From: Treponemataceae bacterium | GTDB lineage: Bacteria; Spirochaetota; Spirochaetia; Treponematales; Rectinemataceae | Reading direction: 5' to 3' | Assembly (NCBI GenBank): GCA_963677895.2 | Contig: CAXXGJ010000017.1 | Coordinates: 64,001-128,000, forward strand | DNA: 64,000 nucleotides | Shown here: positions 1-64,000 of the stretch, piece by piece | Numbering within the stretch: the stretch's first letter is position 1 | Layout: every line of letters starts with the position of its first letter | Position numbers and translations under genes: made by a program | The notes under the pieces: model-generated | Told to the model about the DNA's origin: nothing | Database searches by the model: none | The model's input: the letters and a program-made list of their open reading frames with translations, nothing else

Positions 1-160
1 TCATCTGGAATTCCCTCGTCGTCTTGAAGGAGTTCATGACGAGCCATAATATGGGATAGATCGTCATAAACGCGAAGAGCATCATGATGACGTAGGCAAA
101 AAACCTGGCCATCGCCGAAAGCAGTCGCTGAGCGACGCCGTTTCTGCGCTCATCCTTCAT
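1..160 (-). CDS. Carbohydrate ABC transporter permease (MalG-like), 5' part; runs off the window edge
   Basis: Manual translation from ATG at 160: MKDERRNGVAQRLLSAMARFFAYVIMMLFAFMTIYPIIWLVMNSFKT, a typical first TM plus the 'P..W.v..SFK' motif; 3 nt downstream of the first permease. Confidence 0.85.
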   Translation of the reverse strand, partial: MKDERRNGVAQRLLSAMARFFAYVIMMLFAFMTIYPILWLVMNSFKTTREFQM

Positions 161-163
161 CGC

Positions 164-1288
164 TTAGTCCTCCTTCCCGCCAAACCGTTTTTCAGCCACC
201 TTGGTTAGGCCGATAAGCATAAAGCTTATCAGTACCATGATGAGGGAAATAGCGTTCGCGAGCGGGAAGTTCGGCCTCCCGAGAAATGCATTATTGTACA
301 TATAGATCGAAAGGATTTCCGTCACTCGCGAGGGTCCGCCCCCCGTCATGGCGAAAACAAGGGCAAAGCTGGAAAGGGAGCCGGATATGGCGAGTATCGC
401 GGAGTTCACCAGTGTTCCCGACAAGGCGGGTAAAATCACATAACGCATGATCTGCCAATCGCCGGCCCCGTCGATCCGCGCGGCCTCTACGACCTGCGAA
501 TCAATCTTCTGCATGTTCGCCAGGAATAGAATGAGATACATGCCCGTATACATCCAGAGAATCACGAAGAGCACCGGAAGCATCGCTATGTTGGCCTTGC
601 TGAGAAAGGTGGGGCTCCATCTCTGGACAAAAAGGTTGGAGAGGGCGTCCAGCACGGAACGGATGGGCTCCCCCGCGTAGGAAGCGAGCAGGTCCTTCAA
701 TTCCGGAACGGGATCGGAAAACATGGCTCTTCCGGACGAGCCCGCGAGATCGAGGATTTTCCTCACTATCTCGTCGCTTGCGGCGTAGCCGCCAGAGGAT
801 GTGAAAAGAGCCCCGAGCCGAGCCTGAAACTCTTTTACACGCATCGCGTTCACCACTTCGGCGATGGGACCATGCGGCGAGAATATGGTTTGCCAGAGAA
901 GCCCGACCACGATGACCGAGATTATGTTGGGCACGTAGAGAAGTCCCTGCCAGAAGTTGGGCGCTTTCACAAGCCTGGCGTATATGAAATAGGCGAACAC
1001 GAAGCCGAGAGGTAGTTGTCCAAGTACTGAAATGAGCACGATATAAATATTGTTCTTGAAGGCATTCCAGAACCAAGGGTCGGAAAAGACCCGGGAATAG
1101 GCCTGAAAGCCGGCGAATCCCCAGCTTTCGCCACCGAACATCTTTCCGCCTGAATAGTTCGATACCGAGAGCAGGATCGACAGGAGGATCGGGAAGGCCA
1201 TGACTATCATGTAGATGAGAAAGGCCGGGAAAATCATCGCCCAATATGCCTTGCTTTCTTCATGATTGGTTCGTCGCGGTCCAGCCAT
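164..1288 (-). CDS. Carbohydrate ABC transporter permease (MalF-like) with enlarged extracytoplasmic loop
   Basis: Multiple TM segments; EAA motif 'EAARIDGAGDWQ'; C-terminal 'MTGGGP'. Confidence 0.9.
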   Translation of the reverse strand: MAGPRRTNHEESKAYWAMIFPAFLIYMIVMAFPILLSILLSVSNYSGGKMFGGESWGFAGFQAYSRVFSDPWFWNAFKNNIYIVLISVLGQLPLGFVFAYFIYARLVKAPNFWQGLLYVPNIISVIVVGLLWQTIFSPHGPIAEVVNAMRVKEFQARLGALFTSSGGYAASDEIVRKILDLAGSSGRAMFSDPVPELKDLLASYAGEPIRSVLDALSNLFVQRWSPTFLSKANIAMLPVLFVILWMYTGMYLILFLANMQKIDSQVVEAARIDGAGDWQIMRYVILPALSGTLVNSAILAISGSLSSFALVFAMTGGGPSRVTEILSIYMYNNAFLGRPNFPLANAISLIMVLISFMLIGLTKVAEKRFGGKED

Positions 1289-1317
1289 CGGATCCTCACT
1301 ATCAGAAGTTATGCGCC

Positions 1318-1351
1318 TAGAGGGGCCGTCGATATTATTGGCAGCCCCCTA
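1318..1351 (-). terminator. Intercistronic stem-loop after the solute-binding protein gene
   Basis: Imperfect inverted repeat TAGAGGGGC...GCCCCCTA between the SBP stop and the permease start. Confidence 0.4.
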
Positions 1352-1361
1352 AGCGAATTTT

Positions 1362-2666
1362 TTATTTTTTCGCAGTTTTCCAGGCTTCAAAAGCCTTCTG
1401 GACATCGGACGCGACTTTCTCCGGCGTGGAAGTTCCAAGACCGATCGCGATGAGGCCATCGTTGACTACGTTGTAGACGGCCGGATCGAAGGCGCCGTCG
1501 AACACATAGCAGGTGTCGGGATTGTCCGCGTAGAAGACGGGGACTTTCGCGACGAAGGGCTCGACGTTTGCTTTTACGCCCTTGCGGGTGGGAACGTAGG
1601 CGCCGGTGCTGTAACGAATGGCCTGGACTTCGGCCGAATAGAGATACTTGACGAGGCGGCTCGCGGCTTTCTCCTTGGCCGAGTTCGAGGGAAGTGCGCC
1701 TGAAATGGCCCAACCCGTGCCCGCGACCGCCGAAACGACGCCGGGATTTTTCTCGCCAGCGATAGCCGGGAACGGCAGGAGAGCGAAATCGGATTCCTGC
1801 GCAGCGGGAGAAATGAGCGCTTTCCCTGAAGCTTTATCGGTGATGTAAGCGCCGGCTCTCCAGTCGCCATCGATATAGATCGCCGCCTTGCTCGAGACAA
1901 AGAGACCGGGCGCCTCGCCGTAGCCAACCTGGTTGTCTTCGCGGGCGATAATGCCGTCATTGTAGAGATCGGAGATTACCTGGAGCGTATCGACGAATGG
2001 TTTGTCGGTGAACTTCGCTTTGCCAGCGTTGATCGCGTCGACGAAGTCATCGCCGGCCATCCTTCCGAGCACCGTCGAAAAGAGGCAGGACTGCATCGGC
2101 CAGCCGTCCTTATTCGGCAGCATGATGACATTGATTCCCTTCGCCTTCAGTTTGGGCACCATTTTTTTGAGATCGCTGTAGGTTTTGGGCAGGGCGAAAC
2201 CGTTGTCGGAGAGGAGTTTTTTGTTGACATACATGACCGACGTGTAGGTGAAGGACTGAGGCAGTTCGACGAGGTACTTTCCCAGCTGATTGTTGGGGTT
2301 TGTGGCAGCGCCGGAGAAATTTTTCAGGAAATCGGCACCAAGAACCTTCGAGAGATCCTTCGCAAGCTTCTTCTCGTGGATCACCGCGCTGCGAGCGCCC
2401 GGCCAGACATAGAAAACGTCGGGAAGCATTCCGGCCGCGGCGTACGCCTGAAGCTTCTGATGGTAGGGCTCGTTGAAGAGCACTTCCATATTGAGGGTGA
2501 TATCCGGGTTGTCAGCCTGGAATTTTTGCCAGATCGCCACGTCTTCCTGGTATCCAGCCTGATCGGCCTGCTGGTAGTTGAAGACGTTGAGCGTCACTTT
2601 CTCTTGGGCGCAGACTCCCGAAACGACGAGTGCGACCATGGCGAACGCGAGAACCGCCTTTTTCAT
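1362..2666 (-). CDS. Sugar ABC transporter extracellular solute-binding protein
   Basis: Start re-assigned to MKKAVLAF (signal peptide; AAGGAGG upstream); SBP family 1 features such as 'AAGMLPDVF' and 'YVNKKLL'. Confidence 0.9.
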   Translation of the reverse strand: MKKAVLAFAMVALVVSGVCAQEKVTLNVFNYQQADQAGYQEDVAIWQKFQADNPDITLNMEVLFNEPYHQKLQAYAAAGMLPDVFYVWPGARSAVIHEKKLAKDLSKVLGADFLKNFSGAATNPNNQLGKYLVELPQSFTYTSVMYVNKKLLSDNGFALPKTYSDLKKMVPKLKAKGINVIMLPNKDGWPMQSCLFSTVLGRMAGDDFVDAINAGKAKFTDKPFVDTLQVISDLYNDGIIAREDNQVGYGEAPGLFVSSKAAIYIDGDWRAGAYITDKASGKALISPAAQESDFALLPFPAIAGEKNPGVVSAVAGTGWAISGALPSNSAKEKAASRLVKYLYSAEVQAIRYSTGAYVPTRKGVKANVEPFVAKVPVFYADNPDTCYVFDGAFDPAVYNVVNDGLIAIGLGTSTPEKVASDVQKAFEAWKTAKK

Positions 2667-2740
2667 GGAAACCTCCTTGGCAGCGGGTTCGACCCCGCAT
2701 GGAATCCTATGCTTTCGCCGCACCGATCGAGGAGACGGCG

Positions 2741-3871
2741 CTAAAGCCCCCTTGAAACGCCTCTCTCGAGGAGGCGATGCTCAGCCAACAGCCGCTCAAA
2801 TACCATACCCGCGGCCCCATAAGCCACGGCTTTATCCTTGAGACTCGAATACCGGATTTCCACATCCTTGGGAGAGGGATACATCCAATTTTCCTCGAGC
2901 TTGCGCCTCAGTATCGAAGGAAGGTCTATGTTGAGAGCTTCAATATCACCACCGATGAAAACCTGCGAAAAATCCATGGTATTGATAAGCATCGCCATGT
3001 TGCGCGAAAGCTCCTCGATAGTCTTCTCCAAGATCGCGCGGTTCGAATTCATCCGCGCGAGGTCCTCGCGCGGCAACGAGAATTGCAGATCGTTCTTCCC
3101 GTCGCAAAACGCGCTCCTGAATTCGCCCGCGAAGCCGTGTGATCCGGTATGGACCTTGCCGCGCAGAACGATGCCAAAACCTACCCCAATGCCGCCGTAG
3201 CAGCGCAAGGAAGTCTGGTCCTGCCGGTATTCCACCAGGGCGAAAAGGAAATTGTTCAGGTCTTCCTTTTTATTGAAGGCAAGTTCACCCCATGCGCAGC
3301 AATTAGCGTCGTTTTCTATGCATACGGGTACGGATAGCTTTCCCGCCATGGCCTTTTCGAAGTCCAGCGGCTTGCCGATGCCGAGCGGCACTGAATAACG
3401 AATCCGCCCTTTGGCCGAATCGACGAGGCCGGCCGTTCCGACGCCCACGCCAAGGAGTACCGAGTCGCAGCAGTATTCGTTTTCGGTTTCTTCCACGAGA
3501 CCGAGAACGGTGTCGGTGAAGTTGTCGTAATTGACATCCACGGCTTTACGTCTAGTCCCCCTGATTTCTCCAGCGGCGTCGACGATGACGGCTTCGCAAA
3601 AACCGAGTTGGAGTTCGATGCCGATGATGCGCCCGTATTCCTTCCGAACCGCCAGCTGGATCGGTTTCCGGCCGCCCCTGACCGAAGCTTCGCCTTCATC
3701 CAATTCCTCGACGAGGCCAGATTCCAAAAGGAAGCAGACTTGATTCGTCACGGTGGATTTGTCGAGATCGAGAAGCTTCGCCAGATCTATTCTGCTGATA
3801 CCGGGATTACGCCATATCGCCCTGAATATACGTGATGTCGTGCGCTTACCCGAATCTCCGGTTCTCGCCAT
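2741..3871 (-). CDS. ROK-family transcriptional regulator (XylR/NagC-like)
   Basis: N-terminal HTH 'ISRIDLAKLLDLDKSTVT', 'GGRKP', ROK 'IENDANCCAWGE' and 'GFAGEF'. Confidence 0.92.
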   Translation of the reverse strand: MARTGDSGKRTTSRIFRAIWRNPGISRIDLAKLLDLDKSTVTNQVCFLLESGLVEELDEGEASVRGGRKPIQLAVRKEYGRIIGIELQLGFCEAVIVDAAGEIRGTRRKAVDVNYDNFTDTVLGLVEETENEYCCDSVLLGVGVGTAGLVDSAKGRIRYSVPLGIGKPLDFEKAMAGKLSVPVCIENDANCCAWGELAFNKKEDLNNFLFALVEYRQDQTSLRCYGGIGVGFGIVLRGKVHTGSHGFAGEFRSAFCDGKNDLQFSLPREDLARMNSNRAILEKTIEELSRNMAMLINTMDFSQVFIGGDIEALNIDLPSILRRKLEENWMYPSPKDVEIRYSSLKDKAVAYGAAGMVFERLLAEHRLLERGVSRGL

Positions 3872-3911
3872 GATGCCCTGCTCTCCAAATTTTTATCGTG
3901 TATCATCTTTA

Positions 3912-3946
3912 ATATCAATTAGTTGATTTATTAAACCAATTGATAT
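3912..3946. promoter_or_regulatory. Putative ROK-regulator operator (inverted repeat) in the divergent promoter region
   Basis: ATATCAATT-AGTTGATTTATTAAACC-AATTGATAT; the core resembles XylR-type TTAGTT...AAAC operators. Confidence 0.55.
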
Positions 3947-4028
3947 ATATCATCACTATACGCGGCTGTCAAGGAAACTTTACGATGATTCGATCGCGGG
4001 TCTCACGCTCAGCGGATGGAGGATACCG

Positions 4029-6656
4029 ATGGAAAAGTTCTCGCTTGCCGGAGAATGGAGACTATGCCAAATCGACGGCGAAATTGAGGTCCTAATGACC
4101 GTTCCTGGCGATATCCTTTCGGCGCTCGTCGCCGGAGGAGTCGCGCCTGACCCCTATTCGGGCAAAAACGAAAATAAAGTGCGGTGGGTAGGCGAGTCGG
4201 ATTGGCGTGTCGAGCGAGAGTTCGAGGTACCTCCCGCGCTACTCGCGTGCGAACGAATTTTCCTCGATATCGACGTCATCGATACGGTGGCGAGCGTCGA
4301 GATAAATGGAACCCGCATCGGCGACAATGCCTCCATGTTCGTAAGGTTCCGTCGAGACCTGATCTCCACGCTGAAAACGGGGAAGAACTTGATATCGATA
4401 CGCATCCGCTCGCCCGAAAAGGCAGCGGCAGACATCGCGGCGACCTTGCCCTACCCCATCCCCGAATCGACCTATCCTCCCTCTTCTCCCCATAGGAACC
4501 TCATCAGGAAGGCCCAATGCATGAGCGGCTGGGACTGGGGGCCTTGCCTGATGACGGGAGGAATCTACGACAGCATTGAACTCGTGGGAGTCGATGGCCC
4601 CAGGATCGATTATGTGCGAGCCAGCATTTTCGCGGTGGAAAGCTTCGATCTTCGCGCGCGTGGCCTCGCCCTGGAATCAGGTCCCGATTTCAAAGTCGAA
4701 GCGACCATCGACGTAAATAGCCCCTCGAGCATGGAGGCTCTGCTTTCCGTGGCCTTGGCCGGTGAAAAACGCTCCAGCCGGGTCCAGCTGTCTGCGGGCG
4801 ACTCCGCGCTCAAGATGGAATTTTACGTGAAAAAACCTCTTCTATGGTGGCCGCAGGGCATGGGCGCCCAACCCCTCTATGACCTCGAAATATCGCTTGG
4901 GGCGGCTGCCGCTCATGGAGACGGCCAAGTCGATACCTCCCTGGCCGCGGCCTCTCCTCATATCGTGCGCAAACGGATCGGCTTCCGCGAACTCATCGTC
5001 TCGACGGCGGAGGACTCCGAAGGCCGGGAGATGAAGTTCGTCGTAAACGGCCGCGATATGTTCGCGAAGGGCGCCAACTGGATTCCCGCCGATGCCTTGC
5101 CTTCCCGGTGCACAAAGGAAAAAATCGCCGGCCTTCTCGGATCAGCCGTCGAGGCTCACATGAACTGCCTCCGCGTCTGGGGCGGCGGACGCTACGAGTG
5201 CGACGATTTCTACGATCTGTGCGATGAGCTCGGCATCCTCGTCTGGCAAGACTGCATGTTCTCCTGCGCGCTCTACCCCTCCACTCTCGCCTTCCTCGCC
5301 GAGGTGGAAGCGGAGATCCGTCATCAGGTGAAGAGACTTCAGTACCACCCCAGCGTCGCGCTCTGGTGCGGCGGCAACGAAGCCTTGGGTGCGATTACCT
5401 GGTATGAAGAATCGAAGACGAATCCGGCGCGCTATATAGTCGACTACGATCGGCTCACCGAGGGCGTGTTGGGTAAGGTCGTACGAGAACTCGACTGGGA
5501 ACGATGCTGGTGGCCTTCAAGTCCTTCGGCGGGTCCCAACGACTTTTCGGATAACTGGCATTCCGACGATAAAGGCGACATGCATTTCTGGTCGGTCTGG
5601 CATGAGGGGAAGCCCTTTTCCGAATACCTGACCGTGCGCCCGAGATTCTGCTCCGAATTCGGTTTCCAGGCCTTCCCGGGCTTTGAGACTATAGCCGGTT
5701 TCGCGCCTCCGGACGAGCGCAACCTCAGCTCGCCGACGATGGAAGCCCACCAGCGCCACCCGCAGGGGAACAGCCTGATCGTCGACACCATGCTGCGCTA
5801 TTTCAGAATGCCCAAAGGCTTCAGGGAGACGCTCTACCTATCGCAGGTCCAGCAGGCCATGGCCATCGGCACCGCCGTGGAATACTGGCGCTCGGAACGT
5901 CCGCGCTGCATGGGGACACTCTATTGGCAGCTCAACGACGTATGGCCGGCGACAAGCTGGTCCAGCATCGAATACGGCGGCATATGGAAGCTTCTTCACT
6001 ACGAAGCGCGACGCTTCTATGACCCGCTTCTCCTCGCCTTCATTCTGCGCGACGGGAACATCGAACTGCGCGTCGTCAACGATAGCTATTTTGGCATGGA
6101 CGGGAGTTTCGAGATTTCGTTCGTCGATTTCACGGGCAGGCTTTTGGCAAGTTACAAGGGAGACAAGGGACTGCCGGCCGAGGGGGCGCGGACGCTATGG
6201 TCGATGCCGCTGAAGGATGCGCCCGAGAGCCCCGAACGCTGCTTCATCGAGGCCAGGCTATCGGCGTACGGAAATCCGCGAAACTCCACGGTCCCAGGAG
6301 GCGAATCGCGGCGGCGGGCGTGGCGTTTTCTCACCGAGCCCAAGCGCTGTTCCCTTGTGGAGGCTAACCTTGTGGCGCAGCTCGATCAAGCGGAGGAAGG
6401 GCAAGATCAGGCATTGTATGTGTCCATAGAAGCGCGCGACGCGCCCGCGTTCCATGTCGCTCCAACCTTCCAGGCCGCTCCTGGACTCCCTTGCCTGCGC
6501 GGCCGCTTCGAGGACGCGGGATTTTATCTTTCAAGGGGCGAGTCGAGAAGGCTTCGCTTCATTCCGGAGAAGGGGTCGGAGGCGATGGCGCGTGCGTCCA
6601 CGATCGACCTCTCCTCTCAGCTCCGCCTCTTCGATCTCAGGAGCAGCTATGAATGA
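4029..6656 (+). CDS. Glycoside hydrolase family 2, beta-mannosidase
   Basis: 'IRKAQCMSGWDWGP', 'FAKGANWIP', 'RVWGGG', 'WCGGNE' (acid/base), 'SEFG' (nucleophile), 'YWQLND'. Confidence 0.93.
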   Translation: MEKFSLAGEWRLCQIDGEIEVLMTVPGDILSALVAGGVAPDPYSGKNENKVRWVGESDWRVEREFEVPPALLACERIFLDIDVIDTVASVEINGTRIGDNASMFVRFRRDLISTLKTGKNLISIRIRSPEKAAADIAATLPYPIPESTYPPSSPHRNLIRKAQCMSGWDWGPCLMTGGIYDSIELVGVDGPRIDYVRASIFAVESFDLRARGLALESGPDFKVEATIDVNSPSSMEALLSVALAGEKRSSRVQLSAGDSALKMEFYVKKPLLWWPQGMGAQPLYDLEISLGAAAAHGDGQVDTSLAAASPHIVRKRIGFRELIVSTAEDSEGREMKFVVNGRDMFAKGANWIPADALPSRCTKEKIAGLLGSAVEAHMNCLRVWGGGRYECDDFYDLCDELGILVWQDCMFSCALYPSTLAFLAEVEAEIRHQVKRLQYHPSVALWCGGNEALGAITWYEESKTNPARYIVDYDRLTEGVLGKVVRELDWERCWWPSSPSAGPNDFSDNWHSDDKGDMHFWSVWHEGKPFSEYLTVRPRFCSEFGFQAFPGFETIAGFAPPDERNLSSPTMEAHQRHPQGNSLIVDTMLRYFRMPKGFRETLYLSQVQQAMAIGTAVEYWRSERPRCMGTLYWQLNDVWPATSWSSIEYGGIWKLLHYEARRFYDPLLLAFILRDGNIELRVVNDSYFGMDGSFEISFVDFTGRLLASYKGDKGLPAEGARTLWSMPLKDAPESPERCFIEARLSAYGNPRNSTVPGGESRRRAWRFLTEPKRCSLVEANLVAQLDQAEEGQDQALYVSIEARDAPAFHVAPTFQAAPGLPCLRGRFEDAGFYLSRGESRRLRFIPEKGSEAMARASTIDLSSQLRLFDLRSSYE

Positions 6657-6696
6657 GAGAGGGCTGTCCGCGATTCGTTTCGCGGACAGCCCTCTC
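6657..6696. terminator. Perfect 17-bp hairpin between convergent genes (probable bidirectional terminator)
   Basis: GAGAGGGCTGTCCGCGA-TTCGTT-TCGCGGACAGCCCTCTC. Confidence 0.7.
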
Positions 6697-6740
6697 ATCG
6701 TCTACTCCGGCATAGGGGCGCCGGAGAACAGCCTCATTCT

Positions 6741-7742
6741 TCAGATATCGCCTATCGTGGCGACCATGACCGCCTTGATGGTATGTAGCCTGTTCTCCGC
6801 CTGATCGAAAACGACGGAGTGGCGGGAACGGAAGAGTTCGTCCGACACTTCCATCTCGCCGATGCCATGCTTCTTCTCGATATCCTGGCCCACGGCGGTC
6901 TCCGTATCGTGGAAGGCCGGCAGGCAATGCAGGAAGACGACATCGGGATTCCCGGTTTTCCTCGCGAAATCCATGGTGACGCGGTAGTCCTGGAGCTGGG
7001 CGATGCGTTCGGCGAACTTCGCTTCCTCGCCCATCGAAACCCAGACATCGGTGTAGAGCACGTCGGCGCCGGCCAAGGCTTTATCCACGTTCTCGATGCT
7101 GAAGAATTCGATGCTGCCGCCGGTTTTCTCGGCCACCTTGCGTATTTCGGCCGTGAGCGTCTCGTTCGGCCAAAGCTCCTTCGGAGCGAGCGCCACGAAG
7201 CGCATGCCCATCTTGGCGCTACCGATCATGAGCGCGTTGCCCATGTTGTTCCTCGCGTCGCCGCAGTAGACCATCTTCACCTTGTTCAGGGGCTTGTGGA
7301 CATGCTCTTCGATCGTGAGAAGATCGGCGAGGATCTGGGTCGGGTGGTCGTCGTCGGTGAGGCCGTTCCACACGGGCACGCCCGAATATTTCGCGAGATC
7401 CTCCACGAGTTTCTGCGAAAATCCCCTGTACTGGATTCCGTTGTACATGCGTCCCAACACCTTGGCGGTGTCCTCGACGGATTCCTTTTTGCCCATCTGC
7501 GAATTGGTCAGGAAGGTGGCGTTGCCCCCTTCGTCCCAGCAGGCGGTTTCGAAGGCGCAGCGCGTCCTGGTCGACGCCTTGTCGAAAATGAGCACTATAT
7601 TCTTGCGGTATAAAGCGTTCCCAGGGATTCCGGCGCGCTTTTTAGCTTTCAGGTCATGCGACAGGTCGAGAAGATAGCGGATTTCCTCGGGGCTGAAATC
7701 CTTGAGCGTGAGGAAACTGCGACCCTTGAGATTGACGGGCAT
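6741..7742 (-). CDS. argF: Ornithine carbamoyltransferase
   Basis: STRTR, HPTQ, DVWVSMG, HCLP motifs; start re-assigned to MPVNLKGR after GGAGG. Confidence 0.96.
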
Positions 7743-7867
7743 GTGGTCCTCCAAAATGCAAAGTGGTTGCCGCGATGCCATATGGCGGCAATGATCCTAT
7801 ATATACCATGCGAAGACCCGGGTCAAGTACGCCAGCGCGAATGGAATATCATAATTATTTACCCAGA

Positions 7868-7885
7868 AGTGAATAATATTGCAGC
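7868..7885. promoter_or_regulatory. Possible ARG box upstream of argF
   Basis: AGTGAATAATATTGCAGC resembles the ArgR consensus TGAAT-W4-ATTCA. Confidence 0.3.
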
Positions 7886-7907
7886 GACTCTCGCGGCCGC
7901 ATGGTGT

Positions 7908-7936
7908 TTGACTCATCCGGCCTCCTTGGCTATACT
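7908..7936 (+). promoter_or_regulatory. Sigma70-type promoter for the aminotransferase gene
   Basis: TTGACT-17 nt-TATACT. Confidence 0.7.
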
Positions 7937-7983
7937 AGCTTCTACGTTCCATCGGTCCATGGAACACTCCAAAAGGAGCCGTC

Positions 7984-9354
7984 ATGACGCTCACATTATC
8001 CAACATGGCAAAGGCAGTCATCGATTCGCAGTACGCTGTTCGGGGACCTATCGTCGCCCGTGCGCAGGAACTCGAACGAGCAGGCCGGAAGATAATTTAC
8101 TGCAATATCGGAAACCCCCAGGCTCTGGGACAGAAACCTCTGACCTACGTGCGGCAGGTTCTCGCCCTGGCCGAATGGCCCGAACTTGCGTCGAAGGCTC
8201 CCGAAGCATTCCCCGAGGATATCCTGGCTACGGCGAAAACCATATTGACCGAATCCAAAAGCGGTCTGGGCGCGTACTCGGAATCCAAGGGACTGAAGTT
8301 CGTCCGGAAAGCCATCGCGGAGTTCATACAAGAGCGGGATTCCGACGAGGCGCTCGCCGTCAAGGCCGACCCCGAGCATATATATCTCACCGATGGCGCC
8401 TCCAAAGGCGTCCAGACCGCGCTGCGCTGCGTCATCGCTTCCGACCGCGACGGCGTCATGGTTCCCACGCCCCAGTATCCTCTCTATTCGGCCGCGATCA
8501 CTCTCTACGGCGGCGTGCAGGTAGGATATTATCTGGACGAGGCTTCCGGCTGGAGTCTATCCCGCGCAATGCTCGACGCAGCCTATTCCAAGGCGCGAAA
8601 AGAGGGCACGAAGGTCAAGGCCATCTGCGTCATCAACCCCGGCAACCCCACTGGCTCGGTGCTGTCACGCGACAATATCGCGATGGTCATCGATTTCGCG
8701 AAGGAACACGGACTTTCCGTTCTCGCCGACGAAGTGTACCAGAAAAACACCTATCGGGCGGAAGACCGCTTCACCTCCTTCGCGAGAGTGCTGACCGAAC
8801 TGGGCGAAAAGGACGTGAGTCTCTTCAGCTTCCACTCCTGTTCGAAGGGCTACCTTGGCGAATGCGGCCAGCGCGGCGGCTATATGGAAGTGAGGAATCT
8901 GCCCGAGGACGTCATCGCCCAGATCACGAAGCTCCAGTCCATCGCCCTCTGCTCCAATCTGCCGGGACAGGTCCTCGTCTATCTGCTGGTGCGTCCGCCG
9001 CGCCCGGGCGATCAGTCCTACGAGCTTTTCCGAAACGAACGCGACGGTGTGATAGACGCGCTGAAGCGGCGGGCGGCGCTTCTCGCGGAAGGCCTGGACA
9101 GCATTCCCGGCTATTCCTGCCAGCCCATCACGGGCGCCATGTACGCCTTCCCGACGATCACCCTGCCCGCCGGGCGGAGCGACGACGAGTACTGCCTCGC
9201 CATGCTCGAAAAGACGGGCATCTGTGTCATTCCGGGAAGCGGTTTCGGGCAGCTGCCCGGCACGGCTCATTTCAGGACGACAATTCTGCCCCCCCTCGAA
9301 CAGATTGAGGAAGTGGTGGGCAAGATCAGGGAATTCCACCTTTCGTGGCGATAG
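7984..9354 (+). CDS. PLP-dependent class I/II aminotransferase, alanine transaminase (eukaryotic ALT-like)
   Basis: 'YAVRGPI', 'CNIGNPQ', 'INPGNPTG', 'ADEVYQ', 'SFHSCSKGYLGECGQRGG' (PLP lysine). Confidence 0.88.
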   Translation: MTLTLSNMAKAVIDSQYAVRGPIVARAQELERAGRKIIYCNIGNPQALGQKPLTYVRQVLALAEWPELASKAPEAFPEDILATAKTILTESKSGLGAYSESKGLKFVRKAIAEFIQERDSDEALAVKADPEHIYLTDGASKGVQTALRCVIASDRDGVMVPTPQYPLYSAAITLYGGVQVGYYLDEASGWSLSRAMLDAAYSKARKEGTKVKAICVINPGNPTGSVLSRDNIAMVIDFAKEHGLSVLADEVYQKNTYRAEDRFTSFARVLTELGEKDVSLFSFHSCSKGYLGECGQRGGYMEVRNLPEDVIAQITKLQSIALCSNLPGQVLVYLLVRPPRPGDQSYELFRNERDGVIDALKRRAALLAEGLDSIPGYSCQPITGAMYAFPTITLPAGRSDDEYCLAMLEKTGICVIPGSGFGQLPGTAHFRTTILPPLEQIEEVVGKIREFHLSWR

Positions 9355-9364
9355 GAGACAAATC

Positions 9365-9640
9365 ATGGAAATGAAAGCCAGTCATATTCTCATCAAGGAC
9401 AGGGCCCTGGCTCAGGAACTTCTCAAGAGGATCAAACAGGGCGCCAACTTCGAAAGCCTGGCGCGCGAGCATTCGACCTGCCCCTCGAAGTCATCGGGGG
9501 GAGACCTCGGCTGGTTCGGGCCGGGGAAGATGGTCGCCCCCTTCGAATCGGCCTGCAAAGGCCTGGGCGTGGGCTCGATATCCGACGTCGTCCAGACCCA
9601 GTTCGGCTACCACATCATAAAACTGACGGGGCGCCGCTGA
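9365..9640 (+). CDS. ppiC: Parvulin-type peptidyl-prolyl cis-trans isomerase
   Basis: 'ASHILIK', 'HSTCPS..GGDLGWF', 'TQFGYHII'; ATG after AGGAG. Confidence 0.92.
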   Translation: MEMKASHILIKDRALAQELLKRIKQGANFESLAREHSTCPSKSSGGDLGWFGPGKMVAPFESACKGLGVGSISDVVQTQFGYHIIKLTGRR

Positions 9641-9709
9641 TCAGATTTTTCTCGGCTGCGCGGTCAGATTTTTCTCGACCGCGCGATTATATTTTTTTCA
9701 GCTGCGCAA
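9641..9709. repeat. Three degenerate 23-bp tandem repeats, the third being the 3' end of the RluA-family gene
   Basis: TCAGATTTTTCTCGGCTGCGCGG / TCAGATTTTTCTCGACCGCGCGA / TTATATTTTTTTCAGCTGCGCAA. Confidence 0.75.
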
Positions 9710-10403
9710 TGAGCGCGCTCATATCCTTGGGTAGGGGAGCGCTCATGTCGATTTTCTTTCTGGTCACGGGATGCGAGAAAGCGAGCCTTTCGGCATGGAG
9801 GCCGGTGCGCTCCAGCAGAGGTCTCTCATCGAAGAGATCCCCTTTCCATTTGCGCTTGATCTGCGAAAGAAGGACGGGTTTGCCGTCGCCGTACAGCGGA
9901 TCAGAGACTATCGGGTAGCCGGTGGCTGCGCAGTGCACCCTCACCTGATGCGTTCTCCCCGTTTCCGGACGCACCTGTACGAGTGAAAAATCCCTGAACC
10001 TTTCGAGGGTCGTGAAGTGGCTGTATGCCGCTTTGCCCCGCTTCGAGTCCACGATGGTCCTGTGAAGCCTGTCGGCATCGGCCAGCAGCGGATCGTCGCA
10101 GTCCCATTCATCCTTTTCCGTCCTGCCTCTCACGATGGCCAGATACGATTTCTCCACGGTCCTCGAAAGGAACTGCGAGTTGAGAATCCTGTGGGATTCG
10201 GCGTCCCTGGCATAGAGGAGGACGCCGGAGGTGTCCTTGTCGATCCTGTGGACGACAAGGAGATGCCCGAAATCCTTCTCCAGGTAGGAAAGCGCGACCG
10301 GAGCGTCCGGGTCGTATCGATCGGGAATCGACAAGAGACCCGCGGGCTTGTTTATGACGACGATCGACTCGTCGGAAAATAAAATCTGTGGGCTGTTTAT
10401 CAC
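9687..10403 (-). CDS. RluA-family RNA pseudouridine synthase
   Basis: 'INKPAGL', 'HRIDKDTSG' (catalytic Asp), 'TGRTHQVRVH', 'LHA..L.F.HP'. Confidence 0.93.
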   Translation of the reverse strand: MINSPQILFSDESIVVINKPAGLLSIPDRYDPDAPVALSYLEKDFGHLLVVHRIDKDTSGVLLYARDAESHRILNSQFLSRTVEKSYLAIVRGRTEKDEWDCDDPLLADADRLHRTIVDSKRGKAAYSHFTTLERFRDFSLVQVRPETGRTHQVRVHCAATGYPIVSDPLYGDGKPVLLSQIKRKWKGDLFDERPLLERTGLHAERLAFSHPVTRKKIDMSAPLPKDMSALIAQLKKI

Positions 10404-10486
10404 GTCCTCACCTTAACATATCGGGCGTTTTTTGGAAACCTATGGTTTCCGCGGTTTCCGATCTATGCGCGACGGGAGCCCGATTT

Positions 10487-10915
10487 TCAGACAAAAATAT
10501 CCCTCGCGCGCCGCGAAACCTTGTCCAGCATCCTGCGCAGGGCCGCCCTCTCCTCAGAATCCAGCACATCGAGCGCGTCGCCCATGGATTCGGGCGCGAA
10601 GAGCCTCGCGGCGTCTATCCTGTCCAGGAGTTCCTCTCCCTGACCGGTCAAACCGAGGCGGGTGGAACGCCTGTCCTTGACCACGGAAATGCGGCGCAGC
10701 CAGCCTTTCTGAACGCACTTAAGCGCGACCAGACTGAGCGTAGGCTTGTCCATGCCGAGTTCCGAAGCGGCCGCCGACAGGTTCAGCGCCCCCATCCGCC
10801 GCGCCAGTCTGACCAAATAAAACTGGTGAAAGGTTATGCCGAAAGGCATGAGAACCTGCCCCACTCTTCTCCGCCAAAGCGCGAAAGCCATGCCCATGAA
10901 AAGATACTCGTCCAT
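10487..10915 (-). CDS. MarR-family transcriptional regulator
   Basis: 142 aa; wHTH 'AASELGMDKPTLS'; 'DRR...LGLTGQG'. Confidence 0.85.
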   Translation of the reverse strand: MDEYLFMGMAFALWRRRVGQVLMPFGITFHQFYLVRLARRMGALNLSAAASELGMDKPTLSLVALKCVQKGWLRRISVVKDRRSTRLGLTGQGEELLDRIDAARLFAPESMGDALDVLDSEERAALRRMLDKVSRRARDIFV

Positions 10916-10968
10916 GTAGTTAGTATACGAAGCATTTTACATTTTTACTAGTTTATTCTTAAAAGATC

Positions 10969-10997
10969 TTGTCATTCGGCCCGATTATGGGTATCTT
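10969..10997 (+). promoter_or_regulatory. Sigma70-type promoter of groEL
   Basis: TTGTCA-17 nt-TATCTT; no CIRCE element seen. Confidence 0.55.
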
Positions 10998-11030
10998 TAA
11001 GGCGACCTTACAGGTCACCAATCCATTTAG

Positions 11031-12701
<1,671 letters not shown>

Positions 12702-12725
12702 GTCCCACTCTTTATCAGCAGTTAA

Positions 12726-12754
12726 GGGGCGTCCGAAAGGACGTCCCTTTTTTT
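12726..12754 (+). terminator. Rho-independent terminator of groEL
   Basis: GGGGCGTCC-GAAA-GGACGTCCC followed by T7. Confidence 0.9.
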
Positions 12755-12852
12755 ATAATTGCATACACCATTCCGCCCATGTCGCTTGCGAGAAATGTAA
12801 AGCCGTGCCGTCCATACCGGCCATGCCGCTACAACGGGACGTAATAAAATCA

Positions 12853-12870
12853 ATGTAGCAATTGCTACAT
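12853..12870. promoter_or_regulatory. Crp/Fnr-family (NtcA-like GTA-N8-TAC) binding site 1
   Basis: Perfect 18-bp palindrome ATGTAGCAATTGCTACAT upstream of the M20 gene; near-copy at 15243. Confidence 0.75.
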
Positions 12871-12980
12871 GACAGCTAATGATATTTTTAATCTAAGAAA
12901 AGCACCCTATTCTATTTTATATGACGGCTCTAGATTCATGGACTCGAGCTATAATTGATCGTGTTTGCTGATAAAGGAGA

Positions 12981-14387
12981 TTGGAAATGGAAGATCCACG
13001 ATACTTTTCTGAAGATTTATTAAAAAAAACCTTTGAATATGTGGATCAACATCAAATCGAGATGATTGAAGACTTAAAGAAAATATGTAGTTTCAGAAGC
13101 GTAAGTGGAGATACTGATGGGCTTGAAAAAACGAGGGATTACATTCAAGAAGAGATGGAAGGGATTGGGCTTGACGTGAGGAGACACGATGCTAAAGGCG
13201 GTAACGCCTTAATTTCCGCAGAAAAACATGGAGAAGCGCAGGATACAATCCTTTTCTATAACCACTATGATGTAGTAGAAGAAGGGAAACGTGAAAATTG
13301 GATTACTAAAGATCCATTTAGCGCACAGCTCATTGATGGAAAAATTTATGCAAGAGGAATATCAGATAACAAGGGAGGTCTTTTTTCTAGAATACATGCA
13401 ATAGAGGCAATTCTCAAAGTCTGCGGGAAGCTTCCTGCTGGAGTGAAATTCATTGTCGAAGGTGATGAAGAGACTTCGAGCCTTTCCATGTCTACTTTTG
13501 CGAAAACCAATCAAAAAGAATTTAAATTGATGAGTAAAGCAGATGTTTGTGTATGGGAAAACGGAAGAAGGGACGAAAAGGGTCACCCTTGGGCAAGGTT
13601 TGGAGTCAGAGGTAGTTGTGCCTTCGATATACGCGTAAAGACAGCAGACACAGACACGCACAGTAGAATGGGGGCAACCATACCAAGCGCATCGTGGCGA
13701 TTGGTATGGGCTTTGGCTACGCTCAAAGACAGCTGCGAAAAAATTCTTATAGAGGGTTTCTATGATAAAATAATTAAGCCGACGAAAACTGATCTAGAAG
13801 TTCTTGAAGATTTCCCATATGAGGAACAGGAGCTAATAAAAGAATTAGGTATCAGTCATTACCTTCTGGATGCCAGTGGATTAGAATTAAAAAAAAGGAT
13901 CTATTTGGAACCGTCTCTTTCTATTTGTGGAATCGAATCAGGCGAGGTTCACAACGGAGTCCGTGGGATAGTGCCTTCAAAAGCATATGCGAGGATAAGT
14001 TTCTATCTTGTTGCGGATCAGGATCCGATTGAAATTGAAAAACTATTAGCGAAGCATTTCGAAAGGCATGGGTTCTCCGATATCGAGGTTACAAGGCTTG
14101 GTGGATCAAACTACCCAGTACGCACGCCTGTTGATATTCCATTCCGTTTGCGATTAATGAAGGCAGCGGAAAAAGTATATGAAATGCCCATGGTGACAGA
14201 ATTGACTCAGCTAGGGGCAGGCCCGGCAATAATATTCAGAAACGCATGGCCGAATTTGCCAATTATAGGATTTGGACCTGCAAATACAAACGGAAACCAC
14301 CATGCACCAAACGAAAACCTTAAAATCGTGGATTATTTCCAAGCTATCAAACATATTATTGCCCTGCTATTTTCTTATGCGGAGTAG
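12981..14387 (+). CDS. M20/M25/M40-family metallo-hydrolase (dipeptidase/deacylase-like)
   Basis: 'YNHYDV', 'RGISDNKG', 'EGDEE', 'HAPNE' metal-binding motifs. Confidence 0.88.
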   Translation: MEMEDPRYFSEDLLKKTFEYVDQHQIEMIEDLKKICSFRSVSGDTDGLEKTRDYIQEEMEGIGLDVRRHDAKGGNALISAEKHGEAQDTILFYNHYDVVEEGKRENWITKDPFSAQLIDGKIYARGISDNKGGLFSRIHAIEAILKVCGKLPAGVKFIVEGDEETSSLSMSTFAKTNQKEFKLMSKADVCVWENGRRDEKGHPWARFGVRGSCAFDIRVKTADTDTHSRMGATIPSASWRLVWALATLKDSCEKILIEGFYDKIIKPTKTDLEVLEDFPYEEQELIKELGISHYLLDASGLELKKRIYLEPSLSICGIESGEVHNGVRGIVPSKAYARISFYLVADQDPIEIEKLLAKHFERHGFSDIEVTRLGGSNYPVRTPVDIPFRLRLMKAAEKVYEMPMVTELTQLGAGPAIIFRNAWPNLPIIGFGPANTNGNHHAPNENLKIVDYFQAIKHIIALLFSYAE

Positions 14388-14401
14388 GCACATGAATATA
14401 T

Positions 14402-15097
14402 CTACTCTGCATCGCTATCATTATCTAGGCGCGCTATCGTTCCTGAATGGATTTGTATCCTAGAGTTTAGAGTCCTTAAATCTCCATCCTTCAATGCTGT
14501 GGCGATCAAGCGGCTGATGGTAACTCTATTTACGCCTAAAATCGCGGCAATCTCTTGATGACTATATGATATTTTTAGCTCGTGCCAGTGATCATCAATT
14601 ATTAAGGTTGGTTTTATTGAGGCGGCAAAAAGCTTTAGAAGCCTATCCTTTGCTGTGTCAAATACAATGCTCTCTAGTTCTCTTCGTAAAAGATCGTTCT
14701 TGGTAGTACTACTGTGAAGTAATTCGTTAGAGAATTCCGGATACTGTAGCAACTTATCATAGCATTTACGATCGATTACATACAAAACGGTCGGGATCTC
14801 AGTGATGGAAAACCTTTCTGCAAGCATATTCGGGGTATGACGGACGAATACTCCTTCCCTTAAAAACCATCCATTATTCAATATATAAGATATTTTCTCT
14901 ACACCATCATTATTTATCATATAGTGTCGTGTTCGGCCTGTATGTATATAATATATAGAATCAATTATATCGCCTGGGTTTACAAATATCTTCTTTCCAG
15001 GTAGCTCCCTACGTTTGGCGTATCTAGCTATCAATTCGTTTACTTCCAGGTTTGCGCAGCTAGGAAAGTCAACCAAAACATAACTCTTATTGTACAA
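14402..15097 (-). CDS. Crp/Fnr-family transcriptional regulator
   Basis: N-terminal cNMP-like beta-barrel ('IYYIHTGR'); C-terminal HTH 'SHQEIAAILGVNRVTISRLI'. Confidence 0.88.
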   Translation of the reverse strand: MYNKSYVLVDFPSCANLEVNELIARYAKRRELPGKKIFVNPGDIIDSIYYIHTGRTRHYMINNDGVEKISYILNNGWFLREGVFVRHTPNMLAERFSITEIPTVLYVIDRKCYDKLLQYPEFSNELLHSSTTKNDLLRRELESIVFDTAKDRLLKLFAASIKPTLIIDDHWHELKISYSHQEIAAILGVNRVTISRLIATALKDGDLRTLNSRIQIHSGTIARLDNDSDAE

Positions 15098-15242
15098 TCA
15101 GATCTCCTTGCAAGATTTTTCTCTATTTTCAGCAAAAACCTAGCTTTATGCTGAAAACATTGTAGAAGGAGTATAGTATTATAGAATGCTCTCAGTCAAT
15201 AAATAGATATATTTCTATATCTTAATTATATTTATTACATTT

Positions 15243-15260
15243 TAGTAACAATTGCTACAT
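15243..15260. promoter_or_regulatory. Crp/Fnr-family (NtcA-like) binding site 2
   Basis: TAGTAACAATTGCTACAT, 15/18 identical to site 1; followed by TATACT at 15297. Confidence 0.7.
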
Positions 15261-15356
15261 TGAAACGGATGATATTTCCTTTAAAAAAAATGGCCCTATA
15301 CTAAAAATCCAGGAATCTTTCGGATACTCGTTAAAACCTCTAAATTCGGGGAGTCT

Positions 15357-17123
15357 ATGGTTAATCCAGGCGACAGCAATGAACTATTCGATGCCCTAAG
15401 TGGTAAATTCTCGATGGATAATGTTATACAGTCGGTTAATTATTTCAATACCCTTCAAAGATATACCGGGACAGAGGAAAGCGATATTGCTGCCAAATAT
15501 ATAATTAATAAGATGCACGAATATGGAACTGAAGTACATGAATATGAATATAACGCATATGTCAGCCGGCCTTTGAACGCATCTATACACATGGGAGCTC
15601 AACATTTTAAGGCAATTGCAGCGGTCTATAGCGGAGACGCCAGCCAACTACAAGGTGAAATTGTTTACATAAAGGACTCAAAGCAACTTGCAGAACATGG
15701 TAGGCTAAACAAGGATGCTCATAATATTGCTAAAGGTAAGGTAATCCTTATCAATAAAGTTGAGGATGGATTCGCAAAAATAGCATCTGATGCACAAGCT
15801 TTGGCAGTAATCCAAATACAAGAATCCAAGGAAGACCTAATCCACCATTCAACGGTCGGCACTGTATGGGGAACGCCTTGCTTGAATGATATTGATAAAT
15901 TCCCCTATATCCCCTACGTTTTTGTAACATATTCAGATGGTCAAGAAATGATCACAAATATTATGAACAAAAATTATACTGTAAGTATTACCGTCGTAAT
16001 GGATAATTCAGTAAAAAAAAGCATGATGCCAGTCGCTAGAATTAGCGGAAAGAGCGATAAATTCGTCCTTATATCAGCACACTATGATTCATGGTATGAA
16101 GGAATTACAGATAACGCAATTAGTGATGCGATACTTATCGAGTATGCTAGGATTTTTAGCGAAAATAAGACGAAGCTGAATCGAAGTATTGTAATTGGAT
16201 GGTGGTCTGGTCATTCAGATGGACGATACGCTGGTTCAACCTGGTACTGCGACAATCTTTGGGAGGACTTATCAAAGAATTGCATAGCGCATTTTAATAT
16301 CGACTTAGCAGGCTGTAAAAATTCCGATCAAATTAGAGCAAGAACAACGTTGATGGAAGGAGAAATTTTTACCTCTCAGTTGATCAAAAAATATACGGGA
16401 AATGATACAATGCCTTCAATTTTTATGCCTCGAGCAGCCGATCAATCATTTTGGGGAGCAAAAATTCCTATTTCAATAATGTTGAAATATGAACCCTTAC
16501 CCAAGAACTGTGATTTTTCATGCCCAAGCGGCGGTGTCTGGTGGCATACTGATTGTGACACCATAGATAAAATGGATCGTAAAATTACAGCTCGTGATAT
16601 GCTTATTAATGCTGAAATGATATGCTCAGTGTTAAATAGTAAACATATACCTATTCAAATCGTCGATTATATTACACAGATTAGCACTTATTTATATACT
16701 ATTTCGAATTCGGTTTCTGATACCAACATATTCGAGCCGGTATTCAAAAATTTAGCAAATTTAAAACGAAAAGTAATATCGCTCTATGACTCCCCAGAAT
16801 TTGAGCGGACTGATAACGATGATATAGTTAAATACATCGGCGGAGAACTTGTACGTTTGACTTATTCATATAGCAGTCAATATTACCAAGATTCGGCAGC
16901 AAAAATGGAACGTTTCCCGCTAATAAAAAAATCATTATCCATTCTTGAAAACTCAAATGAGGAAGATATCAAACTTTTCGCCATGACTGATCTTATTAGG
17001 CAAAGAAATCGACTTGCTGGACAGATTGACCATCTAGCGATGATTCTCGATAATTTTCTGTTTCGCTTAAGGACAGAAGCTTTGAATGAGCCTTCATTAA
17101 TGGGGAGTGAATCTAATGTATAG
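15357..17123 (+). CDS. M28-family peptidase-like protein with PA-like insert and non-canonical active-site loop
   Basis: 'SAHYDSW', 'TDNA', 'WWSGHSDGRYAGS', 'NID', 'WWHT..DTIDK'. Confidence 0.75.
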   Translation: MVNPGDSNELFDALSGKFSMDNVIQSVNYFNTLQRYTGTEESDIAAKYIINKMHEYGTEVHEYEYNAYVSRPLNASIHMGAQHFKAIAAVYSGDASQLQGEIVYIKDSKQLAEHGRLNKDAHNIAKGKVILINKVEDGFAKIASDAQALAVIQIQESKEDLIHHSTVGTVWGTPCLNDIDKFPYIPYVFVTYSDGQEMITNIMNKNYTVSITVVMDNSVKKSMMPVARISGKSDKFVLISAHYDSWYEGITDNAISDAILIEYARIFSENKTKLNRSIVIGWWSGHSDGRYAGSTWYCDNLWEDLSKNCIAHFNIDLAGCKNSDQIRARTTLMEGEIFTSQLIKKYTGNDTMPSIFMPRAADQSFWGAKIPISIMLKYEPLPKNCDFSCPSGGVWWHTDCDTIDKMDRKITARDMLINAEMICSVLNSKHIPIQIVDYITQISTYLYTISNSVSDTNIFEPVFKNLANLKRKVISLYDSPEFERTDNDDIVKYIGGELVRLTYSYSSQYYQDSAAKMERFPLIKKSLSILENSNEEDIKLFAMTDLIRQRNRLAGQIDHLAMILDNFLFRLRTEALNEPSLMGSESNV

Positions 17124-18060
17124 ATACGTATTACGCAGGCTCATCATGCTTATTCCGGTGCTCTTGGGCGCAACATTCATAGTCTTTTTTATTATGACCT
17201 TGTCACCTGAGGATCCTGCGCTCATCATTCTTGGCGCTGATGCGACACCAGAATCTGTTACTCAACTTCATACTGAACTGGGCCTAGATAAACCGCTTTT
17301 AGTAAGATATTCGACCTTCATAGTTAACCTATTAAGAGGCGATCTTGGCAAATCGTATAAAAACAACCTTGATGTAATGAGCCAGATCCTGGACAAGCTC
17401 CCCAATACAATTCTATTGGCTTTTACCGGCGTAGTAATTGCCGTTTTAATCGGAATACCGGTAGGAATTCTATCCGCTAAAAAACAGTATAGTCTTTTCG
17501 ATAATGTAGCGATGATCCTTACTCTGATCTTGGCTGCTTCTCCGGCTTTCTGGTTTGGATTGATGCTTGTGATCATCTTTTCTTTAAATCTTGGATGGTT
17601 TCCTTCAGCGGGTATGGGAAGTGGATTTTTCAGTGCTATAAGAAGCTTGGTATTACCAGCAGTTACGTTATGCGGCAGTACTGCGGCACTTATCGCGAGA
17701 ACAACTAGATCATCAATGTTGGAAGTTATAAGACAAGACTATATAGACACCGCGCGGTCAAAAGGGGTGAAACAGTCGAAAATTACCATACACCATGAGC
17801 TTAAGAACGCTCTTATCCCGATTGTAACTGTAATAGGGCTGCAATTTGGTGTGCTTCTTGGTGGATCAGTCATGACAGAATCTGTTTTTTCATGGCCTGG
17901 TGTAGGGAGATTCGTAGTTGAAGCTATTAAGAGCAAGGATATTCCGAATGTGCTCGGTTCTGTGGTGATGTTATCTATATTATTCACGGTTATAAATCTG
18001 TTGGTGGATATCCTTTATGCGTTCATCGATCCAAGAATCAAATCGCAATACAAACATTAG
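17116..18060 (+). CDS. Peptide/nickel ABC transporter permease (DppB/OppB-like)
   Basis: 'GDLGKSY', 'RSSMLEVIRQDYIDTARSKG', 'ESVFSWPGVG', 'IDPRI'. Confidence 0.93.
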   Translation: MYRYVLRRLIMLIPVLLGATFIVFFIMTLSPEDPALIILGADATPESVTQLHTELGLDKPLLVRYSTFIVNLLRGDLGKSYKNNLDVMSQILDKLPNTILLAFTGVVIAVLIGIPVGILSAKKQYSLFDNVAMILTLILAASPAFWFGLMLVIIFSLNLGWFPSAGMGSGFFSAIRSLVLPAVTLCGSTAALIARTTRSSMLEVIRQDYIDTARSKGVKQSKITIHHELKNALIPIVTVIGLQFGVLLGGSVMTESVFSWPGVGRFVVEAIKSKDIPNVLGSVVMLSILFTVINLLVDILYAFIDPRIKSQYKH

Positions 18061-18071
18061 CAGGAGATATC

Positions 18072-18971
18072 ATGCGAAAAGCCATAAGCAAGCAAGGAGC
18101 CGAAAGCCGAACGCTCTGGCAGGAATCATTGATACGATTCAAACGGAACAAAATGGCGATTGTTGGCTTAGCTCTGATCCTCATCCTCATAGCAATATCT
18201 ATCGGGACTATTGTCATAGATGCTGTGGATGGAGGCAACATATACACAAAATATGTAATTAAGCAAAATCTTCAAAAGCGCCTTATGAAACCATCTTTAG
18301 AAAACATTTTTGGCTGTGATGAATATGGTAGAAGCATCCTATTTAGGATGATATGGGGAACCCGATATTCCTTGTTTGTAGGAGTGATGGCAATAGTAAT
18401 CGCAACGTTAAGCGGCGGGCTTATCGGCGCCGTAGCAGGATATTATGGCGGGAAAATCGACAATCTTTTAATGAGAGTTATGGATGTATTTTTAGCAATT
18501 CCGTCTATGGTGCTTGCGATTGCGGTAGTCGCAGCTTTGGGAACAAGCATGTTTAACCTGCTTCTATCGATTGCGGTACCTCAAATTCCCAGATTTGCCC
18601 GAATCGTTCGCGCTTCAGTGATGTCGGTGAGGGACAAAGAATTCATCGAAGCCTCCCGAGCGGTTGGAGCCAACGATATTACGCTAATCATGAAATATAT
18701 CCTTCCAAACGCGATGGCTCCTATAATCGTACAAGCAACATTAGGCACAGCGAATGCGATCTTGTCGATAGCAGGTCTTTCATACCTAGGACTTGGGATA
18801 CAACCTCCCATACCTGAATGGGGTGCCATATTGACCTCCGCAAAAATGTACATGCGCGATGCATGGCATATTTCGGTAATACCAGGTCTTGGGATTATGA
18901 TAACAATCCTGGCGCTGAATCTATTTGGTGATGGTCTCCGTGATGCGCTCGATCCAAAGCTAAAGAAGTAA
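18072..18971 (+). CDS. Peptide ABC transporter permease (DppC/OppC-like)
   Basis: 'FGCDEYGRS', 'EFIEASRAVGA', 'GDGLRDALDP'. Confidence 0.93.
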   Translation: MRKAISKQGAESRTLWQESLIRFKRNKMAIVGLALILILIAISIGTIVIDAVDGGNIYTKYVIKQNLQKRLMKPSLENIFGCDEYGRSILFRMIWGTRYSLFVGVMAIVIATLSGGLIGAVAGYYGGKIDNLLMRVMDVFLAIPSMVLAIAVVAALGTSMFNLLLSIAVPQIPRFARIVRASVMSVRDKEFIEASRAVGANDITLIMKYILPNAMAPIIVQATLGTANAILSIAGLSYLGLGIQPPIPEWGAILTSAKMYMRDAWHISVIPGLGIMITILALNLFGDGLRDALDPKLKK

Positions 18972-18987
18972 ACGGAGATGAAAAAAT

Positions 18988-19986
18988 ATGAGTGACATAC
19001 TTGCAGTAAAAGGTATCGATATAGTCTATGAAACACAGGATGGGGTTGTCCATGCGTTAAATGGAATTGATCTTACTCTGAAGGAAGGATCATCCGTAGG
19101 GCTTGTTGGCGAGACCGGGGCAGGAAAAACAACCCTAGCAAAAGGTATAATGAAACTTACACGAAGCCCTCCTGGAAAAATTCGAAAAGGAAAGATCCTT
19201 TATCAGGACACGGATATTTTAACGCTCGATGATGAAAAAACCCGTGAATTGCGCGGAAAAGAAATATCAATGATATTCCAGGATCCGATGACTTCACTCA
19301 ACCCGGTGATGACAGTAGGGGAACAAATAGCCGAAGCAGTAATTACCCATAAGAAGGTATCCAGCAACGAAGCGATGGAAGAAGCCCAGGATATGCTGGA
19401 ACTAGTAGGTATTCCAAAAGAACGATGCCACGAGTACCCACATCAGTTTTCCGGAGGCATGAAACAACGAGTAATTATTGCTATAGCGCTGACATGTAAC
19501 CCGAAAGTATTAATAGCAGATGAACCAACCACAGCCTTAGATGTGACCATACAGGCTCAAGTACTGGATTTGATGAATAATCTGCGGTCAAAGTTAAAAA
19601 CTACTATGTTGTTGATTACCCATGACCTCGGCGTTGTTGCCCAAAATTGTGAATATGTCGCCGTCATCTACGCTGGAGAGATAGTAGAGTACGGTACGGT
19701 GCATGAAGTCTTCAAGAACATGAAACACCCATATACCGTAGGATTATTCAACTCTCTGCCTAGTCTGACTAAAACAGTCAGGAGACTGATCCCAATCGAA
19801 GGCTTAATGCCGGACCCTATGAATCTTCCAAATGGATGCAAATTCAGTACTAGGTGCAAATGGGCTACAGAGCTATGCAACGAAGAGCATCCTGAGATGG
19901 TCGCGGTAGACGGGGAGCACATCGTTCGATGTTTTATTCAAGAAGGAAAGGTCAGAAAAGAGGTAAATGATGATACAGAAAAATAA
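18988..19986 (+). CDS. Peptide ABC transporter ATP-binding protein (DppD/OppD-like)
   Basis: Walker A GETGAGKT, 'FSGGMKQR', '[10 protein letters not shown]', C-terminal Cys-rich oligopeptide domain. Confidence 0.95.
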
Positions 19987-20962
19987 TATCCTTGAAGTAA
20001 GGAGGTTAAAAAAATACTTCCCTACTCCGAAAGGACTTTTACATGCGGTGGATGACCTTTCTTTTAATATTAAGGAAGGTGAAACCCTCGGTGTCGTAGG
20101 AGAGTCCGGATGTGGCAAATCTACTTTAGGAAGAGTTATATTAAGGCTGCATGAAGCCACGGATGGGGAAGTTTTGTTCGATGGCGATAATATCTTAAAA
20201 TATTCAAAAAACAGAATGAAAAATCTCAGAAAAAAGATGCAGATTATTTTCCAGGATCCTTATGCATCATTAAACCCACGCCTGACTGTAAGTCAGGCTA
20301 TCGAAGCCCCTTTGCTCATACAAAACGTTTTCAAGCCTACGCAGAAGTCAGATTTGCAAAAAAGGGTTTTTGAAATAATGGATCTTGTCGGGCTGGCCAG
20401 AAGGTTGGTAAACACTTATCCACATGAACTTGATGGAGGAAGACGGCAGAGAATAGGTATCGCGCGGGCACTTGTTCTAAATCCAAAATTCATTGTTTGC
20501 GATGAGCCAGTTTCAGCTTTGGATGTATCCATACGTGCGCAGATATTGAATTTGATGCAGGACCTCCAAGAACAACTTGGGTTGACATATCTTTTCATCA
20601 CCCATGACTTGAGCGTAGTTAAGCATCTATCCAGCAATATTCTGGTTATGTACCTAGGACAGATCGTAGAAATGGCGAAGCCTGATGATTTATTCAAAAC
20701 ACCAATCCATCCATATACACAAGCGTTATTGTCCGCGATTCCCATTCCTGACCCAGATATCAAGATGAAGCGAATGATACTCCAGGGAGAGCTGACATCT
20801 CCGATAAACCCCGCTCCTGGCTGCAGGTTCGCTAAGCGATGTATTTATGTGACGGATATTTGTTCAAAAAAAACACCTGTGCTCAGGGAAATATCAGAAA
20901 ATCATCTGGTTTCTTGCCATATCGCGGAAAGATTTGCATTAAAACCCATTATAGATGGGTGA
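19967..20962 (+). CDS. Peptide ABC transporter ATP-binding protein (DppF/OppF-like)
   Basis: GESGCGKST, 'LDGGRRQR', 'CDEPVSALDV', 'HPYTQALL'. Confidence 0.95.
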   Translation: MMIQKNNILEVRRLKKYFPTPKGLLHAVDDLSFNIKEGETLGVVGESGCGKSTLGRVILRLHEATDGEVLFDGDNILKYSKNRMKNLRKKMQIIFQDPYASLNPRLTVSQAIEAPLLIQNVFKPTQKSDLQKRVFEIMDLVGLARRLVNTYPHELDGGRRQRIGIARALVLNPKFIVCDEPVSALDVSIRAQILNLMQDLQEQLGLTYLFITHDLSVVKHLSSNILVMYLGQIVEMAKPDDLFKTPIHPYTQALLSAIPIPDPDIKMKRMILQGELTSPINPAPGCRFAKRCIYVTDICSKKTPVLREISENHLVSCHIAERFALKPIIDG

Positions 20963-20991
20963 GCGAATATTATGTCTTTAGGAGGCAGAAG

Positions 20992-22500
20992 ATGAAAAGA
21001 GTATTTGTTGTAGCTATGGCTGTATGTTTCGTTTTGATGACAGCAGGTGCTACATGGGCGGCTGGGCCGTACAAGGATACAATTGTATTCGCTCAGGGTT
21101 CCGATATAACTTCACTGGATCCACATATCGGGAAACAGTTGCGCGCTTTTGCAGTGACATCAAACATGTTTGAACAGATAGTAAAGTTCGATGAAAACAT
21201 GCAGATCGTTCCGAGTTTAGCAAAAAGCTGGGAAAGAATTTCAAGTACTGAGATACAGTTCAAATTGCGAGAGGATGTAAAATGGCACGATGGCAGCCAG
21301 TTTACCGCCGATGATGTAAAGTTTAGTTACGATAGAATGATCGCAACACCAAACGTAGCAAACAACATTGCCTTCCTTGAATCATCAAAAGTGGTGGACA
21401 AATTCACAATCATATTAAAGACAAAGTATCCTTATGCACCGGTGTTAGCAGCATTAACAACTCCGCCATGCTCTATAGTACCAAAAAAAATAGTTGAGGC
21501 GAATCCGAAAGCATTTGCTCTCAACCCAATTGGTACTGGGCCATACAAATTCGTTGAATGGAAACCGGATGAGTATGTAAAGCTCGAGGCATTTGATGGA
21601 TATTACGGACAGAAAGCCAAAACAAAGTACGTAATGATGAAAGTAGTCCCTGAAAGCACTCAGCGAAGTATACAGCTAGAGACTGGCGAGATTGATGTGG
21701 CTTATGATATTCCCCCGAATGATGTTGTACGAATCCAAAACAGCAAAAAAATGACTTTACTCCAAGGAGAGTCGATGATGGTCTCTGACCTGAACATCAA
21801 CACTCAATCAAAAGGACCTCTTGGAAACAAGTTAGTTCGACAAGCTATAGCTTACGCAATCGATAGAAATTCTATTGTAAAGTATGTGCTTAGTGGAATA
21901 GGTATCCCTGGAACAATTTCAGTACCTCCTGCAGCGTTCGGATACAACGCAAATATTAAAGTACCTACTTATAATCTTGATAAAGCGAAAGCTCTCATGA
22001 AGCAAGCAGGTTATGCGAATGGATTCTCCTGTAGCGTATGGGTTGATGATGATCAGGTATATACTGAAGTCTGCACGGTGCTACAGAATCAACTCTCTGA
22101 AATTGGTATTACCCTTAAAATTGAAGTAATGAAACAGGCGACAAAGCTGAACAGGTTGGTTGAAAAGCAGGATTTCGATATGAATATTTCTTACTTCAAC
22201 AATCTAATAGGAGATGCTGACTACAATCTTTATAGCAATTACCATCCATCTTCCGCGAGTAACAACTCGTATTTCAACAACAAAGAGGTAACTGATCTCA
22301 TCATCAAAAGCCGAGAACAGTTCAAGGATAGCGACCGTAAAGCAATATTTGACAAGATATATAACATTCTGATGGATGAGACTCCAACAGTAGCACTTTA
22401 TTACAATAAGATGTGTGTTGGAATTTCCAATAAAGTTGAAGGATTTACCTTAAACAAAATTGGAGCTCATAAATATGTAAACGTCACAGTTAAAAAGTGA
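20992..22500 (+). CDS. Peptide ABC transporter substrate-binding protein (SBP family 5)
   Basis: Start re-assigned to MKRVFVV after AGGAGG; signal peptide; 'SLDPH', 'KWHDG', 'PIGTGPYKF'. Confidence 0.93.
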   Translation: MKRVFVVAMAVCFVLMTAGATWAAGPYKDTIVFAQGSDITSLDPHIGKQLRAFAVTSNMFEQIVKFDENMQIVPSLAKSWERISSTEIQFKLREDVKWHDGSQFTADDVKFSYDRMIATPNVANNIAFLESSKVVDKFTIILKTKYPYAPVLAALTTPPCSIVPKKIVEANPKAFALNPIGTGPYKFVEWKPDEYVKLEAFDGYYGQKAKTKYVMMKVVPESTQRSIQLETGEIDVAYDIPPNDVVRIQNSKKMTLLQGESMMVSDLNINTQSKGPLGNKLVRQAIAYAIDRNSIVKYVLSGIGIPGTISVPPAAFGYNANIKVPTYNLDKAKALMKQAGYANGFSCSVWVDDDQVYTEVCTVLQNQLSEIGITLKIEVMKQATKLNRLVEKQDFDMNISYFNNLIGDADYNLYSNYHPSSASNNSYFNNKEVTDLIIKSREQFKDSDRKAIFDKIYNILMDETPTVALYYNKMCVGISNKVEGFTLNKIGAHKYVNVTVKK

Positions 22501-22510
22501 TTGCAGTAAA

Positions 22511-22542
22511 ACTCGGGGCTAGCTATGATAGCGGCCCCGAGT
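22511..22542 (+). terminator. Stem-loop at the end of the dpp operon
   Basis: ACTCGGGGCT...GGCCCCGAGT inverted repeat. Confidence 0.65.
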
Positions 22543-22656
22543 CTTGATGTCAAACTGAAATTGCATATGAATAATAGTAAGCGTTCAAAGACTTATGCAA
22601 GAAAGAATAGCTTGTGTCTGCTAAGCTATAAGGTACAAAGAGCTCAGGTAACAGCC

Positions 22657-23223
22657 TCACACCCTCAACAAGCCGCGAAAACCTCGAACGCCATAATAGG
22701 ATTCTGCTCCATTGTGATACACGAAGACCCTGTCGTAGCGTCGATCGCCAAAAATCGCTCCCCCGAGTTTTCTTATCGCGGAAAGAGTATTTAGCCAGCT
22801 TGAAGTTTTCGTATCGAATTCCCCCAATTCTTGAAGTTTCCGATACTGGTCTTCCGTCAACAGTTCAATCCCCATGGCGGCTGCCATGTCGACCGCGGTA
22901 TTTTCCGGTTTATGCTCTTTTCTTGACTCGAGACCCTCACGGTCATAGCAGATGCTTCTTCGCCCTTTGGGACTTTCATCCGAGCAGTCGCAAAAAATGT
23001 ATTCATTCATCGCTTTGTCGAATCCGATGACATCAGGCTCGCCGCCAGTCTTTTCCATTTCGTTCAGCGACCAAAGCTTATCAGGGTTCGCGGCGATTTT
23101 CGCCTGAACTTCAACCCAACGCACGTCTTTATGACGGTTCATGTATTTATCGAATCGGGACTTCAGTGATTTCAGCAATGTCTCCCGCTGTTCCAGAGTA
23201 ACGCTTTTCGAACTGTTCATCAT
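22657..23223 (-). CDS. Conserved hypothetical protein (DUF4256-like)
   Basis: 'METGGEPDV'-like, 'DCSDESPKGRRSICYD', 'YHNGAESYYGVRGFRG' recognised as DUF4256-type motifs. Confidence 0.8.
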   Translation of the reverse strand: MMNSSKSVTLEQRETLLKSLKSRFDKYMNRHKDVRWVEVQAKIAANPDKLWSLNEMEKTGGEPDVIGFDKAMNEYIFCDCSDESPKGRRSICYDREGLESRKEHKPENTAVDMAAAMGIELLTEDQYRKLQELGEFDTKTSSWLNTLSAIRKLGGAIFGDRRYDRVFVYHNGAESYYGVRGFRGLLRV

Positions 23224-23273
23224 CTCCTCCTTCTTTCATCGCCTTCTGCGAATATAACACTTATATAATGTAT

Positions 23274-23909
23274 TCATAAAAGGCTTGGAGATCGAGTTAA
23301 AAGCCAGCCGAATTCGGCGAGGATCATCGCGGTGAGCCCCCAGACTATCCTTCCCTCGAAATTGTAGCAGGGTACCGACCAGTCCTTGTCGTCGCGCCGC
23401 ATGGGAAAGGTTGAGATGGATGCCGGGTCCATCAGCGCCGCCAGGGGAATCTCGAACAGATCGTCCACTTCCTCCCGCTGAAGGCGATAGACGGGCATTT
23501 CCTCGGCGAAAGCGATGAAAGGGTGAACATGATAGCCTGAAGGCAGGGCCGAGATTTCGCTCAAGGCACCAAGGACCGACGATTCTGGCAGCCTGACGCC
23601 GATCTCTTCCTCCGTTTCGCGCAGCGCCGCGTCAAGGGGACTTTCGCCCGGCTCGAGGGCGCCGCCGGGGAAGGCTATCTGCCCGGCATGGTGCCTCAGG
23701 CTGCCGGGCCGTTCGATCAGAGGGAAGACTAATCCGTCGCGCGACGGATGCAGAAGGATCAGCACCGAAGCTTCACGGAATCCTTCCCTTTCTCGTCGCG
23801 GAACGAGCCCTTCATCTCCCCTGAAAGGAGGCGCCATGAACCTCCAGGCGTCGATGCCGGGCAGGTGCCTGAGAAGAGCCCGCCTTATGTCGCGACATTC
23901 GTCGCTCAA
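23274..23909 (-). CDS. Nudix hydrolase, CoA pyrophosphatase type
   Basis: 'HAGQIAFPGG', Nudix box 'ALRETEEEIG', 'VWGLTA'. Confidence 0.9.
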   Translation of the reverse strand: MSDECRDIRRALLRHLPGIDAWRFMAPPFRGDEGLVPRREREGFREASVLILLHPSRDGLVFPLIERPGSLRHHAGQIAFPGGALEPGESPLDAALRETEEEIGVRLPESSVLGALSEISALPSGYHVHPFIAFAEEMPVYRLQREEVDDLFEIPLAALMDPASISTFPMRRDDKDWSVPCYNFEGRIVWGLTAMILAEFGWLLTRSPSLL

Positions 23910-25798
23910 GCGCTCTCCAGCTTCTCGAACTGGCTGTTGTAGAGGTTCGCGTAGAATCCGCCGGCGGCGATGAGGCTCTCATGGGTGCCCTGCTCGACGA
24001 TGTCGCCGTGGTCCATCACGAGGATCCAGTCGGCGTCCCGTATGGTCGACAGGCGGTGGGCTATGATGAAACTCGTCCTGCCCTTCATGAGCACGCTCAT
24101 CGCTTTCTGTATGAGGACCTCGGTGTGGGTGTCCACCGAGCTCGTCGCCTCGTCGAGGATGAGCATCGGGGGGTTGGCGAGTATGGCCCTCGCTATGGTG
24201 AGAAGCTGCTTCTGGCCCTGCGAGATGTTGGTCGTTTCCTCGTTGAGCTCAGTCTGGTAGCCCTGCGGGAAGGCCCTGATGAAGTGGTCCACATGGGCCG
24301 CCTTGGCCGCTTCGACGACCTCCTCTTCGGAGGCGCCGATTTTTCCGTAGCGGATGTTGTCGAGGATGCTGCCGTTGAAAAGCCATGTATCCTGAAGCAC
24401 CATGCCGAACATACGCCGCAGATCGGCCCTCGCATACTCGCGGATATCCTTGCCGTCTATAAGAATGGCCCCTTCCTTCACGTCGTAGAAACGCATGAGG
24501 AGCTTCACGAGCGTCGTCTTGCCGGCGCCCGTCGGCCCCACGATGGCGACCCGCTTTCCGGGAGCTACCTTCGCCGAGAAGTCGTCGATGATGATTTTAT
24601 CTTCGAGATAACCGAAATGGACATTCCTGAACTCGACCGCTCCCTCGACCTTCGCGGGTTTCCGGGCATCGGCGTTGTCCGCCGCTTCCTCGGCCTCTTC
24701 CAGGAATTCGAATACCCTCTCGGCCGAAGCGGCCGTCTGCTGCAGGACGTTGGAAATGTTCGCGATCTGGCTTATCGGCTGCGTGAATGAGCGGACATAC
24801 TGGATGAATGCCTGGATATCGCCGAGGCTTATCGCTTTCTTGGCCGCGAGGTAGCCGCCCACGATGGTGACGCCCACATAGCCGAGATTCCCCACGAAGT
24901 TCATCATGGGCATCATGATTCCAGAGAGGAATTGGGATTTCCACGCCGAATGGTAGAGCGAGTCGTTGATGCCTTCGAACTTCGCTATGTTCTTCGCTTC
25001 GCCGTTGAAGGCTTTTACCACGGCATGGCTGCCGAACATTTCCTCGATATGGCCGTTCGCGTGGCCGAGAAATTCCTGCTGCTGCTTGAAGTACTTCTGC
25101 GACTGGTTGACGATGAGCCGGATCAGGACCATCGACAGCGGTAGGATGAGAAGAGCGACGAGGGTCATCTGCCAGCTTATGGTCAGCATCATCACGAGAA
25201 CGCCCAGGACGGTGACGAGCGAAGTGATCATCTGCGTCAGGCTCTGGCTCAAGGTCTGGTTGACCGTGTCCACATCGTTGGTCATGCGTGAGAGCACCTC
25301 GCCGTGGCTCGTGCCGTCGAAATACCTGAGCGGCATCCTGTTGATCTTGGCGAGTATATCCTTGCGGAATTGATAGGTGATCTTGATCGAAACACCTGAC
25401 ATGATCCAGCCCTGGATGTAGCTGAAGAACGCCGACACGAGGTAAAGCCCCAGGACGCCGAGCAGGATCCTGCCGATGGCCGGAAGATCGATGCCGCCGG
25501 ATTTCCCGGCCATCTGCGCCATGACGCCTTCGAAGAGTTTGGTCGTCGCCTTGCCCAGGATTTTGGGACCGAGTATGGAAAATACCGTGGAAGCGACCGC
25601 GAATATAAACACGATTACTATCGGGAGCTTGAATGGACCGAGGTAACCGATGAGCTTTTTCATCGTACCCTTGAAATTGCGGGCTTTTTCGCCCTTCATT
25701 ATGGCAGCCGGGCCGCCGGGGCCACCTCTGCCGAAAGCCGTTCCGGGACGCATCCCCGATCTGCCCGTCTGTCCTGTCGGATTATGCATGTCACTCAT
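23906..25798 (-). CDS. ABC exporter ATP-binding/permease subunit (heterodimeric multidrug type)
   Basis: TMD plus NBD: GPTGAGKT, ISQGQ, LDEATSS, IAHRL. Confidence 0.93.
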   Translation of the reverse strand: MSDMHNPTGQTGRSGMRPGTAFGRGGPGGPAAIMKGEKARNFKGTMKKLIGYLGPFKLPIVIVFIFAVASTVFSILGPKILGKATTKLFEGVMAQMAGKSGGIDLPAIGRILLGVLGLYLVSAFFSYIQGWIMSGVSIKITYQFRKDILAKINRMPLRYFDGTSHGEVLSRMTNDVDTVNQTLSQSLTQMITSLVTVLGVLVMMLTISWQMTLVALLILPLSMVLIRLIVNQSQKYFKQQQEFLGHANGHIEEMFGSHAVVKAFNGEAKNIAKFEGINDSLYHSAWKSQFLSGIMMPMMNFVGNLGYVGVTIVGGYLAAKKAISLGDIQAFIQYVRSFTQPISQIANISNVLQQTAASAERVFEFLEEAEEAADNADARKPAKVEGAVEFRNVHFGYLEDKIIIDDFSAKVAPGKRVAIVGPTGAGKTTLVKLLMRFYDVKEGAILIDGKDIREYARADLRRMFGMVLQDTWLFNGSILDNIRYGKIGASEEEVVEAAKAAHVDHFIRAFPQGYQTELNEETTNISQGQKQLLTIARAILANPPMLILDEATSSVDTHTEVLIQKAMSVLMKGRTSFIIAHRLSTIRDADWILVMDHGDIVEQGTHESLIAAGGFYANLYNSQFEKLESA

Positions 25799-27870
25799 GC
25801 CAGTTCCTCCTGCTTCAGCTGCGACATCGCGATATCGCGGTAGACTTCGCAGGTTTCCATGAGTTCATGGTGCGTGCCCTGCCCCACGAGCCGGCCCTCG
25901 TCGAGGACGAGTATCTGGTCGGCCTGTTTTATGGCGGCGACGCGCTGGGTTACCAGAAGTATGGTGCTCTGGCTCAAGGATGCCTTGAGCGCCTGCCTCA
26001 GGAGCGTATCGGTCTTGAAATCGAGGGCCGAAAAGCTGTCGTCGAAAATATAGATTGGTGCCTTCTTGACGATGGCGCGCGCGATCGTCAGGCGCTGTCT
26101 CTGGCCGCCCGACACGTTGCCGCCCCCCTGGGAAATCTCGAGGCCAATACCTTCCGGTTTCACGTCGACAAATTCCTTCGCCTGGGAAATCTCGAGGGCG
26201 AGCGCCATATCTTCCCTGGAGGCATTCTCGTCGGCATAGAGCAGATTGCTTTCGACCGTGCCCGAGAAAAGCGAAGCCTTCTGCGGCACGAAGCCGATCT
26301 TCGAGCGCAGCGCTTCCTGCGAAACCGCCCTGACATCGATGCCTCCGACCCTGATCGAGCCCTCGGTCGCGTCGTAGAAGCGCGGGATGAGGCTCACCAG
26401 GGTGGACTTGCCCGATCCCGTCGTGCCGATGATGGCTGTCGTCTGGCCGGGCTTCGCCGTGAAGCTGATTTTGCTCAATACATCATCGGTCGCTCCCGGG
26501 TAGCGGAAACTCACGTCCTTGAATTCGATGGTACCTGCGAAATCAGCGCCGTAGACGAGAGGAGTCTTGGGATCGACGATGCTCGGCTCGGTGGCGAGCA
26601 CTTCCGCTATTCTGTCGGCCGAAACCGAGGCTCTCGGCAGGATGATGAACATCATCGAGAGCATGATGAAGGCGAAGAATATCTGCATGGCGTACTGCAT
26701 GAACGCCATCATGTCGCCGACCCTGATCTGCGAAAGGGCTACTTCATGAGCCCCCGTCCAGACGATGAGGAGGGACACGAGGTTCATGATGAGCATCATG
26801 AGAGGCATGAGGACTACCATGACCCGCGTCACGAAGAGCATCGTTCCCGTCAGGTCCCTGTTCGCCTTGTCGAATCGCTCCTCCTCCCGACCCTGCATGG
26901 CGAAGGCGCGGATGACCATCATGCCTGACAGGTTCTCCCTCACGACGAGGTTGAGTTTGTCGATGAGTTTCTGGATGCTCTTGAACTTGGGCAGGGCTAT
27001 CGCGAAAACGACCGCGATGACGCCGAGGATGATGGACACCGCCAGCGCTATGATCCACCACATGGAGGAAGCCTTCCCCGTCGCCCTTATGACGCCGCCT
27101 ATGCCGATGATCGGCGCGTAGAAGAACATCCGCAATCCCATGACCGTGACCATCTGCATCTGCGTGATGTCGTTGGTCGAGCGGGTGATGAGCGAGGCGG
27201 TGGAGTATTTGTCCAGTTCGGCGAAGGAGAAATTCTCGACCTTCCGGAAGAGGTTCACGCGCAGGTCCCGGGCGAAACCCGCCGCCGTGCGCGCTCCGAG
27301 GAAGCCGACGATGACGGTGGCGACGACGGAGACGAGAGTCAATAGAAGCATGAGACCGCCTACCGAAAGAATGTAGGAAGTCTGCAGGGCGACGGTATCC
27401 ATGCCCAACCTTTCGTATTCACCCTTGACGGCCTGGACGCCCATCTGGGTGATGACGGAAGGATCGATGCCCGTCATCCTGGACGAAATCGCGCCCAACA
27501 TCAGCGCGTTGAGACGGCTCCTCGCCGTCGCGTCTATCTTTTTCAGGATATAGAGAGGCTCGCTCCCTGCGTTGGGATATTTTTTGAGAAGAGCCTGGTG
27601 GGCTTCAGAGCCCGGCTCGAAGCGATCGTAGGCCGCGAGGATGGCGGCGCCCTCCTCCGGGGAGGTGAGCTTGAGGACCATGTCGAACTTGTTCCCGCCC
27701 ATCGCCTGAGGCAGGGAATCTTCGATACCGCCCTGCTGGATGCCAGTGTTCACGATCCTCGACATGTAGTCGGGCAGCGCCAGATCGGCGTTGGCCTGGA
27801 GAAAGAGCAGAACGACGATAAGGACGATCGAAGCCACATAAGGCTTCAGATAACGCATCAATCGCATCAT
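25795..27870 (-). CDS. ABC exporter ATP-binding/permease subunit (degenerate-site partner)
   Basis: GTTGSGKS, VSGGQ; Walker B 'FDDSFS' and 'TQR' switch, typical of the degenerate half. Confidence 0.93.
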   Translation of the reverse strand: MMRLMRYLKPYVASIVLIVVLLFLQANADLALPDYMSRIVNTGIQQGGIEDSLPQAMGGNKFDMVLKLTSPEEGAAILAAYDRFEPGSEAHQALLKKYPNAGSEPLYILKKIDATARSRLNALMLGAISSRMTGIDPSVITQMGVQAVKGEYERLGMDTVALQTSYILSVGGLMLLLTLVSVVATVIVGFLGARTAAGFARDLRVNLFRKVENFSFAELDKYSTASLITRSTNDITQMQMVTVMGLRMFFYAPIIGIGGVIRATGKASSMWWIIALAVSIILGVIAVVFAIALPKFKSIQKLIDKLNLVVRENLSGMMVIRAFAMQGREEERFDKANRDLTGTMLFVTRVMVVLMPLMMLIMNLVSLLIVWTGAHEVALSQIRVGDMMAFMQYAMQIFFAFIMLSMMFIILPRASVSADRIAEVLATEPSIVDPKTPLVYGADFAGTIEFKDVSFRYPGATDDVLSKISFTAKPGQTTAIIGTTGSGKSTLVSLIPRFYDATEGSIRVGGIDVRAVSQEALRSKIGFVPQKASLFSGTVESNLLYADENASREDMALALEISQAKEFVDVKPEGIGLEISQGGGNVSGGQRQRLTIARAIVKKAPIYIFDDSFSALDFKTDTLLRQALKASLSQSTILLVTQRVAAIKQADQILVLDEGRLVGQGTHHELMETCEVYRDIAMSQLKQEELA

Positions 27871-28358
27871 GAGTGTATGGTTCCTTCTCCCTCGCAGTGG
27901 GGATTCTTCACATTACCTTCAAGGGCCCTGGCCTTTCCTACGAGCATGGCTATGGTTTCGTTCGCGGCGCGCCTTTCTTCCATAGACAGGGAATCGACGA
28001 GATCTTTGATCCAGCGCTGACGCACATGGATGCCTTTCTGGAGGAAGGCCTGCCCTTTGTCGGTCAAGGTAAGGCATTTGCCGCGCCTGTCATCGGGATT
28101 TTCGCTGCGCTGTATGAAACCTTGCTGGACCAGCCGGTCCAGCATCTGGCTCGCGGCGGCGCTCGAGACCTGGAGGTCCTCGCCGACATCGGCTACGCCG
28201 CAGCGCCCGTTTCGCTTGATCTTGAAGAGGGCGACGGTCTGCGACATCGACAGCCCATTCTCTTTCGTGTAGTGGACGAGGCCGTGCATGGAGTGGCGCA
28301 TGACCAGCCGGGTCCACTCCCCCATCGTCTCCAGAAATTCCGTTTCGTTGGGCAACAT
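27867..28358 (-). CDS. MarR-family transcriptional regulator
   Basis: 'LQVSSAAASQMLDRLV', 'DRRGKCLTLT'; overlaps the ABC start (ATGA). Confidence 0.9.
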   Translation of the reverse strand: MLPNETEFLETMGEWTRLVMRHSMHGLVHYTKENGLSMSQTVALFKIKRNGRCGVADVGEDLQVSSAAASQMLDRLVQQGFIQRSENPDDRRGKCLTLTDKGQAFLQKGIHVRQRWIKDLVDSLSMEERRAANETIAMLVGKARALEGNVKNPHCEGEGTIHS

Positions 28359-28369
28359 AAGATCCTTAA

Positions 28370-28391
28370 ATAATTAAGATTACTTAATTAT
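28370..28391. promoter_or_regulatory. Putative MarR operator
   Basis: Palindrome ATAATTAAG-ATTA-CTTAATTAT immediately upstream of the marR start. Confidence 0.65.
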
Positions 28392-28429
28392 AAAGAAATC
28401 TTTTATTTTAGTCAACTTGTCCGCGTCAT

Positions 28430-29038
28430 CTAGGCAGGGCGCTGGATGGCGTTGAAATAGTCCTCCACGAGAAGGGCGACGCATTCTTCTTCGCTCTTCC
28501 CCACCGATGGCGCGGAAATGACTCCAGGCGCGACGGCGGGACAGACCATGGCGGCGAAAAGCGCCTCGGTGCGCACCCGGAGCGTCCAGTCAGGATCGAT
28601 GCCGAGGGCAGCGGCCACGCGGAGCTCGCATTCGGCGACGAATTCCCAGAAGTTCGATCCAGCGCGCGACGATGAGAGGGAAGCGTCCGCGCGGCCGCCG
28701 TCCAGCGCGCCCAGGAAGTGGAGTCGCGTCACGGTCGGATAGCGCAGGGCTCCAAGGCGCAGAAAGGTGGCGATTTCCAGGATCCCGGCCTTGGGGTCCC
28801 ATGGCTGAACGTTCAGGAAGCCCTGAAGATCCTCGAGAGCGTTCTTCCATGAAGCGGCCAAGGCAGCCGCCATGAGGGCGTCCTTCGTTCGGTAGTGATA
28901 GTTGATGGCCGCGAGATTGACCTTAGCCTCCGTCGAGATGGCTCTGGCCGTCGCGGCCTCGATACCCTTCTTCTCTATGATGTCGATCGCGGCGGCAAGG
29001 ATTCTCTCCCTTGTGCCTTCTTCGTTTTTCTCAGGCAT
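28430..29038 (-). CDS. TetR/AcrR-family transcriptional regulator
   Basis: 'TRERILAAA', HTH 'TARAISTEAKVNLAAINYHY'. Confidence 0.9.
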   Translation of the reverse strand: MPEKNEEGTRERILAAAIDIIEKKGIEAATARAISTEAKVNLAAINYHYRTKDALMAAALAASWKNALEDLQGFLNVQPWDPKAGILEIATFLRLGALRYPTVTRLHFLGALDGGRADASLSSSRAGSNFWEFVAECELRVAAALGIDPDWTLRVRTEALFAAMVCPAVAPGVISAPSVGKSEEECVALLVEDYFNAIQRPA

Positions 29039-29948
29039 CGCTTCCCCCTTGGCCGCCGCCGAGCGCCTTCTCCACCATCGCTTCGCTCAATTCCCAGAGC
29101 CGGCGCGCGGCGGCCGCGTCATAGGAGCGGCGGGACGATCGCAGCGGAACGGCGTCGCGCCAGTACAGCCCCGTTCGTCCCGCCGCTTCCGGCGAAGAAA
29201 GGAGCGCGGCTATCCCCGAAGCCGGCCGAGCCGGACTCGTGCCGCCTCTCCTTCTCAGGCTCCAGAAAAGCCCGGTGAGACCCCGCGCGTGCTTCTGTCC
29301 CATATCGGTGTTGACAAGCCCCGGATCTATGGTGAAGACCGTCGGCTTTCCTTCTCCCGATCCAGCCTTGAGCGCGCCAGTTTCCAGCCTGCGAGCGAGT
29401 TCGTAGGAGAACAGCACGTTGGCCAGCTTCGACTGTTCGTAAGCCCATAGGCTTAAATATTTCCCCTCGAGGCTGGGATCATTCCAGCGTATCCATCCAT
29501 AGTAATGCGATCCCGAACTGACGGTCGCGATCCTGGAGCCGGCGCTCATCGCGGGCAGAAGTTTTGTCGTGAGGAGGAAAGGAGCGAGGTGATTGACGGC
29601 GAACTGCGTCTCCAGGCCTTCCGCCGTGAGCGTTCTCTTTGCGGTGTAGACACCCGCGCAGTTCACGAGAGCGTCGATAGGCTTGCCGGAATCGGCGAGA
29701 CGCGAGGCGAGATCGGCCACTTCGGTCATGAGACTCAGGTCGGCGAGCTCCTGTTGCGGGGGAGGCGCTCCCGCCTTTCCCGCCGCGCTCTCAAAAGCCT
29801 TGGCGGCAGCGGCCGTCCGCCCCGGATCGCGCCCGACGAAGACCAATTCGGCTCCTAGCCCCAGGAGCGCCTCGACCGTGGCATAGCCGATGCCCGATGT
29901 CGCCCCCGTGACGACGCAGCGCTTTCCCTTCAACGAACTGGCATTCAT
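29031..29948 (-). CDS. Short-chain dehydrogenase/reductase (retinol-dehydrogenase-like)
   Basis: TGATSGIG, 'FAVNHLAPFLLT', YEQSK; start could be 29963. Confidence 0.88.
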   Translation of the reverse strand: MNASSLKGKRCVVTGATSGIGYATVEALLGLGAELVFVGRDPGRTAAAAKAFESAAGKAGAPPPQQELADLSLMTEVADLASRLADSGKPIDALVNCAGVYTAKRTLTAEGLETQFAVNHLAPFLLTTKLLPAMSAGSRIATVSSGSHYYGWIRWNDPSLEGKYLSLWAYEQSKLANVLFSYELARRLETGALKAGSGEGKPTVFTIDPGLVNTDMGQKHARGLTGLFWSLRRRGGTSPARPASGIAALLSSPEAAGRTGLYWRDAVPLRSSRRSYDAAAARRLWELSEAMVEKALGGGQGGSDA

Positions 29949-30076
29949 CCCGCACCTCCGCATGATGTCATAAAAAAAGTAGCAGAATTGAAGGCTAGCG
30001 TCAAGTCTTGTTTTATACGATTGTTTTAAACATTGTTTGACATTTTATTAGGAGTGAGATATATTGAATCACACGT

Positions 30077-30094
30077 TTCAAACAGATGTTTTAA
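30077..30094. promoter_or_regulatory. Putative TetR operator in the divergent SDR promoter region
   Basis: TTCAAACA-GA-TGTTTTAA; related AAACA/TGTTT half-sites recur at 30021-30040. Confidence 0.5.
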
Positions 30095-30109
30095 TACGGA
30101 GTAAAAGCG

Positions 30110-30991
30110 ATGGAAAAAGCAGCAGAATTCGCTGTCGTCACCGGCGCGAGCCAAGGCTTGGGAAAGGCCTTCGCCGATACATTATCGACCAAAGGCTGGA
30201 ACCTCATACTGGTCGCTCTTCCGGGAACGGGTCTGCCGGTCTTCGCGGAGGAGCTGCGCCGTCTCCATGGCTCGATCGTCTTCGCCCTCGAGCTGGATCT
30301 CTCCACGGCAAGCGCCCAGCAAGAATTTCTCGCCTTCGCCCTCGCCGACGAAAGACCCGTCTCCCTCCTCGTCAACAACATGGGCATAGGCGACAACGGT
30401 CTTTTCGATCTCATCCCCATAGAGTTCCAGCGGAGAGTCGTCGACGTAAACATCCAGGCCACCATGGCCATCACCTACGGCCTCGTCGAAAGACTCGCCG
30501 CGAGCAAGGGCAGAATCCTCACCGTCGCAAGCCTGGCGGCCTTCTACCCCATGCCGCTTTTCGCGGTCTATGCCGCGAGCAAATCCTTCCTTCTTCACTG
30601 GAGCATAGCCCTCAGACATGAACTCGCTCCCCTCGGCATCTCGGTCACCGCCCTCACGCCGGGAGGAATCTATACGAGCGAGGCGATCAGGGAGAAGACG
30701 AATTCACAAGGCTTTTTCGGCCGCCTCTCATCGAAGGAACCTGCCCAAGTCGCCCAGACGGCCCTGCGGGGTGCTTTCGCGGGCAAAGCCCTCGTCGTGC
30801 CGGGATTTTTCAACAAGACTCTGATGGTGCTGGGAAGCAGATCGCCCAAGGACATGACGGCGAAGGCAATATTTAGGCGTTGGCGCGGCGCCCTGGGGAA
30901 GGTGAAGGAAAGCCATGACTGCGGCTGGTTCAATCGGCCCGCGCCGAAGCTCAGGCATGACTTAGCCGAACAGCATCACTTCGTCGAATAA
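30110..30991 (+). CDS. Short-chain dehydrogenase/reductase
   Basis: TGASQGLG, 'LVNNMG', YAASK. Confidence 0.9.
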   Translation: MEKAAEFAVVTGASQGLGKAFADTLSTKGWNLILVALPGTGLPVFAEELRRLHGSIVFALELDLSTASAQQEFLAFALADERPVSLLVNNMGIGDNGLFDLIPIEFQRRVVDVNIQATMAITYGLVERLAASKGRILTVASLAAFYPMPLFAVYAASKSFLLHWSIALRHELAPLGISVTALTPGGIYTSEAIREKTNSQGFFGRLSSKEPAQVAQTALRGAFAGKALVVPGFFNKTLMVLGSRSPKDMTAKAIFRRWRGALGKVKESHDCGWFNRPAPKLRHDLAEQHHFVE

Positions 30992-32442
30992 CGATATGCC
31001 AGGCCTCCGGTGAGGCTTGCCTGGGGCGAGTCGCCGAACCAGCATTCGCCCTTCCCCCAGACTTCGATCGCGGGACTCAAGGCCGCCTCGACTCCGACGC
31101 CGACGATCAGGTTCCTGGTCACCGGCTCCTGGAGGTCGAACCAGGTGGCGGCGCCGTCGGAGGGGGGATAGGCGCTTTCGATGCCGTAGGCTCCTTTTCG
31201 CAAATATTTGAGCGAAAGGGCGGCGTTGAGGCTGGGGCTTTCCCAGGAGAGCTTCAGCATGTCGAGGACGGTGTCGGGACCATAGGGAAAACCGAGGTAG
31301 AAGGCGTTGGCCGTATACAGATAGCCGGTCGAGGTGTTGACGAGCCGATGGTCGGGCAGCGTCCATTTTCCCGAATCGTTCTCTCTGTTGTAGAGGTAGG
31401 TGGTGGTCCGATACCCCTCGTAGCTCAATCTCAGGCCTCCCGGTTCCAAAAAGCTATTCTCGCGAAGAGAATAATCGGCTTCCCTCATGCGGCCGAACAC
31501 GTAGGGCGAGCCGCCCGCGATTTTCCATTCGGCGCCGCCCAGTAATCCCAGGGCGGTCGGCCGATACGGGGAACCGTCGGAAGTCTCCCAGGGCATCACG
31601 AGATCGTCCATCACAATCTCTCCGAAGGTCCTGACCGTTCCGAATCTGACCTCGGCGCTGGCGTCGAGCATGACATTGCTGTAGGCGTCCTGGTACATGT
31701 TGTGGTAGACGGCGAAGGGCGAAATATCGATGAGGCCGGGCACTATGTCGTGGATGAGGTTGAGTTCGCCCACGGCAATCCTCAGCCGATCGCTAGAGTA
31801 GCCGACCCGATGGGCGAAGATGTTTTTATAGCCCCATCCGGCAGGTTCCGGGTCCAGCTGGGTCCACACGTTGCCCGCCCTATCCGCCCCGATGGCGACG
31901 AAACCGTACCACCACTCGCCCCTGCGCGTAGGGAAGCGATAGTCGATCCACAGGTGATCCAGATAGGGCGCGCTGTCAGATATGGCGAGCCCATAGGTGC
32001 CCGGCCCCCACTTAAGCTGGCGTCTTCCTATCGAAAGCAGAAGCTTCTCGCCGCCGAACTCGAAGTAGCCGACGGTGGGCATGTTCGCGTCGCCAATGGA
32101 GTTGATGCCATGAGCGACGAAGGGCAGATTGCCGTAATACCGCTCGGTGGCGAAGGATTGGAAATCGGGCCGGACGTCGACGCGAAAGACGAGCTCCGAC
32201 CTGGCCGCATGCAGCTCGAGTCCCAGGTTGAGCACGGAAGGGAAATCGTAGTAACGGGCATAATCCTCAGGACTCAGGGACAGCGTGTCGCTTAGGGGTG
32301 CGACGCTCGTGAAGTTGAAGGCGGGCATCGCCTGGACGAAAAACAGCGCCTCCCCCGGCAGCGGAGCCGGGGCGATCCATGAAAATAAGCCGAACAGGCA
32401 GCAGAAAAAGAGTCCGAGCGGCTTCGATTTCGAACCTGTCAT
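30976..32442 (-). CDS. Hypothetical exported protein, possible outer-membrane beta-barrel (Wzi-like)
   Basis: Signal-like N-terminus; 'IGRRQLKWGPG...LAISDSAPYLD' recalls the Wzi family; aromatic amphipathic strands; start placed at the ATGA overlap with the upstream stop. Confidence 0.5.
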   Translation of the reverse strand: MTGSKSKPLGLFFCCLFGLFSWIAPAPLPGEALFFVQAMPAFNFTSVAPLSDTLSLSPEDYARYYDFPSVLNLGLELHAARSELVFRVDVRPDFQSFATERYYGNLPFVAHGINSIGDANMPTVGYFEFGGEKLLLSIGRRQLKWGPGTYGLAISDSAPYLDHLWIDYRFPTRRGEWWYGFVAIGADRAGNVWTQLDPEPAGWGYKNIFAHRVGYSSDRLRIAVGELNLIHDIVPGLIDISPFAVYHNMYQDAYSNVMLDASAEVRFGTVRTFGEIVMDDLVMPWETSDGSPYRPTALGLLGGAEWKIAGGSPYVFGRMREADYSLRENSFLEPGGLRLSYEGYRTTTYLYNRENDSGKWTLPDHRLVNTSTGYLYTANAFYLGFPYGPDTVLDMLKLSWESPSLNAALSLKYLRKGAYGIESAYPPSDGAATWFDLQEPVTRNLIVGVGVEAALSPAIEVWGKGECWFGDSPQASLTGGLAYRYSTK

Positions 32443-34514
32443 CCGAAAATCGGTCCGAGCCATCCGGCGAAATACGCTACGGCGAGCGCGATGACGACGA
32501 GAAGCGCGATGTAGAGAGCCCAGGGCTTCTTTTTCTCGGCGAACGGATCCTTGATGACCTTGGCGGCCCCAGGAGGCAGAACGGCGAGATGACTCAGGGT
32601 CGCGCCGAAGGGAACGTTGATCTTGAGCCGTCCATTGACCGCCCAGCCTTCCGCGTTGAGCAGGGGGCCCAGATTCCTTTTCCGCAGCTTCATGTAGGCA
32701 AGAATCATGGAGGGACCGGAAATGAGGAGGAAAATGGCGGCGACGCCGACGGGCATCCAGACGCCCATGCCAAAGAAGATCCCCAGAATACCCGTAACCA
32801 TGGCGCCGACGCTTCCCAAGGCGACGCCGATGGCCGCTACGGTTCCGACGTCTATTTTCTTGGGCGCCAGCTGCTCCGGTTTGGGGCCGTTGACTGTTGT
32901 CTGCGCGACTCCCTTCATCTTGTCCATGTTCGCGGCTTCAGCCGAGGCCGCCCGCTTCATGGCGAGTTCCTCTACCGTCCTGATGAGCAGCTTATAGGGG
33001 CTGAAGAAGGCTTCGCGTATGCTGATAGGCTGAACGACGATCTTCGTGATGACGGCATCCCAATCGGCGCCCTCCGTATCGTAGTAAATGCCGTTTCGGC
33101 CGATGAAGATGTTGTCGGCGTCGCCGGCGGTCAAGGCCGCGACAATCGACTTTTTCCTGCCGTCCTTGCGGGATAGATCGCAATAAATAAGGTAGATGGA
33201 CGACAAACCTGCCATCGTGCCGTGAGCGGGGGCGTTTTTTACGTCCAGGCACAACTCCAGTTCCCTGCCGTCGAGAAAGAGCCTGCCCGACATGAACATT
33301 CCTCTTTTCCGAACATAGAATTCGTCAAGGTTGACAAAATTCCCCAGAATGCGCAGAAAATCCCTCTTAAGGATCAGCAGGGTCCTGATCTTGCCCAATG
33401 ATTCGGCCTTCCCCGCCATCGCCAGGTCCTTTTCTATAAGCGCGCGCAGCTTTTCCAGGGCATCCTGGCCGAAAGCGGGCTCGAAAACCTGTCCATCCAA
33501 AACGGCCACGCCCGTCTTGGGCTTGGAATCAGCCCAAGCGTTATATGAATACATCGTCGCCGCGATGTTCTCCCATTCGGCCTGTGTGACGGTGTTCGCC
33601 TGGCTGAGCTTCTTTGCCGAAAGGGCGAAAAACACCAGGACTGCCTTGCCATGGCTGGGGTGGAGGGCGCCATCGAGGCGCAGAACGCATGAAGCGTCGG
33701 GCAGGGCGACCGGTAGTCTGGCCAACTCTTCGGAATCAGCGGGGAGATTTCTGGACAAAACCGTTGCCATGAGCGCTTCCAGCTCCCCCATGGCGGAAGA
33801 AGACCCCGACATGGCCAGAATGCGGCAGCGCTTGAAATAATCATCGAGCTGCGGGCCGATCGCCTTGAAAAGGTCGGCTGCCTTCCTGCCCTCCTCTTCC
33901 GAGGCGAAAAGACCCGTAAAGGCCTCGGCCCCGATCAGCCATGACCGGTAATCCGTTACGTCGGCGCCGAACCTGTCCAGGGAAGCCGCGTCCACGCCCG
34001 CTTCGCCGCCGGAATCCTGCGCCGCGTAGCCCGTTCCGACCAGGGCGGCGATCAGCGTCTTCGAAGCCTCATCCTCGGCCGAAGCCGAAACCACGACGCC
34101 ATCTCCATTGAAAGGAAGGGCGGAGAACGTGTTTATCGCCTCTTCGACCGTGGCGAGATCGATGGATTTATGCTTGCCCTGCATCTGCGAGACGGCTTGA
34201 TTCAGCGCCGCGTCCTTCAGCTGCTCGGCGGCAATGCTGTCGTTCTGCTCGAAGAGAATGTCGAGCGAATTCAGCTGCCCCTTCAGCTCCTCGATGGTTC
34301 TGAGGATATCGGGAACCCTTATTTTTCCGTCTTTGTCGGCATCGAGATAGGCTAGACCGTCCTTGAAGGCGGGCTGGGCGGCCGGCATGGCGAGGACAGC
34401 CCACAATTTCTGATCCAGATCGCCAAGCCGGGCTATATCGGCTCCATTTCTGATGACTACCTGATCCACACCGCCAATTCGAGAAAAACTCCAAGCGCCA
34501 GCAGTTTCTTTCAT
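32439..34514 (-). CDS. Hypothetical membrane-anchored protein with an EF-hand-like motif
   Basis: 691 aa; 'LDADKDGKIRVPD'; three hydrophobic segments near the C-terminus; AAGGAG upstream. Confidence 0.75.
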   Translation of the reverse strand: MKETAGAWSFSRIGGVDQVVIRNGADIARLGDLDQKLWAVLAMPAAQPAFKDGLAYLDADKDGKIRVPDILRTIEELKGQLNSLDILFEQNDSIAAEQLKDAALNQAVSQMQGKHKSIDLATVEEAINTFSALPFNGDGVVVSASAEDEASKTLIAALVGTGYAAQDSGGEAGVDAASLDRFGADVTDYRSWLIGAEAFTGLFASEEEGRKAADLFKAIGPQLDDYFKRCRILAMSGSSSAMGELEALMATVLSRNLPADSEELARLPVALPDASCVLRLDGALHPSHGKAVLVFFALSAKKLSQANTVTQAEWENIAATMYSYNAWADSKPKTGVAVLDGQVFEPAFGQDALEKLRALIEKDLAMAGKAESLGKIRTLLILKRDFLRILGNFVNLDEFYVRKRGMFMSGRLFLDGRELELCLDVKNAPAHGTMAGLSSIYLIYCDLSRKDGRKKSIVAALTAGDADNIFIGRNGIYYDTEGADWDAVITKIVVQPISIREAFFSPYKLLIRTVEELAMKRAASAEAANMDKMKGVAQTTVNGPKPEQLAPKKIDVGTVAAIGVALGSVGAMVTGILGIFFGMGVWMPVGVAAIFLLISGPSMILAYMKLRKRNLGPLLNAEGWAVNGRLKINVPFGATLSHLAVLPPGAAKVIKDPFAEKKKPWALYIALLVVIALAVAYFAGWLGPIFG

Positions 34515-34706
34515 AGGGATAGACTCCTTATCTGCACGATCATTCTAGTCGCTGCCTGTTACAGTATCAGCGGTTTTCTTTTTCCGCGCAAGGCTATATA
34601 TAGATTTCCAGGCATAAGTCATTTGACCGGCTCCAGAGAATTTGGCTATACTATATGAGCAAATCCCAAACGGAAAATTTCCAGGAAAGATATTCAAGGA
34701 GCCGTC

Positions 34707-35024
34707 ATGAGCGTCGAAGTAACCCTTACCTCAGCCAACTTCCAGGCGGAAGTTCTCGATTCAAAAATCCCCGTCCTCGTCGATTTCTGGGCCGAATGGT
34801 GCATGCCTTGCAGGATGATCGCCCCTTCGATCGCCCAGATCGCCGAAGCCAATGAAGGCAAAATCAAGGTAGGGAAAGTAAATGTCGACGATGAAGGCGA
34901 TATAGCTTCGCAATATGGCATCATCTCGATCCCCACGCTTCTGTTTTTCAAGGACGGCCAGCTCGCCAAACAGAAAGTAGGGGCTCTGCCCAAACACGAG
35001 ATTGAGAACTTCATAAAAGACTGA
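34707..35024 (+). CDS. trxA: Thioredoxin
   Basis: 'VLVDFWAEWCMPC', 'SIPTLL'. Confidence 0.95.
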   Translation: MSVEVTLTSANFQAEVLDSKIPVLVDFWAEWCMPCRMIAPSIAQIAEANEGKIKVGKVNVDDEGDIASQYGIISIPTLLFFKDGQLAKQKVGALPKHEIENFIKD

Positions 35025-35054
35025 ACCTAAACGCTCCGGAGCGTCTCCAGGATC

Positions 35055-36191
35055 TTAACGGATCTTGGAGTCGCTCATTTTTGTCTTCTTGGAACCTGCG
35101 GCGGGTTTTCCCGGAGCGGCGATGCCCGGGCTCTGGCTGCCCGATTCCCCGACCTGCCATTGACCGGCCCCCGGGTCGCCATCGCGATTCCGGTGCAGGG
35201 GCTTGGAAGCCGAGCTCTTCCAGGGAAATCCGTCTTCCCATAATGGCGGGCTGGAGCAAGGCCAGAGATCGGCAAGCGTCAACTCCTCCAGAAAACCCAA
35301 AAGCTTAGCCGAATCGACCTCTCCTGTTTTTTCTGAGGAAACGAAGAAGACGCCATCCACTGGCTGATCTTCTTCCCTGAGCCTTACCATGATAAGGCCG
35401 GTCTCATCCGGAATTCCGCCCGCTTCGGTCCAGAAATCCCTTCCCGTGGCGCTCGCGTCCACGCCTCCCGAAAGCGAAAGATCCGGCCCGGTTTCGTCCA
35501 CTTCGGACTGAAGGCCTTCGGGGGCGCAATGCAGGACAACGAGAGAATTCTTGGCCGCTTCGCTGGGCGGAAAAGTGTAGGACATGATCTTTACCGAACT
35601 GGCCCATTGGACCTGTATCCCCCCGGTATTTCCGCCTTCCTCGACCGTGAACTCGACATAATCCCTATGGGGATTACTGGCCGAACTGTTCTTGCCCGTC
35701 TGTATCTCGTTTATGCGCAGCAGCGCGGGTTTTTCATTGTAGCCGACGAAGGAAAAAAGGAATCTCGTCGTATTGCCGGACTCGTCCCTGGCCTCGCCGG
35801 AGAGGGAGCAGGCCTCCCCCGCAGCGGCCGCTGGCTCCAACGAGACGGTCAGGAGCGCCCCCTCGGAACCGGGCGTCGCTCTGGTAGCCGCGGGAGCGAA
35901 AGCGAAACTCTGGATCACCGGCTGGATATTTTCGTCGAAGAGAATCTTGAAGGTTCCCGGATCGCTCTGGCCGGCGTCAAGAATGGAGGGGGGCCTGATA
36001 TCGCCCGCCGGCAGAAGTATGTCCGCAGGATCGGGGGAGCAGGCAACGAGGAAAGCGGCGGCCGCGAGACAAGGCCAGAGCGTGGCGATTCGCCGTGAGA
36101 TGAATGGACAAAGGCAGCTGCCGCCGCCGTTACTTCTTTTAAGGCTAGCGGCCTCTGGCCTCCGCATTCCCGAAAGTCCGGACCTCCCCAT
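35055..36191 (-). CDS. Hypothetical lipoprotein with lamin-tail-like (Ig-fold) segment
   Basis: Lipobox-like 'AAFLVAC'; 'LRINEIQ...DYVEF'; GGAGG upstream of 36191. Confidence 0.55.
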   Translation of the reverse strand: MGRSGLSGMRRPEAASLKRSNGGGSCLCPFISRRIATLWPCLAAAAFLVACSPDPADILLPAGDIRPPSILDAGQSDPGTFKILFDENIQPVIQSFAFAPAATRATPGSEGALLTVSLEPAAAAGEACSLSGEARDESGNTTRFLFSFVGYNEKPALLRINEIQTGKNSSASNPHRDYVEFTVEEGGNTGGIQVQWASSVKIMSYTFPPSEAAKNSLVVLHCAPEGLQSEVDETGPDLSLSGGVDASATGRDFWTEAGGIPDETGLIMVRLREEDQPVDGVFFVSSEKTGEVDSAKLLGFLEELTLADLWPCSSPPLWEDGFPWKSSASKPLHRNRDGDPGAGQWQVGESGSQSPGIAAPGKPAAGSKKTKMSDSKIR

Positions 36192-36288
36192 GGATACCTC
36201 CTGGCTACGTCTCACCCTACGAACGTCCGGAGATTATTCCTTCGCTTCAATATTGCCGGGCGGCGCCTCCCTGAAGTAAGATTGTCGC

Positions 36289-36747
36289 ATGAATATTGTA
36301 ATAGCCAACGACCATGGCGCCGTCGAACTTAAAAAACGGCTTCTCCAATGGTTGCAGAAAAATGGGCATTCGGTAAGGAATCTGGGCGTCGACTCGGAAG
36401 ACAGGGTCGATTACCCAGACATGGCGGCTCTGGCGGTCAAGGAGTATTCCAGGGGCGGCTATGATTTCGGCATCCTGCTCTGCGGGACCGGCATCGGAAT
36501 TTCCATCGCCGCGAACAGGCATAAGGGAATCCGCTGCGCCCTCATCCACGACAGCTTCACCGCCCTCATGGCCAAGGAGCATAACAACGCCAACTTCCTC
36601 GCCTTCGGCGGAAGGGTTCAATACAGGGAAAAGCCTGAAGATATTCTGGAAGTGTTCATGAACGCCAGCTTCCAGGGCGGCCGCCACGAGCTGAGGATAG
36701 AAAAACTGGACGCGTTTGAGGAAACGGAGAATTTCACCTTACCCTGA
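36289..36747 (+). CDS. rpiB: Ribose 5-phosphate isomerase B
   Basis: 'DHGA', 'DYPD', 'CGTGIGISIAAN', 'EHNNAN', 'GGRH'. Confidence 0.95.
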   Translation: MNIVIANDHGAVELKKRLLQWLQKNGHSVRNLGVDSEDRVDYPDMAALAVKEYSRGGYDFGILLCGTGIGISIAANRHKGIRCALIHDSFTALMAKEHNNANFLAFGGRVQYREKPEDILEVFMNASFQGGRHELRIEKLDAFEETENFTLP

Positions 36748-37843
36748 TGCGGAGAAGTTCGGTCCGGTCGACGACGAGGCTGGCTCCGTAAAGGGCGGCG
36801 CCCAAAAGACCCGCTCTGCGCGACAGAAGCGCCGTATCGAATTTGCATTGCCTCCATGCATCGCGATACACCTTCTCGCGCACGAGTCCGGCGATCCGCG
36901 CCGGCAGGTGGGGGGCTCCCGCTATGACGCCGCCGCCGAAGACGACGGTATCGGGCGCCAACATGGCCAAGGCTGCCGATACGGCGCGTGCCAGAGCCTC
37001 GGCGGCTACCGCGTCGACGGCGAGCGCGAGGCGATCCCCGGCCGCGTAGGCTTCGTAGACTTCCCGGGCGTTAAAACATTCACCGGCGAGCGCGCGCGCC
37101 GCCAGGGGCGAATCTTTGAATGAGGAGGCAGGGCCGGCGGCGCGCGCCATCGACCCGAGCCCCGCGTCTTCTCCCCTGCCCAAGGCGGCCGCTATCTTCC
37201 CGATGGATGGCCCCGAAGCGTAGGCCTCGGAGCAGCCGTCGATGCCGCAGGCGCAGCGCCTGCCGGAAGGTTCGATCACGAAATGCCCGATCTCCAGCGC
37301 CCTGTCGTCGCAGCCGCCGAAGATCCTGCCATTTTCCACATAGCCGCCGCCGATCCCCGTCCCCAGGCCTATGAACAGCAAACCTTTCGGGCTTCCTTCC
37401 CTCGCCGCCCACTCCCCGTAGGCGGCCATATTACCATCGTTGCGAACGGCGCAGAGAGCGGCAGCCATGGCGGATATTTCTTCTCGAAGCTTCGTTCCAT
37501 ACCAGCCGGAAATATTGGCCGACATGCCGACGATGACTCCGTCGCGATCCACCCCGCCTGGCGTGCCGACGCCCACCGAGGCAATCGTTCCAACAGCCGA
37601 AAGCTCGGCGATAACGCCGCGGATGACATCCAGGACGGCGGCCGCTCCACCCGGGGCGATCGCGCCCCACGAGGCAGCCGTCTCCCGCGAGGCGGCCGCC
37701 CCACCCGGGGCGATCGCGCCCCGCGAGGCGGGCGTAGTCCGCGACACCTCATGTCTCGTCTTCCCCGCGCCATCCAGGACGATGCCCTTTATGCTTTGCC
37801 CGCCTATGTCCAGACCGGCGTAGAGCTTTTCCATTCGGATCAT
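36734..37843 (-). CDS. ROK-family sugar kinase (glucokinase-like)
   Basis: 'GLDIGG', 'NDGNMAAYGE', 'LGTGIGGG', 'EIGH', Zn motif 'CACG..GCSE'. Confidence 0.9.
   Translation of the reverse strand: MIRMEKLYAGLDIGGQSIKGIVLDGAGKTRHEVSRTTPASRGAIAPGGAAASRETAASWGAIAPGGAAAVLDVIRGVIAELSAVGTIASVGVGTPGGVDRDGVIVGMSANISGWYGTKLREEISAMAAALCAVRNDGNMAAYGEWAAREGSPKGLLFIGLGTGIGGGYVENGRIFGGCDDRALEIGHFVIEPSGRRCACGIDGCSEAYASGPSIGKIAAALGRGEDAGLGSMARAAGPASSFKDSPLAARALAGECFNAREVYEAYAAGDRLALAVDAVAAEALARAVSAALAMLAPDTVVFGGGVIAGAPHLPARIAGLVREKVYRDAWRQCKFDTALLSRRAGLLGAALYGASLVVDRTELLRIRVR
37637..37729. repeat. In-frame direct repeat (39-bp copies, 54-bp period), each copy containing a GGGGCG-ATCG-CGCCCC hairpin
   Basis: 37637-37675 and 37691-37729 differ at 2 positions; encodes AS(R/W)GAIAPGGAA twice. 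Confidence 0.85.
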
Positions 37844-37849
37844 ATCCTT

Positions 37850-39265
37850 TCAGAGAATATAGGTTTCACCCGCTTGAACTATCTCTACGGCCGCGGCGCC
37901 CGCTCCCAGCACCTTCTCCCTCATCGAAGCGAGGGCTTCCGATTCGCCATGGACGAGGAACACTTTCTTGATCCTCGCGATATCGGTTCCCTTCAGCCAA
38001 TCGAGCGTTTCCTTCCAGTCGGCGTGAGCCGAAAAAGCGTCTATTTCCTGGATATCGGCCTTCACCCTGAACCAGTCTCCATGAATCCGCACATCTTTGG
38101 CTCCGTCCCTCAATCGCCTGCCCAGAGTTCCCTCGGCCATATAGCCGACGATAAGGATAGTATTCGCGGCGCTGCCCACATTGTGGATCAGATGATGCTG
38201 TATCCTTCCGAATTCGCACATTCCATCGGCGGATATGATGATCATGGACCCCTTCGCAGCGTTGAGGGCCTTGGAATCGGCGACCGTCCTGGAAAAACGA
38301 AGCGCTGCGAAGCCGAAAGGATTCTCGGAATGGACCGTGAAGGCATCGTGGGTCTGCTGGTCGTAGCATTCGGGATGAAGACGGAATATCTCCGTCGCGT
38401 CCACCGCCATAGGCGAATCCACCCAGATGGGCAAATCGGGAATTTCGCCTTTGTCCTGGAGAAGGTGGAGATTGAAAACAAGCTCCTGCGTTCTTTCCAC
38501 GGCGAAGGCGGGAATGATGATCTTACCGCCGGACCGGACGGTGTTCGTCACGATATAAGCCAGCCTTTTCAGGGCATCGGCCGTGTCTTCATGCAGTTTG
38601 TTGCCGTAGGTGCTCTCCAGAACCAGGTAATCGAGATCCTCGAGGAATTCGGGATCGCGGATTATGGGCTTGTCCTTCCTGCCAAGGTCCCCGCTGAAGC
38701 CCACCACGAGTTCCTCGCCGTCGGCCGCTTTCAGTTTCATCCGAACGAGAGCTGAACCCAGTATGTGGCCGGCGTCGAAAAATTCAATAGAGACGCCATC
38801 CATGAGGGTAATAGGCCGGTGATAGTTGATGGTGACGAACTGACCCGTCGTCTTGACGACATCCAGGTCTTCGTACAGCGGCTTCCAGTCGAATTTTTCA
38901 TTCTTCTTGTCCGCCTGGCGGGAGAGATAGTCGGCATCGCGCGCCTGGATGCGCGCCGAATCCATCATGACGAGATTGGCGAGATCCCTCGTCGCCGACG
39001 TCGAGTAGATATTGCCCGAAAATCCGCGCTTTACCAAAAGCGGCAGGAGCCCGCAATGGTCGAAATGAGCGTGCGTGAGGACGACGGCGTCGATGGCCGA
39101 GGCGGGAAGCTCACCGAGAAGCGCGCGGTTTTTCGCGTCCGATTCGGCTCTTCTCCCCTGGAAGGCCCCGCAATCGACCAATATCCGTTTCCCGTCCATT
39201 TCGACAAGATGTTTGGAACCCGTCACTTCACCAGCGGCGCCCAGAGAGCGAATGGATATACTCAT
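37850..39265 (-). CDS. MBL-fold metallo-hydrolase, beta-CASP ribonuclease family
   Basis: 'THAHFDH', 'AGHILGS', 'SGDLG', 'ESTYG', 'FSAHAD', 'LVHGE'. Confidence 0.92.
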   Translation of the reverse strand: MSISIRSLGAAGEVTGSKHLVEMDGKRILVDCGAFQGRRAESDAKNRALLGELPASAIDAVVLTHAHFDHCGLLPLLVKRGFSGNIYSTSATRDLANLVMMDSARIQARDADYLSRQADKKNEKFDWKPLYEDLDVVKTTGQFVTINYHRPITLMDGVSIEFFDAGHILGSALVRMKLKAADGEELVVGFSGDLGRKDKPIIRDPEFLEDLDYLVLESTYGNKLHEDTADALKRLAYIVTNTVRSGGKIIIPAFAVERTQELVFNLHLLQDKGEIPDLPIWVDSPMAVDATEIFRLHPECYDQQTHDAFTVHSENPFGFAALRFSRTVADSKALNAAKGSMIIISADGMCEFGRIQHHLIHNVGSAANTILIVGYMAEGTLGRRLRDGAKDVRIHGDWFRVKADIQEIDAFSAHADWKETLDWLKGTDIARIKKVFLVHGESEALASMREKVLGAGAAAVEIVQAGETYIL

Positions 39266-39361
39266 ACCACAAGTATACCATCAAGTTTCCGTTAGGCAAA
39301 GAAAACTTGCCTTCGGCCGTACTTGCGGAATTCTCGAATATCTGCCTATTATCATTCCAGC

Positions 39362-40540
39362 ATGGCTGACAGGATAACCCTTACCGTTGAAAAGCTCGCT
39401 TCGGGCGGCGACGGTATCGCATTCCTCGACGGCAAGGCCGTCTTCATCCCCTTCAGCATTCCCGGCGAGAAAATAACCTGCGAAATCGCCGAAACATCCA
39501 AAGACTATATCCGCGCGAAACTCCTCGACGTTCTTGTCCCCTCCCCCTTCAGGGTAAAGCCCCCCTGTCCCATTTTCGGCTTCTGCGGCGGCTGCGGCCT
39601 ACAGCACATAGAGTATGGCCATCAGCTCGAATTCAAGGCCGAGGCCGTCAGGGACAGCTTCAGGCGCATCGCCAAGCTCGATCCGACAGGAATGGCGATA
39701 AAGAGCGGCGCGCCCAACGGCTACAGGAACAGGGTCCAGCTTCACGTCACGAGTGATCACGGAATCGGCTTCATGGAAGCCGATTCCGCGTCTTCGCTCC
39801 GGGCCGAAGGCTGCCCCATAGCCGCGCCCTGCATCGACGCATGGCTGCGCCGCCAGAACCGGAAGTCCAGACCGGACAAAGAGCTTCAGGCGCGGATAGG
39901 CCAGCGCGACCGCTTCGTCGTGTTCGGCCAGGATGAGCGGCTCTACATCGAAGGGATCGACGCTCAGGCGAAAGCCCTAGTGGCGGGCAGGGAATACCGT
40001 TTCCCGCTCAAGCACTTTTTCCAGAGCAATCTGGAGATGGCCGGCGCCCTCGTCGACGACGCCCTGCGGGGCATCTCGGGACAAAAAGCCGTAGACCTCT
40101 ACAGCGGCGCCGGCCTATTCGCCGCCCGCCTGGCCGGGCAGTTCGGCGAGGTGACCTGCGTCGAAAGCGATGCCGTGTCGCTGGAAGCGGCCCGGGGCAA
40201 CCTGCCCGCGGGAACCGGACGTTTCGTGCCCACCGACGTCGAAACCTGGGCCCTGGCGGCCGCCGCGCGCGCTCGCCGCGGGGAAGCCTCCCGTTTCGAC
40301 TGGGTTCTCGCCGATCCTCCGCGCAGCGGGCTCTCGCCCGCCACAAGGGAATGGCTGAAAGGCGCTAATATAGGCGGCTTCATCTACGTTTCCTGCGATC
40401 ACGTGACGATGGCGCGCGACATCGGCGACCTTACCCGCGCGGGTTGGAGCCTGGAATCCTTGACGCTGTATGATTTTTATCCCCAGACGGGATATATCGA
40501 AGCCCTCGGGCGGCTTAAGCCCCCCGAGAACGCCATATAG
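39362..40540 (+). CDS. TRAM-domain class I SAM-dependent RNA (uracil-5)-methyltransferase (RlmD-like)
   Basis: TRAM N-terminus, Fe-S motif 'C.....CGGC', 'FFQSN', 'DLYSGAG', 'DPPRSG', 'YVSCD'. Confidence 0.9.
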   Translation: MADRITLTVEKLASGGDGIAFLDGKAVFIPFSIPGEKITCEIAETSKDYIRAKLLDVLVPSPFRVKPPCPIFGFCGGCGLQHIEYGHQLEFKAEAVRDSFRRIAKLDPTGMAIKSGAPNGYRNRVQLHVTSDHGIGFMEADSASSLRAEGCPIAAPCIDAWLRRQNRKSRPDKELQARIGQRDRFVVFGQDERLYIEGIDAQAKALVAGREYRFPLKHFFQSNLEMAGALVDDALRGISGQKAVDLYSGAGLFAARLAGQFGEVTCVESDAVSLEAARGNLPAGTGRFVPTDVETWALAAAARARRGEASRFDWVLADPPRSGLSPATREWLKGANIGGFIYVSCDHVTMARDIGDLTRAGWSLESLTLYDFYPQTGYIEALGRLKPPENAI

Positions 40541-40549
40541 GAGGCTACC

Positions 40550-42130
40550 ATGGAACGATCCGGTCCATTCAAAGGCAGAACGATTGCCGTCGTGAACGAT
40601 CTATCGCTCGATGAACAGCGATATCTCTATAAAAAAACCAGCGAACTGAAAAATCTCGCCCGTTCGGGCGGAGACCTGAGTCCCTTCAAAATCAACGATC
40701 CCAGTTACCAGGCCTACCTCATCTTCATGGAAGACTCGACGAGGACGCGCGAATCATTCCGCAACGCGGCCAAATTCCTCGGGTGCCGCACCAATGTCTT
40801 CGACGCGGCCTCCAGTTCCTTCAACAAGAACGAATCCATGACGGATGCCATAAAAATGCTGTACGGCTATTCGGCCGACTCCTGCTTCATCCTGCGCACG
40901 AAGCTCGAAGGCGCCTGCCGCTGGCTTCAGGGAGCCCTCTCCCGCTACGCGGAGATTTCCGGCGGCCCCCGCCCCGGATTCATCAACGCGGGCGACGGAA
41001 AGCACGAGCACCCCACCCAGGAATTCCTCGACGAATTCTCTTTTCTCGAACAGCTGAACTGGAACGAGGACCACATCCATATCGCCCTCACTGGCGACCT
41101 CTACCATGGACGCACCGTCCACTCCAAGGCCGACGGTTTGAGAATCTTCCGGAACGTCGAGGTCGATCTCGTAGCCCCCGAACTGCTCTCCATGCCCTCC
41201 TACTACATCGAAAGGATGAAAGCCAACGGCTACAAGATCAACTCCTACGAATCCCTGGACGAATACCTGGCTTCGGGCAAGGTGGCGCCTATCTGGTACT
41301 TCACCAGGCTGCAGCTCGAACGCATGGGCGACTCGGTGCTGGAACGCGCGCCCTTCCTCCGGAAAAGCGTGACCTTCCGCAAGGACATGCTGAGCCTCCT
41401 GCCCGACGATGCCCGCTTCTACCACCCTCTGCCCCGCGACCGCCTCAATCCGACCAATCCCACCTTCCTCGACGAGCTTCCGCTCAATCGATGGGACGCG
41501 CAGTCGGCCAACGGTTATTGGACGAGGATCATAGAGATAGGCATGGTCTCGGGCCTTCTCGGCAAGGACTTCGAGGGGGCCTTCGCCATGGAACCGGATA
41601 TCGTGGAAGACTTCATCATCGAGGCTCCCTCCGCCAACCATAGCAAGCCTGAATATAAAGTGGGCATAAAACCGGTGGAGGAAGGCATCGTCATCGACCA
41701 TATCGCTTCGGGAGAACCCATCGAAAAGATATGGAGCAACGTGGAGGCGGTGCGCAAGATCCTCAAGCTCAACGTCCGCTCGAGCCATGGCGTCTACCAC
41801 TCGTTCAAGGGCACTGAAGTCTACAAGGGCATCATCTCCCTGCCGGACATCATCAGCTTCGGGGAAAAGGACCTGAAAAAACTGGCCGCGATAGCGCCCG
41901 GCTGCACGCTCAACCTCATCCGCGATTCGAAGGTGGCGAAAAAATATCGCCTGGCCATGCCGCCCAGGATCTATGGTTTCGAGGAAATTTCCTGCAAGAA
42001 TGAAAACTGCATCTCTAATCCGAAGAACAACGAGGGCGTAACCACGGAGTTCCGGCGGAAGTCGGGTTCCACCTTCGTGTGCCGCTACTGCGAGCGCGAA
42101 CACCCGTTCAGGGAGATCTGGGATATCTAG
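40550..42130 (+). CDS. pyrBI: Fused aspartate carbamoyltransferase catalytic and regulatory chains
   Basis: 'STRTRESF', 'HPTQ', 'HPLP', then PyrI-like 'GIVIDHI' and Zn site 'CKNENC...CRYC'. Confidence 0.93.
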   Translation: MERSGPFKGRTIAVVNDLSLDEQRYLYKKTSELKNLARSGGDLSPFKINDPSYQAYLIFMEDSTRTRESFRNAAKFLGCRTNVFDAASSSFNKNESMTDAIKMLYGYSADSCFILRTKLEGACRWLQGALSRYAEISGGPRPGFINAGDGKHEHPTQEFLDEFSFLEQLNWNEDHIHIALTGDLYHGRTVHSKADGLRIFRNVEVDLVAPELLSMPSYYIERMKANGYKINSYESLDEYLASGKVAPIWYFTRLQLERMGDSVLERAPFLRKSVTFRKDMLSLLPDDARFYHPLPRDRLNPTNPTFLDELPLNRWDAQSANGYWTRIIEIGMVSGLLGKDFEGAFAMEPDIVEDFIIEAPSANHSKPEYKVGIKPVEEGIVIDHIASGEPIEKIWSNVEAVRKILKLNVRSSHGVYHSFKGTEVYKGIISLPDIISFGEKDLKKLAAIAPGCTLNLIRDSKVAKKYRLAMPPRIYGFEEISCKNENCISNPKNNEGVTTEFRRKSGSTFVCRYCEREHPFREIWDI

Positions 42131-42861
42131 TCGTTATGCGCTCTTCTGTATTCGTACATGAAGAGCGCCGCGGCCACCGAAACGTTGAGCGAATCCACGT
42201 GACCCCGCATCGGGATCGATACGATGGCGTCCGCTCTTTCGGCGAGAAGCCGTGACACGCCTTCTCCTTCGTTCCCGAAGACAAAGCAGGTCTTCGCGGG
42301 CAGGGGGAGTCCCGGGAGCGGCGCGCCGCCCATGTCGGCGGCATATACCCAGAAACCCTTGCCCTGAAGCCTTTTCACAGCGTCCGCGAGGTTCTGCACG
42401 AAGGCCACCGGCACCCAGGCCGAGGCGCCGGCGCTCGTCCTCGCCGCGGCGTCTCCCAGAGGCGAGGCGCGCCGCATCGGGGCTACCACGAGGTTTATGC
42501 CGAACGCGTCGGCCGAACGCAGTATCGCGCCGAAATTCTGGGGATCTTCGATATGATCCAACACCAGGACGAGAGCCTTTTCAGGCGGATCTTCCAAAAA
42601 ATCTTCCAGGGAGAGGCTTTTTTCGGCGTTCCTGCCGAGTAGGGAAAGCGCTATGCCTTTATTGTCGGGATCGATCCTGTCGAGCAGGTCCTGGTCGACC
42701 TGTTCGACGACGATCCCCTGTTTTTTCGCCAGATCCAGGATATCCCTTACGCGCGGGCCCTGCTTTCGGCTTCCCTCGCCGGAGGCGACGAGAATTTTCA
42801 CCTGGGATGGCTTGGCTTTAAGCGTTTCGAGGATTCCATGAAAACTTGTTATATAGTCCAC
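42127..42861 (-). CDS. rlmB: 23S rRNA (guanosine-2'-O)-methyltransferase, SpoU family
   Basis: 'LDHIEDPQNFGAILRS', 'GNEGEG', 'IPMRGHVDSLNVSVA'. Confidence 0.9.
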   Translation of the reverse strand: MDYITSFHGILETLKAKPSQVKILVASGEGSRKQGPRVRDILDLAKKQGIVVEQVDQDLLDRIDPDNKGIALSLLGRNAEKSLSLEDFLEDPPEKALVLVLDHIEDPQNFGAILRSADAFGINLVVAPMRRASPLGDAAARTSAGASAWVPVAFVQNLADAVKRLQGKGFWVYAADMGGAPLPGLPLPAKTCFVFGNEGEGVSRLLAERADAIVSIPMRGHVDSLNVSVAAALFMYEYRRAHND

Positions 42862-42949
42862 GGCGTGAATACTAGCAGAGGAAAGCTTCTATGAAAAGTG
42901 AGGGACCTCGCCTGATCATTCCGCGAGGTCCCGATTCGATTGCGTAGCC

Positions 42950-43771
42950 TCAGGGCATGACGGTGAATTCCTGGACAAGCTGTATGGCGCTTTCCGCATG
43001 CTTGACGCCAGAAATCGAGTGAGTGGCCGCCAAGGCCGTATCGATGGAGGACTGCGCGTTCGCGACGCCATGCAGCACCACCGAGCCTCTCTCGACCGTC
43101 GCTTCCAGGAAATGCACGGGGATCTTGCGCGCATAGATGATCTCGGTCACGACATTCTGCGCGAGCACGAGATCTTCTATCTTCTGTACGCCGGCTTCTT
43201 CCTTACCCTTGTCGACAAAAACCTTGCAGAGCGAATCGATCGCCACCGCCGCGTGAGCGGGATCGGTGTTCCCCGTATTGATGGTCAGATCGTATTCCCG
43301 GCCATCGGACCAGTCCGTGGAGAAAAAATACTTATGGAAGCCGCCGCGGTCATGGTCGCTCTGTTCGATGATCTGAAGGGCGCGTTTGTTGTCGCAGCCG
43401 AAAGTTCTTTTCGTCCTTTCGACCCTGACGGATAAGGGCGCCGTGATCTTCACCGCGAGCATGTGCGGAACGCCCCTCAGGATCGCATAACCGCCCCGCC
43501 CCATGATGATGCAGTTGTTTTCCTGCGCCGCGTCCAGAATCGCCGTCTTGAGGAAATGCAGGTAGTCGTCCCTCTGCTGCGAGAGCGAAGCCCAGAAACC
43601 GGGATTCCTCTCATCGTATTTTTGCCGCTTCTCGGCGGTTATTCCAATAGAATTGAGCTTGCCTTCCAGATACTCCTTGTCGATGAGTTTGTATCCGGAA
43701 ATCTGCGACAATTCTTGTGCCGTCTCTTCGCCGAGGGATGCCAGTTCACGCGCTATGGTAATTATCGCCAT
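42950..43771 (-). CDS. Cytidylate-kinase-like family protein with C-terminal BON-like domain
   Basis: 'IITIARE', 'IIMGRGG', 'YDLTINT'; C-terminal 'VERGSVVLHG...ISGVKHAES'; start after AGGAGG. Confidence 0.75.
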   Translation of the reverse strand: MAIITIARELASLGEETAQELSQISGYKLIDKEYLEGKLNSIGITAEKRQKYDERNPGFWASLSQQRDDYLHFLKTAILDAAQENNCIIMGRGGYAILRGVPHMLAVKITAPLSVRVERTKRTFGCDNKRALQIIEQSDHDRGGFHKYFFSTDWSDGREYDLTINTGNTDPAHAAVAIDSLCKVFVDKGKEEAGVQKIEDLVLAQNVVTEIIYARKIPVHFLEATVERGSVVLHGVANAQSSIDTALAATHSISGVKHAESAIQLVQEFTVMP

Positions 43772-43908
43772 TGTTTCTCCCTCCTTTTCTATATTTACTG
43801 TATGATTATATTCGCGGTAAGTCAAATTTTTTCCGAAACCGGATTTTCGGCCTCCCGACTTTAACCCCCCGATGGTACAAGCTCGTTGATATCGGTATAC
43901 TCAGCCCG

Positions 43909-44811
43909 ATGGAAAAGTTAGGAGCCTTGGCGGCGTTCGGGACGGCTTTTTGCTGGTCCATTTCCGCCATATTCTTTGAAAACGCGTCCAGAAAATTTGG
44001 CGCCCTCGCCGTCAACTTCTGGAAAGTCGTCTTCGCTTTTTTCCTCCTTGCCCTGGCGGGTACCATCCTCAACGGCCAGCCCCTTCCCTTAAGCGCATCG
44101 CCCGCGACATGGTTCTATCTTTGCCTTTCGGGCGTCATCGGCTTCCTGGTTTCGGATTATTTCCTCTTCAATGCCTACATACTCATCGGATCGCGCATCA
44201 GCGTCGTATTCCAGGCGCTGACGCCGCTTTTCACCGCCCTGTTCGCCTTCGTGTTCCTGGGCGAAAGAATGAAGCCCCTCCGGCTTCTCGGAATGGCCAT
44301 TGTCGTGGGCGGCATCCTCATAGTGGTATTGTCGAGACAGAGAAAACAAAAAAGCGAAGGCAAGCCATTCTCGGCATCCAAAAAAGGTTATATCTACGCC
44401 CTGCTTTCGGCGGTTTTCCAGGCGGTCGGACTGATCTTCTCAAAAGTCGGCCTCGGCGACAGCAATGCCATCGCCGGCACGCAGATCAGAGTGATGACCG
44501 CGATACTGGGATTCGGACTTCAAGCCTTGCTCACCGGCCAAGCGGTGCAGGTTTTCAAAGTCACGCCGAAGGAAAGGACTTTCCTGAAGAACCTGGGCAT
44601 CGGCGCCATTTTCGGTCCTTTCCTGGGTGTCACCTTCTCGCTTTTCGCCCTTCAGAATACCGAAGCGGGCACGGCCAGCACGCTGATGGCGCTGACTCCC
44701 GTACTCATCATCCCGCCCACGATTTTCATCCTCAAACAAAAAGTGCAAGCCCTGGAAGTCGCCGGCGCCATCGTGGCGGTGAGCGGCGCGGCGCTTTTCT
44801 TTCTTCTGTAG
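43909..44811 (+). CDS. DMT/EamA-family transporter
   Basis: About 10 TM segments in two repeats; start re-assigned to MEKLGA. Confidence 0.85.
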   Translation: MEKLGALAAFGTAFCWSISAIFFENASRKFGALAVNFWKVVFAFFLLALAGTILNGQPLPLSASPATWFYLCLSGVIGFLVSDYFLFNAYILIGSRISVVFQALTPLFTALFAFVFLGERMKPLRLLGMAIVVGGILIVVLSRQRKQKSEGKPFSASKKGYIYALLSAVFQAVGLIFSKVGLGDSNAIAGTQIRVMTAILGFGLQALLTGQAVQVFKVTPKERTFLKNLGIGAIFGPFLGVTFSLFALQNTEAGTASTLMALTPVLIIPPTIFILKQKVQALEVAGAIVAVSGAALFFLL

Positions 44812-44881
44812 GCGGACTTCGGGCATTTTATATGCACGAATCCGGCGCATTGATATATAATTGATCCTAAAGGAGCGCACA

Positions 44882-45910
44882 ATGAAGGCTCTCGTGAAAA
44901 GCAAGGCCGAACCCGGACTGTGGATGCAGGAAGTGCCCATGCCCGAGATCGGCGACAACGATCTTCTGGTTCGCGTCAAGAAAACGGCAATCTGCGGCAC
45001 CGATGTCCACATATGGAAATGGGACGCCTGGTCGCAGCGAACGATCAGCATCGGGCAGACGGTCGGCCACGAATTCGTGGGCGAAATCGTCGAGATGGGG
45101 CGTTCGGTCGCCGGGTACAAGATTGGCGAAAGAGTCTCGGCGGAAGGCCATATCGTCTGCGGCGTCTGCAGGGCATGCAGGGCCGGCAAACGTCATCTCT
45201 GCCCCAACACCATAGGCATCGGCGTCAACAGGAACGGCTGTTTCGCCGAATATGTCTCGGTGCCGGCCTCCAACGCATGGCATGTCCACGATTCCATTTC
45301 CGACGATATAGCCTCCATTTTCGATCCCTATGGCAACGCCACCCATACCGCCCTCTCCTTCGATATGATCGGCGAGGATGTGCTCATCACCGGCGCCGGC
45401 CCCATCGGCTGCATGGCTGCCGCCATTTCCAAGCACGTCGGCGCTCGAAATGTCGTCATCACCGACGTGAACGACTGGCGGCTCGATCTCGCGAAGAAGC
45501 TCGGCGCCACGCGCACGGTCAATACAGCGAAGGAATCCCTCAAGGCGGTGCAGCAGGAGCTGGGCATGGTCGGCGGCTTCGATATCGGCCTCGAAATGTC
45601 GGGAAATCCCAAAGCCCTGGAACAGATGATCGAAAACATGTACAACGGCGGCAGGATGGCGCTGCTGGGCCTTCTCCCCGACGGGGCCGGCATCGACTGG
45701 AGCCGCGTCATATTCAAAGGCCTCTTCCTCAAGGGGATATACGGCCGCGAAATTTTCGAGACCTGGTACAAGATGCAGGCCATGCTTCTTTCAGGCCTCG
45801 ACATCAGCCCCGTGATCACGCATCGCTATTCCTTCGACGACTTCGAAAAGGGCTTTGACGCCATGCTCTCGGGGCAATCGGGCAAAGTGATCCTCAGCTT
45901 CGATTGGTGA
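44882..45910 (+). CDS. tdh: L-threonine 3-dehydrogenase
   Basis: 'ICGTDVHI', 'GHEFVG', '[12 protein letters not shown]', 'GAGPIG', '[12 protein letters not shown]'. Confidence 0.96.
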
Positions 45911-46004
45911 TGAAGGGAGTTCGCGTTTTTTTAACTGAGGAGGGGGAACCTCCGGTTCCTCCTCTACTCTCGATACGTGCCGTCGTTTCTGCTATACTCG
46001 TCTC

Positions 46005-47453
46005 GTGAAAGAACACGCATATAAAGGCAATCGACGTCCGGGCGGATCGCCCCGCCGCTTCGAAAAGGTCCGGTCGACGCAAAAGCCGGAGATTCAGCCG
46101 CTTCCCTCGACCGCGATCCAGTCCCTCAAGATAGATGGCGACTGCGTAAAGGCCCTGGCCGCCCTGCCCGCCATATTCGACGAGACCGTCCCGCTTACGC
46201 AAAAACACAGGGTGGAACTCGGCCACACCATCAGATCTCTCTGGGAAGACCTCACCTCCGAACGGGAACACAGGACGGCTGAGTATTTAAGCTCGCCCGC
46301 CTACTATTCGGCCTATGTGCGTTATTTCCTTCCCTGGAACATCCTCCGCCTCTCATCGATCTTCTCAGGCCTTCCGCTCGAACTGGATGACGGAGCGACG
46401 ATCGTCGATATCGGTTCGGGTCCGATGACCGTGCCGATCGCCCTCTATATCGCCCGCCCCGACCTGCGGAAAAAACAGCTCACTATTTACTGCCTGGATA
46501 AAACGGAACACATTCTCAAGGTCGGCCAGACGATTTTCGAAAGCCTGAGCGTCAGGCTTTCCGGCGCCCTGCCCCCCTGGAAAATCATACCCTTAAGACA
46601 GCAGTTTGGATCCTTCCTGCCGGAAAAGGCGGACCTGCTCACCGCCGCCAATGTCTTCAACGAGTTTTTCTGGAAGAGCAAGACCCCGCTCGGCATGCGC
46701 GCCCTCCTCACGGCCCGCCAGCTCCTGGGATACCTGAAGGATTCGGGCTCGATCTTCCTCATGGAACCGGGCGACCCGCGCTCCGGCTCCTTCATCAGCT
46801 CGGTCCGCGCCGCTCTATCGGCCTTCGGGGCTTTCCCGATCGCGCCCTGTCCCCACAACCATTCCTGCCCGATGCCCGGCATTTTCCGCAGCCTTTCCAC
46901 GCCGGGCGAGGAACTTCCCACGGGTGCCTCGTCCAAAAACCTCTCCGATGTCGTCATGCCCAAACGGCGCGACAAATATCCCTGGTGTCATTTCACCATC
47001 GGAACGGAGAGCGCTCCGGCATGGCTCAAGACGCTGTCAGACGAAGCGGGGCTCTCCAAGGACAAACTGGTTTTCTCATATCTATTGTCGACCCTGCCCA
47101 AAATGCCCCTCCAGGCAAAAAAACCGCCGGAATCTTCGGCTCTGTTGCGAATCGTCTCCGAAGAGTTCCCCCTGCCCAACTTCAAGGCGGGTCGCTATGC
47201 CTGTTCGGCCGAGGGCTACAGTCTTGTGCGCTATTCGCCCTTGAACTTCGGCTTCGCGAGCGGAGATCTCGTCCGCATGCCTCAGCCAGCCGTGCCTGCC
47301 GCGCCAAGCGCCCCGCGGGAAAAGCGCCCGACGGGAAAGCCCCAAACGCGTTTAGCGGATATCCTGGACCATCGTCCGATCCCCGCGGCCAAGGCCGCCG
47401 GCAAGGGCAAAGACATCGATGAAAAATCGGGAGCGATAATCGTTTCCTATTGA
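46005..47453 (+). CDS. Rsm22-family SAM-dependent methyltransferase-like protein
   Basis: 'AYVRYFLPWN', 'DIGSGP', 'EPG', 'APCPH...CP', 'WCHF', 'FSYL'. Confidence 0.75.
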   Translation: MKEHAYKGNRRPGGSPRRFEKVRSTQKPEIQPLPSTAIQSLKIDGDCVKALAALPAIFDETVPLTQKHRVELGHTIRSLWEDLTSEREHRTAEYLSSPAYYSAYVRYFLPWNILRLSSIFSGLPLELDDGATIVDIGSGPMTVPIALYIARPDLRKKQLTIYCLDKTEHILKVGQTIFESLSVRLSGALPPWKIIPLRQQFGSFLPEKADLLTAANVFNEFFWKSKTPLGMRALLTARQLLGYLKDSGSIFLMEPGDPRSGSFISSVRAALSAFGAFPIAPCPHNHSCPMPGIFRSLSTPGEELPTGASSKNLSDVVMPKRRDKYPWCHFTIGTESAPAWLKTLSDEAGLSKDKLVFSYLLSTLPKMPLQAKKPPESSALLRIVSEEFPLPNFKAGRYACSAEGYSLVRYSPLNFGFASGDLVRMPQPAVPAAPSAPREKRPTGKPQTRLADILDHRPIPAAKAAGKGKDIDEKSGAIIVSY

Positions 47454-47478
47454 CATTAGGGTTCAATCCATATATATT
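47450..47478 (+). promoter_or_regulatory. Sigma70 promoter of the tRNA pair
   Basis: TTGACA-17 nt-TATATT. Confidence 0.8.
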
Positions 47479-47500
47479 TCGTCTTCGTCAGCAATGACAC

Positions 47501-47574
47501 GGGGGCGTAGCGAAGCTGGTTATCGCGCTGGCCTGTCAAGCCGGAGATCGCGGGTTCGATACCCGTCGCTCCCG
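47501..47574 (+). tRNA. tRNA-Asp (GTC)
   Basis: Acceptor GGGGGCG/CGCTCCC; anticodon arm CTGGC-CT GTC AA-GCCGG; GTTCGA T-loop; CCA not encoded. Confidence 0.95.
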
Positions 47575-47595
47575 ATTCGCCTCTTGGGGCGATCA

Positions 47596-47625
47596 AACCC
47601 GTCAATCAAACTGACGGGTTTTTTT
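47596..47625 (+). terminator. Terminator-like hairpin between the two tRNA genes
   Basis: AAACCCGTCA-ATCAAAC-TGACGGGTTT followed by a T-run. Confidence 0.6.
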
Positions 47626-47629
47626 ATTA

Positions 47630-47702
47630 CGGGCTGTAGCGCAGGGGCTAGCGCGCTTGGTTCGGGACCAAGATGTCGGAGGTTCAAATCCTCTCAGCCC
47701 GA
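47630..47702 (+). tRNA. tRNA-Pro (CGG)
   Basis: Acceptor CGGGCTG/CAGCCCG; anticodon arm CTTGG-TT CGG GA-CCAAG; GTTCAA T-loop. Confidence 0.95.
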
Positions 47703-47718
47703 TTAGACCTACACATGA

Positions 47719-47744
47719 CGCCCGACTGAAAACAGTCGGGCGTT
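47719..47744 (+). terminator. Hairpin downstream of tRNA-Pro
   Basis: ACGCCCGACTG-AAAA-CAGTCGGGCGT followed by TGGTGTTT. Confidence 0.65.
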
Positions 47745-47880
47745 GGTGTTTCTGAACCATGAATAAAAAGGCAAGCTAACCGGTCGGGCGCGTCGGGTAT
47801 TATAAATAGATTCCGATATTAATAGTTTACAAAACAAGTAATCAAGGAGATACTGTCTGTAACCTAACGATGGAGCAAAC

Positions 47881-48867
47881 ATGAAAAAGAGCATCTTCCC
47901 GTTAGTCTTTGCGCTTATATCGGTACTGTTGCTTTCGGGCTGTCCGGCGATTCTGGATTTTGTAGAAGACCTTATCCCCACGACGACGACCACTACGACG
48001 ACCACTACAACGACAACCACCACAACCCCGCCAACAACAACGACCACGACTACTGTACCGACAACGACTACAACGACGACGACGACCACCACCACTACTA
48101 CTACCACCACGACAGTCCCGCCGCCGACGACGACGAGCACGACCACGACAACCACGATAATGTCCTTTGAGGACACGCTCTCCGCCGCTAACGCGGCATC
48201 AGGGTATGACGGCAGGCTTCCCGTAATTTCCGGCGGGATACAACATTACGTAATCCAGAACAAGATTGATAATCCCTTGACCACCAATCAGGCAGTCGCC
48301 TATTACGCCGATACTGGTAATTTCTCTATTACGCAGCAGACTGGTCCCTTAACAACCTTACCGGTGTCTTTTCCGTCGATATTCATCGGCAACAATAACG
48401 GACATGCTACGTCTGGCAGCGCCCTTCCAATGCTTACCAGCGCTATTTCAAGCATTCCAACAGCCTGGACCTGGTCGAACGCGAATGCCCCATTAGCTGA
48501 TTTCGCCGCCACCTACGAACTATGGTTTACGACAGCGTTTAATAACAGCAGCATCCCGGGCCCGGAATATTCGCTGAATATTTGGCTATACAAGCCGGCC
48601 GGCCATTCGCCAGGCGGGTCTCAGTACGGTTTAGTCATGATAAATGGCCTGCAATGGAATATCTGGATCGATCCTTTTTCTATCACCTACGTGGCGCCCG
48701 CAGCAGCGCGAAACGTGAGTTTCGATCTTGTCTCCTTCATCAACGACGCAAAAGGGCGGGGCATGATTTTAAATTCTGACTATCTCCACGACGTCATCGC
48801 GGGCTTCAGGATATGGTCAGGCGGCGCGGGACTGGCGAGCGGCAATTTCAGCGCATTGGTGCGCTAG
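47881..48867 (+). CDS. Lipoprotein with Thr-rich linker and GH12-like domain (catalytic Glu residues apparently absent)
   Basis: Lipobox 'LLLSGC'; ~60-aa Thr/Pro tract; GH12-like motifs 'SFPSIFIG', 'ATYELWF', 'SFDLVSFI', 'YL..V.AGF.IW.GG.GL'. Confidence 0.8.
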   Translation: MKKSIFPLVFALISVLLLSGCPAILDFVEDLIPTTTTTTTTTTTTTTTTPPTTTTTTTVPTTTTTTTTTTTTTTTTTTVPPPTTTSTTTTTTIMSFEDTLSAANAASGYDGRLPVISGGIQHYVIQNKIDNPLTTNQAVAYYADTGNFSITQQTGPLTTLPVSFPSIFIGNNNGHATSGSALPMLTSAISSIPTAWTWSNANAPLADFAATYELWFTTAFNNSSIPGPEYSLNIWLYKPAGHSPGGSQYGLVMINGLQWNIWIDPFSITYVAPAAARNVSFDLVSFINDAKGRGMILNSDYLHDVIAGFRIWSGGAGLASGNFSALVR

Positions 48868-50033
48868 GCAACGCTCTTCACTTTCCTGTTAAGCCCGACA
48901 GCGAGTATCAGCGCGGCGGCGAGCGAAAGAGAAGCGCCCAACGCGAAGGGAACCACGGGTCCGAATATATTCCACAAAAATCCAGCGATCACGCTCGCGG
49001 GCAGAAGCGCGATTCCGACGATCGTGGAATGAAGACCGAGCACGGTGCCCTTCAGTTCCTTGGGCGCGATCTCGGCTATGAAGGCGCGTTCGACACCGGC
49101 CGTCATGGCGGTGAAAACTCCATACAAGGCGAAAGCCGCGACGATAACCGCTTTACCGGTGGCCCAGGCAAAGCTGGCATACACGATCGCGAACGTCACA
49201 TACCCGGCGACCAGCACCCATTTTCTCCCGACGCGATCGGATATCTTGCCAAGCGGTATGGAGAGAAGGGACGAGACGATGTTGTACAGGAAATACAGCA
49301 GCACCACCGTGGCCGAATCGAATCCCATGTTTTTAGCCCGAAGAAGAAGGAAAGTGTTCGACGAATTGCCGAGTGTGAATATGAATACGACAACCAGATA
49401 GAGTTTCAGGCGCGAATCGAGATTCTTGAGACTGCCGAAGACGTTGAGCGGCGCCTTTGACTCGCTTGGTTTGTGGGTCTCCTTGATGAAGATGAACATG
49501 AAGAGGGCAGCGAGCGTCGGGATTGCCGAAAGCAGGAAGATCCGCTTGTACGCGAATTCGCCGTTACCGGTCTTCATGATGAAAAACGCGAGGAGAATGC
49601 CCGCCGCCGACCCTGCCATGTCGAGGGCTTTATGAAGCCCAAACGAGTGCCCCAGCTTTTTCGAATCGCTGCTCTCGCTGACGAGCACGTCGCGAGGCGC
49701 CGTCCTGATGCCTTTTCCGAAGCGATCGATTACCCGCGCGGCGAGCACGCCCACCCAGGAACTGGCGAAAATGAGGGCCAGCTTATATATAAGTCCCGTG
49801 GAATAGCCGAAGAAGGCGATGGGCTTTTTCTTCCGGTACTTATCCGTGGCATAGCCGCTGAATACTTTAAGGAGGCTCGCGAGGCTTTCGGCGATTCCCT
49901 CTATCACGCCGACGAGAGCTGGCGTGGCGCCGAATACCGTCGTCAGATACATGGGAATGAGGGGATAGACCATCTCGGTGCTCAGATCGGCGAAAAAACT
50001 GACAAGCCCAATCAAAATTACGTTGTTCATCAT
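48864..50033 (-). CDS. MFS transporter
   Basis: About 12 TM; 'DRFGKGIRTAPRD', 'GKISDRVGRK'; start re-assigned to MMNNVIL overlapping the upstream stop. Confidence 0.9.
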   Translation of the reverse strand: MMNNVILIGLVSFFADLSTEMVYPLIPMYLTTVFGATPALVGVIEGIAESLASLLKVFSGYATDKYRKKKPIAFFGYSTGLIYKLALIFASSWVGVLAARVIDRFGKGIRTAPRDVLVSESSDSKKLGHSFGLHKALDMAGSAAGILLAFFIMKTGNGEFAYKRIFLLSAIPTLAALFMFIFIKETHKPSESKAPLNVFGSLKNLDSRLKLYLVVVFIFTLGNSSNTFLLLRAKNMGFDSATVVLLYFLYNIVSSLLSIPLGKISDRVGRKWVLVAGYVTFAIVYASFAWATGKAVIVAAFALYGVFTAMTAGVERAFIAEIAPKELKGTVLGLHSTIVGIALLPASVIAGFLWNIFGPVVPFALGASLSLAAALILAVGLNRKVKSVA

Positions 50034-51670
50034 TAGCCCAACCTTTCGGGTACAGTATAGACGATAGGCGATACAGCGCTGATCCTTCCGACGAGGGTCA
50101 GCTTCTTTTCGACCGCGAGAGAAAACGCGGCCGTGGTGGGAATGCTTCGCGAAACCACCAGGGGAATGCCCGCTGCGACAGCCTTGGCCGCCATGTCCGC
50201 GGCGATGCGGCCGGAACTGATGAGGCAGCTTCGCGAAAAATCCACTTTTTCGCGAAGCCCGCGTCCTATGGCCTTGTCGACGGCGTTGTGTCTGCCAACG
50301 TCCTCGAAGGTGAATACTAGTCCATTTTCGGGGACGAGAGCGGCGCAGTGCATACCGCCCGTCGTCTTGTACAGCTTGGCCTGGTCGAACATCTCCCGCG
50401 CCCAATCGCGCAGCGATGCCATGGCGAAGGTCCGTGACGGAGAAAGACGGGCGAGCCTGTCGCCATGAAAAATCGAAGCCGGACTCGCGCCGCAGGCCGA
50501 GGGGACGACGGCAAAGCCGGACTCGTGGGCGATATCATGGACGCATTTGATGTGCACGCGCGAATTGTCGGGACAAACCCACAGACTCAGGACTTCGTCC
50601 ATGGACGCGATGAGCCCGCCGCTGAAAAGGTGGCCCAAGGCGAGAACCTCCAGATCGAAGGGACTGCACATAAGCGTAACGATGTCCTTTCCATTCACCT
50701 CGAGCGTGACGGCACTTTCCGGAGCCAGGAGGCGGTTCCTCGGATCGGGAGGAACATCGTTTTCCCGCGCCATAGCGTCCTCGGATTGACGCGTCTTCTC
50801 GCCATTATGTCTTGAAACTATAGTATTCATGGCCAGGCCGGCGAGGAGAAGGAGCGTACCCAGGAGTTTTTTCCATTCAAGGCTTCCTCCCAGGGCAAAT
50901 TCGATGAGTATGCCGGCGAAAGCCTGGCCCGAAAACACGAGCAGCGTAGCGGAAAAAGCCCTTATCCGGGGGAAGATGAGGTTCATGGAGGTGACGACCA
51001 CCACGCCCATGCAGCCTCCCCCGAGCGCGAGAAAGGGACCCGCGGCCGCGACAGACCGCAGCATGTCAGCGACATCGGGCCTGACCAGGGCTACGATGAG
51101 CGATGTCGTGACGAGACCGACGACATAATTGGCGCGCGTGCTTCGCAGGACGCCCTTCTTTCGGCCCAGCTCGGAGTTCAACGCGAAGGAGAGCGCGGGG
51201 AAAGCGCCGGCCGCGAGGGCCGCGGCCATGGCGGAAACATCGGCGCGCCAATGGCCGCCCGACATCACGGCCACGCCAGCCACCGCCAGGAGAAGACTTG
51301 GCGCGCTTCGGAGGCTCAAGGGGTATTTCTTCCTGCCCAGGAGCCCTGTGGCGTCGATGAGGACCGAGAACAATGTCTGGCCGAGAAGCGCGAGCGATAC
51401 GGTCAGCGAGGCGCCGAGTATGCCGAAAGCGTAGTTGTTGGAAAAAACCGTTCCGACGCCTATAAATCCGCCGAGGTAGTAATAAAACGGCAGCCTGCCC
51501 GGTTGGCGCGCTTCCCGTTTCAGCAACAGCGCGACCGATACAGCGACGAGTCCCGCCAGATGAATGAAGAGCACGGCGGCAAGGCTGCCGGCGATCGCGG
51601 AAAAACGGCTGTTCAGGCCGTTCATCAACGTTATGAGAGCGCCGACGAGAGGCGCTAACGCGCTGTACAT
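50033..51670 (-). CDS. Fusion ORF: double DMT (YdcZ/DUF606-like) transporter plus FdhD-like sulfurtransferase
   Basis: aa 1-285 hydrophobic with two YdcZ-like repeats ('NGLNSRF', 'GQ..FS.LID..GL.G'); aa 300-545 FdhD motifs 'TGGMHCAA', 'EDVGRHNAVDK', 'SGR', 'SIPT'. Confidence 0.8.
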   Translation of the reverse strand: MYSALAPLVGALITLMNGLNSRFSAIAGSLAAVLFIHLAGLVAVSVALLLKREARQPGRLPFYYYLGGFIGVGTVFSNNYAFGILGASLTVSLALLGQTLFSVLIDATGLLGRKKYPLSLRSAPSLLLAVAGVAVMSGGHWRADVSAMAAALAAGAFPALSFALNSELGRKKGVLRSTRANYVVGLVTTSLIVALVRPDVADMLRSVAAAGPFLALGGGCMGVVVVTSMNLIFPRIRAFSATLLVFSGQAFAGILIEFALGGSLEWKKLLGTLLLLAGLAMNTIVSRHNGEKTRQSEDAMARENDVPPDPRNRLLAPESAVTLEVNGKDIVTLMCSPFDLEVLALGHLFSGGLIASMDEVLSLWVCPDNSRVHIKCVHDIAHESGFAVVPSACGASPASIFHGDRLARLSPSRTFAMASLRDWAREMFDQAKLYKTTGGMHCAALVPENGLVFTFEDVGRHNAVDKAIGRGLREKVDFSRSCLISSGRIAADMAAKAVAAGIPLVVSRSIPTTAAFSLAVEKKLTLVGRISAVSPIVYTVPERLG

Positions 51671-51704
51671 ATGACGGTCTCCATATTCATATCCTGCCCG
51701 AGGC

Positions 51705-53012
51705 TCAGCGTTCGCGGATGAGGAGGTCCTCGTATGTTTCGCGGCGCACGGAAAGGCGATGCGAACCGTCCCTGGTCATGACGACGGCGGGACGGGGAAT
51801 GCGATTGTAGTTAGAGGCCATGGAGTGGTTGTATGCGCCCGTGGAGAAAACGGCGAGGATGTCGCCCGGTTCTGGATCGGGCAGATCGATGTCGCGTATG
51901 AGGATATCCCCCGTTTCGCAGCACTTGCCCACCACCGTCACCGTGGTACAGCTCGCCCCAACCCGATCCGCCTTATTGGCGCAGAGAGCATGGTATTTAG
52001 CCTCGTAGAGAGCCGGGCGGATGTTGTCGGCCATGCCCCCGTCGACGCCAACGTAGGTGCGTATGCCGGGTATCGTCTTGACGGAACGGAGGGTATACAA
52101 CGTGATGCCCGCTTCGCCGATGATCCAGCGGCCCGGTTCGATCGTCACCCTAGGCATGGGGATCCCCGTTTCCTCGGCGGCGCCGCGCACCAGTTCCATC
52201 ATGGGATCGATGAAGTAGCCGAGGCTCAGCTCGGGATCGCCAGGGAGATAGCGGATGCCGAAGCCTCCGCCGAGGTTGAGCTCGGAGGTCGCATAACCAT
52301 AGCCGGTCTTTACGTCGGCCATGAGTTTCAGCGCTATCCGCAGCGCCGCGAGGTGGGAAAAGTTGTCGTGTAGCTGGGATCCTATATGGAAATGAAATCC
52401 CCTGAAATCGATGTGCGGCGCGTCCAGCACGGCGCGCATATAGAGGTCGCGCAACGACGGGTCGAGAGGAATCCCGAATTTGGAATCCAGGCTCCCGGTG
52501 GAAATGAAGCGGTGCGTATGGCTGTCGACGCCCGGCGTGATCCTGTAGAGCACCCGGATTTTTTTGCCGTAGAGCTCCCCCAGCCTTTCGATTTCTTCGA
52601 TTTCGAAGAGGTTGTCGGATACTATGCGCCCGACATTGGAGCGAATGGCGTAATCGAGTTCGTCGGCCGCCTTGGCGTTGCCGTGAAAAATTATGGTCTC
52701 CGGGTCTATGCCGGCCTTGAGCGCCGCGTAGAGTTCGCCGCCGGAGACGACGTCGAGCCCTAAGCCTTCGTCGGCGACGATCCTGCACATGTCGAGGGTC
52801 TGGAAGGCCTTGCTCGCGTACACCGCCGAGGTATTGGGATACTTTTCCAGAAAAGCCGATCTGATGAGGCCGCAGCGCTCCCTCACCATGGATTCGGAAA
52901 CGACATAGAGGGGAGTACCGTAATGAGCGGCCAGTTCCGTGGCGTCGACGCCATCGAAATAAAGCTTGCTTCCGCAGATTTCCGCGCGGGAATTGAATCC
53001 TGATATGCTCAT
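51705..53012 (-). CDS. lysA: Diaminopimelate decarboxylase
   Basis: 'YASKA' (PLP Lys), 'HFHIGSQ', 'EPGR', 'CCETGD', 'GAY..SMASNYN'; alternative GTG start at 53027. Confidence 0.93.
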   Translation of the reverse strand: MSISGFNSRAEICGSKLYFDGVDATELAAHYGTPLYVVSESMVRERCGLIRSAFLEKYPNTSAVYASKAFQTLDMCRIVADEGLGLDVVSGGELYAALKAGIDPETIIFHGNAKAADELDYAIRSNVGRIVSDNLFEIEEIERLGELYGKKIRVLYRITPGVDSHTHRFISTGSLDSKFGIPLDPSLRDLYMRAVLDAPHIDFRGFHFHIGSQLHDNFSHLAALRIALKLMADVKTGYGYATSELNLGGGFGIRYLPGDPELSLGYFIDPMMELVRGAAEETGIPMPRVTIEPGRWIIGEAGITLYTLRSVKTIPGIRTYVGVDGGMADNIRPALYEAKYHALCANKADRVGASCTTVTVVGKCCETGDILIRDIDLPDPEPGDILAVFSTGAYNHSMASNYNRIPRPAVVMTRDGSHRLSVRRETYEDLLIRER

Positions 53013-53137
53013 AATGGCATTGTACACGATCCTCAGGCGAAGATTAAGAGTGCCGAAATGTTTTCAATATGGAAAATCCGGCGGCCAGCGGGTATACTTC
53101 GCCCAATATCGCCGACGGCGACGCTTTTATCTAGGGG

Positions 53138-53860
53138 ATGACCATGAAACCACGCATCGGACTCACCACCTTCATCGATCCGCAGGCGCGGGCGAATTAT
53201 GTTTCGCTCAGCGAACACTATACCCGTTCGGTCAGGGACTCGGGCGGCATTCCCTTTCCCATTCCGCTCGTCGAGGACCCGAGTATGGCGGAAGATTATG
53301 TCTCGAACATCAATGGCCTCCTTCTGACGGGAGGCAAGGATATCGATCCCGTTTATTATGGCCAGGATCCCCTTGTCGGGATCGGTCCTTTCGGCGCGGG
53401 ACGCGACGCGTGGGAGATGGCGCTGTTCGCCGCGGCGGCCAGGAAAGCCTTGCCTATTTTCGGAATCTGCAGAGGATGTCAGCTCATCAACGTGGCGATG
53501 GGAGGAACGCTTTTTCAGGATCTGAAAACGCAACGGCCGGGCACGAATGCCCATAGTCCGGAGGATTTCCCCGTGGACAGGCTTTACCATTCCGTCGAAC
53601 TCAAGGAAGGATCGATGCTTCATTGCACCTTCGGAAAAACTTCCCTGCGGGTGAACAGCTTTCATCATCAGGCCGTCAGGGATCTGGCGCCGGGACTGAA
53701 AGCCTCGGCTTTTGCCGCCGACGGCGTCCTGGAAGGTTTCGAGGCGGCGGACGCTTCGCGCTTTCTCGTAGCAGTGCAGTTCCATCCGGAAAGCCTCACG
53801 CTGAGATTTCCGGAATTCCTCGCTCTTTTCAGGGCTTTCGTGGAAGCTGCAGGAGGCTGA
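53138..53860 (+). CDS. Peptidase C26 / gamma-glutamyl amide hydrolase (PuuD-like)
   Basis: 'LLLTGG.DIDP', nucleophile 'GICRG', 'VNSFHHQ', 'VQFHPE'. Confidence 0.9.
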   Translation: MTMKPRIGLTTFIDPQARANYVSLSEHYTRSVRDSGGIPFPIPLVEDPSMAEDYVSNINGLLLTGGKDIDPVYYGQDPLVGIGPFGAGRDAWEMALFAAAARKALPIFGICRGCQLINVAMGGTLFQDLKTQRPGTNAHSPEDFPVDRLYHSVELKEGSMLHCTFGKTSLRVNSFHHQAVRDLAPGLKASAFAADGVLEGFEAADASRFLVAVQFHPESLTLRFPEFLALFRAFVEAAGG

Positions 53861-53946
53861 GGACGGGCTCCGGAGGGTTCTCTGGAAGTTCCAGGAGGCT
53901 GAGGAAGGCCTCCGGAGAGTTCTCTGGAAGTTCCCGGAGGCTGAGG
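53841..53946. repeat. 42-bp tandem repeat, 2.5 copies, starting inside the 3' end of the C26 gene
   Basis: TGGAAGCTGCAGGAGGCTGAGGACGGGCTCCGGAGGGTTCTC / TGGAAGTTCCAGGAGGCTGAGGAAGGCCTCCGGAGAGTTCTC / TGGAAGTTCCCGGAGGCTGAGG. Confidence 0.85.
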
Positions 53947-54003
53947 GCCGGCAAGAGGGCGCCTAGAGGCGCAATTTCCGGAAAAAGGGCGTCCATACAA
54001 TTT

Positions 54004-55083
54004 TCAACCGGCGAAGGGCGACTCCAGCAGTTCAAGGCTGCGCGCATCGGTGTTCATCCTGTAACGGAGACCGAGCGGCAGGGTCAGGGTCGGGGCGCAG
54101 TGCCCCGCCTCGATGCCCGCGAGAACGGGCTTTCCGCAGGGCAGGATCAGGTCGCGAAGGATTTCCTCGATCGTCAGCGAACGTTTGCCCTCGGCGGGGG
54201 CGCAGCGGGTCCAGGCGCCGATCGCGACGCCCGCGCAGTCTTCGAATTTACCCGCCAGGCGCAGCTGGTTCAGCATCCTGTCGATACGGTAGGGCGCCTC
54301 GTCGACATCCTCGATGAATATGATTTTTCCCCGCGCGTCGAGCTCCCAGGGCGTACCGATGGTGGCCGCGATGAGGGAAAGATTGCCTCCCGTGAGTTCG
54401 CCTTCGGCGATTCCGCCCGAAAGGGTATGAAAAGGACGGCCAGAGGGGTTTGTGAGGCGGAGGATCGGGGATGCGGTGGCGGTGGCGGTGGCGGTGGCGG
54501 CAACGGAGGCCGGGGCGGCTGCCGCTGGGGTGGCAATCGAGGCCAGGCCGGCGGTTTCTGGAAGCCCAAAAAGCGCTGCTTCCAGGGAAGCCCTCGAAGC
54601 CGGATCGAACTCGGGGACCATGTCGGAGGAAGGCATGGGGCCATGGAAGGTGACAAGACCAGCCAATTGGCGAAACGCGGTGTGGAGGGCGGTTATGTCG
54701 CTGTAGCCCAGAAAAACCTTGGGATGGGCGGCGATGATCGAGTAGTCGATGAGATCGAGAATGCGCGGCGTTCCATAGCCGCCTTTGAGGCAGATCACGG
54801 CGCTGGTACCCGGATCGAGAAAGGCGAGTTCCAGCTCGCGAGCCCGGGTCGCGTCTTCTCCGGCGAGGTAGCCATAGGCGTCGGCGCAATGGGGCGAAGC
54901 CTTAACCTTGAAGCCGAGGTCTGAAAGGGCCCGTATGGAGGCTTCGACCCGGTCGGGGCCGCTGGCTGAGCCCGAGGGGGCTATGAGGGAAACTGTGTCG
55001 CCTCGGAGCAGCCGGCGCGGCTTGAGGCGCCGCGGAGCGGGCACGGGCCGGCAGGAAGCCGCGCCGGCGGCAGCGGCCTTCAC
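54004..55083 (-). CDS. ldcA: LD-carboxypeptidase (peptidase S66, muramoyltetrapeptide carboxypeptidase-like)
   Basis: Triad motifs 'GYSDIT', 'IEDVDE', 'AGH'; 'GGNLS'; GTG start in a GTGA overlap with the upstream stop. Confidence 0.9.
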   Translation of the reverse strand: MKAAAAGAASCRPVPAPRRLKPRRLLRGDTVSLIAPSGSASGPDRVEASIRALSDLGFKVKASPHCADAYGYLAGEDATRARELELAFLDPGTSAVICLKGGYGTPRILDLIDYSIIAAHPKVFLGYSDITALHTAFRQLAGLVTFHGPMPSSDMVPEFDPASRASLEAALFGLPETAGLASIATPAAAAPASVAATATATATASPILRLTNPSGRPFHTLSGGIAEGELTGGNLSLIAATIGTPWELDARGKIIFIEDVDEAPYRIDRMLNQLRLAGKFEDCAGVAIGAWTRCAPAEGKRSLTIEEILRDLILPCGKPVLAGIEAGHCAPTLTLPLGLRYRMNTDARSLELLESPFAG

Positions 55084-56267
55084 GAACGCTTTCCGAGCAG
55101 CCTGGAGACCAGGCCCGCCTGCATGGCGACGCCGATAGGCAGGCAGTCTTCGTCTATATCGAAGGCATTGGAATGCAGAGCCGCCGTAATCCCCTTCCGG
55201 GGGTTGCCGCAACCGAGATGGTAGAAAGAGCCTGGCTTTTCCTGGACGAAGAAGGAAAAATCCTCGACGCCCATGCTCGCCTTATCGCGCCAGATTATAG
55301 AATCAGGACCCAGCAGATCCTTCGCCTCCTCGGCGATGAGATCCACCACCCAATCGTGGTTGATGAGCGCCGCATAGCCCGCGACGATTTCGACTTCACC
55401 GGATCCCCCGAAGGCGACAGGCAGGTTGGCGACGATGGCCCTCACCCTCTCCGCGATTTCCGCTCTTACCTGAGGATTCGTCGTTCTTATGGTGCCCGTC
55501 ATCCTCACCTCGTCGGCGATGATGTTGTTGCGGGTGCCTCCCTGGATGGTTCCGAGCGTAAGCACGGCTTCCTGGAGGGGAGAGACGTAGCGGGAAACCA
55601 CCGAATGGAGCGCGTCCACTACCTTGGCCGCTATCATGATGGCGTCGATGCCCGTGCTGGGATAGGCGGCATGAGCTCCCTTGCCCCGTATGGTGACGCC
55701 GAGAAAATCGGAGGAGCCATTGAGGGCCCCATGCTTCAGCTCGACCTTTCCCGTCGGCACATCCGGCATGACATGGAGCCCTATGACAAAATCGACATGG
55801 GGATTCTCGAGACAGCCGTCGGCGATCATCTTCGCCGCCCCGCCCGTCGTCTCTTCTGCGGGCTGGAAAAGAAACTTGACCGATCCCTCCAGCTTGTTCC
55901 GATGCTCCATCCAGTATTTCGCCGTGCCCAAAGCGATCGTCATATGGGCGTCGTGGCCGCAAGCGTGCATGTAACCCTTGTGGAGGGACGCATAGACGCG
56001 ATCGGCGGATTCATTCACCGGCAAGGCATCCATGTCCGCCCTCACGCCGACCACTTTGCCGGATTTTTTTCCCTCGACGAGCGCCACGATGGAGGTTCGC
56101 CTTTTTTCGTAGGGGACACCAAGTTCTTCCAGGATGCCGCAGACCGCTTCCTGCGTCTCGAACTCGGCGTCGCCGGCTTCAGGTATCCGGTGGAGAGTCC
56201 TACGCGTCTGGACGAGCCAGTCCTTCATCGTTTTCATTGCTTCCAGCAATTCCTTACCTGTCGACAT
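55080..56267 (-). CDS. M20D amidohydrolase (N-acyl-amino acid / N-acetyl-DAP deacetylase-like)
   Basis: 'RADMDAL', 'MHACGHDAH', 'FQPAEE', 'EDF'; start after AAGGAG. Confidence 0.88.
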   Translation of the reverse strand: MSTGKELLEAMKTMKDWLVQTRRTLHRIPEAGDAEFETQEAVCGILEELGVPYEKRRTSIVALVEGKKSGKVVGVRADMDALPVNESADRVYASLHKGYMHACGHDAHMTIALGTAKYWMEHRNKLEGSVKFLFQPAEETTGGAAKMIADGCLENPHVDFVIGLHVMPDVPTGKVELKHGALNGSSDFLGVTIRGKGAHAAYPSTGIDAIMIAAKVVDALHSVVSRYVSPLQEAVLTLGTIQGGTRNNIIADEVRMTGTIRTTNPQVRAEIAERVRAIVANLPVAFGGSGEVEIVAGYAALINHDWVVDLIAEEAKDLLGPDSIIWRDKASMGVEDFSFFVQEKPGSFYHLGCGNPRKGITAALHSNAFDIDEDCLPIGVAMQAGLVSRLLGKRS

Positions 56268-56307
56268 TCCAGACTCCTTAAGTTTTACCGGCGCGCGGAC
56301 CAGCGGA

Positions 56308-57504
56308 CTAGAACCGCCGCAGCGTCGATCCCGAGAGACGATTATCCAGAGCGACAACCTTCCCGCTTCGCGTATACAAGCGCGGGACCCTTCTTCCGAT
56401 ACCGCACAGCAGCTCGTTCCTGTTGGTGGATCCCCATTCGGAAGCTTCGTTCAGGCTTATGGCCCCTCCTCCCAGAAGGATCACTTCATCGCCTTCGGCA
56501 ACGCCATCGACAGCTCCCACGTCCACCATAGTCTGGTCCATGCAGACCAGGCCAACTACCATCGCCCTCTTCCCCCTGATGAAGACCTGAGCCTTGTTGC
56601 CGAAGCGCCGGGGATAGCCGTCGGCGTACCCGACTGGAAGCGTGGCCACAAGCGTGCCTCCCTTCGGAGCCTGCCATGAATCGTCGTAGGAAACCATTTC
56701 GCCCTCTTCCAGCCGCCTGATTCTCGCGATCCGCGTGACGAAAGTTCCCGCCGGGGGGAATGGGTACGCATCGTATTCAGCCCCCATTCTCGAAGGCCTG
56801 ACGCCGAAAAACGCCGCCCCTACCCTGACCATGTCGAGCCTGAATTCGGGGTACCGGACGGCGCCTATGCTATCGCAGACATGGCGCTGCCCGGTTGGAA
56901 TGCCCTTCGCGGCACAGCCGGCCAAAATTTCATTATAGGCCGCGAATTGAGCCATATCCGATTCCCGATCGCGAAGCGCGAGATGAGTAAAAATCCCACG
57001 CAGATCCAGTCCCGGCATTCCCGCGATAGTCCCGATTATTCCGACGGTATCCTCGTAAGGCTTCATGCCCAGCCGGTTCATCCCTGTATCCAGCTTGATA
57101 TGGACGGGAAGAACCGCGCCTGCCTTGACCGCCGCGTCGGAAAAAGCCCCGGCGTTCTTCGCGTCAAACAAGGTGGGCATAATTCGATGCTCGACGGCAA
57201 GGCCGGCAAATTCCTCTGGTGTATGCCCCATGACGAGGAGATCGGCATCGGGAAAGGCCATCCGCAGCTCGAGGGCTTCGGAAATCGTGGCGACGGCGAG
57301 CAGGTCGGCGCCGGCCGCCAGCAGCGTCCCGCCGATCATCACGGCGCCGTGCCCGTAGGCGTCTGCCTTGATGACGGCGGCGATCTTCACCGTATCTCCT
57401 ACGATAGTCTTCATATCCCGGAAATTGGATTCCACGACATCGAGATCGATGGAATAATAGGTCTGTCGGCCCAGACTTCTCAGGATATCGCCGCCGGGCT
57501 TCAT
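56308..57504 (-). CDS. Alanine-racemase-family PLP racemase, second and divergent copy
   Basis: 'VIKADAYGHG', 'DTGMNRLG', 'VSY', 'GYADG', 'CMDQ'; C-terminal TNRNE in place of TIxYE; start at the TAATG overlap with dapF. Confidence 0.88.
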   Translation of the reverse strand: MKPGGDILRSLGRQTYYSIDLDVVESNFRDMKTIVGDTVKIAAVIKADAYGHGAVMIGGTLLAAGADLLAVATISEALELRMAFPDADLLVMGHTPEEFAGLAVEHRIMPTLFDAKNAGAFSDAAVKAGAVLPVHIKLDTGMNRLGMKPYEDTVGIIGTIAGMPGLDLRGIFTHLALRDRESDMAQFAAYNEILAGCAAKGIPTGQRHVCDSIGAVRYPEFRLDMVRVGAAFFGVRPSRMGAEYDAYPFPPAGTFVTRIARIRRLEEGEMVSYDDSWQAPKGGTLVATLPVGYADGYPRRFGNKAQVFIRGKRAMVVGLVCMDQTMVDVGAVDGVAEGDEVILLGGGAISLNEASEWGSTNRNELLCGIGRRVPRLYTRSGKVVALDNRLSGSTLRRF

Positions 57505-58442
57505 TATTTCCCGCCCGCCAGACGGGGATTCCCGCCCCCGAGGGCGCCAAAATTCTTCAGGCTCAGTATCATCGCCTCCGAGAACCGCCCTTCGTAAATA
57601 CAGAGCGCGGGACCCGTCATCAGCACCGATGGGCGGGAAAGATCGAGCGAAAGAATCCCGCCGGGCATATGCACCCGGACGAGCCCCTCGACCAATCCCA
57701 GCTTTTTGGCGACGCTCGCCGCGGCGCAGGAGGAAGAGCCGCTCGCCAGCGTATAGCCCGCCCCCCTCTCCCATATCTCTATCCGCAGGTTGTGCCTGTC
57801 CATCACTGTCGCGAACTGCACATTGGTCCGCTCGGGAAAGAGCCGATGATTCTCGACGAGGGGACCCAGGCGTTTCGCCAGCTCAGGCGTCGGGTTTTCG
57901 GCAAAAATGACGCAGTGTGGATTGCCCATGGAGACGAAGGTCGCGGAAACGCTTTCGGTTCCCAGATCCAGCTTCCCCTGGACGAATTCCGGAAAATCGG
58001 TCGCGAGTCCGGCGGCGGATGCCGAAAAAGAAGGCTCGCCCATATCCACCTTTATGCGAGGCGGATCGAGGCTTTCGACCTTAGCCAGAACCCTGCCGCC
58101 TTTCGTGCCCACGGGAAATTCCTCGCCGTTCACGTAGCCTTGTTCCGCGAGGAATAGGCAGAAAATCCTCAGCCCATTGCCGCTCTTTTCGGCTTCGGAA
58201 CCATCCGGATTGAAGATCCTGACCCATGGAGTCGCGGCGAGGCCGAGGAGGCCGGCGGGCATGCCCGCGAGATCGTTTTCGGAGGCGAGAGGTCCCAGCA
58301 GTATGCCGTCGGAACCGGCGCCCATGTTCCTGTCGCAGATCGCCCGCACGGCGTCGGCCACGGGCACGAAGGGAAATTCCCTTGGGTCGATGACGATATA
58401 ATCGTTGCCCAGGGCATGGTATTTCCTGAACTCAGCCGACAT
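57504..58442 (-). CDS. dapF: Diaminopimelate-epimerase-family protein with Ser/Ser at the catalytic positions
   Basis: 'KYHALGNDY', 'GSDG', 'FNPDGSEAEKSGNG', 'SMGNPHCV', 'FPERTNV', 'WERGAGYTLASGSS'. Confidence 0.85.
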   Translation of the reverse strand: MSAEFRKYHALGNDYIVIDPREFPFVPVADAVRAICDRNMGAGSDGILLGPLASENDLAGMPAGLLGLAATPWVRIFNPDGSEAEKSGNGLRIFCLFLAEQGYVNGEEFPVGTKGGRVLAKVESLDPPRIKVDMGEPSFSASAAGLATDFPEFVQGKLDLGTESVSATFVSMGNPHCVIFAENPTPELAKRLGPLVENHRLFPERTNVQFATVMDRHNLRIEIWERGAGYTLASGSSSCAAASVAKKLGLVEGLVRVHMPGGILSLDLSRPSVLMTGPALCIYEGRFSEAMILSLKNFGALGGGNPRLAGGK

Positions 58443-59553
58443 CGGCTCCTCCCTTCGCGATCCTGGGCACGCGCTTCGAGATGCCGCAGGTCACTTCATA
58501 ATCGATGGTGCCCATAAGGCCGGCGAGTTCTCCGGCGGGCAATTCGGGAAGACCGAAAAGAGTGACCTCATCGTCAAGCATGGCTTCGGGGATATCCGTT
58601 ATGTCTATCATCACCTGATCCATGCAGATTCGACCCGCGATGGGTGCCTTCCTTCCCCTTACGATCACGCTGCCTTTATTCGAGAGGAGACGGGAATAGC
58701 CGTCGGCGTAACCGATCTGCAAAAGAGCGATGCGCGAATCCCGCCGCGCGGTGAAGAGCCTGCCGTAGCTGACGCTTTCTCCTTTTTTCAGCAGGCGGAT
58801 ATTGGCTATGGACGCGCAGAGCTGCATGACTGGGAGGAATCCCTCAGGCGGATTCGGATTCGCGTCGGGGGAAAGGCCGTAGAAGAGTATGCCGGGACGA
58901 ACCATATCGAATCGCGCTTCGGGGATATGGAGAAGAGCGGCGCTGTTGGAAATATGCCGTATGGGGGGGCAGACGCCGGCCGCCTTCATGCTTTCGACAG
59001 CGCGCCGGAATTCGGCGAGCTGACGATAGGTGAAGGAAGTGTCGGGATTGTCGGCGTCCGCGAAATGGGAGTAGACGCCTTCAATATATAATCCTTCCAT
59101 GGACGCGAGCGAACGGGAAAAGGATTCCGCGTCATCGGGGGAAATGCCCTGGCGATGCATGCCCGTATCGATCTTGACGTGGATTTTGGCCGGATGATTC
59201 AGGCGGCGCGCGGACTTGGCGAGCGCGAGCGCGAGTTCCATAGTGTACACGGTCTGCGTAATATTCTGCGATACTACAATATCGGCGTTTGAGGGATCGG
59301 TGGTGCCGAGAACGAGGAGGGGCGAGGCGATGCCGGCCGAGCGAAGCTCCAGGGCTTCTTCCAGAAGGGCTACCGCGAGATAATCGATTCCCTCGCGGTC
59401 GAGGGTGCGCGATACGGCGATGGCGTCATGGCCGTAAGCGTCGGCCTTGACGACGGCGCAGACTTTTGCCTGGCCGGCAAGGATTCGAATTTTACGCAGG
59501 TTGTTGACGAGATTGTCGGTGTGAATATAAGCGGCGGCTTTTCTGTTCATCAT
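58432..59553 (-). CDS. alr: Alanine racemase
   Basis: 'VVKADAYGH', 'DTGMHRQG', 'RPGILFYG', 'VSYG', 'GYADG', 'CMDQ', 'TIDYE'. Confidence 0.93.
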   Translation of the reverse strand: MMNRKAAAYIHTDNLVNNLRKIRILAGQAKVCAVVKADAYGHDAIAVSRTLDREGIDYLAVALLEEALELRSAGIASPLLVLGTTDPSNADIVVSQNITQTVYTMELALALAKSARRLNHPAKIHVKIDTGMHRQGISPDDAESFSRSLASMEGLYIEGVYSHFADADNPDTSFTYRQLAEFRRAVESMKAAGVCPPIRHISNSAALLHIPEARFDMVRPGILFYGLSPDANPNPPEGFLPVMQLCASIANIRLLKKGESVSYGRLFTARRDSRIALLQIGYADGYSRLLSNKGSVIVRGRKAPIAGRICMDQVMIDITDIPEAMLDDEVTLFGLPELPAGELAGLMGTIDYEVTCGISKRVPRIAKGGADVG

Positions 59554-59559
59554 ATAGTA

Positions 59560-60774
59560 TCAGCCTTTCTCCTGATCTTGGCGTTTCGGTTGCGTTGTTT
59601 GATTTGCTCGGCTCGATGAGCTCGGTCCGCTGCAGGCGGTCAGCGTCTTGTCCCAGATGAAAAGCTCGGCTTTCGCCCCCACCTCTATGCTTCCCCCCTG
59701 CCCGCCGGCCGTGAAGCCGAGGGCGGCGCCGGGCGTGCGACTCATGGAGGCAAGCGCAGGGGCGAGGGAAAGACCAGTGGCCTCCATGAAGGATTTCACT
59801 ATCTGCATGCCTAATTTATTGGATCCGATAAGCGTGCCCGTTTCGCTGTAGCGCACACCGTTCAGGCTGGAGGAAACGGACTTCCCGAAATAGCGGTATT
59901 CGCCGTACTCCAGGCCGGCGGATACCACGGCGTCGCTTGTGAGGATGAGGCGTTCCGAGGGGATGCATCGCGAGGCTGCCTTCATGCTGCTGTCGTTCAC
60001 GTGGATACCGTCGGCGTTGAGTTCGGTCCACGCGGGGATGCCCGCGAGGGCTATGTTGACGAGGCCGCCGCCGCCACTTCGGTGGTCCAGCCCGCTCATC
60101 GCGTTGAAGAGATGGGTCACGGAAAAGGGCGGCGGCGGCAAGGCGACTCCGGCGCTCGCGCCCGAGTGCCCCAGCGAAACAAGGACACCATTCTCTCTCA
60201 GTATCGGATAGAGCGACTCGATGCCCGGCAATTCCGGCGCGAGCGCCATTATCCTGAGCCTGCCCCTGGCCGTCTCGATGATTTTCCTGCACAAGTCAGC
60301 GTCCGGAGCCTCTATCTGCGGCAGGTTTATCCCTCCGCGATGCTTCGGGTCGATGAAGGGACCTTCGATATATATTCCCGGAATAACCTCGGGGGGCAAC
60401 CGCGAAGCCTCGATGGCATCCACGAGCCTTCCCACGGCCCCCTCATCCCAGAGGATGGTGGGAACAAAACACCCCACTCCCCTCTTTTCCAGTTTCCTCG
60501 CGACCTCTAGGATATCCTCGGCGCCCCCGACGCTTTCAAAGCCTATGCCGAAGGCTCCATGGATATGCATTTCCACAAGCCGCGGCGCTACGAAAGAGCC
60601 GCCGCAATCGACGACGGCCAAATCGCGGTCTTCAGGGTTGGATAACAAGTATTCTTCAAGGCTTTCTTCGCCGACATGACGGATCCTTCCCTCCCTGACG
60701 ACGAGGATTCCCCCTTCGAGAAGCCGGTCGGGCAGGACGAATGTGCCTCCCGAGAGGATTTGATTGTCAGCCAT
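59560..60774 (-). CDS. nagA: N-acetylglucosamine-6-phosphate deacetylase-like amidohydrolase
   Basis: 'MHIHG', 'IEGPFI', 'LGHS', 'THLFNAM', 'ADGIHV', 'TSDA'; start uncertain (60774 or 60843). Confidence 0.8.
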   Translation of the reverse strand: MADNQILSGGTFVLPDRLLEGGILVVREGRIRHVGEESLEEYLLSNPEDRDLAVVDCGGSFVAPRLVEMHIHGAFGIGFESVGGAEDILEVARKLEKRGVGCFVPTILWDEGAVGRLVDAIEASRLPPEVIPGIYIEGPFIDPKHRGGINLPQIEAPDADLCRKIIETARGRLRIMALAPELPGIESLYPILRENGVLVSLGHSGASAGVALPPPPFSVTHLFNAMSGLDHRSGGGGLVNIALAGIPAWTELNADGIHVNDSSMKAASRCIPSERLILTSDAVVSAGLEYGEYRYFGKSVSSSLNGVRYSETGTLIGSNKLGMQIVKSFMEATGLSLAPALASMSRTPGAALGFTAGGQGGSIEVGAKAELFIWDKTLTACSGPSSSSRANQTTQPKRQDQEKG

Positions 60775-60911
60775 ACTGCCAGCATTGTCGTACAGCTTGG
60801 CCTCGCGTGTAAAGGCAAGGGAGCTTCTTTCTTCGGCGTACATGACAAGCTTCCCGCTTCCGCGTTATCATAGATAGACCAATCGCCCTAAGGAATCCCC
60901 AAGGAACGACG

Positions 60912-61712
60912 ATGAAAAACGAGAAAATCGGCTATATCGCCCTCGACATGGACGGCACCATACTCGACAAAAACTATGTCCTCTCCGCTGCCGTAAGGGA
61001 CACGCTCATCGCCTGCCGCGCGATAGGCAAAAAAGTAATCATATCGACCGGCCGCGTTTTCGCTTCCGCGAACAAGCATATCTCCGCTCTTGGCGGAGTC
61101 GACGGTTTCGTCTGCTCGAATGGCGCCGATGTCTATGACGGCGAGGGCCTGTTGATCGCGCAGACGCATATGGACGATGGACTCTCCCGTCGGTTTGTCG
61201 AAATTGCCCGCGCCTGCGACTCGCATTTTCATGCCTTTATCGGCGACAGCTGGTATTATGAACGGGAGAAGGCCTATACCCAGTTCTATATCAAGCGATC
61301 GGGTCTCGAGGGAAACCATGTGGATTTCGACAATATCGAAAGACTTTCTTTCACAAAATGCATGTTCCTAGACGATCACGAAAAGCTCGAAATCATAAGG
61401 GAAAAGATCGAGGCGACGATGAGCGGCAGCGCCCAGGTCATGTATTCCGCTCCCTTCATGCTCGAGGTTGTCGTGAACGGGGTGAGCAAGGCATCGGGGC
61501 TGCGGGCCTGCGTAGGCCATTGGGGCGGCAGCCTGGACCAAGTCATCGCCTTCGGCGACGCGGGCAACGACGAAGACATGCTCCTCGCCGCGGCGGTCGG
61601 GGTGGCTATGGGCAATGCTTCCGATGAACTGAAAGCCAAGGTCGATGCCGTGGCTCCTTCGGTCGACGAAGATGGCGTCGCGGTGTTTTTAAAGGATTTT
61701 TTCGATCTTTAG
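60912..61712 (+). CDS. Cof-type HAD-IIB hydrolase
   Basis: 'ALDMDGT', 'STGR', 'SNGA', 'SKASG', 'FGDAGNDEDM'. Confidence 0.92.
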   Translation: MKNEKIGYIALDMDGTILDKNYVLSAAVRDTLIACRAIGKKVIISTGRVFASANKHISALGGVDGFVCSNGADVYDGEGLLIAQTHMDDGLSRRFVEIARACDSHFHAFIGDSWYYEREKAYTQFYIKRSGLEGNHVDFDNIERLSFTKCMFLDDHEKLEIIREKIEATMSGSAQVMYSAPFMLEVVVNGVSKASGLRACVGHWGGSLDQVIAFGDAGNDEDMLLAAAVGVAMGNASDELKAKVDAVAPSVDEDGVAVFLKDFFDL

Positions 61713-61841
61713 CTTACGCCGAACCTTAATTTTCTCGCCTTGATTTCATCCTTGACCCTTCGAGCCTGTCTTGGATATCATTGCGGCGTTGCGCGGCCAC
61801 GCGGCGTCCTCAAGACGGCTTGCGTTCCCGCTTTTCGACGA

Positions 61842-61927
61842 GCCGGGGTGGTGGAATTGGCAGACACCAGGGACTTAAAATCCCTTGCTGTGCAAACGGC
61901 GTGCGGGTTCGAGACCCGTCCCCGGCA
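61842..61927 (+). tRNA. tRNA-Leu (TAA)
   Basis: Acceptor GCCGGGG/CCCCGGC; anticodon arm AGGGA-CT TAA AA-TCCCT; long variable arm; GTTCGA. Confidence 0.95.
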
Positions 61928-61972
61928 TTTTAAGATGTACGGTTTCTTTGACGGTTCTCGCGGGGGGAAGGC

Positions 61973-62563
61973 ATGAATCCTGATCTGTTGCCCATGATTT
62001 CCTATATTTTCATCACAACGTTCACCCCCGGGCCCAACAATCTTTCATCGGCCGCCGCGGGCATCAAGGTCGGACTCAGGCGAACGCTGCCTTACCTCTT
62101 CGGGATTTCCTCGGGCTTTTTTTGCGTCCTGGCGAGTTCAGGATTGTTCAGCGTCTTCCTGCGCACGCGCTATTCGGCGCTAGCTCCCTATCTCAAATGG
62201 CTGGGGTTTTCCTACATGCTCTGGCTTGCTGTATCGCCGTTCATAAAGCACAAGTCCGCCGGCCTGAAAGACGTCAGCTATTCCTACCCTACCGGACTCC
62301 TCCTCCAGATCGTCAATCCCAAGTCGATCCTCTATGGAATAACCATTTACGCTTCTTTTTTCGATTTGCTTGCAGGCAGCGTTCCCAGAGTCCTCTTTTC
62401 CGCTTTCCTGCTGACGATCGTCGGTTTCGTCTCGATCCTCACATGGACGCTGGCCGGCACCGGCCTGACAAAAATCCTCAAAGGCCCGAAAAGCGAGCTT
62501 ATTTTCAATGTCGGCATGGGAATATTATTGATTTACTCGGCTATTTCCATCGTGTCCCATTAA
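61973..62563 (+). CDS. LysE-family amino-acid exporter
   Basis: 'TPGPNN', 'QIVNPK', about 6 TM. Confidence 0.88.
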   Translation: MNPDLLPMISYIFITTFTPGPNNLSSAAAGIKVGLRRTLPYLFGISSGFFCVLASSGLFSVFLRTRYSALAPYLKWLGFSYMLWLAVSPFIKHKSAGLKDVSYSYPTGLLLQIVNPKSILYGITIYASFFDLLAGSVPRVLFSAFLLTIVGFVSILTWTLAGTGLTKILKGPKSELIFNVGMGILLIYSAISIVSH

Positions 62564-62645
62564 TGATTTCGCCGTCCGCACGGTGAAGCCGTCTGCGGCG
62601 ACCGCCAGCGGCAGCCGCTTCGGCCGTATAGACGGATCGCCCGAT

Positions 62646-63071
62646 TTATCGGCAGGCCAGCTCGTCCATCCTGCGCAGACGCCGCGAGAGGTCCCTCGCG
62701 AGGTTCATCACCAGAAGGGAAAAAGCCTTGAGGTCAACCTTGGATATTTCGTAAAGAGCGCGGTTGGAGATGGTGACGACTTCGAGGGGTTCCTGGGCGA
62801 TTATGGTGGCGATGCTGGGCATGACGTCGATGAGTTCCATTTCACCGAAGGTTTCGCCCTCGCCCAGTTCAGCGATGACGATGCCTTGCTTGGAGACGCT
62901 CACGCGCCCGCCGATGATGAAGAAGATTTTATCGTTGGGATCGCCCTCGCGCATGGGCATATCGTCGGCATCGTAGCGGGCATATCCGAAAAGCGGCTTG
63001 ATCCGCTCAATCTGTTCGGGCAGCACGCCGCCGAACAGGGAATATTTCTGCAGTGCGTTAGTGTCGATCAT
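62646..63071 (-). CDS. Stand-alone cyclic-nucleotide-binding domain protein
   Basis: 'REGD', 'IFFIIGGRV', 'GETFGEM', 'ATIIA'; start after GAGGGGAG. Confidence 0.85.
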   Translation of the reverse strand: MIDTNALQKYSLFGGVLPEQIERIKPLFGYARYDADDMPMREGDPNDKIFFIIGGRVSVSKQGIVIAELGEGETFGEMELIDVMPSIATIIAQEPLEVVTISNRALYEISKVDLKAFSLLVMNLARDLSRRLRRMDELACR

Positions 63072-63202
63072 CGCTCCCCTCAGTTCCATTATACCTCATC
63101 CTATGCATTTTTGTGGATAATTTTACCGCTTTGGCAAAATTGAAGGTGGAGCGCCCCGATTCAGGTCTCGACGGGTTCAGCAACCGTCCGGTCCGTCCGT
63201 GT

Positions 63203-64000
63203 TCAGGCCTTGCCGCGGCGGTTGGCGATGCCGAAGGGGACATGGACGCAGGCGGCCATGGGACCGGCCCCTTCGAGATGGCTCAGCTGATCGTCGAAAA
63301 ACAGGTGAGGTTTGAAGACTTCGAGAATCCTGCGTTTTTCGATGCCGCCCAGGAAAAATATTTCATCGGTAAAAATGCCCCAGCTTTTGAGGGTATTGAT
63401 GACGCGTTCATGGGCGGGGGCGTTCCGGGCGGTGATGATCGCCGTCCTCACGGCCGTCCTGTTTCCGGAATCCTGGCCGAGGTCCATGCGCTGATGCTTC
63501 TGGAGGGCTGCGAGCTTTTCGAAAAATGTCTTCATGGGACCGGGATCGAGGGGATTGTCGGCATTGCGGAGTTCGGCGTCGGCGAAGGCTTCGCGGCCTC
63601 CGGGCGAGCGGTACAGACGCTCGGCCTCGTCGTCCGCGATTACGCCGTCGAAATCGAAGGCCACCCTGAGTTCGCCTTCTTCGTCCTCGCCGAAGCCTGA
63701 GGACATGATGAGTCCCGCGGGCAGGCCCGCTTCGATGGCTGAGCGCACGTCCCCGGGGTTCGCCGAAAGAAACAGGGAGGCGTTGAAGGCGGAAATATAG
63801 GGATAGGGGGAGCGGCCGTCCAGGAAAGCCGCCCGGACGATGTCGAGATCGTAATGGCGTATGGTTTTGAATACGCGAATGCCCGCCTCGGGGTCGTTGC
63901 GCGACAGAAGCACGACTTCGGCGGGACCTTCGCCCTGCGCAAATCCTTTGTTGAGCGAAAGAAAGCGGCGTATGAACCAGAACGCGTTGCCCCGCTCCAG
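63203..64000 (-). CDS. 5'-nucleotidase family protein (cN-I-like), 5' end outside the window
   Basis: Frame open to the window edge; 'LLSRN', 'LFLSAN', 'RVAFDFDGV', 'ITARNAPAHER', 'PHLFFDDQ'. Confidence 0.88.
   Translation of the reverse strand: MERGNAFWFIRRFLSLNKGFAQGEGPAEVVLLSRNDPEAGIRVFKTIRHYDLDIVRAAFLDGRSPYPYISAFNASLFLSANPGDVRSAIEAGLPAGLIMSSGFGEDEEGELRVAFDFDGVIADDEAERLYRSPGGREAFADAELRNADNPLDPGPMKTFFEKLAALQKHQRMDLGQDSGNRTAVRTAIITARNAPAHERVINTLKSWGIFTDEIFFLGGIEKRRILEVFKPHLFFDDQLSHLEGAGPMAACVHVPFGIANRRGKA

Follow-up and report, generated by a model that had tools for sequence, protein, structure and literature searches.

The locus studied here raises the question of whether eight neighboring genes for wall-peptide and lysine enzymes serve to scavenge peptidoglycan peptides, or whether they simply end a lysine pathway. 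The window, that is, the whole stretch of DNA that was analyzed (64,000 nucleotides), carries these genes at the positions listed in Table 1. The first-pass annotation had described a minus-strand run of six genes (nagA-like, alr1, dapF-like, alr2, M20D and ldcA), and both the run and its spacings were confirmed from the sequence. Six nt separate the nagA-like stop (59560) from alr1, alr1 and the dapF-like gene overlap by 11 nt, the dapF-like gene and alr2 meet in TAATG, 40 nt lie between alr2 and M20D, and M20D and ldcA meet in GTGA. The run had also been said to abut C26 and lysA. All eight genes are real, but C26 is a plus-strand gene that converges on ldcA (143 nt from stop to stop) and diverges from lysA, so lysA falls outside the six-gene run and the eight genes divide into at least three units. 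As had been stated, neither dapA, dapB or dapD nor a Mur ligase is among the 51 open reading frames scanned in the window; all are present elsewhere in the genome.

Table 1. Features of the locus, in window coordinates.
Feature	Position	Strand	Basis
lysA, diaminopimelate decarboxylase	51705..53027	-	TIGR01048
Peptidase C26 gamma-glutamyl hydrolase	53138..53860	+	PF07722
42-bp repeat between convergent C26 and ldcA ends	53850..53952	.	two full copies (93%) and part of a third
S66 L,D-carboxypeptidase (LdcA-like), Ala/Thr-rich linker	54004..55083	-	PF02016 and PF17676
M20D amidohydrolase	55080..56267	-	TIGR01891
Alr2, PLP racemase of distinct clade	56308..57504	-	motifs, tree, predicted fold
DapF-fold epimerase, Ser87/Ser234	57504..58442	-	TIGR00652, alignment to E. 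coli DapF
Alr1, canonical alanine racemase	58432..59553	-	TIGR00492, motifs
NagA-like amidohydrolase	59560..60774 (ORF could reach 60843)	-	structure matches

The host is a close relation of spirochaetes of the Rectinemataceae. The gene order recurs across this family in a neighborhood comparison and thus is not due to chance. The promoter and terminator scan of the locus gave matches at chance level. The catalytic domains begin close to the N-termini of the cluster proteins, which leaves little room for a signal peptide; a crude hydrophobicity test for signal peptides missed its own positive control. NCBIfam cut-offs were exceeded by LysA, both Alr proteins, DapF and M20D, and Pfam cut-offs by C26 and S66.

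Two Alr genes, and no more, occur in the whole genome. The racemases of the cluster had been called atypical, which holds for Alr2 and DapF and not for Alr1, whose motifs are canonical. Alr1 scored 378 on TIGR00492 (cut-off 168), keeps Tyr354 and Arg309, and is probably the housekeeping source of D-Ala. The NagA-like protein matches GlcNAc-6-P deacetylases best among structures (E 4e-34), scored under the cut-off of NCBIfam TIGR00221 (155 versus 226), and was not found in module loci outside the family. Both nagA and alr1 look like housekeeping neighbors.

Alr2 keeps the catalytic Lys46 and Tyr273, has Asn363 at the Tyr354 position, and also carries Asp211, Asp274 and Leu319. In all 22 Alr2 rows the Tyr354 gate is replaced by Asn and Arg309 by Leu or Ile, so Alr2 lacks the residues of a strict alanine racemase; judged by these residues, its substrate entry is remodeled. 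The predicted structure (pLDDT 88.7) has the alanine racemase fold (TM 0.89). An ordinary second alanine racemase was rejected, as Alr2 forms a separate clade with SH-aLRT 100 in a quick tree built without a VanT/BsrV outgroup. The VanT profile gave 269, below its cut-off of 460. The ESM Atlas search with Alr2 returned generic alanine racemase clusters only, and plasmid searches listed distant racemases only, all below 60% identity, with no DapF2 sequence among the 45 of 459 rows listed. Alr2 was found in 20 of the 54 genomes of the family survey, whose members are not independent of one another, and all 20 have an LdcA orthologue. LdcA occurs in 21 of the 54, and the single extra genome carries an Alr2 remnant. 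In addition, one sequence (P0139) is an LdcA-Alr2 fusion. By clade and motif, Alr2 is an uncharacterized racemase subfamily common to spirochaetes and clostridia; its members, also in Romboutsia, Paraclostridium, Fusibacter and Dethiosulfatibacter, are currently annotated plainly as "alanine racemase."

The sole DapF of the genome scored 216 on TIGR00652 (cut-off 115). Aligned to E. coli DapF, it has Ser87 and Ser234 in place of the catalytic Cys73 and Cys217, and the same serine pair, not the canonical cysteine pair, is found in all 31 fully aligned cluster orthologues. PMC12039745 makes no mention of a serine-pair DapF. LysA reached 431 bits on TIGR01048 (cut-off 298) and is the only gene of the genome above it; a second fold-III decarboxylase, on C21, scored only 158.

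The LdcA-like S66 protein scored 161 on PRK11253, below the cut-off of 378. Its best structure match is the muramoyltetrapeptide carboxypeptidase 6uuk, with an MccF-like S66 match as well; family and triad are those of a cytoplasmic S66 L,D-carboxypeptidase, with the substrate predicted. C26 matched PF07722 with E 8e-64, and its nearest structures are Lin1909, SpuA-type and PuuD. All 16 aligned orthologues share its Cys111/His216/Glu218, and C26 was not found in three of the 20 Alr2 genomes. The S66 family also includes MccF, and the characterized C26 relatives (PuuD/SpuA) cleave gamma-L-glutamyl amides; these two observations, like the three genomes without a C26 match, speak against a stem-peptide module. 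M20D scored 351 on TIGR01891 (cut-off 154), and its metal ligands and Arg261 are invariant in 17 of 17 sequences. From family and residues, it is a candidate dipeptidase/carboxypeptidase and a candidate alternative DapE.

The first-pass annotation had offered the end of the acetylase lysine pathway as its alternative, and had named a full de novo DAP pathway among the grounds for abandoning scavenging. That pathway is half there. The genes asd-lysC-dapB-dapA-dapD form one operon on C18, each above its NCBIfam cut-off (DapB marginally, 122.3 versus 122), and DapD is of the succinyl type. The acetylase route was rejected, since DapH was far under the model cut-off; the DapL and Ddh routes were rejected as well, since neither gene was found in the genome. 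No DapE orthologue was found there either, the best matches being 23-27% identical (at most 26.5%). With DapA/B/D present and DapE, DapL and Ddh missing, M20D-DapF-LysA probably also complete the succinylase pathway. Thus, a lysine-pathway end is likely, of the succinylase type and not the acetylase type. Lysine auxotrophy as the driver was rejected for the window genome. Across the family, dapB is present in 48 of 54 genomes and, which counts against scavenging, in 28 of 32 with the cluster DapF; the four genomes with the cluster and no dapB match count in favor of it, but all are fragmented (280-690 contigs).

In 30 of 30 MurE loci read (54 genomes have a match), Asp replaces the DAP-binding Asn of the DNPR motif, as in the Lys-adding Thermotoga enzyme. 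MurE therefore lacks the DAP-selecting residue of a meso-DAP-adding enzyme, and an ornithine aminotransferase lies near MurE in 14 of the 30 loci. No MpaA (M14) orthologue was found in the window genome. Its two genes of the YkfC family (NlpC/P60) are uncharacterized and lie elsewhere, unlinked to the cluster, which has C26. No orthologue of YcjG or another enolase-family L-Ala-D/L-Glu epimerase was found, the only match being 24% identical and beside a TRAP transporter.

Several relatives have a cluster that includes peptide uptake. DppA, a D-aminopeptidase, is inside the cluster in nine relatives and an Opp binding protein adjoins it in nine, so that a peptide ABC transporter and a D-aminopeptidase are linked to it there; the window genome keeps orthologues of both (57% and 68%), unlinked. 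An M19 dipeptidase joins the cluster in some relatives. In G014 and G044 a single operon, opp-dppA-ldcA-lysA-M19, was found and DapF was not; G014 has a further decarboxylase gene as the last of its dap operon. An initial reading of dapF-M20-lysA as the invariant core was overturned by G014, G044, G019, G012 and G072. Genera g17 and g20 keep nagA-alr1-dapF-M20-(C26)-lysA without an Alr2 or LdcA orthologue, an arrangement that looks biosynthetic from its gene content. Outside the family, the Alr2-type module recurs on clostridia-like contigs, and seven of eight Alr2-type loci adjoin C26, M20, LdcA, DppA, Opp or LysA; module genes lay beside other alr loci in 0 of 77 and 2 of 76 controls, many of them on short contigs. 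One such locus, in a clostridia-class genome, carries dapF-lysA, alr2-M20, a D-Ala-D-Ala dipeptidase and ldcA. The literature search, with most subscription journals outside it, gave no description of such a module.

Scavenging of wall peptides thus has comparative support (DppA/Opp/M19, the G014/G044 operon, MurE and the clostridia-like loci), and the de novo front end stands against it. Rectinema cohabitans lives on necromass (PMC6052044), which speaks for scavenging, as does the presence of MurQ, AnmK and NagZ in the window genome. Against it, the trimmed cluster of R. cohabitans is expressed on glucose and yeast extract, and its proteins are absent from the list given for the necromass co-culture, in which abundant periplasmic proteins predominate. 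On balance, the cluster is probably a module for breakdown of peptidoglycan stem peptides, similar in function to Bacillus dpp-ykf but built from other enzyme families, and partly co-opted for lysine synthesis. From the genes, their families, residues, linkage and co-occurrence we infer what each enzyme acts on and that the peptides are foreign; they would be mostly of DAP type, come from other (dead) bacteria and be digested in the cytoplasm. The Opp transporter would import L-Ala-gamma-D-Glu-DAP-D-Ala(-D-Ala), LdcA would take off the D-residue at position 4, and DppA would split D-Ala-D-Ala. C26 would cut the gamma-glutamyl bond, releasing DAP. The Ala-Glu bond would be cleaved by M20D, together with M19 where a genome has it in the cluster. 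Alr1 would recycle D-Ala, and Alr2 would invert a larger D-center; D-Glu (free or in gamma-D-Glu-DAP), DAP and non-canonical position-4 D-amino acids are each possible substrates and equally so. The Ser/Ser DapF would turn LL-DAP into meso-DAP, from which LysA would yield lysine. More tentatively still, a third stem-peptide route might be common to anaerobic spirochaetes and clostridia. After trimming by LdcA and M20D, Alr2 would invert D-glutamate, free or gamma-linked to DAP, C26 would replace MpaA/YkfC, and serine-pair DapF and LysA would convert any DAP isomer from dead neighbors to lysine.

It is unlikely that the cluster recycles the cell's own ornithine- or lysine-type wall, with DapF and LysA added for lysine synthesis only. 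In its favor, AnmK, MurQ and NagZ serve anhydro-sugar recycling, LdcA, DppA and C26 would work whichever diamino acid the peptide contains, and the R. cohabitans cluster is expressed without added walls. However, lysA lies within the G014/G044 operon without dapF, and dapF-lysA lies beside the module in the clostridia-class genome, which ties DAP decarboxylation to peptide uptake. Moreover, 33 of 54 family genomes lack an LdcA orthologue although all 54 have MurE.

The cluster might do no more than complete de novo lysine synthesis, which would account for the missing DapE, DapL and Ddh beside a succinyl-type front end: M20D would be an alternative succinyl-DAP desuccinylase, DapF and/or a DapF2-like Alr2 the epimerase and LysA the decarboxylase, with ldcA, C26, nagA and alr1 incidental. 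Both an M20D alternative DapE and an Alr-fold DapF2 beside an amidohydrolase are described in PMC13759103. The M20D orthologue (38 of 54 genomes) and DapL (10 of 54) coincide in only one genome, but this split follows genera. DppA, Opp, M19, the Alr2-LdcA co-occurrence and fusion P0139 would be left unexplained, as would L213, L216 and L293, loci with M20, C26, Alr2 and Opp genes and no dap gene. In G042 and G006 the cluster is present even with a decarboxylase in the dap operon itself. We consider this explanation quite improbable. Equally little credence, or slightly less, is given to a broad set of catabolic enzymes, without specificity for walls, that would act on peptides with D-amino acids or gamma-glutamyl bonds, such as non-ribosomal peptides, fragments of poly-gamma-glutamate or glutamylated amines. 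A gamma-glutamyltranspeptidase upstream in L213, serine hydrolases of beta-lactamase fold beside Opp genes and several D-peptidases in the variant locus L297 would suit such a set, but LdcA, D-Ala-D-Ala dipeptidases, DapF and LysA jointly fit the stem peptide specifically.

Peptidoglycan peptides make up much of the necromass of bacteria and of the D-amino acids found in sediments, digesters and guts, and the enzymes with which anaerobes consume them are poorly mapped. The proposed stem-peptide module names testable candidates, points to a possible wall-related function for C26 hydrolases, and suggests a way in which the last steps of lysine synthesis can pass to a scavenging operon.

Several known systems resemble parts of the cluster. 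Serine-pair DAP epimerases, "DapF-SS," were reportedly described by Lamer, Vederas and colleagues in about 2025; the cluster DapF likewise has serine for both catalytic cysteines, a likeness by description with activity predicted. The E. coli mppA/mpaA/ycjG/ldcA tripeptide degradation has the same substrate and products as proposed here, but MpaA was not found and the 24% YcjG match has another subfamily context. In Bacillus subtilis, dppABCDE belongs to stem-peptide catabolism. The same is described for ykfABCD in PMC3305447. As in dpp-ykf, an LdcA-type S66, a DppA-type M55 and a peptide ABC transporter share one neighborhood; unlike it, the cluster lacks the YkfB epimerase and an adjacent YkfC, and has C26, M20D/M19, an Alr-fold racemase and a DAP-to-lysine arm. 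The staphylococcal dap operon ends in amidohydrolase-DapF2(Alr2)-lysA, also an Alr-fold epimerase candidate beside M20D and lysA, and DapF2 occurs in dapF-less genomes and inside the dap operon (PMC13759103, PMC9026213). By that description Alr2 is set apart, since DapF adjoins it in 16 of 20 Alr2 genomes and the dap operon is elsewhere; only four of the 20 lack dapF and have Alr2 within lysine genes. The Bacteroidota alternative DapE Echvi_1427, described in PMC13759103, is likewise an M20D with the carboxylate-binding Arg (Arg261 here) in a genome with DapD and without DapE, but the spirochaete M20D is also found in loci without dap genes. Lastly, the VanT serine racemase, BsrV and the Lyr/Bar lysine racemases also lack the Tyr354 gate, with Asn in VanT as in Alr2 (PMC4542195 and PMC3485190); in contrast to them, Alr2 has no membrane domain, probably has no signal peptide, and carries extra invariant Asp/Asp/Arg-Lys changes.

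All eight genes and every junction claimed in the first-pass annotation are present in the sequence, and the family assignments were confirmed, with the NagA-like and LdcA-like proteins falling below their respective equivalog cut-offs. One point needs correcting: C26 is encoded on the plus strand, converging with ldcA and diverging from lysA, which leaves only six genes in the coupled run. The cluster is real and is conserved across relatives, as the gene neighbourhoods bear out, and in some it is larger, with DppA, an Opp binding protein and M19. The nearest named relative that shares the window's gene order is the Rectinemataceae locus L047, whose Alr2 is 83% identical. Cluster-type DapF was found in 32 of the 54 family genomes, each at least 85% complete, leaving out one 34% match of another type; 36 regions were fetched around DapF matches and more around other cluster members. 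The DppA D-aminopeptidase lies inside the cluster in nine genomes, the Opp binding protein adjoins it in nine, and several have the M19 dipeptidase next to lysA, C26 or M20. Orthologues of DppA and Opp also exist in the window genome, but on other contigs. Two genomes (G014 and G044) carry a single same-strand run, opp-dppA-ldcA-lysA-M19, with no DapF match and with a further decarboxylase adjoining the dapB region. In G019 (99% complete) the order is nagA-alr1-alr2-M20-dppA-ldcA, then C26 and lysA, and DapF was not found. Genera g17 and g20 have a trimmed cluster without Alr2 or an LdcA orthologue, and four genomes, all fragmented, have the cluster without a dapB match.

Positions of the cluster and of other features observed in the window and in related loci
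Sequence	Position	Feature
Window	51705-60774	Cluster
Window	53850-53952	42-bp repeat overlapping C26 stop codon; small duplication or REP-like element possible
Window	50033-51670	YdcZ-type DMT transporter and FdhD in one ORF; parts match separately in L047; fusion may be local
Window	about 13000-22500	GC 0.38-0.43 vs 0.57; M20 dipeptidase, Crp-type regulator, M28 peptidase, oppBCDF-binding protein; probable acquired peptide-uptake island
Window	47881-48867	GH12 glycoside hydrolase, lipoprotein-like, long threonine linker
Window	40550-42130	Catalytic and regulatory chains of aspartate carbamoyltransferase fused, single ORF
L216	9162-10327	Two Gate-domain (SpmA/SpmB-like) membrane genes immediately ahead of ldcA, no Opp seen; candidate muropeptide importer
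L296	13957-15218	As L216
L017 (G000, C38)	13945-18109	murE, ddl and ornithine aminotransferase linked; the three have consecutive locus tags in R. cohabitans too; may mark ornithine walls

Contigs C35, C39 and C30 of genome G000 are possible contaminants, with GC contents of 0.68, 0.33 and 0.42 where the genome as a whole has 0.56.

The cluster probably also serves lysine synthesis. The window lacks dapA, dapB and dapD, as first noted, but asd-lysC-dapB-dapA-dapD lies on contig C18 of the same genome, each above an NCBIfam cut-off and with DapD matching the succinyl type; judged from these genes, the organism makes DAP. No DapL, Ddh or DapE orthologue was found in this genome (93% complete, 5.5% contaminated). 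The transaminase might be provided by ArgD, encoded in the arg operon, and M20D serving as DapE has a precedent (PMC13759103). Within the genome, the cluster contains the sole DapF, the sole pair of Alr genes and the one LysA above cut-off; it would therefore be needed for lysine synthesis if the organism makes lysine. Across the family, dapB occurs in 48 of 54 genomes, the M20 orthologue in 38 and DapL in 10, with M20 and DapL together in one. In genera g6, g7 and g10 (L152, L157, L163, L164, L198) the dap operons include dapD, frequently DapL as well, and either one or two decarboxylases resembling LysA; none of their 12 genomes has a DapF above cut-off, a gap perhaps filled by an LL-DAP-using decarboxylase or an unrecognised epimerase.

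The wall is probably not DAP-type, since MurE has Asp at the Asn position of DNPR (30/30 loci read), and that Asn marks DAP-adding MurE (PMC3829189). The MurE check thus came out as a motif not of the DAP-adding type, which by itself is no proof of specificity (PMC3829189). The Thermotoga Lys ligase also has this Asp. The ddl gene adjoins murE in all 30 loci, and ornithine aminotransferase lies inside 14 of these short loci.

Both catalytic cysteines are serine in 31 of 31 fully aligned cluster DapF orthologues, and five non-cluster DapFs are Cys/Cys. Because serine-pair DAP epimerases were reportedly found active in 2025, the Ser/Ser cluster DapF is likely a DAP epimerase. Canonical DapF enzymes are impaired by Cys-to-Ser changes (PMC12039745).

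Alr2 is classed as a distinct racemase. Its fold is conserved, as are the catalytic Lys and Tyr. All 22 of 22 rows show Asn at the Tyr354 gate with Asn and Arg on either side, Asp at two positions, and Leu/Ile replacing Arg309; Alr1 is canonical. When Tyr354 is lost, as in VanT, BsrV, Lyr and Bar, specificity broadens (PMC4542195, PMC3485190). Alr2 occurs in 20 of 54 family genomes, and every one of these 20 belongs to the 21 that have an LdcA orthologue (one 27% S66 match left out, one contig-edge fragment included). Among the best 150 profile matches, 38 carry the gate Asn and 28 carry the complete triple; Alr2-type sequences cluster apart from canonical Alr in a quick tree, and named carriers include Romboutsia, Paraclostridium, Fusibacter and Dethiosulfatibacter. 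One single sequence fuses Alr2 to LdcA, and another single one fuses it to DapF.

The module also recurs outside spirochaetes. The Alr2 signature was found in 4 of 80 metagenome loci and, in the class to which a Tissierellales genome belongs (301 genomes sampled, 22 with a match), in 4 of the 8 loci retrieved. Module genes were nearby in seven of eight signature loci outside the family: GGT-RpiR-C26-alr2-opp-M20; dppA-M20 / alr2-Gate-Gate-ldcA; lysA, D-Ala-D-Ala dipeptidase-alr2, dppA; C26-alr2-serine hydrolase-opp; alr2-M20; RpiR-alr2-oppB; and sigma54-dapF-lysA facing alr2-M20, D-Ala-D-Ala dipeptidase and Gate-Gate-ldcA. Around other alr loci, used as controls, they were found in 0 of 77 and 2 of 76. 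One of four other clostridial loci, a variant inside the clade, carries M19 and C26. Recruitment of the DAP arm may have happened on two occasions, since the DapF from the clostridial side is Cys/Cys and just 29% identical.

Rectinema cohabitans is a fermenter of a neighbour's necromass (PMC6052044). On glucose and yeast extract it expresses its trimmed cluster, with MS/MS counts of 35 for NagA, 34 for Alr, 67 for DapF, 47 for the amidohydrolase, 18 for C26 and 92 for LysA; the lysine front-end gave 5 for DapD, 51 for DapA, 11 for DapB, 6 for LysC and 18 for Asd (PMC6052044). The cluster proteins are not on the co-culture list, which speaks neither for nor against wall induction, and the main text does not mention peptidoglycan (PMC6052044).

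The cluster gene set corresponds to the bonds of the stem peptide. The C26 triad is intact in 16 of 16, MurQ, AnmK and NagZ are present in the window genome as a sugar arm, and MurI is also present. Since MpaA and YcjG orthologues were looked for in this genome and not found, C26, M20D/M19 and Alr2 are left as their putative replacements; we infer both the order of the peptide cuts and the substrate of Alr2. No description of the module was found in the literature searched. The gene set parallels Bacillus ykfABCD (PMC3305447), and we consider it somewhat probable that the module works like known stem-peptide catabolism, yet without two of its defining enzymes.
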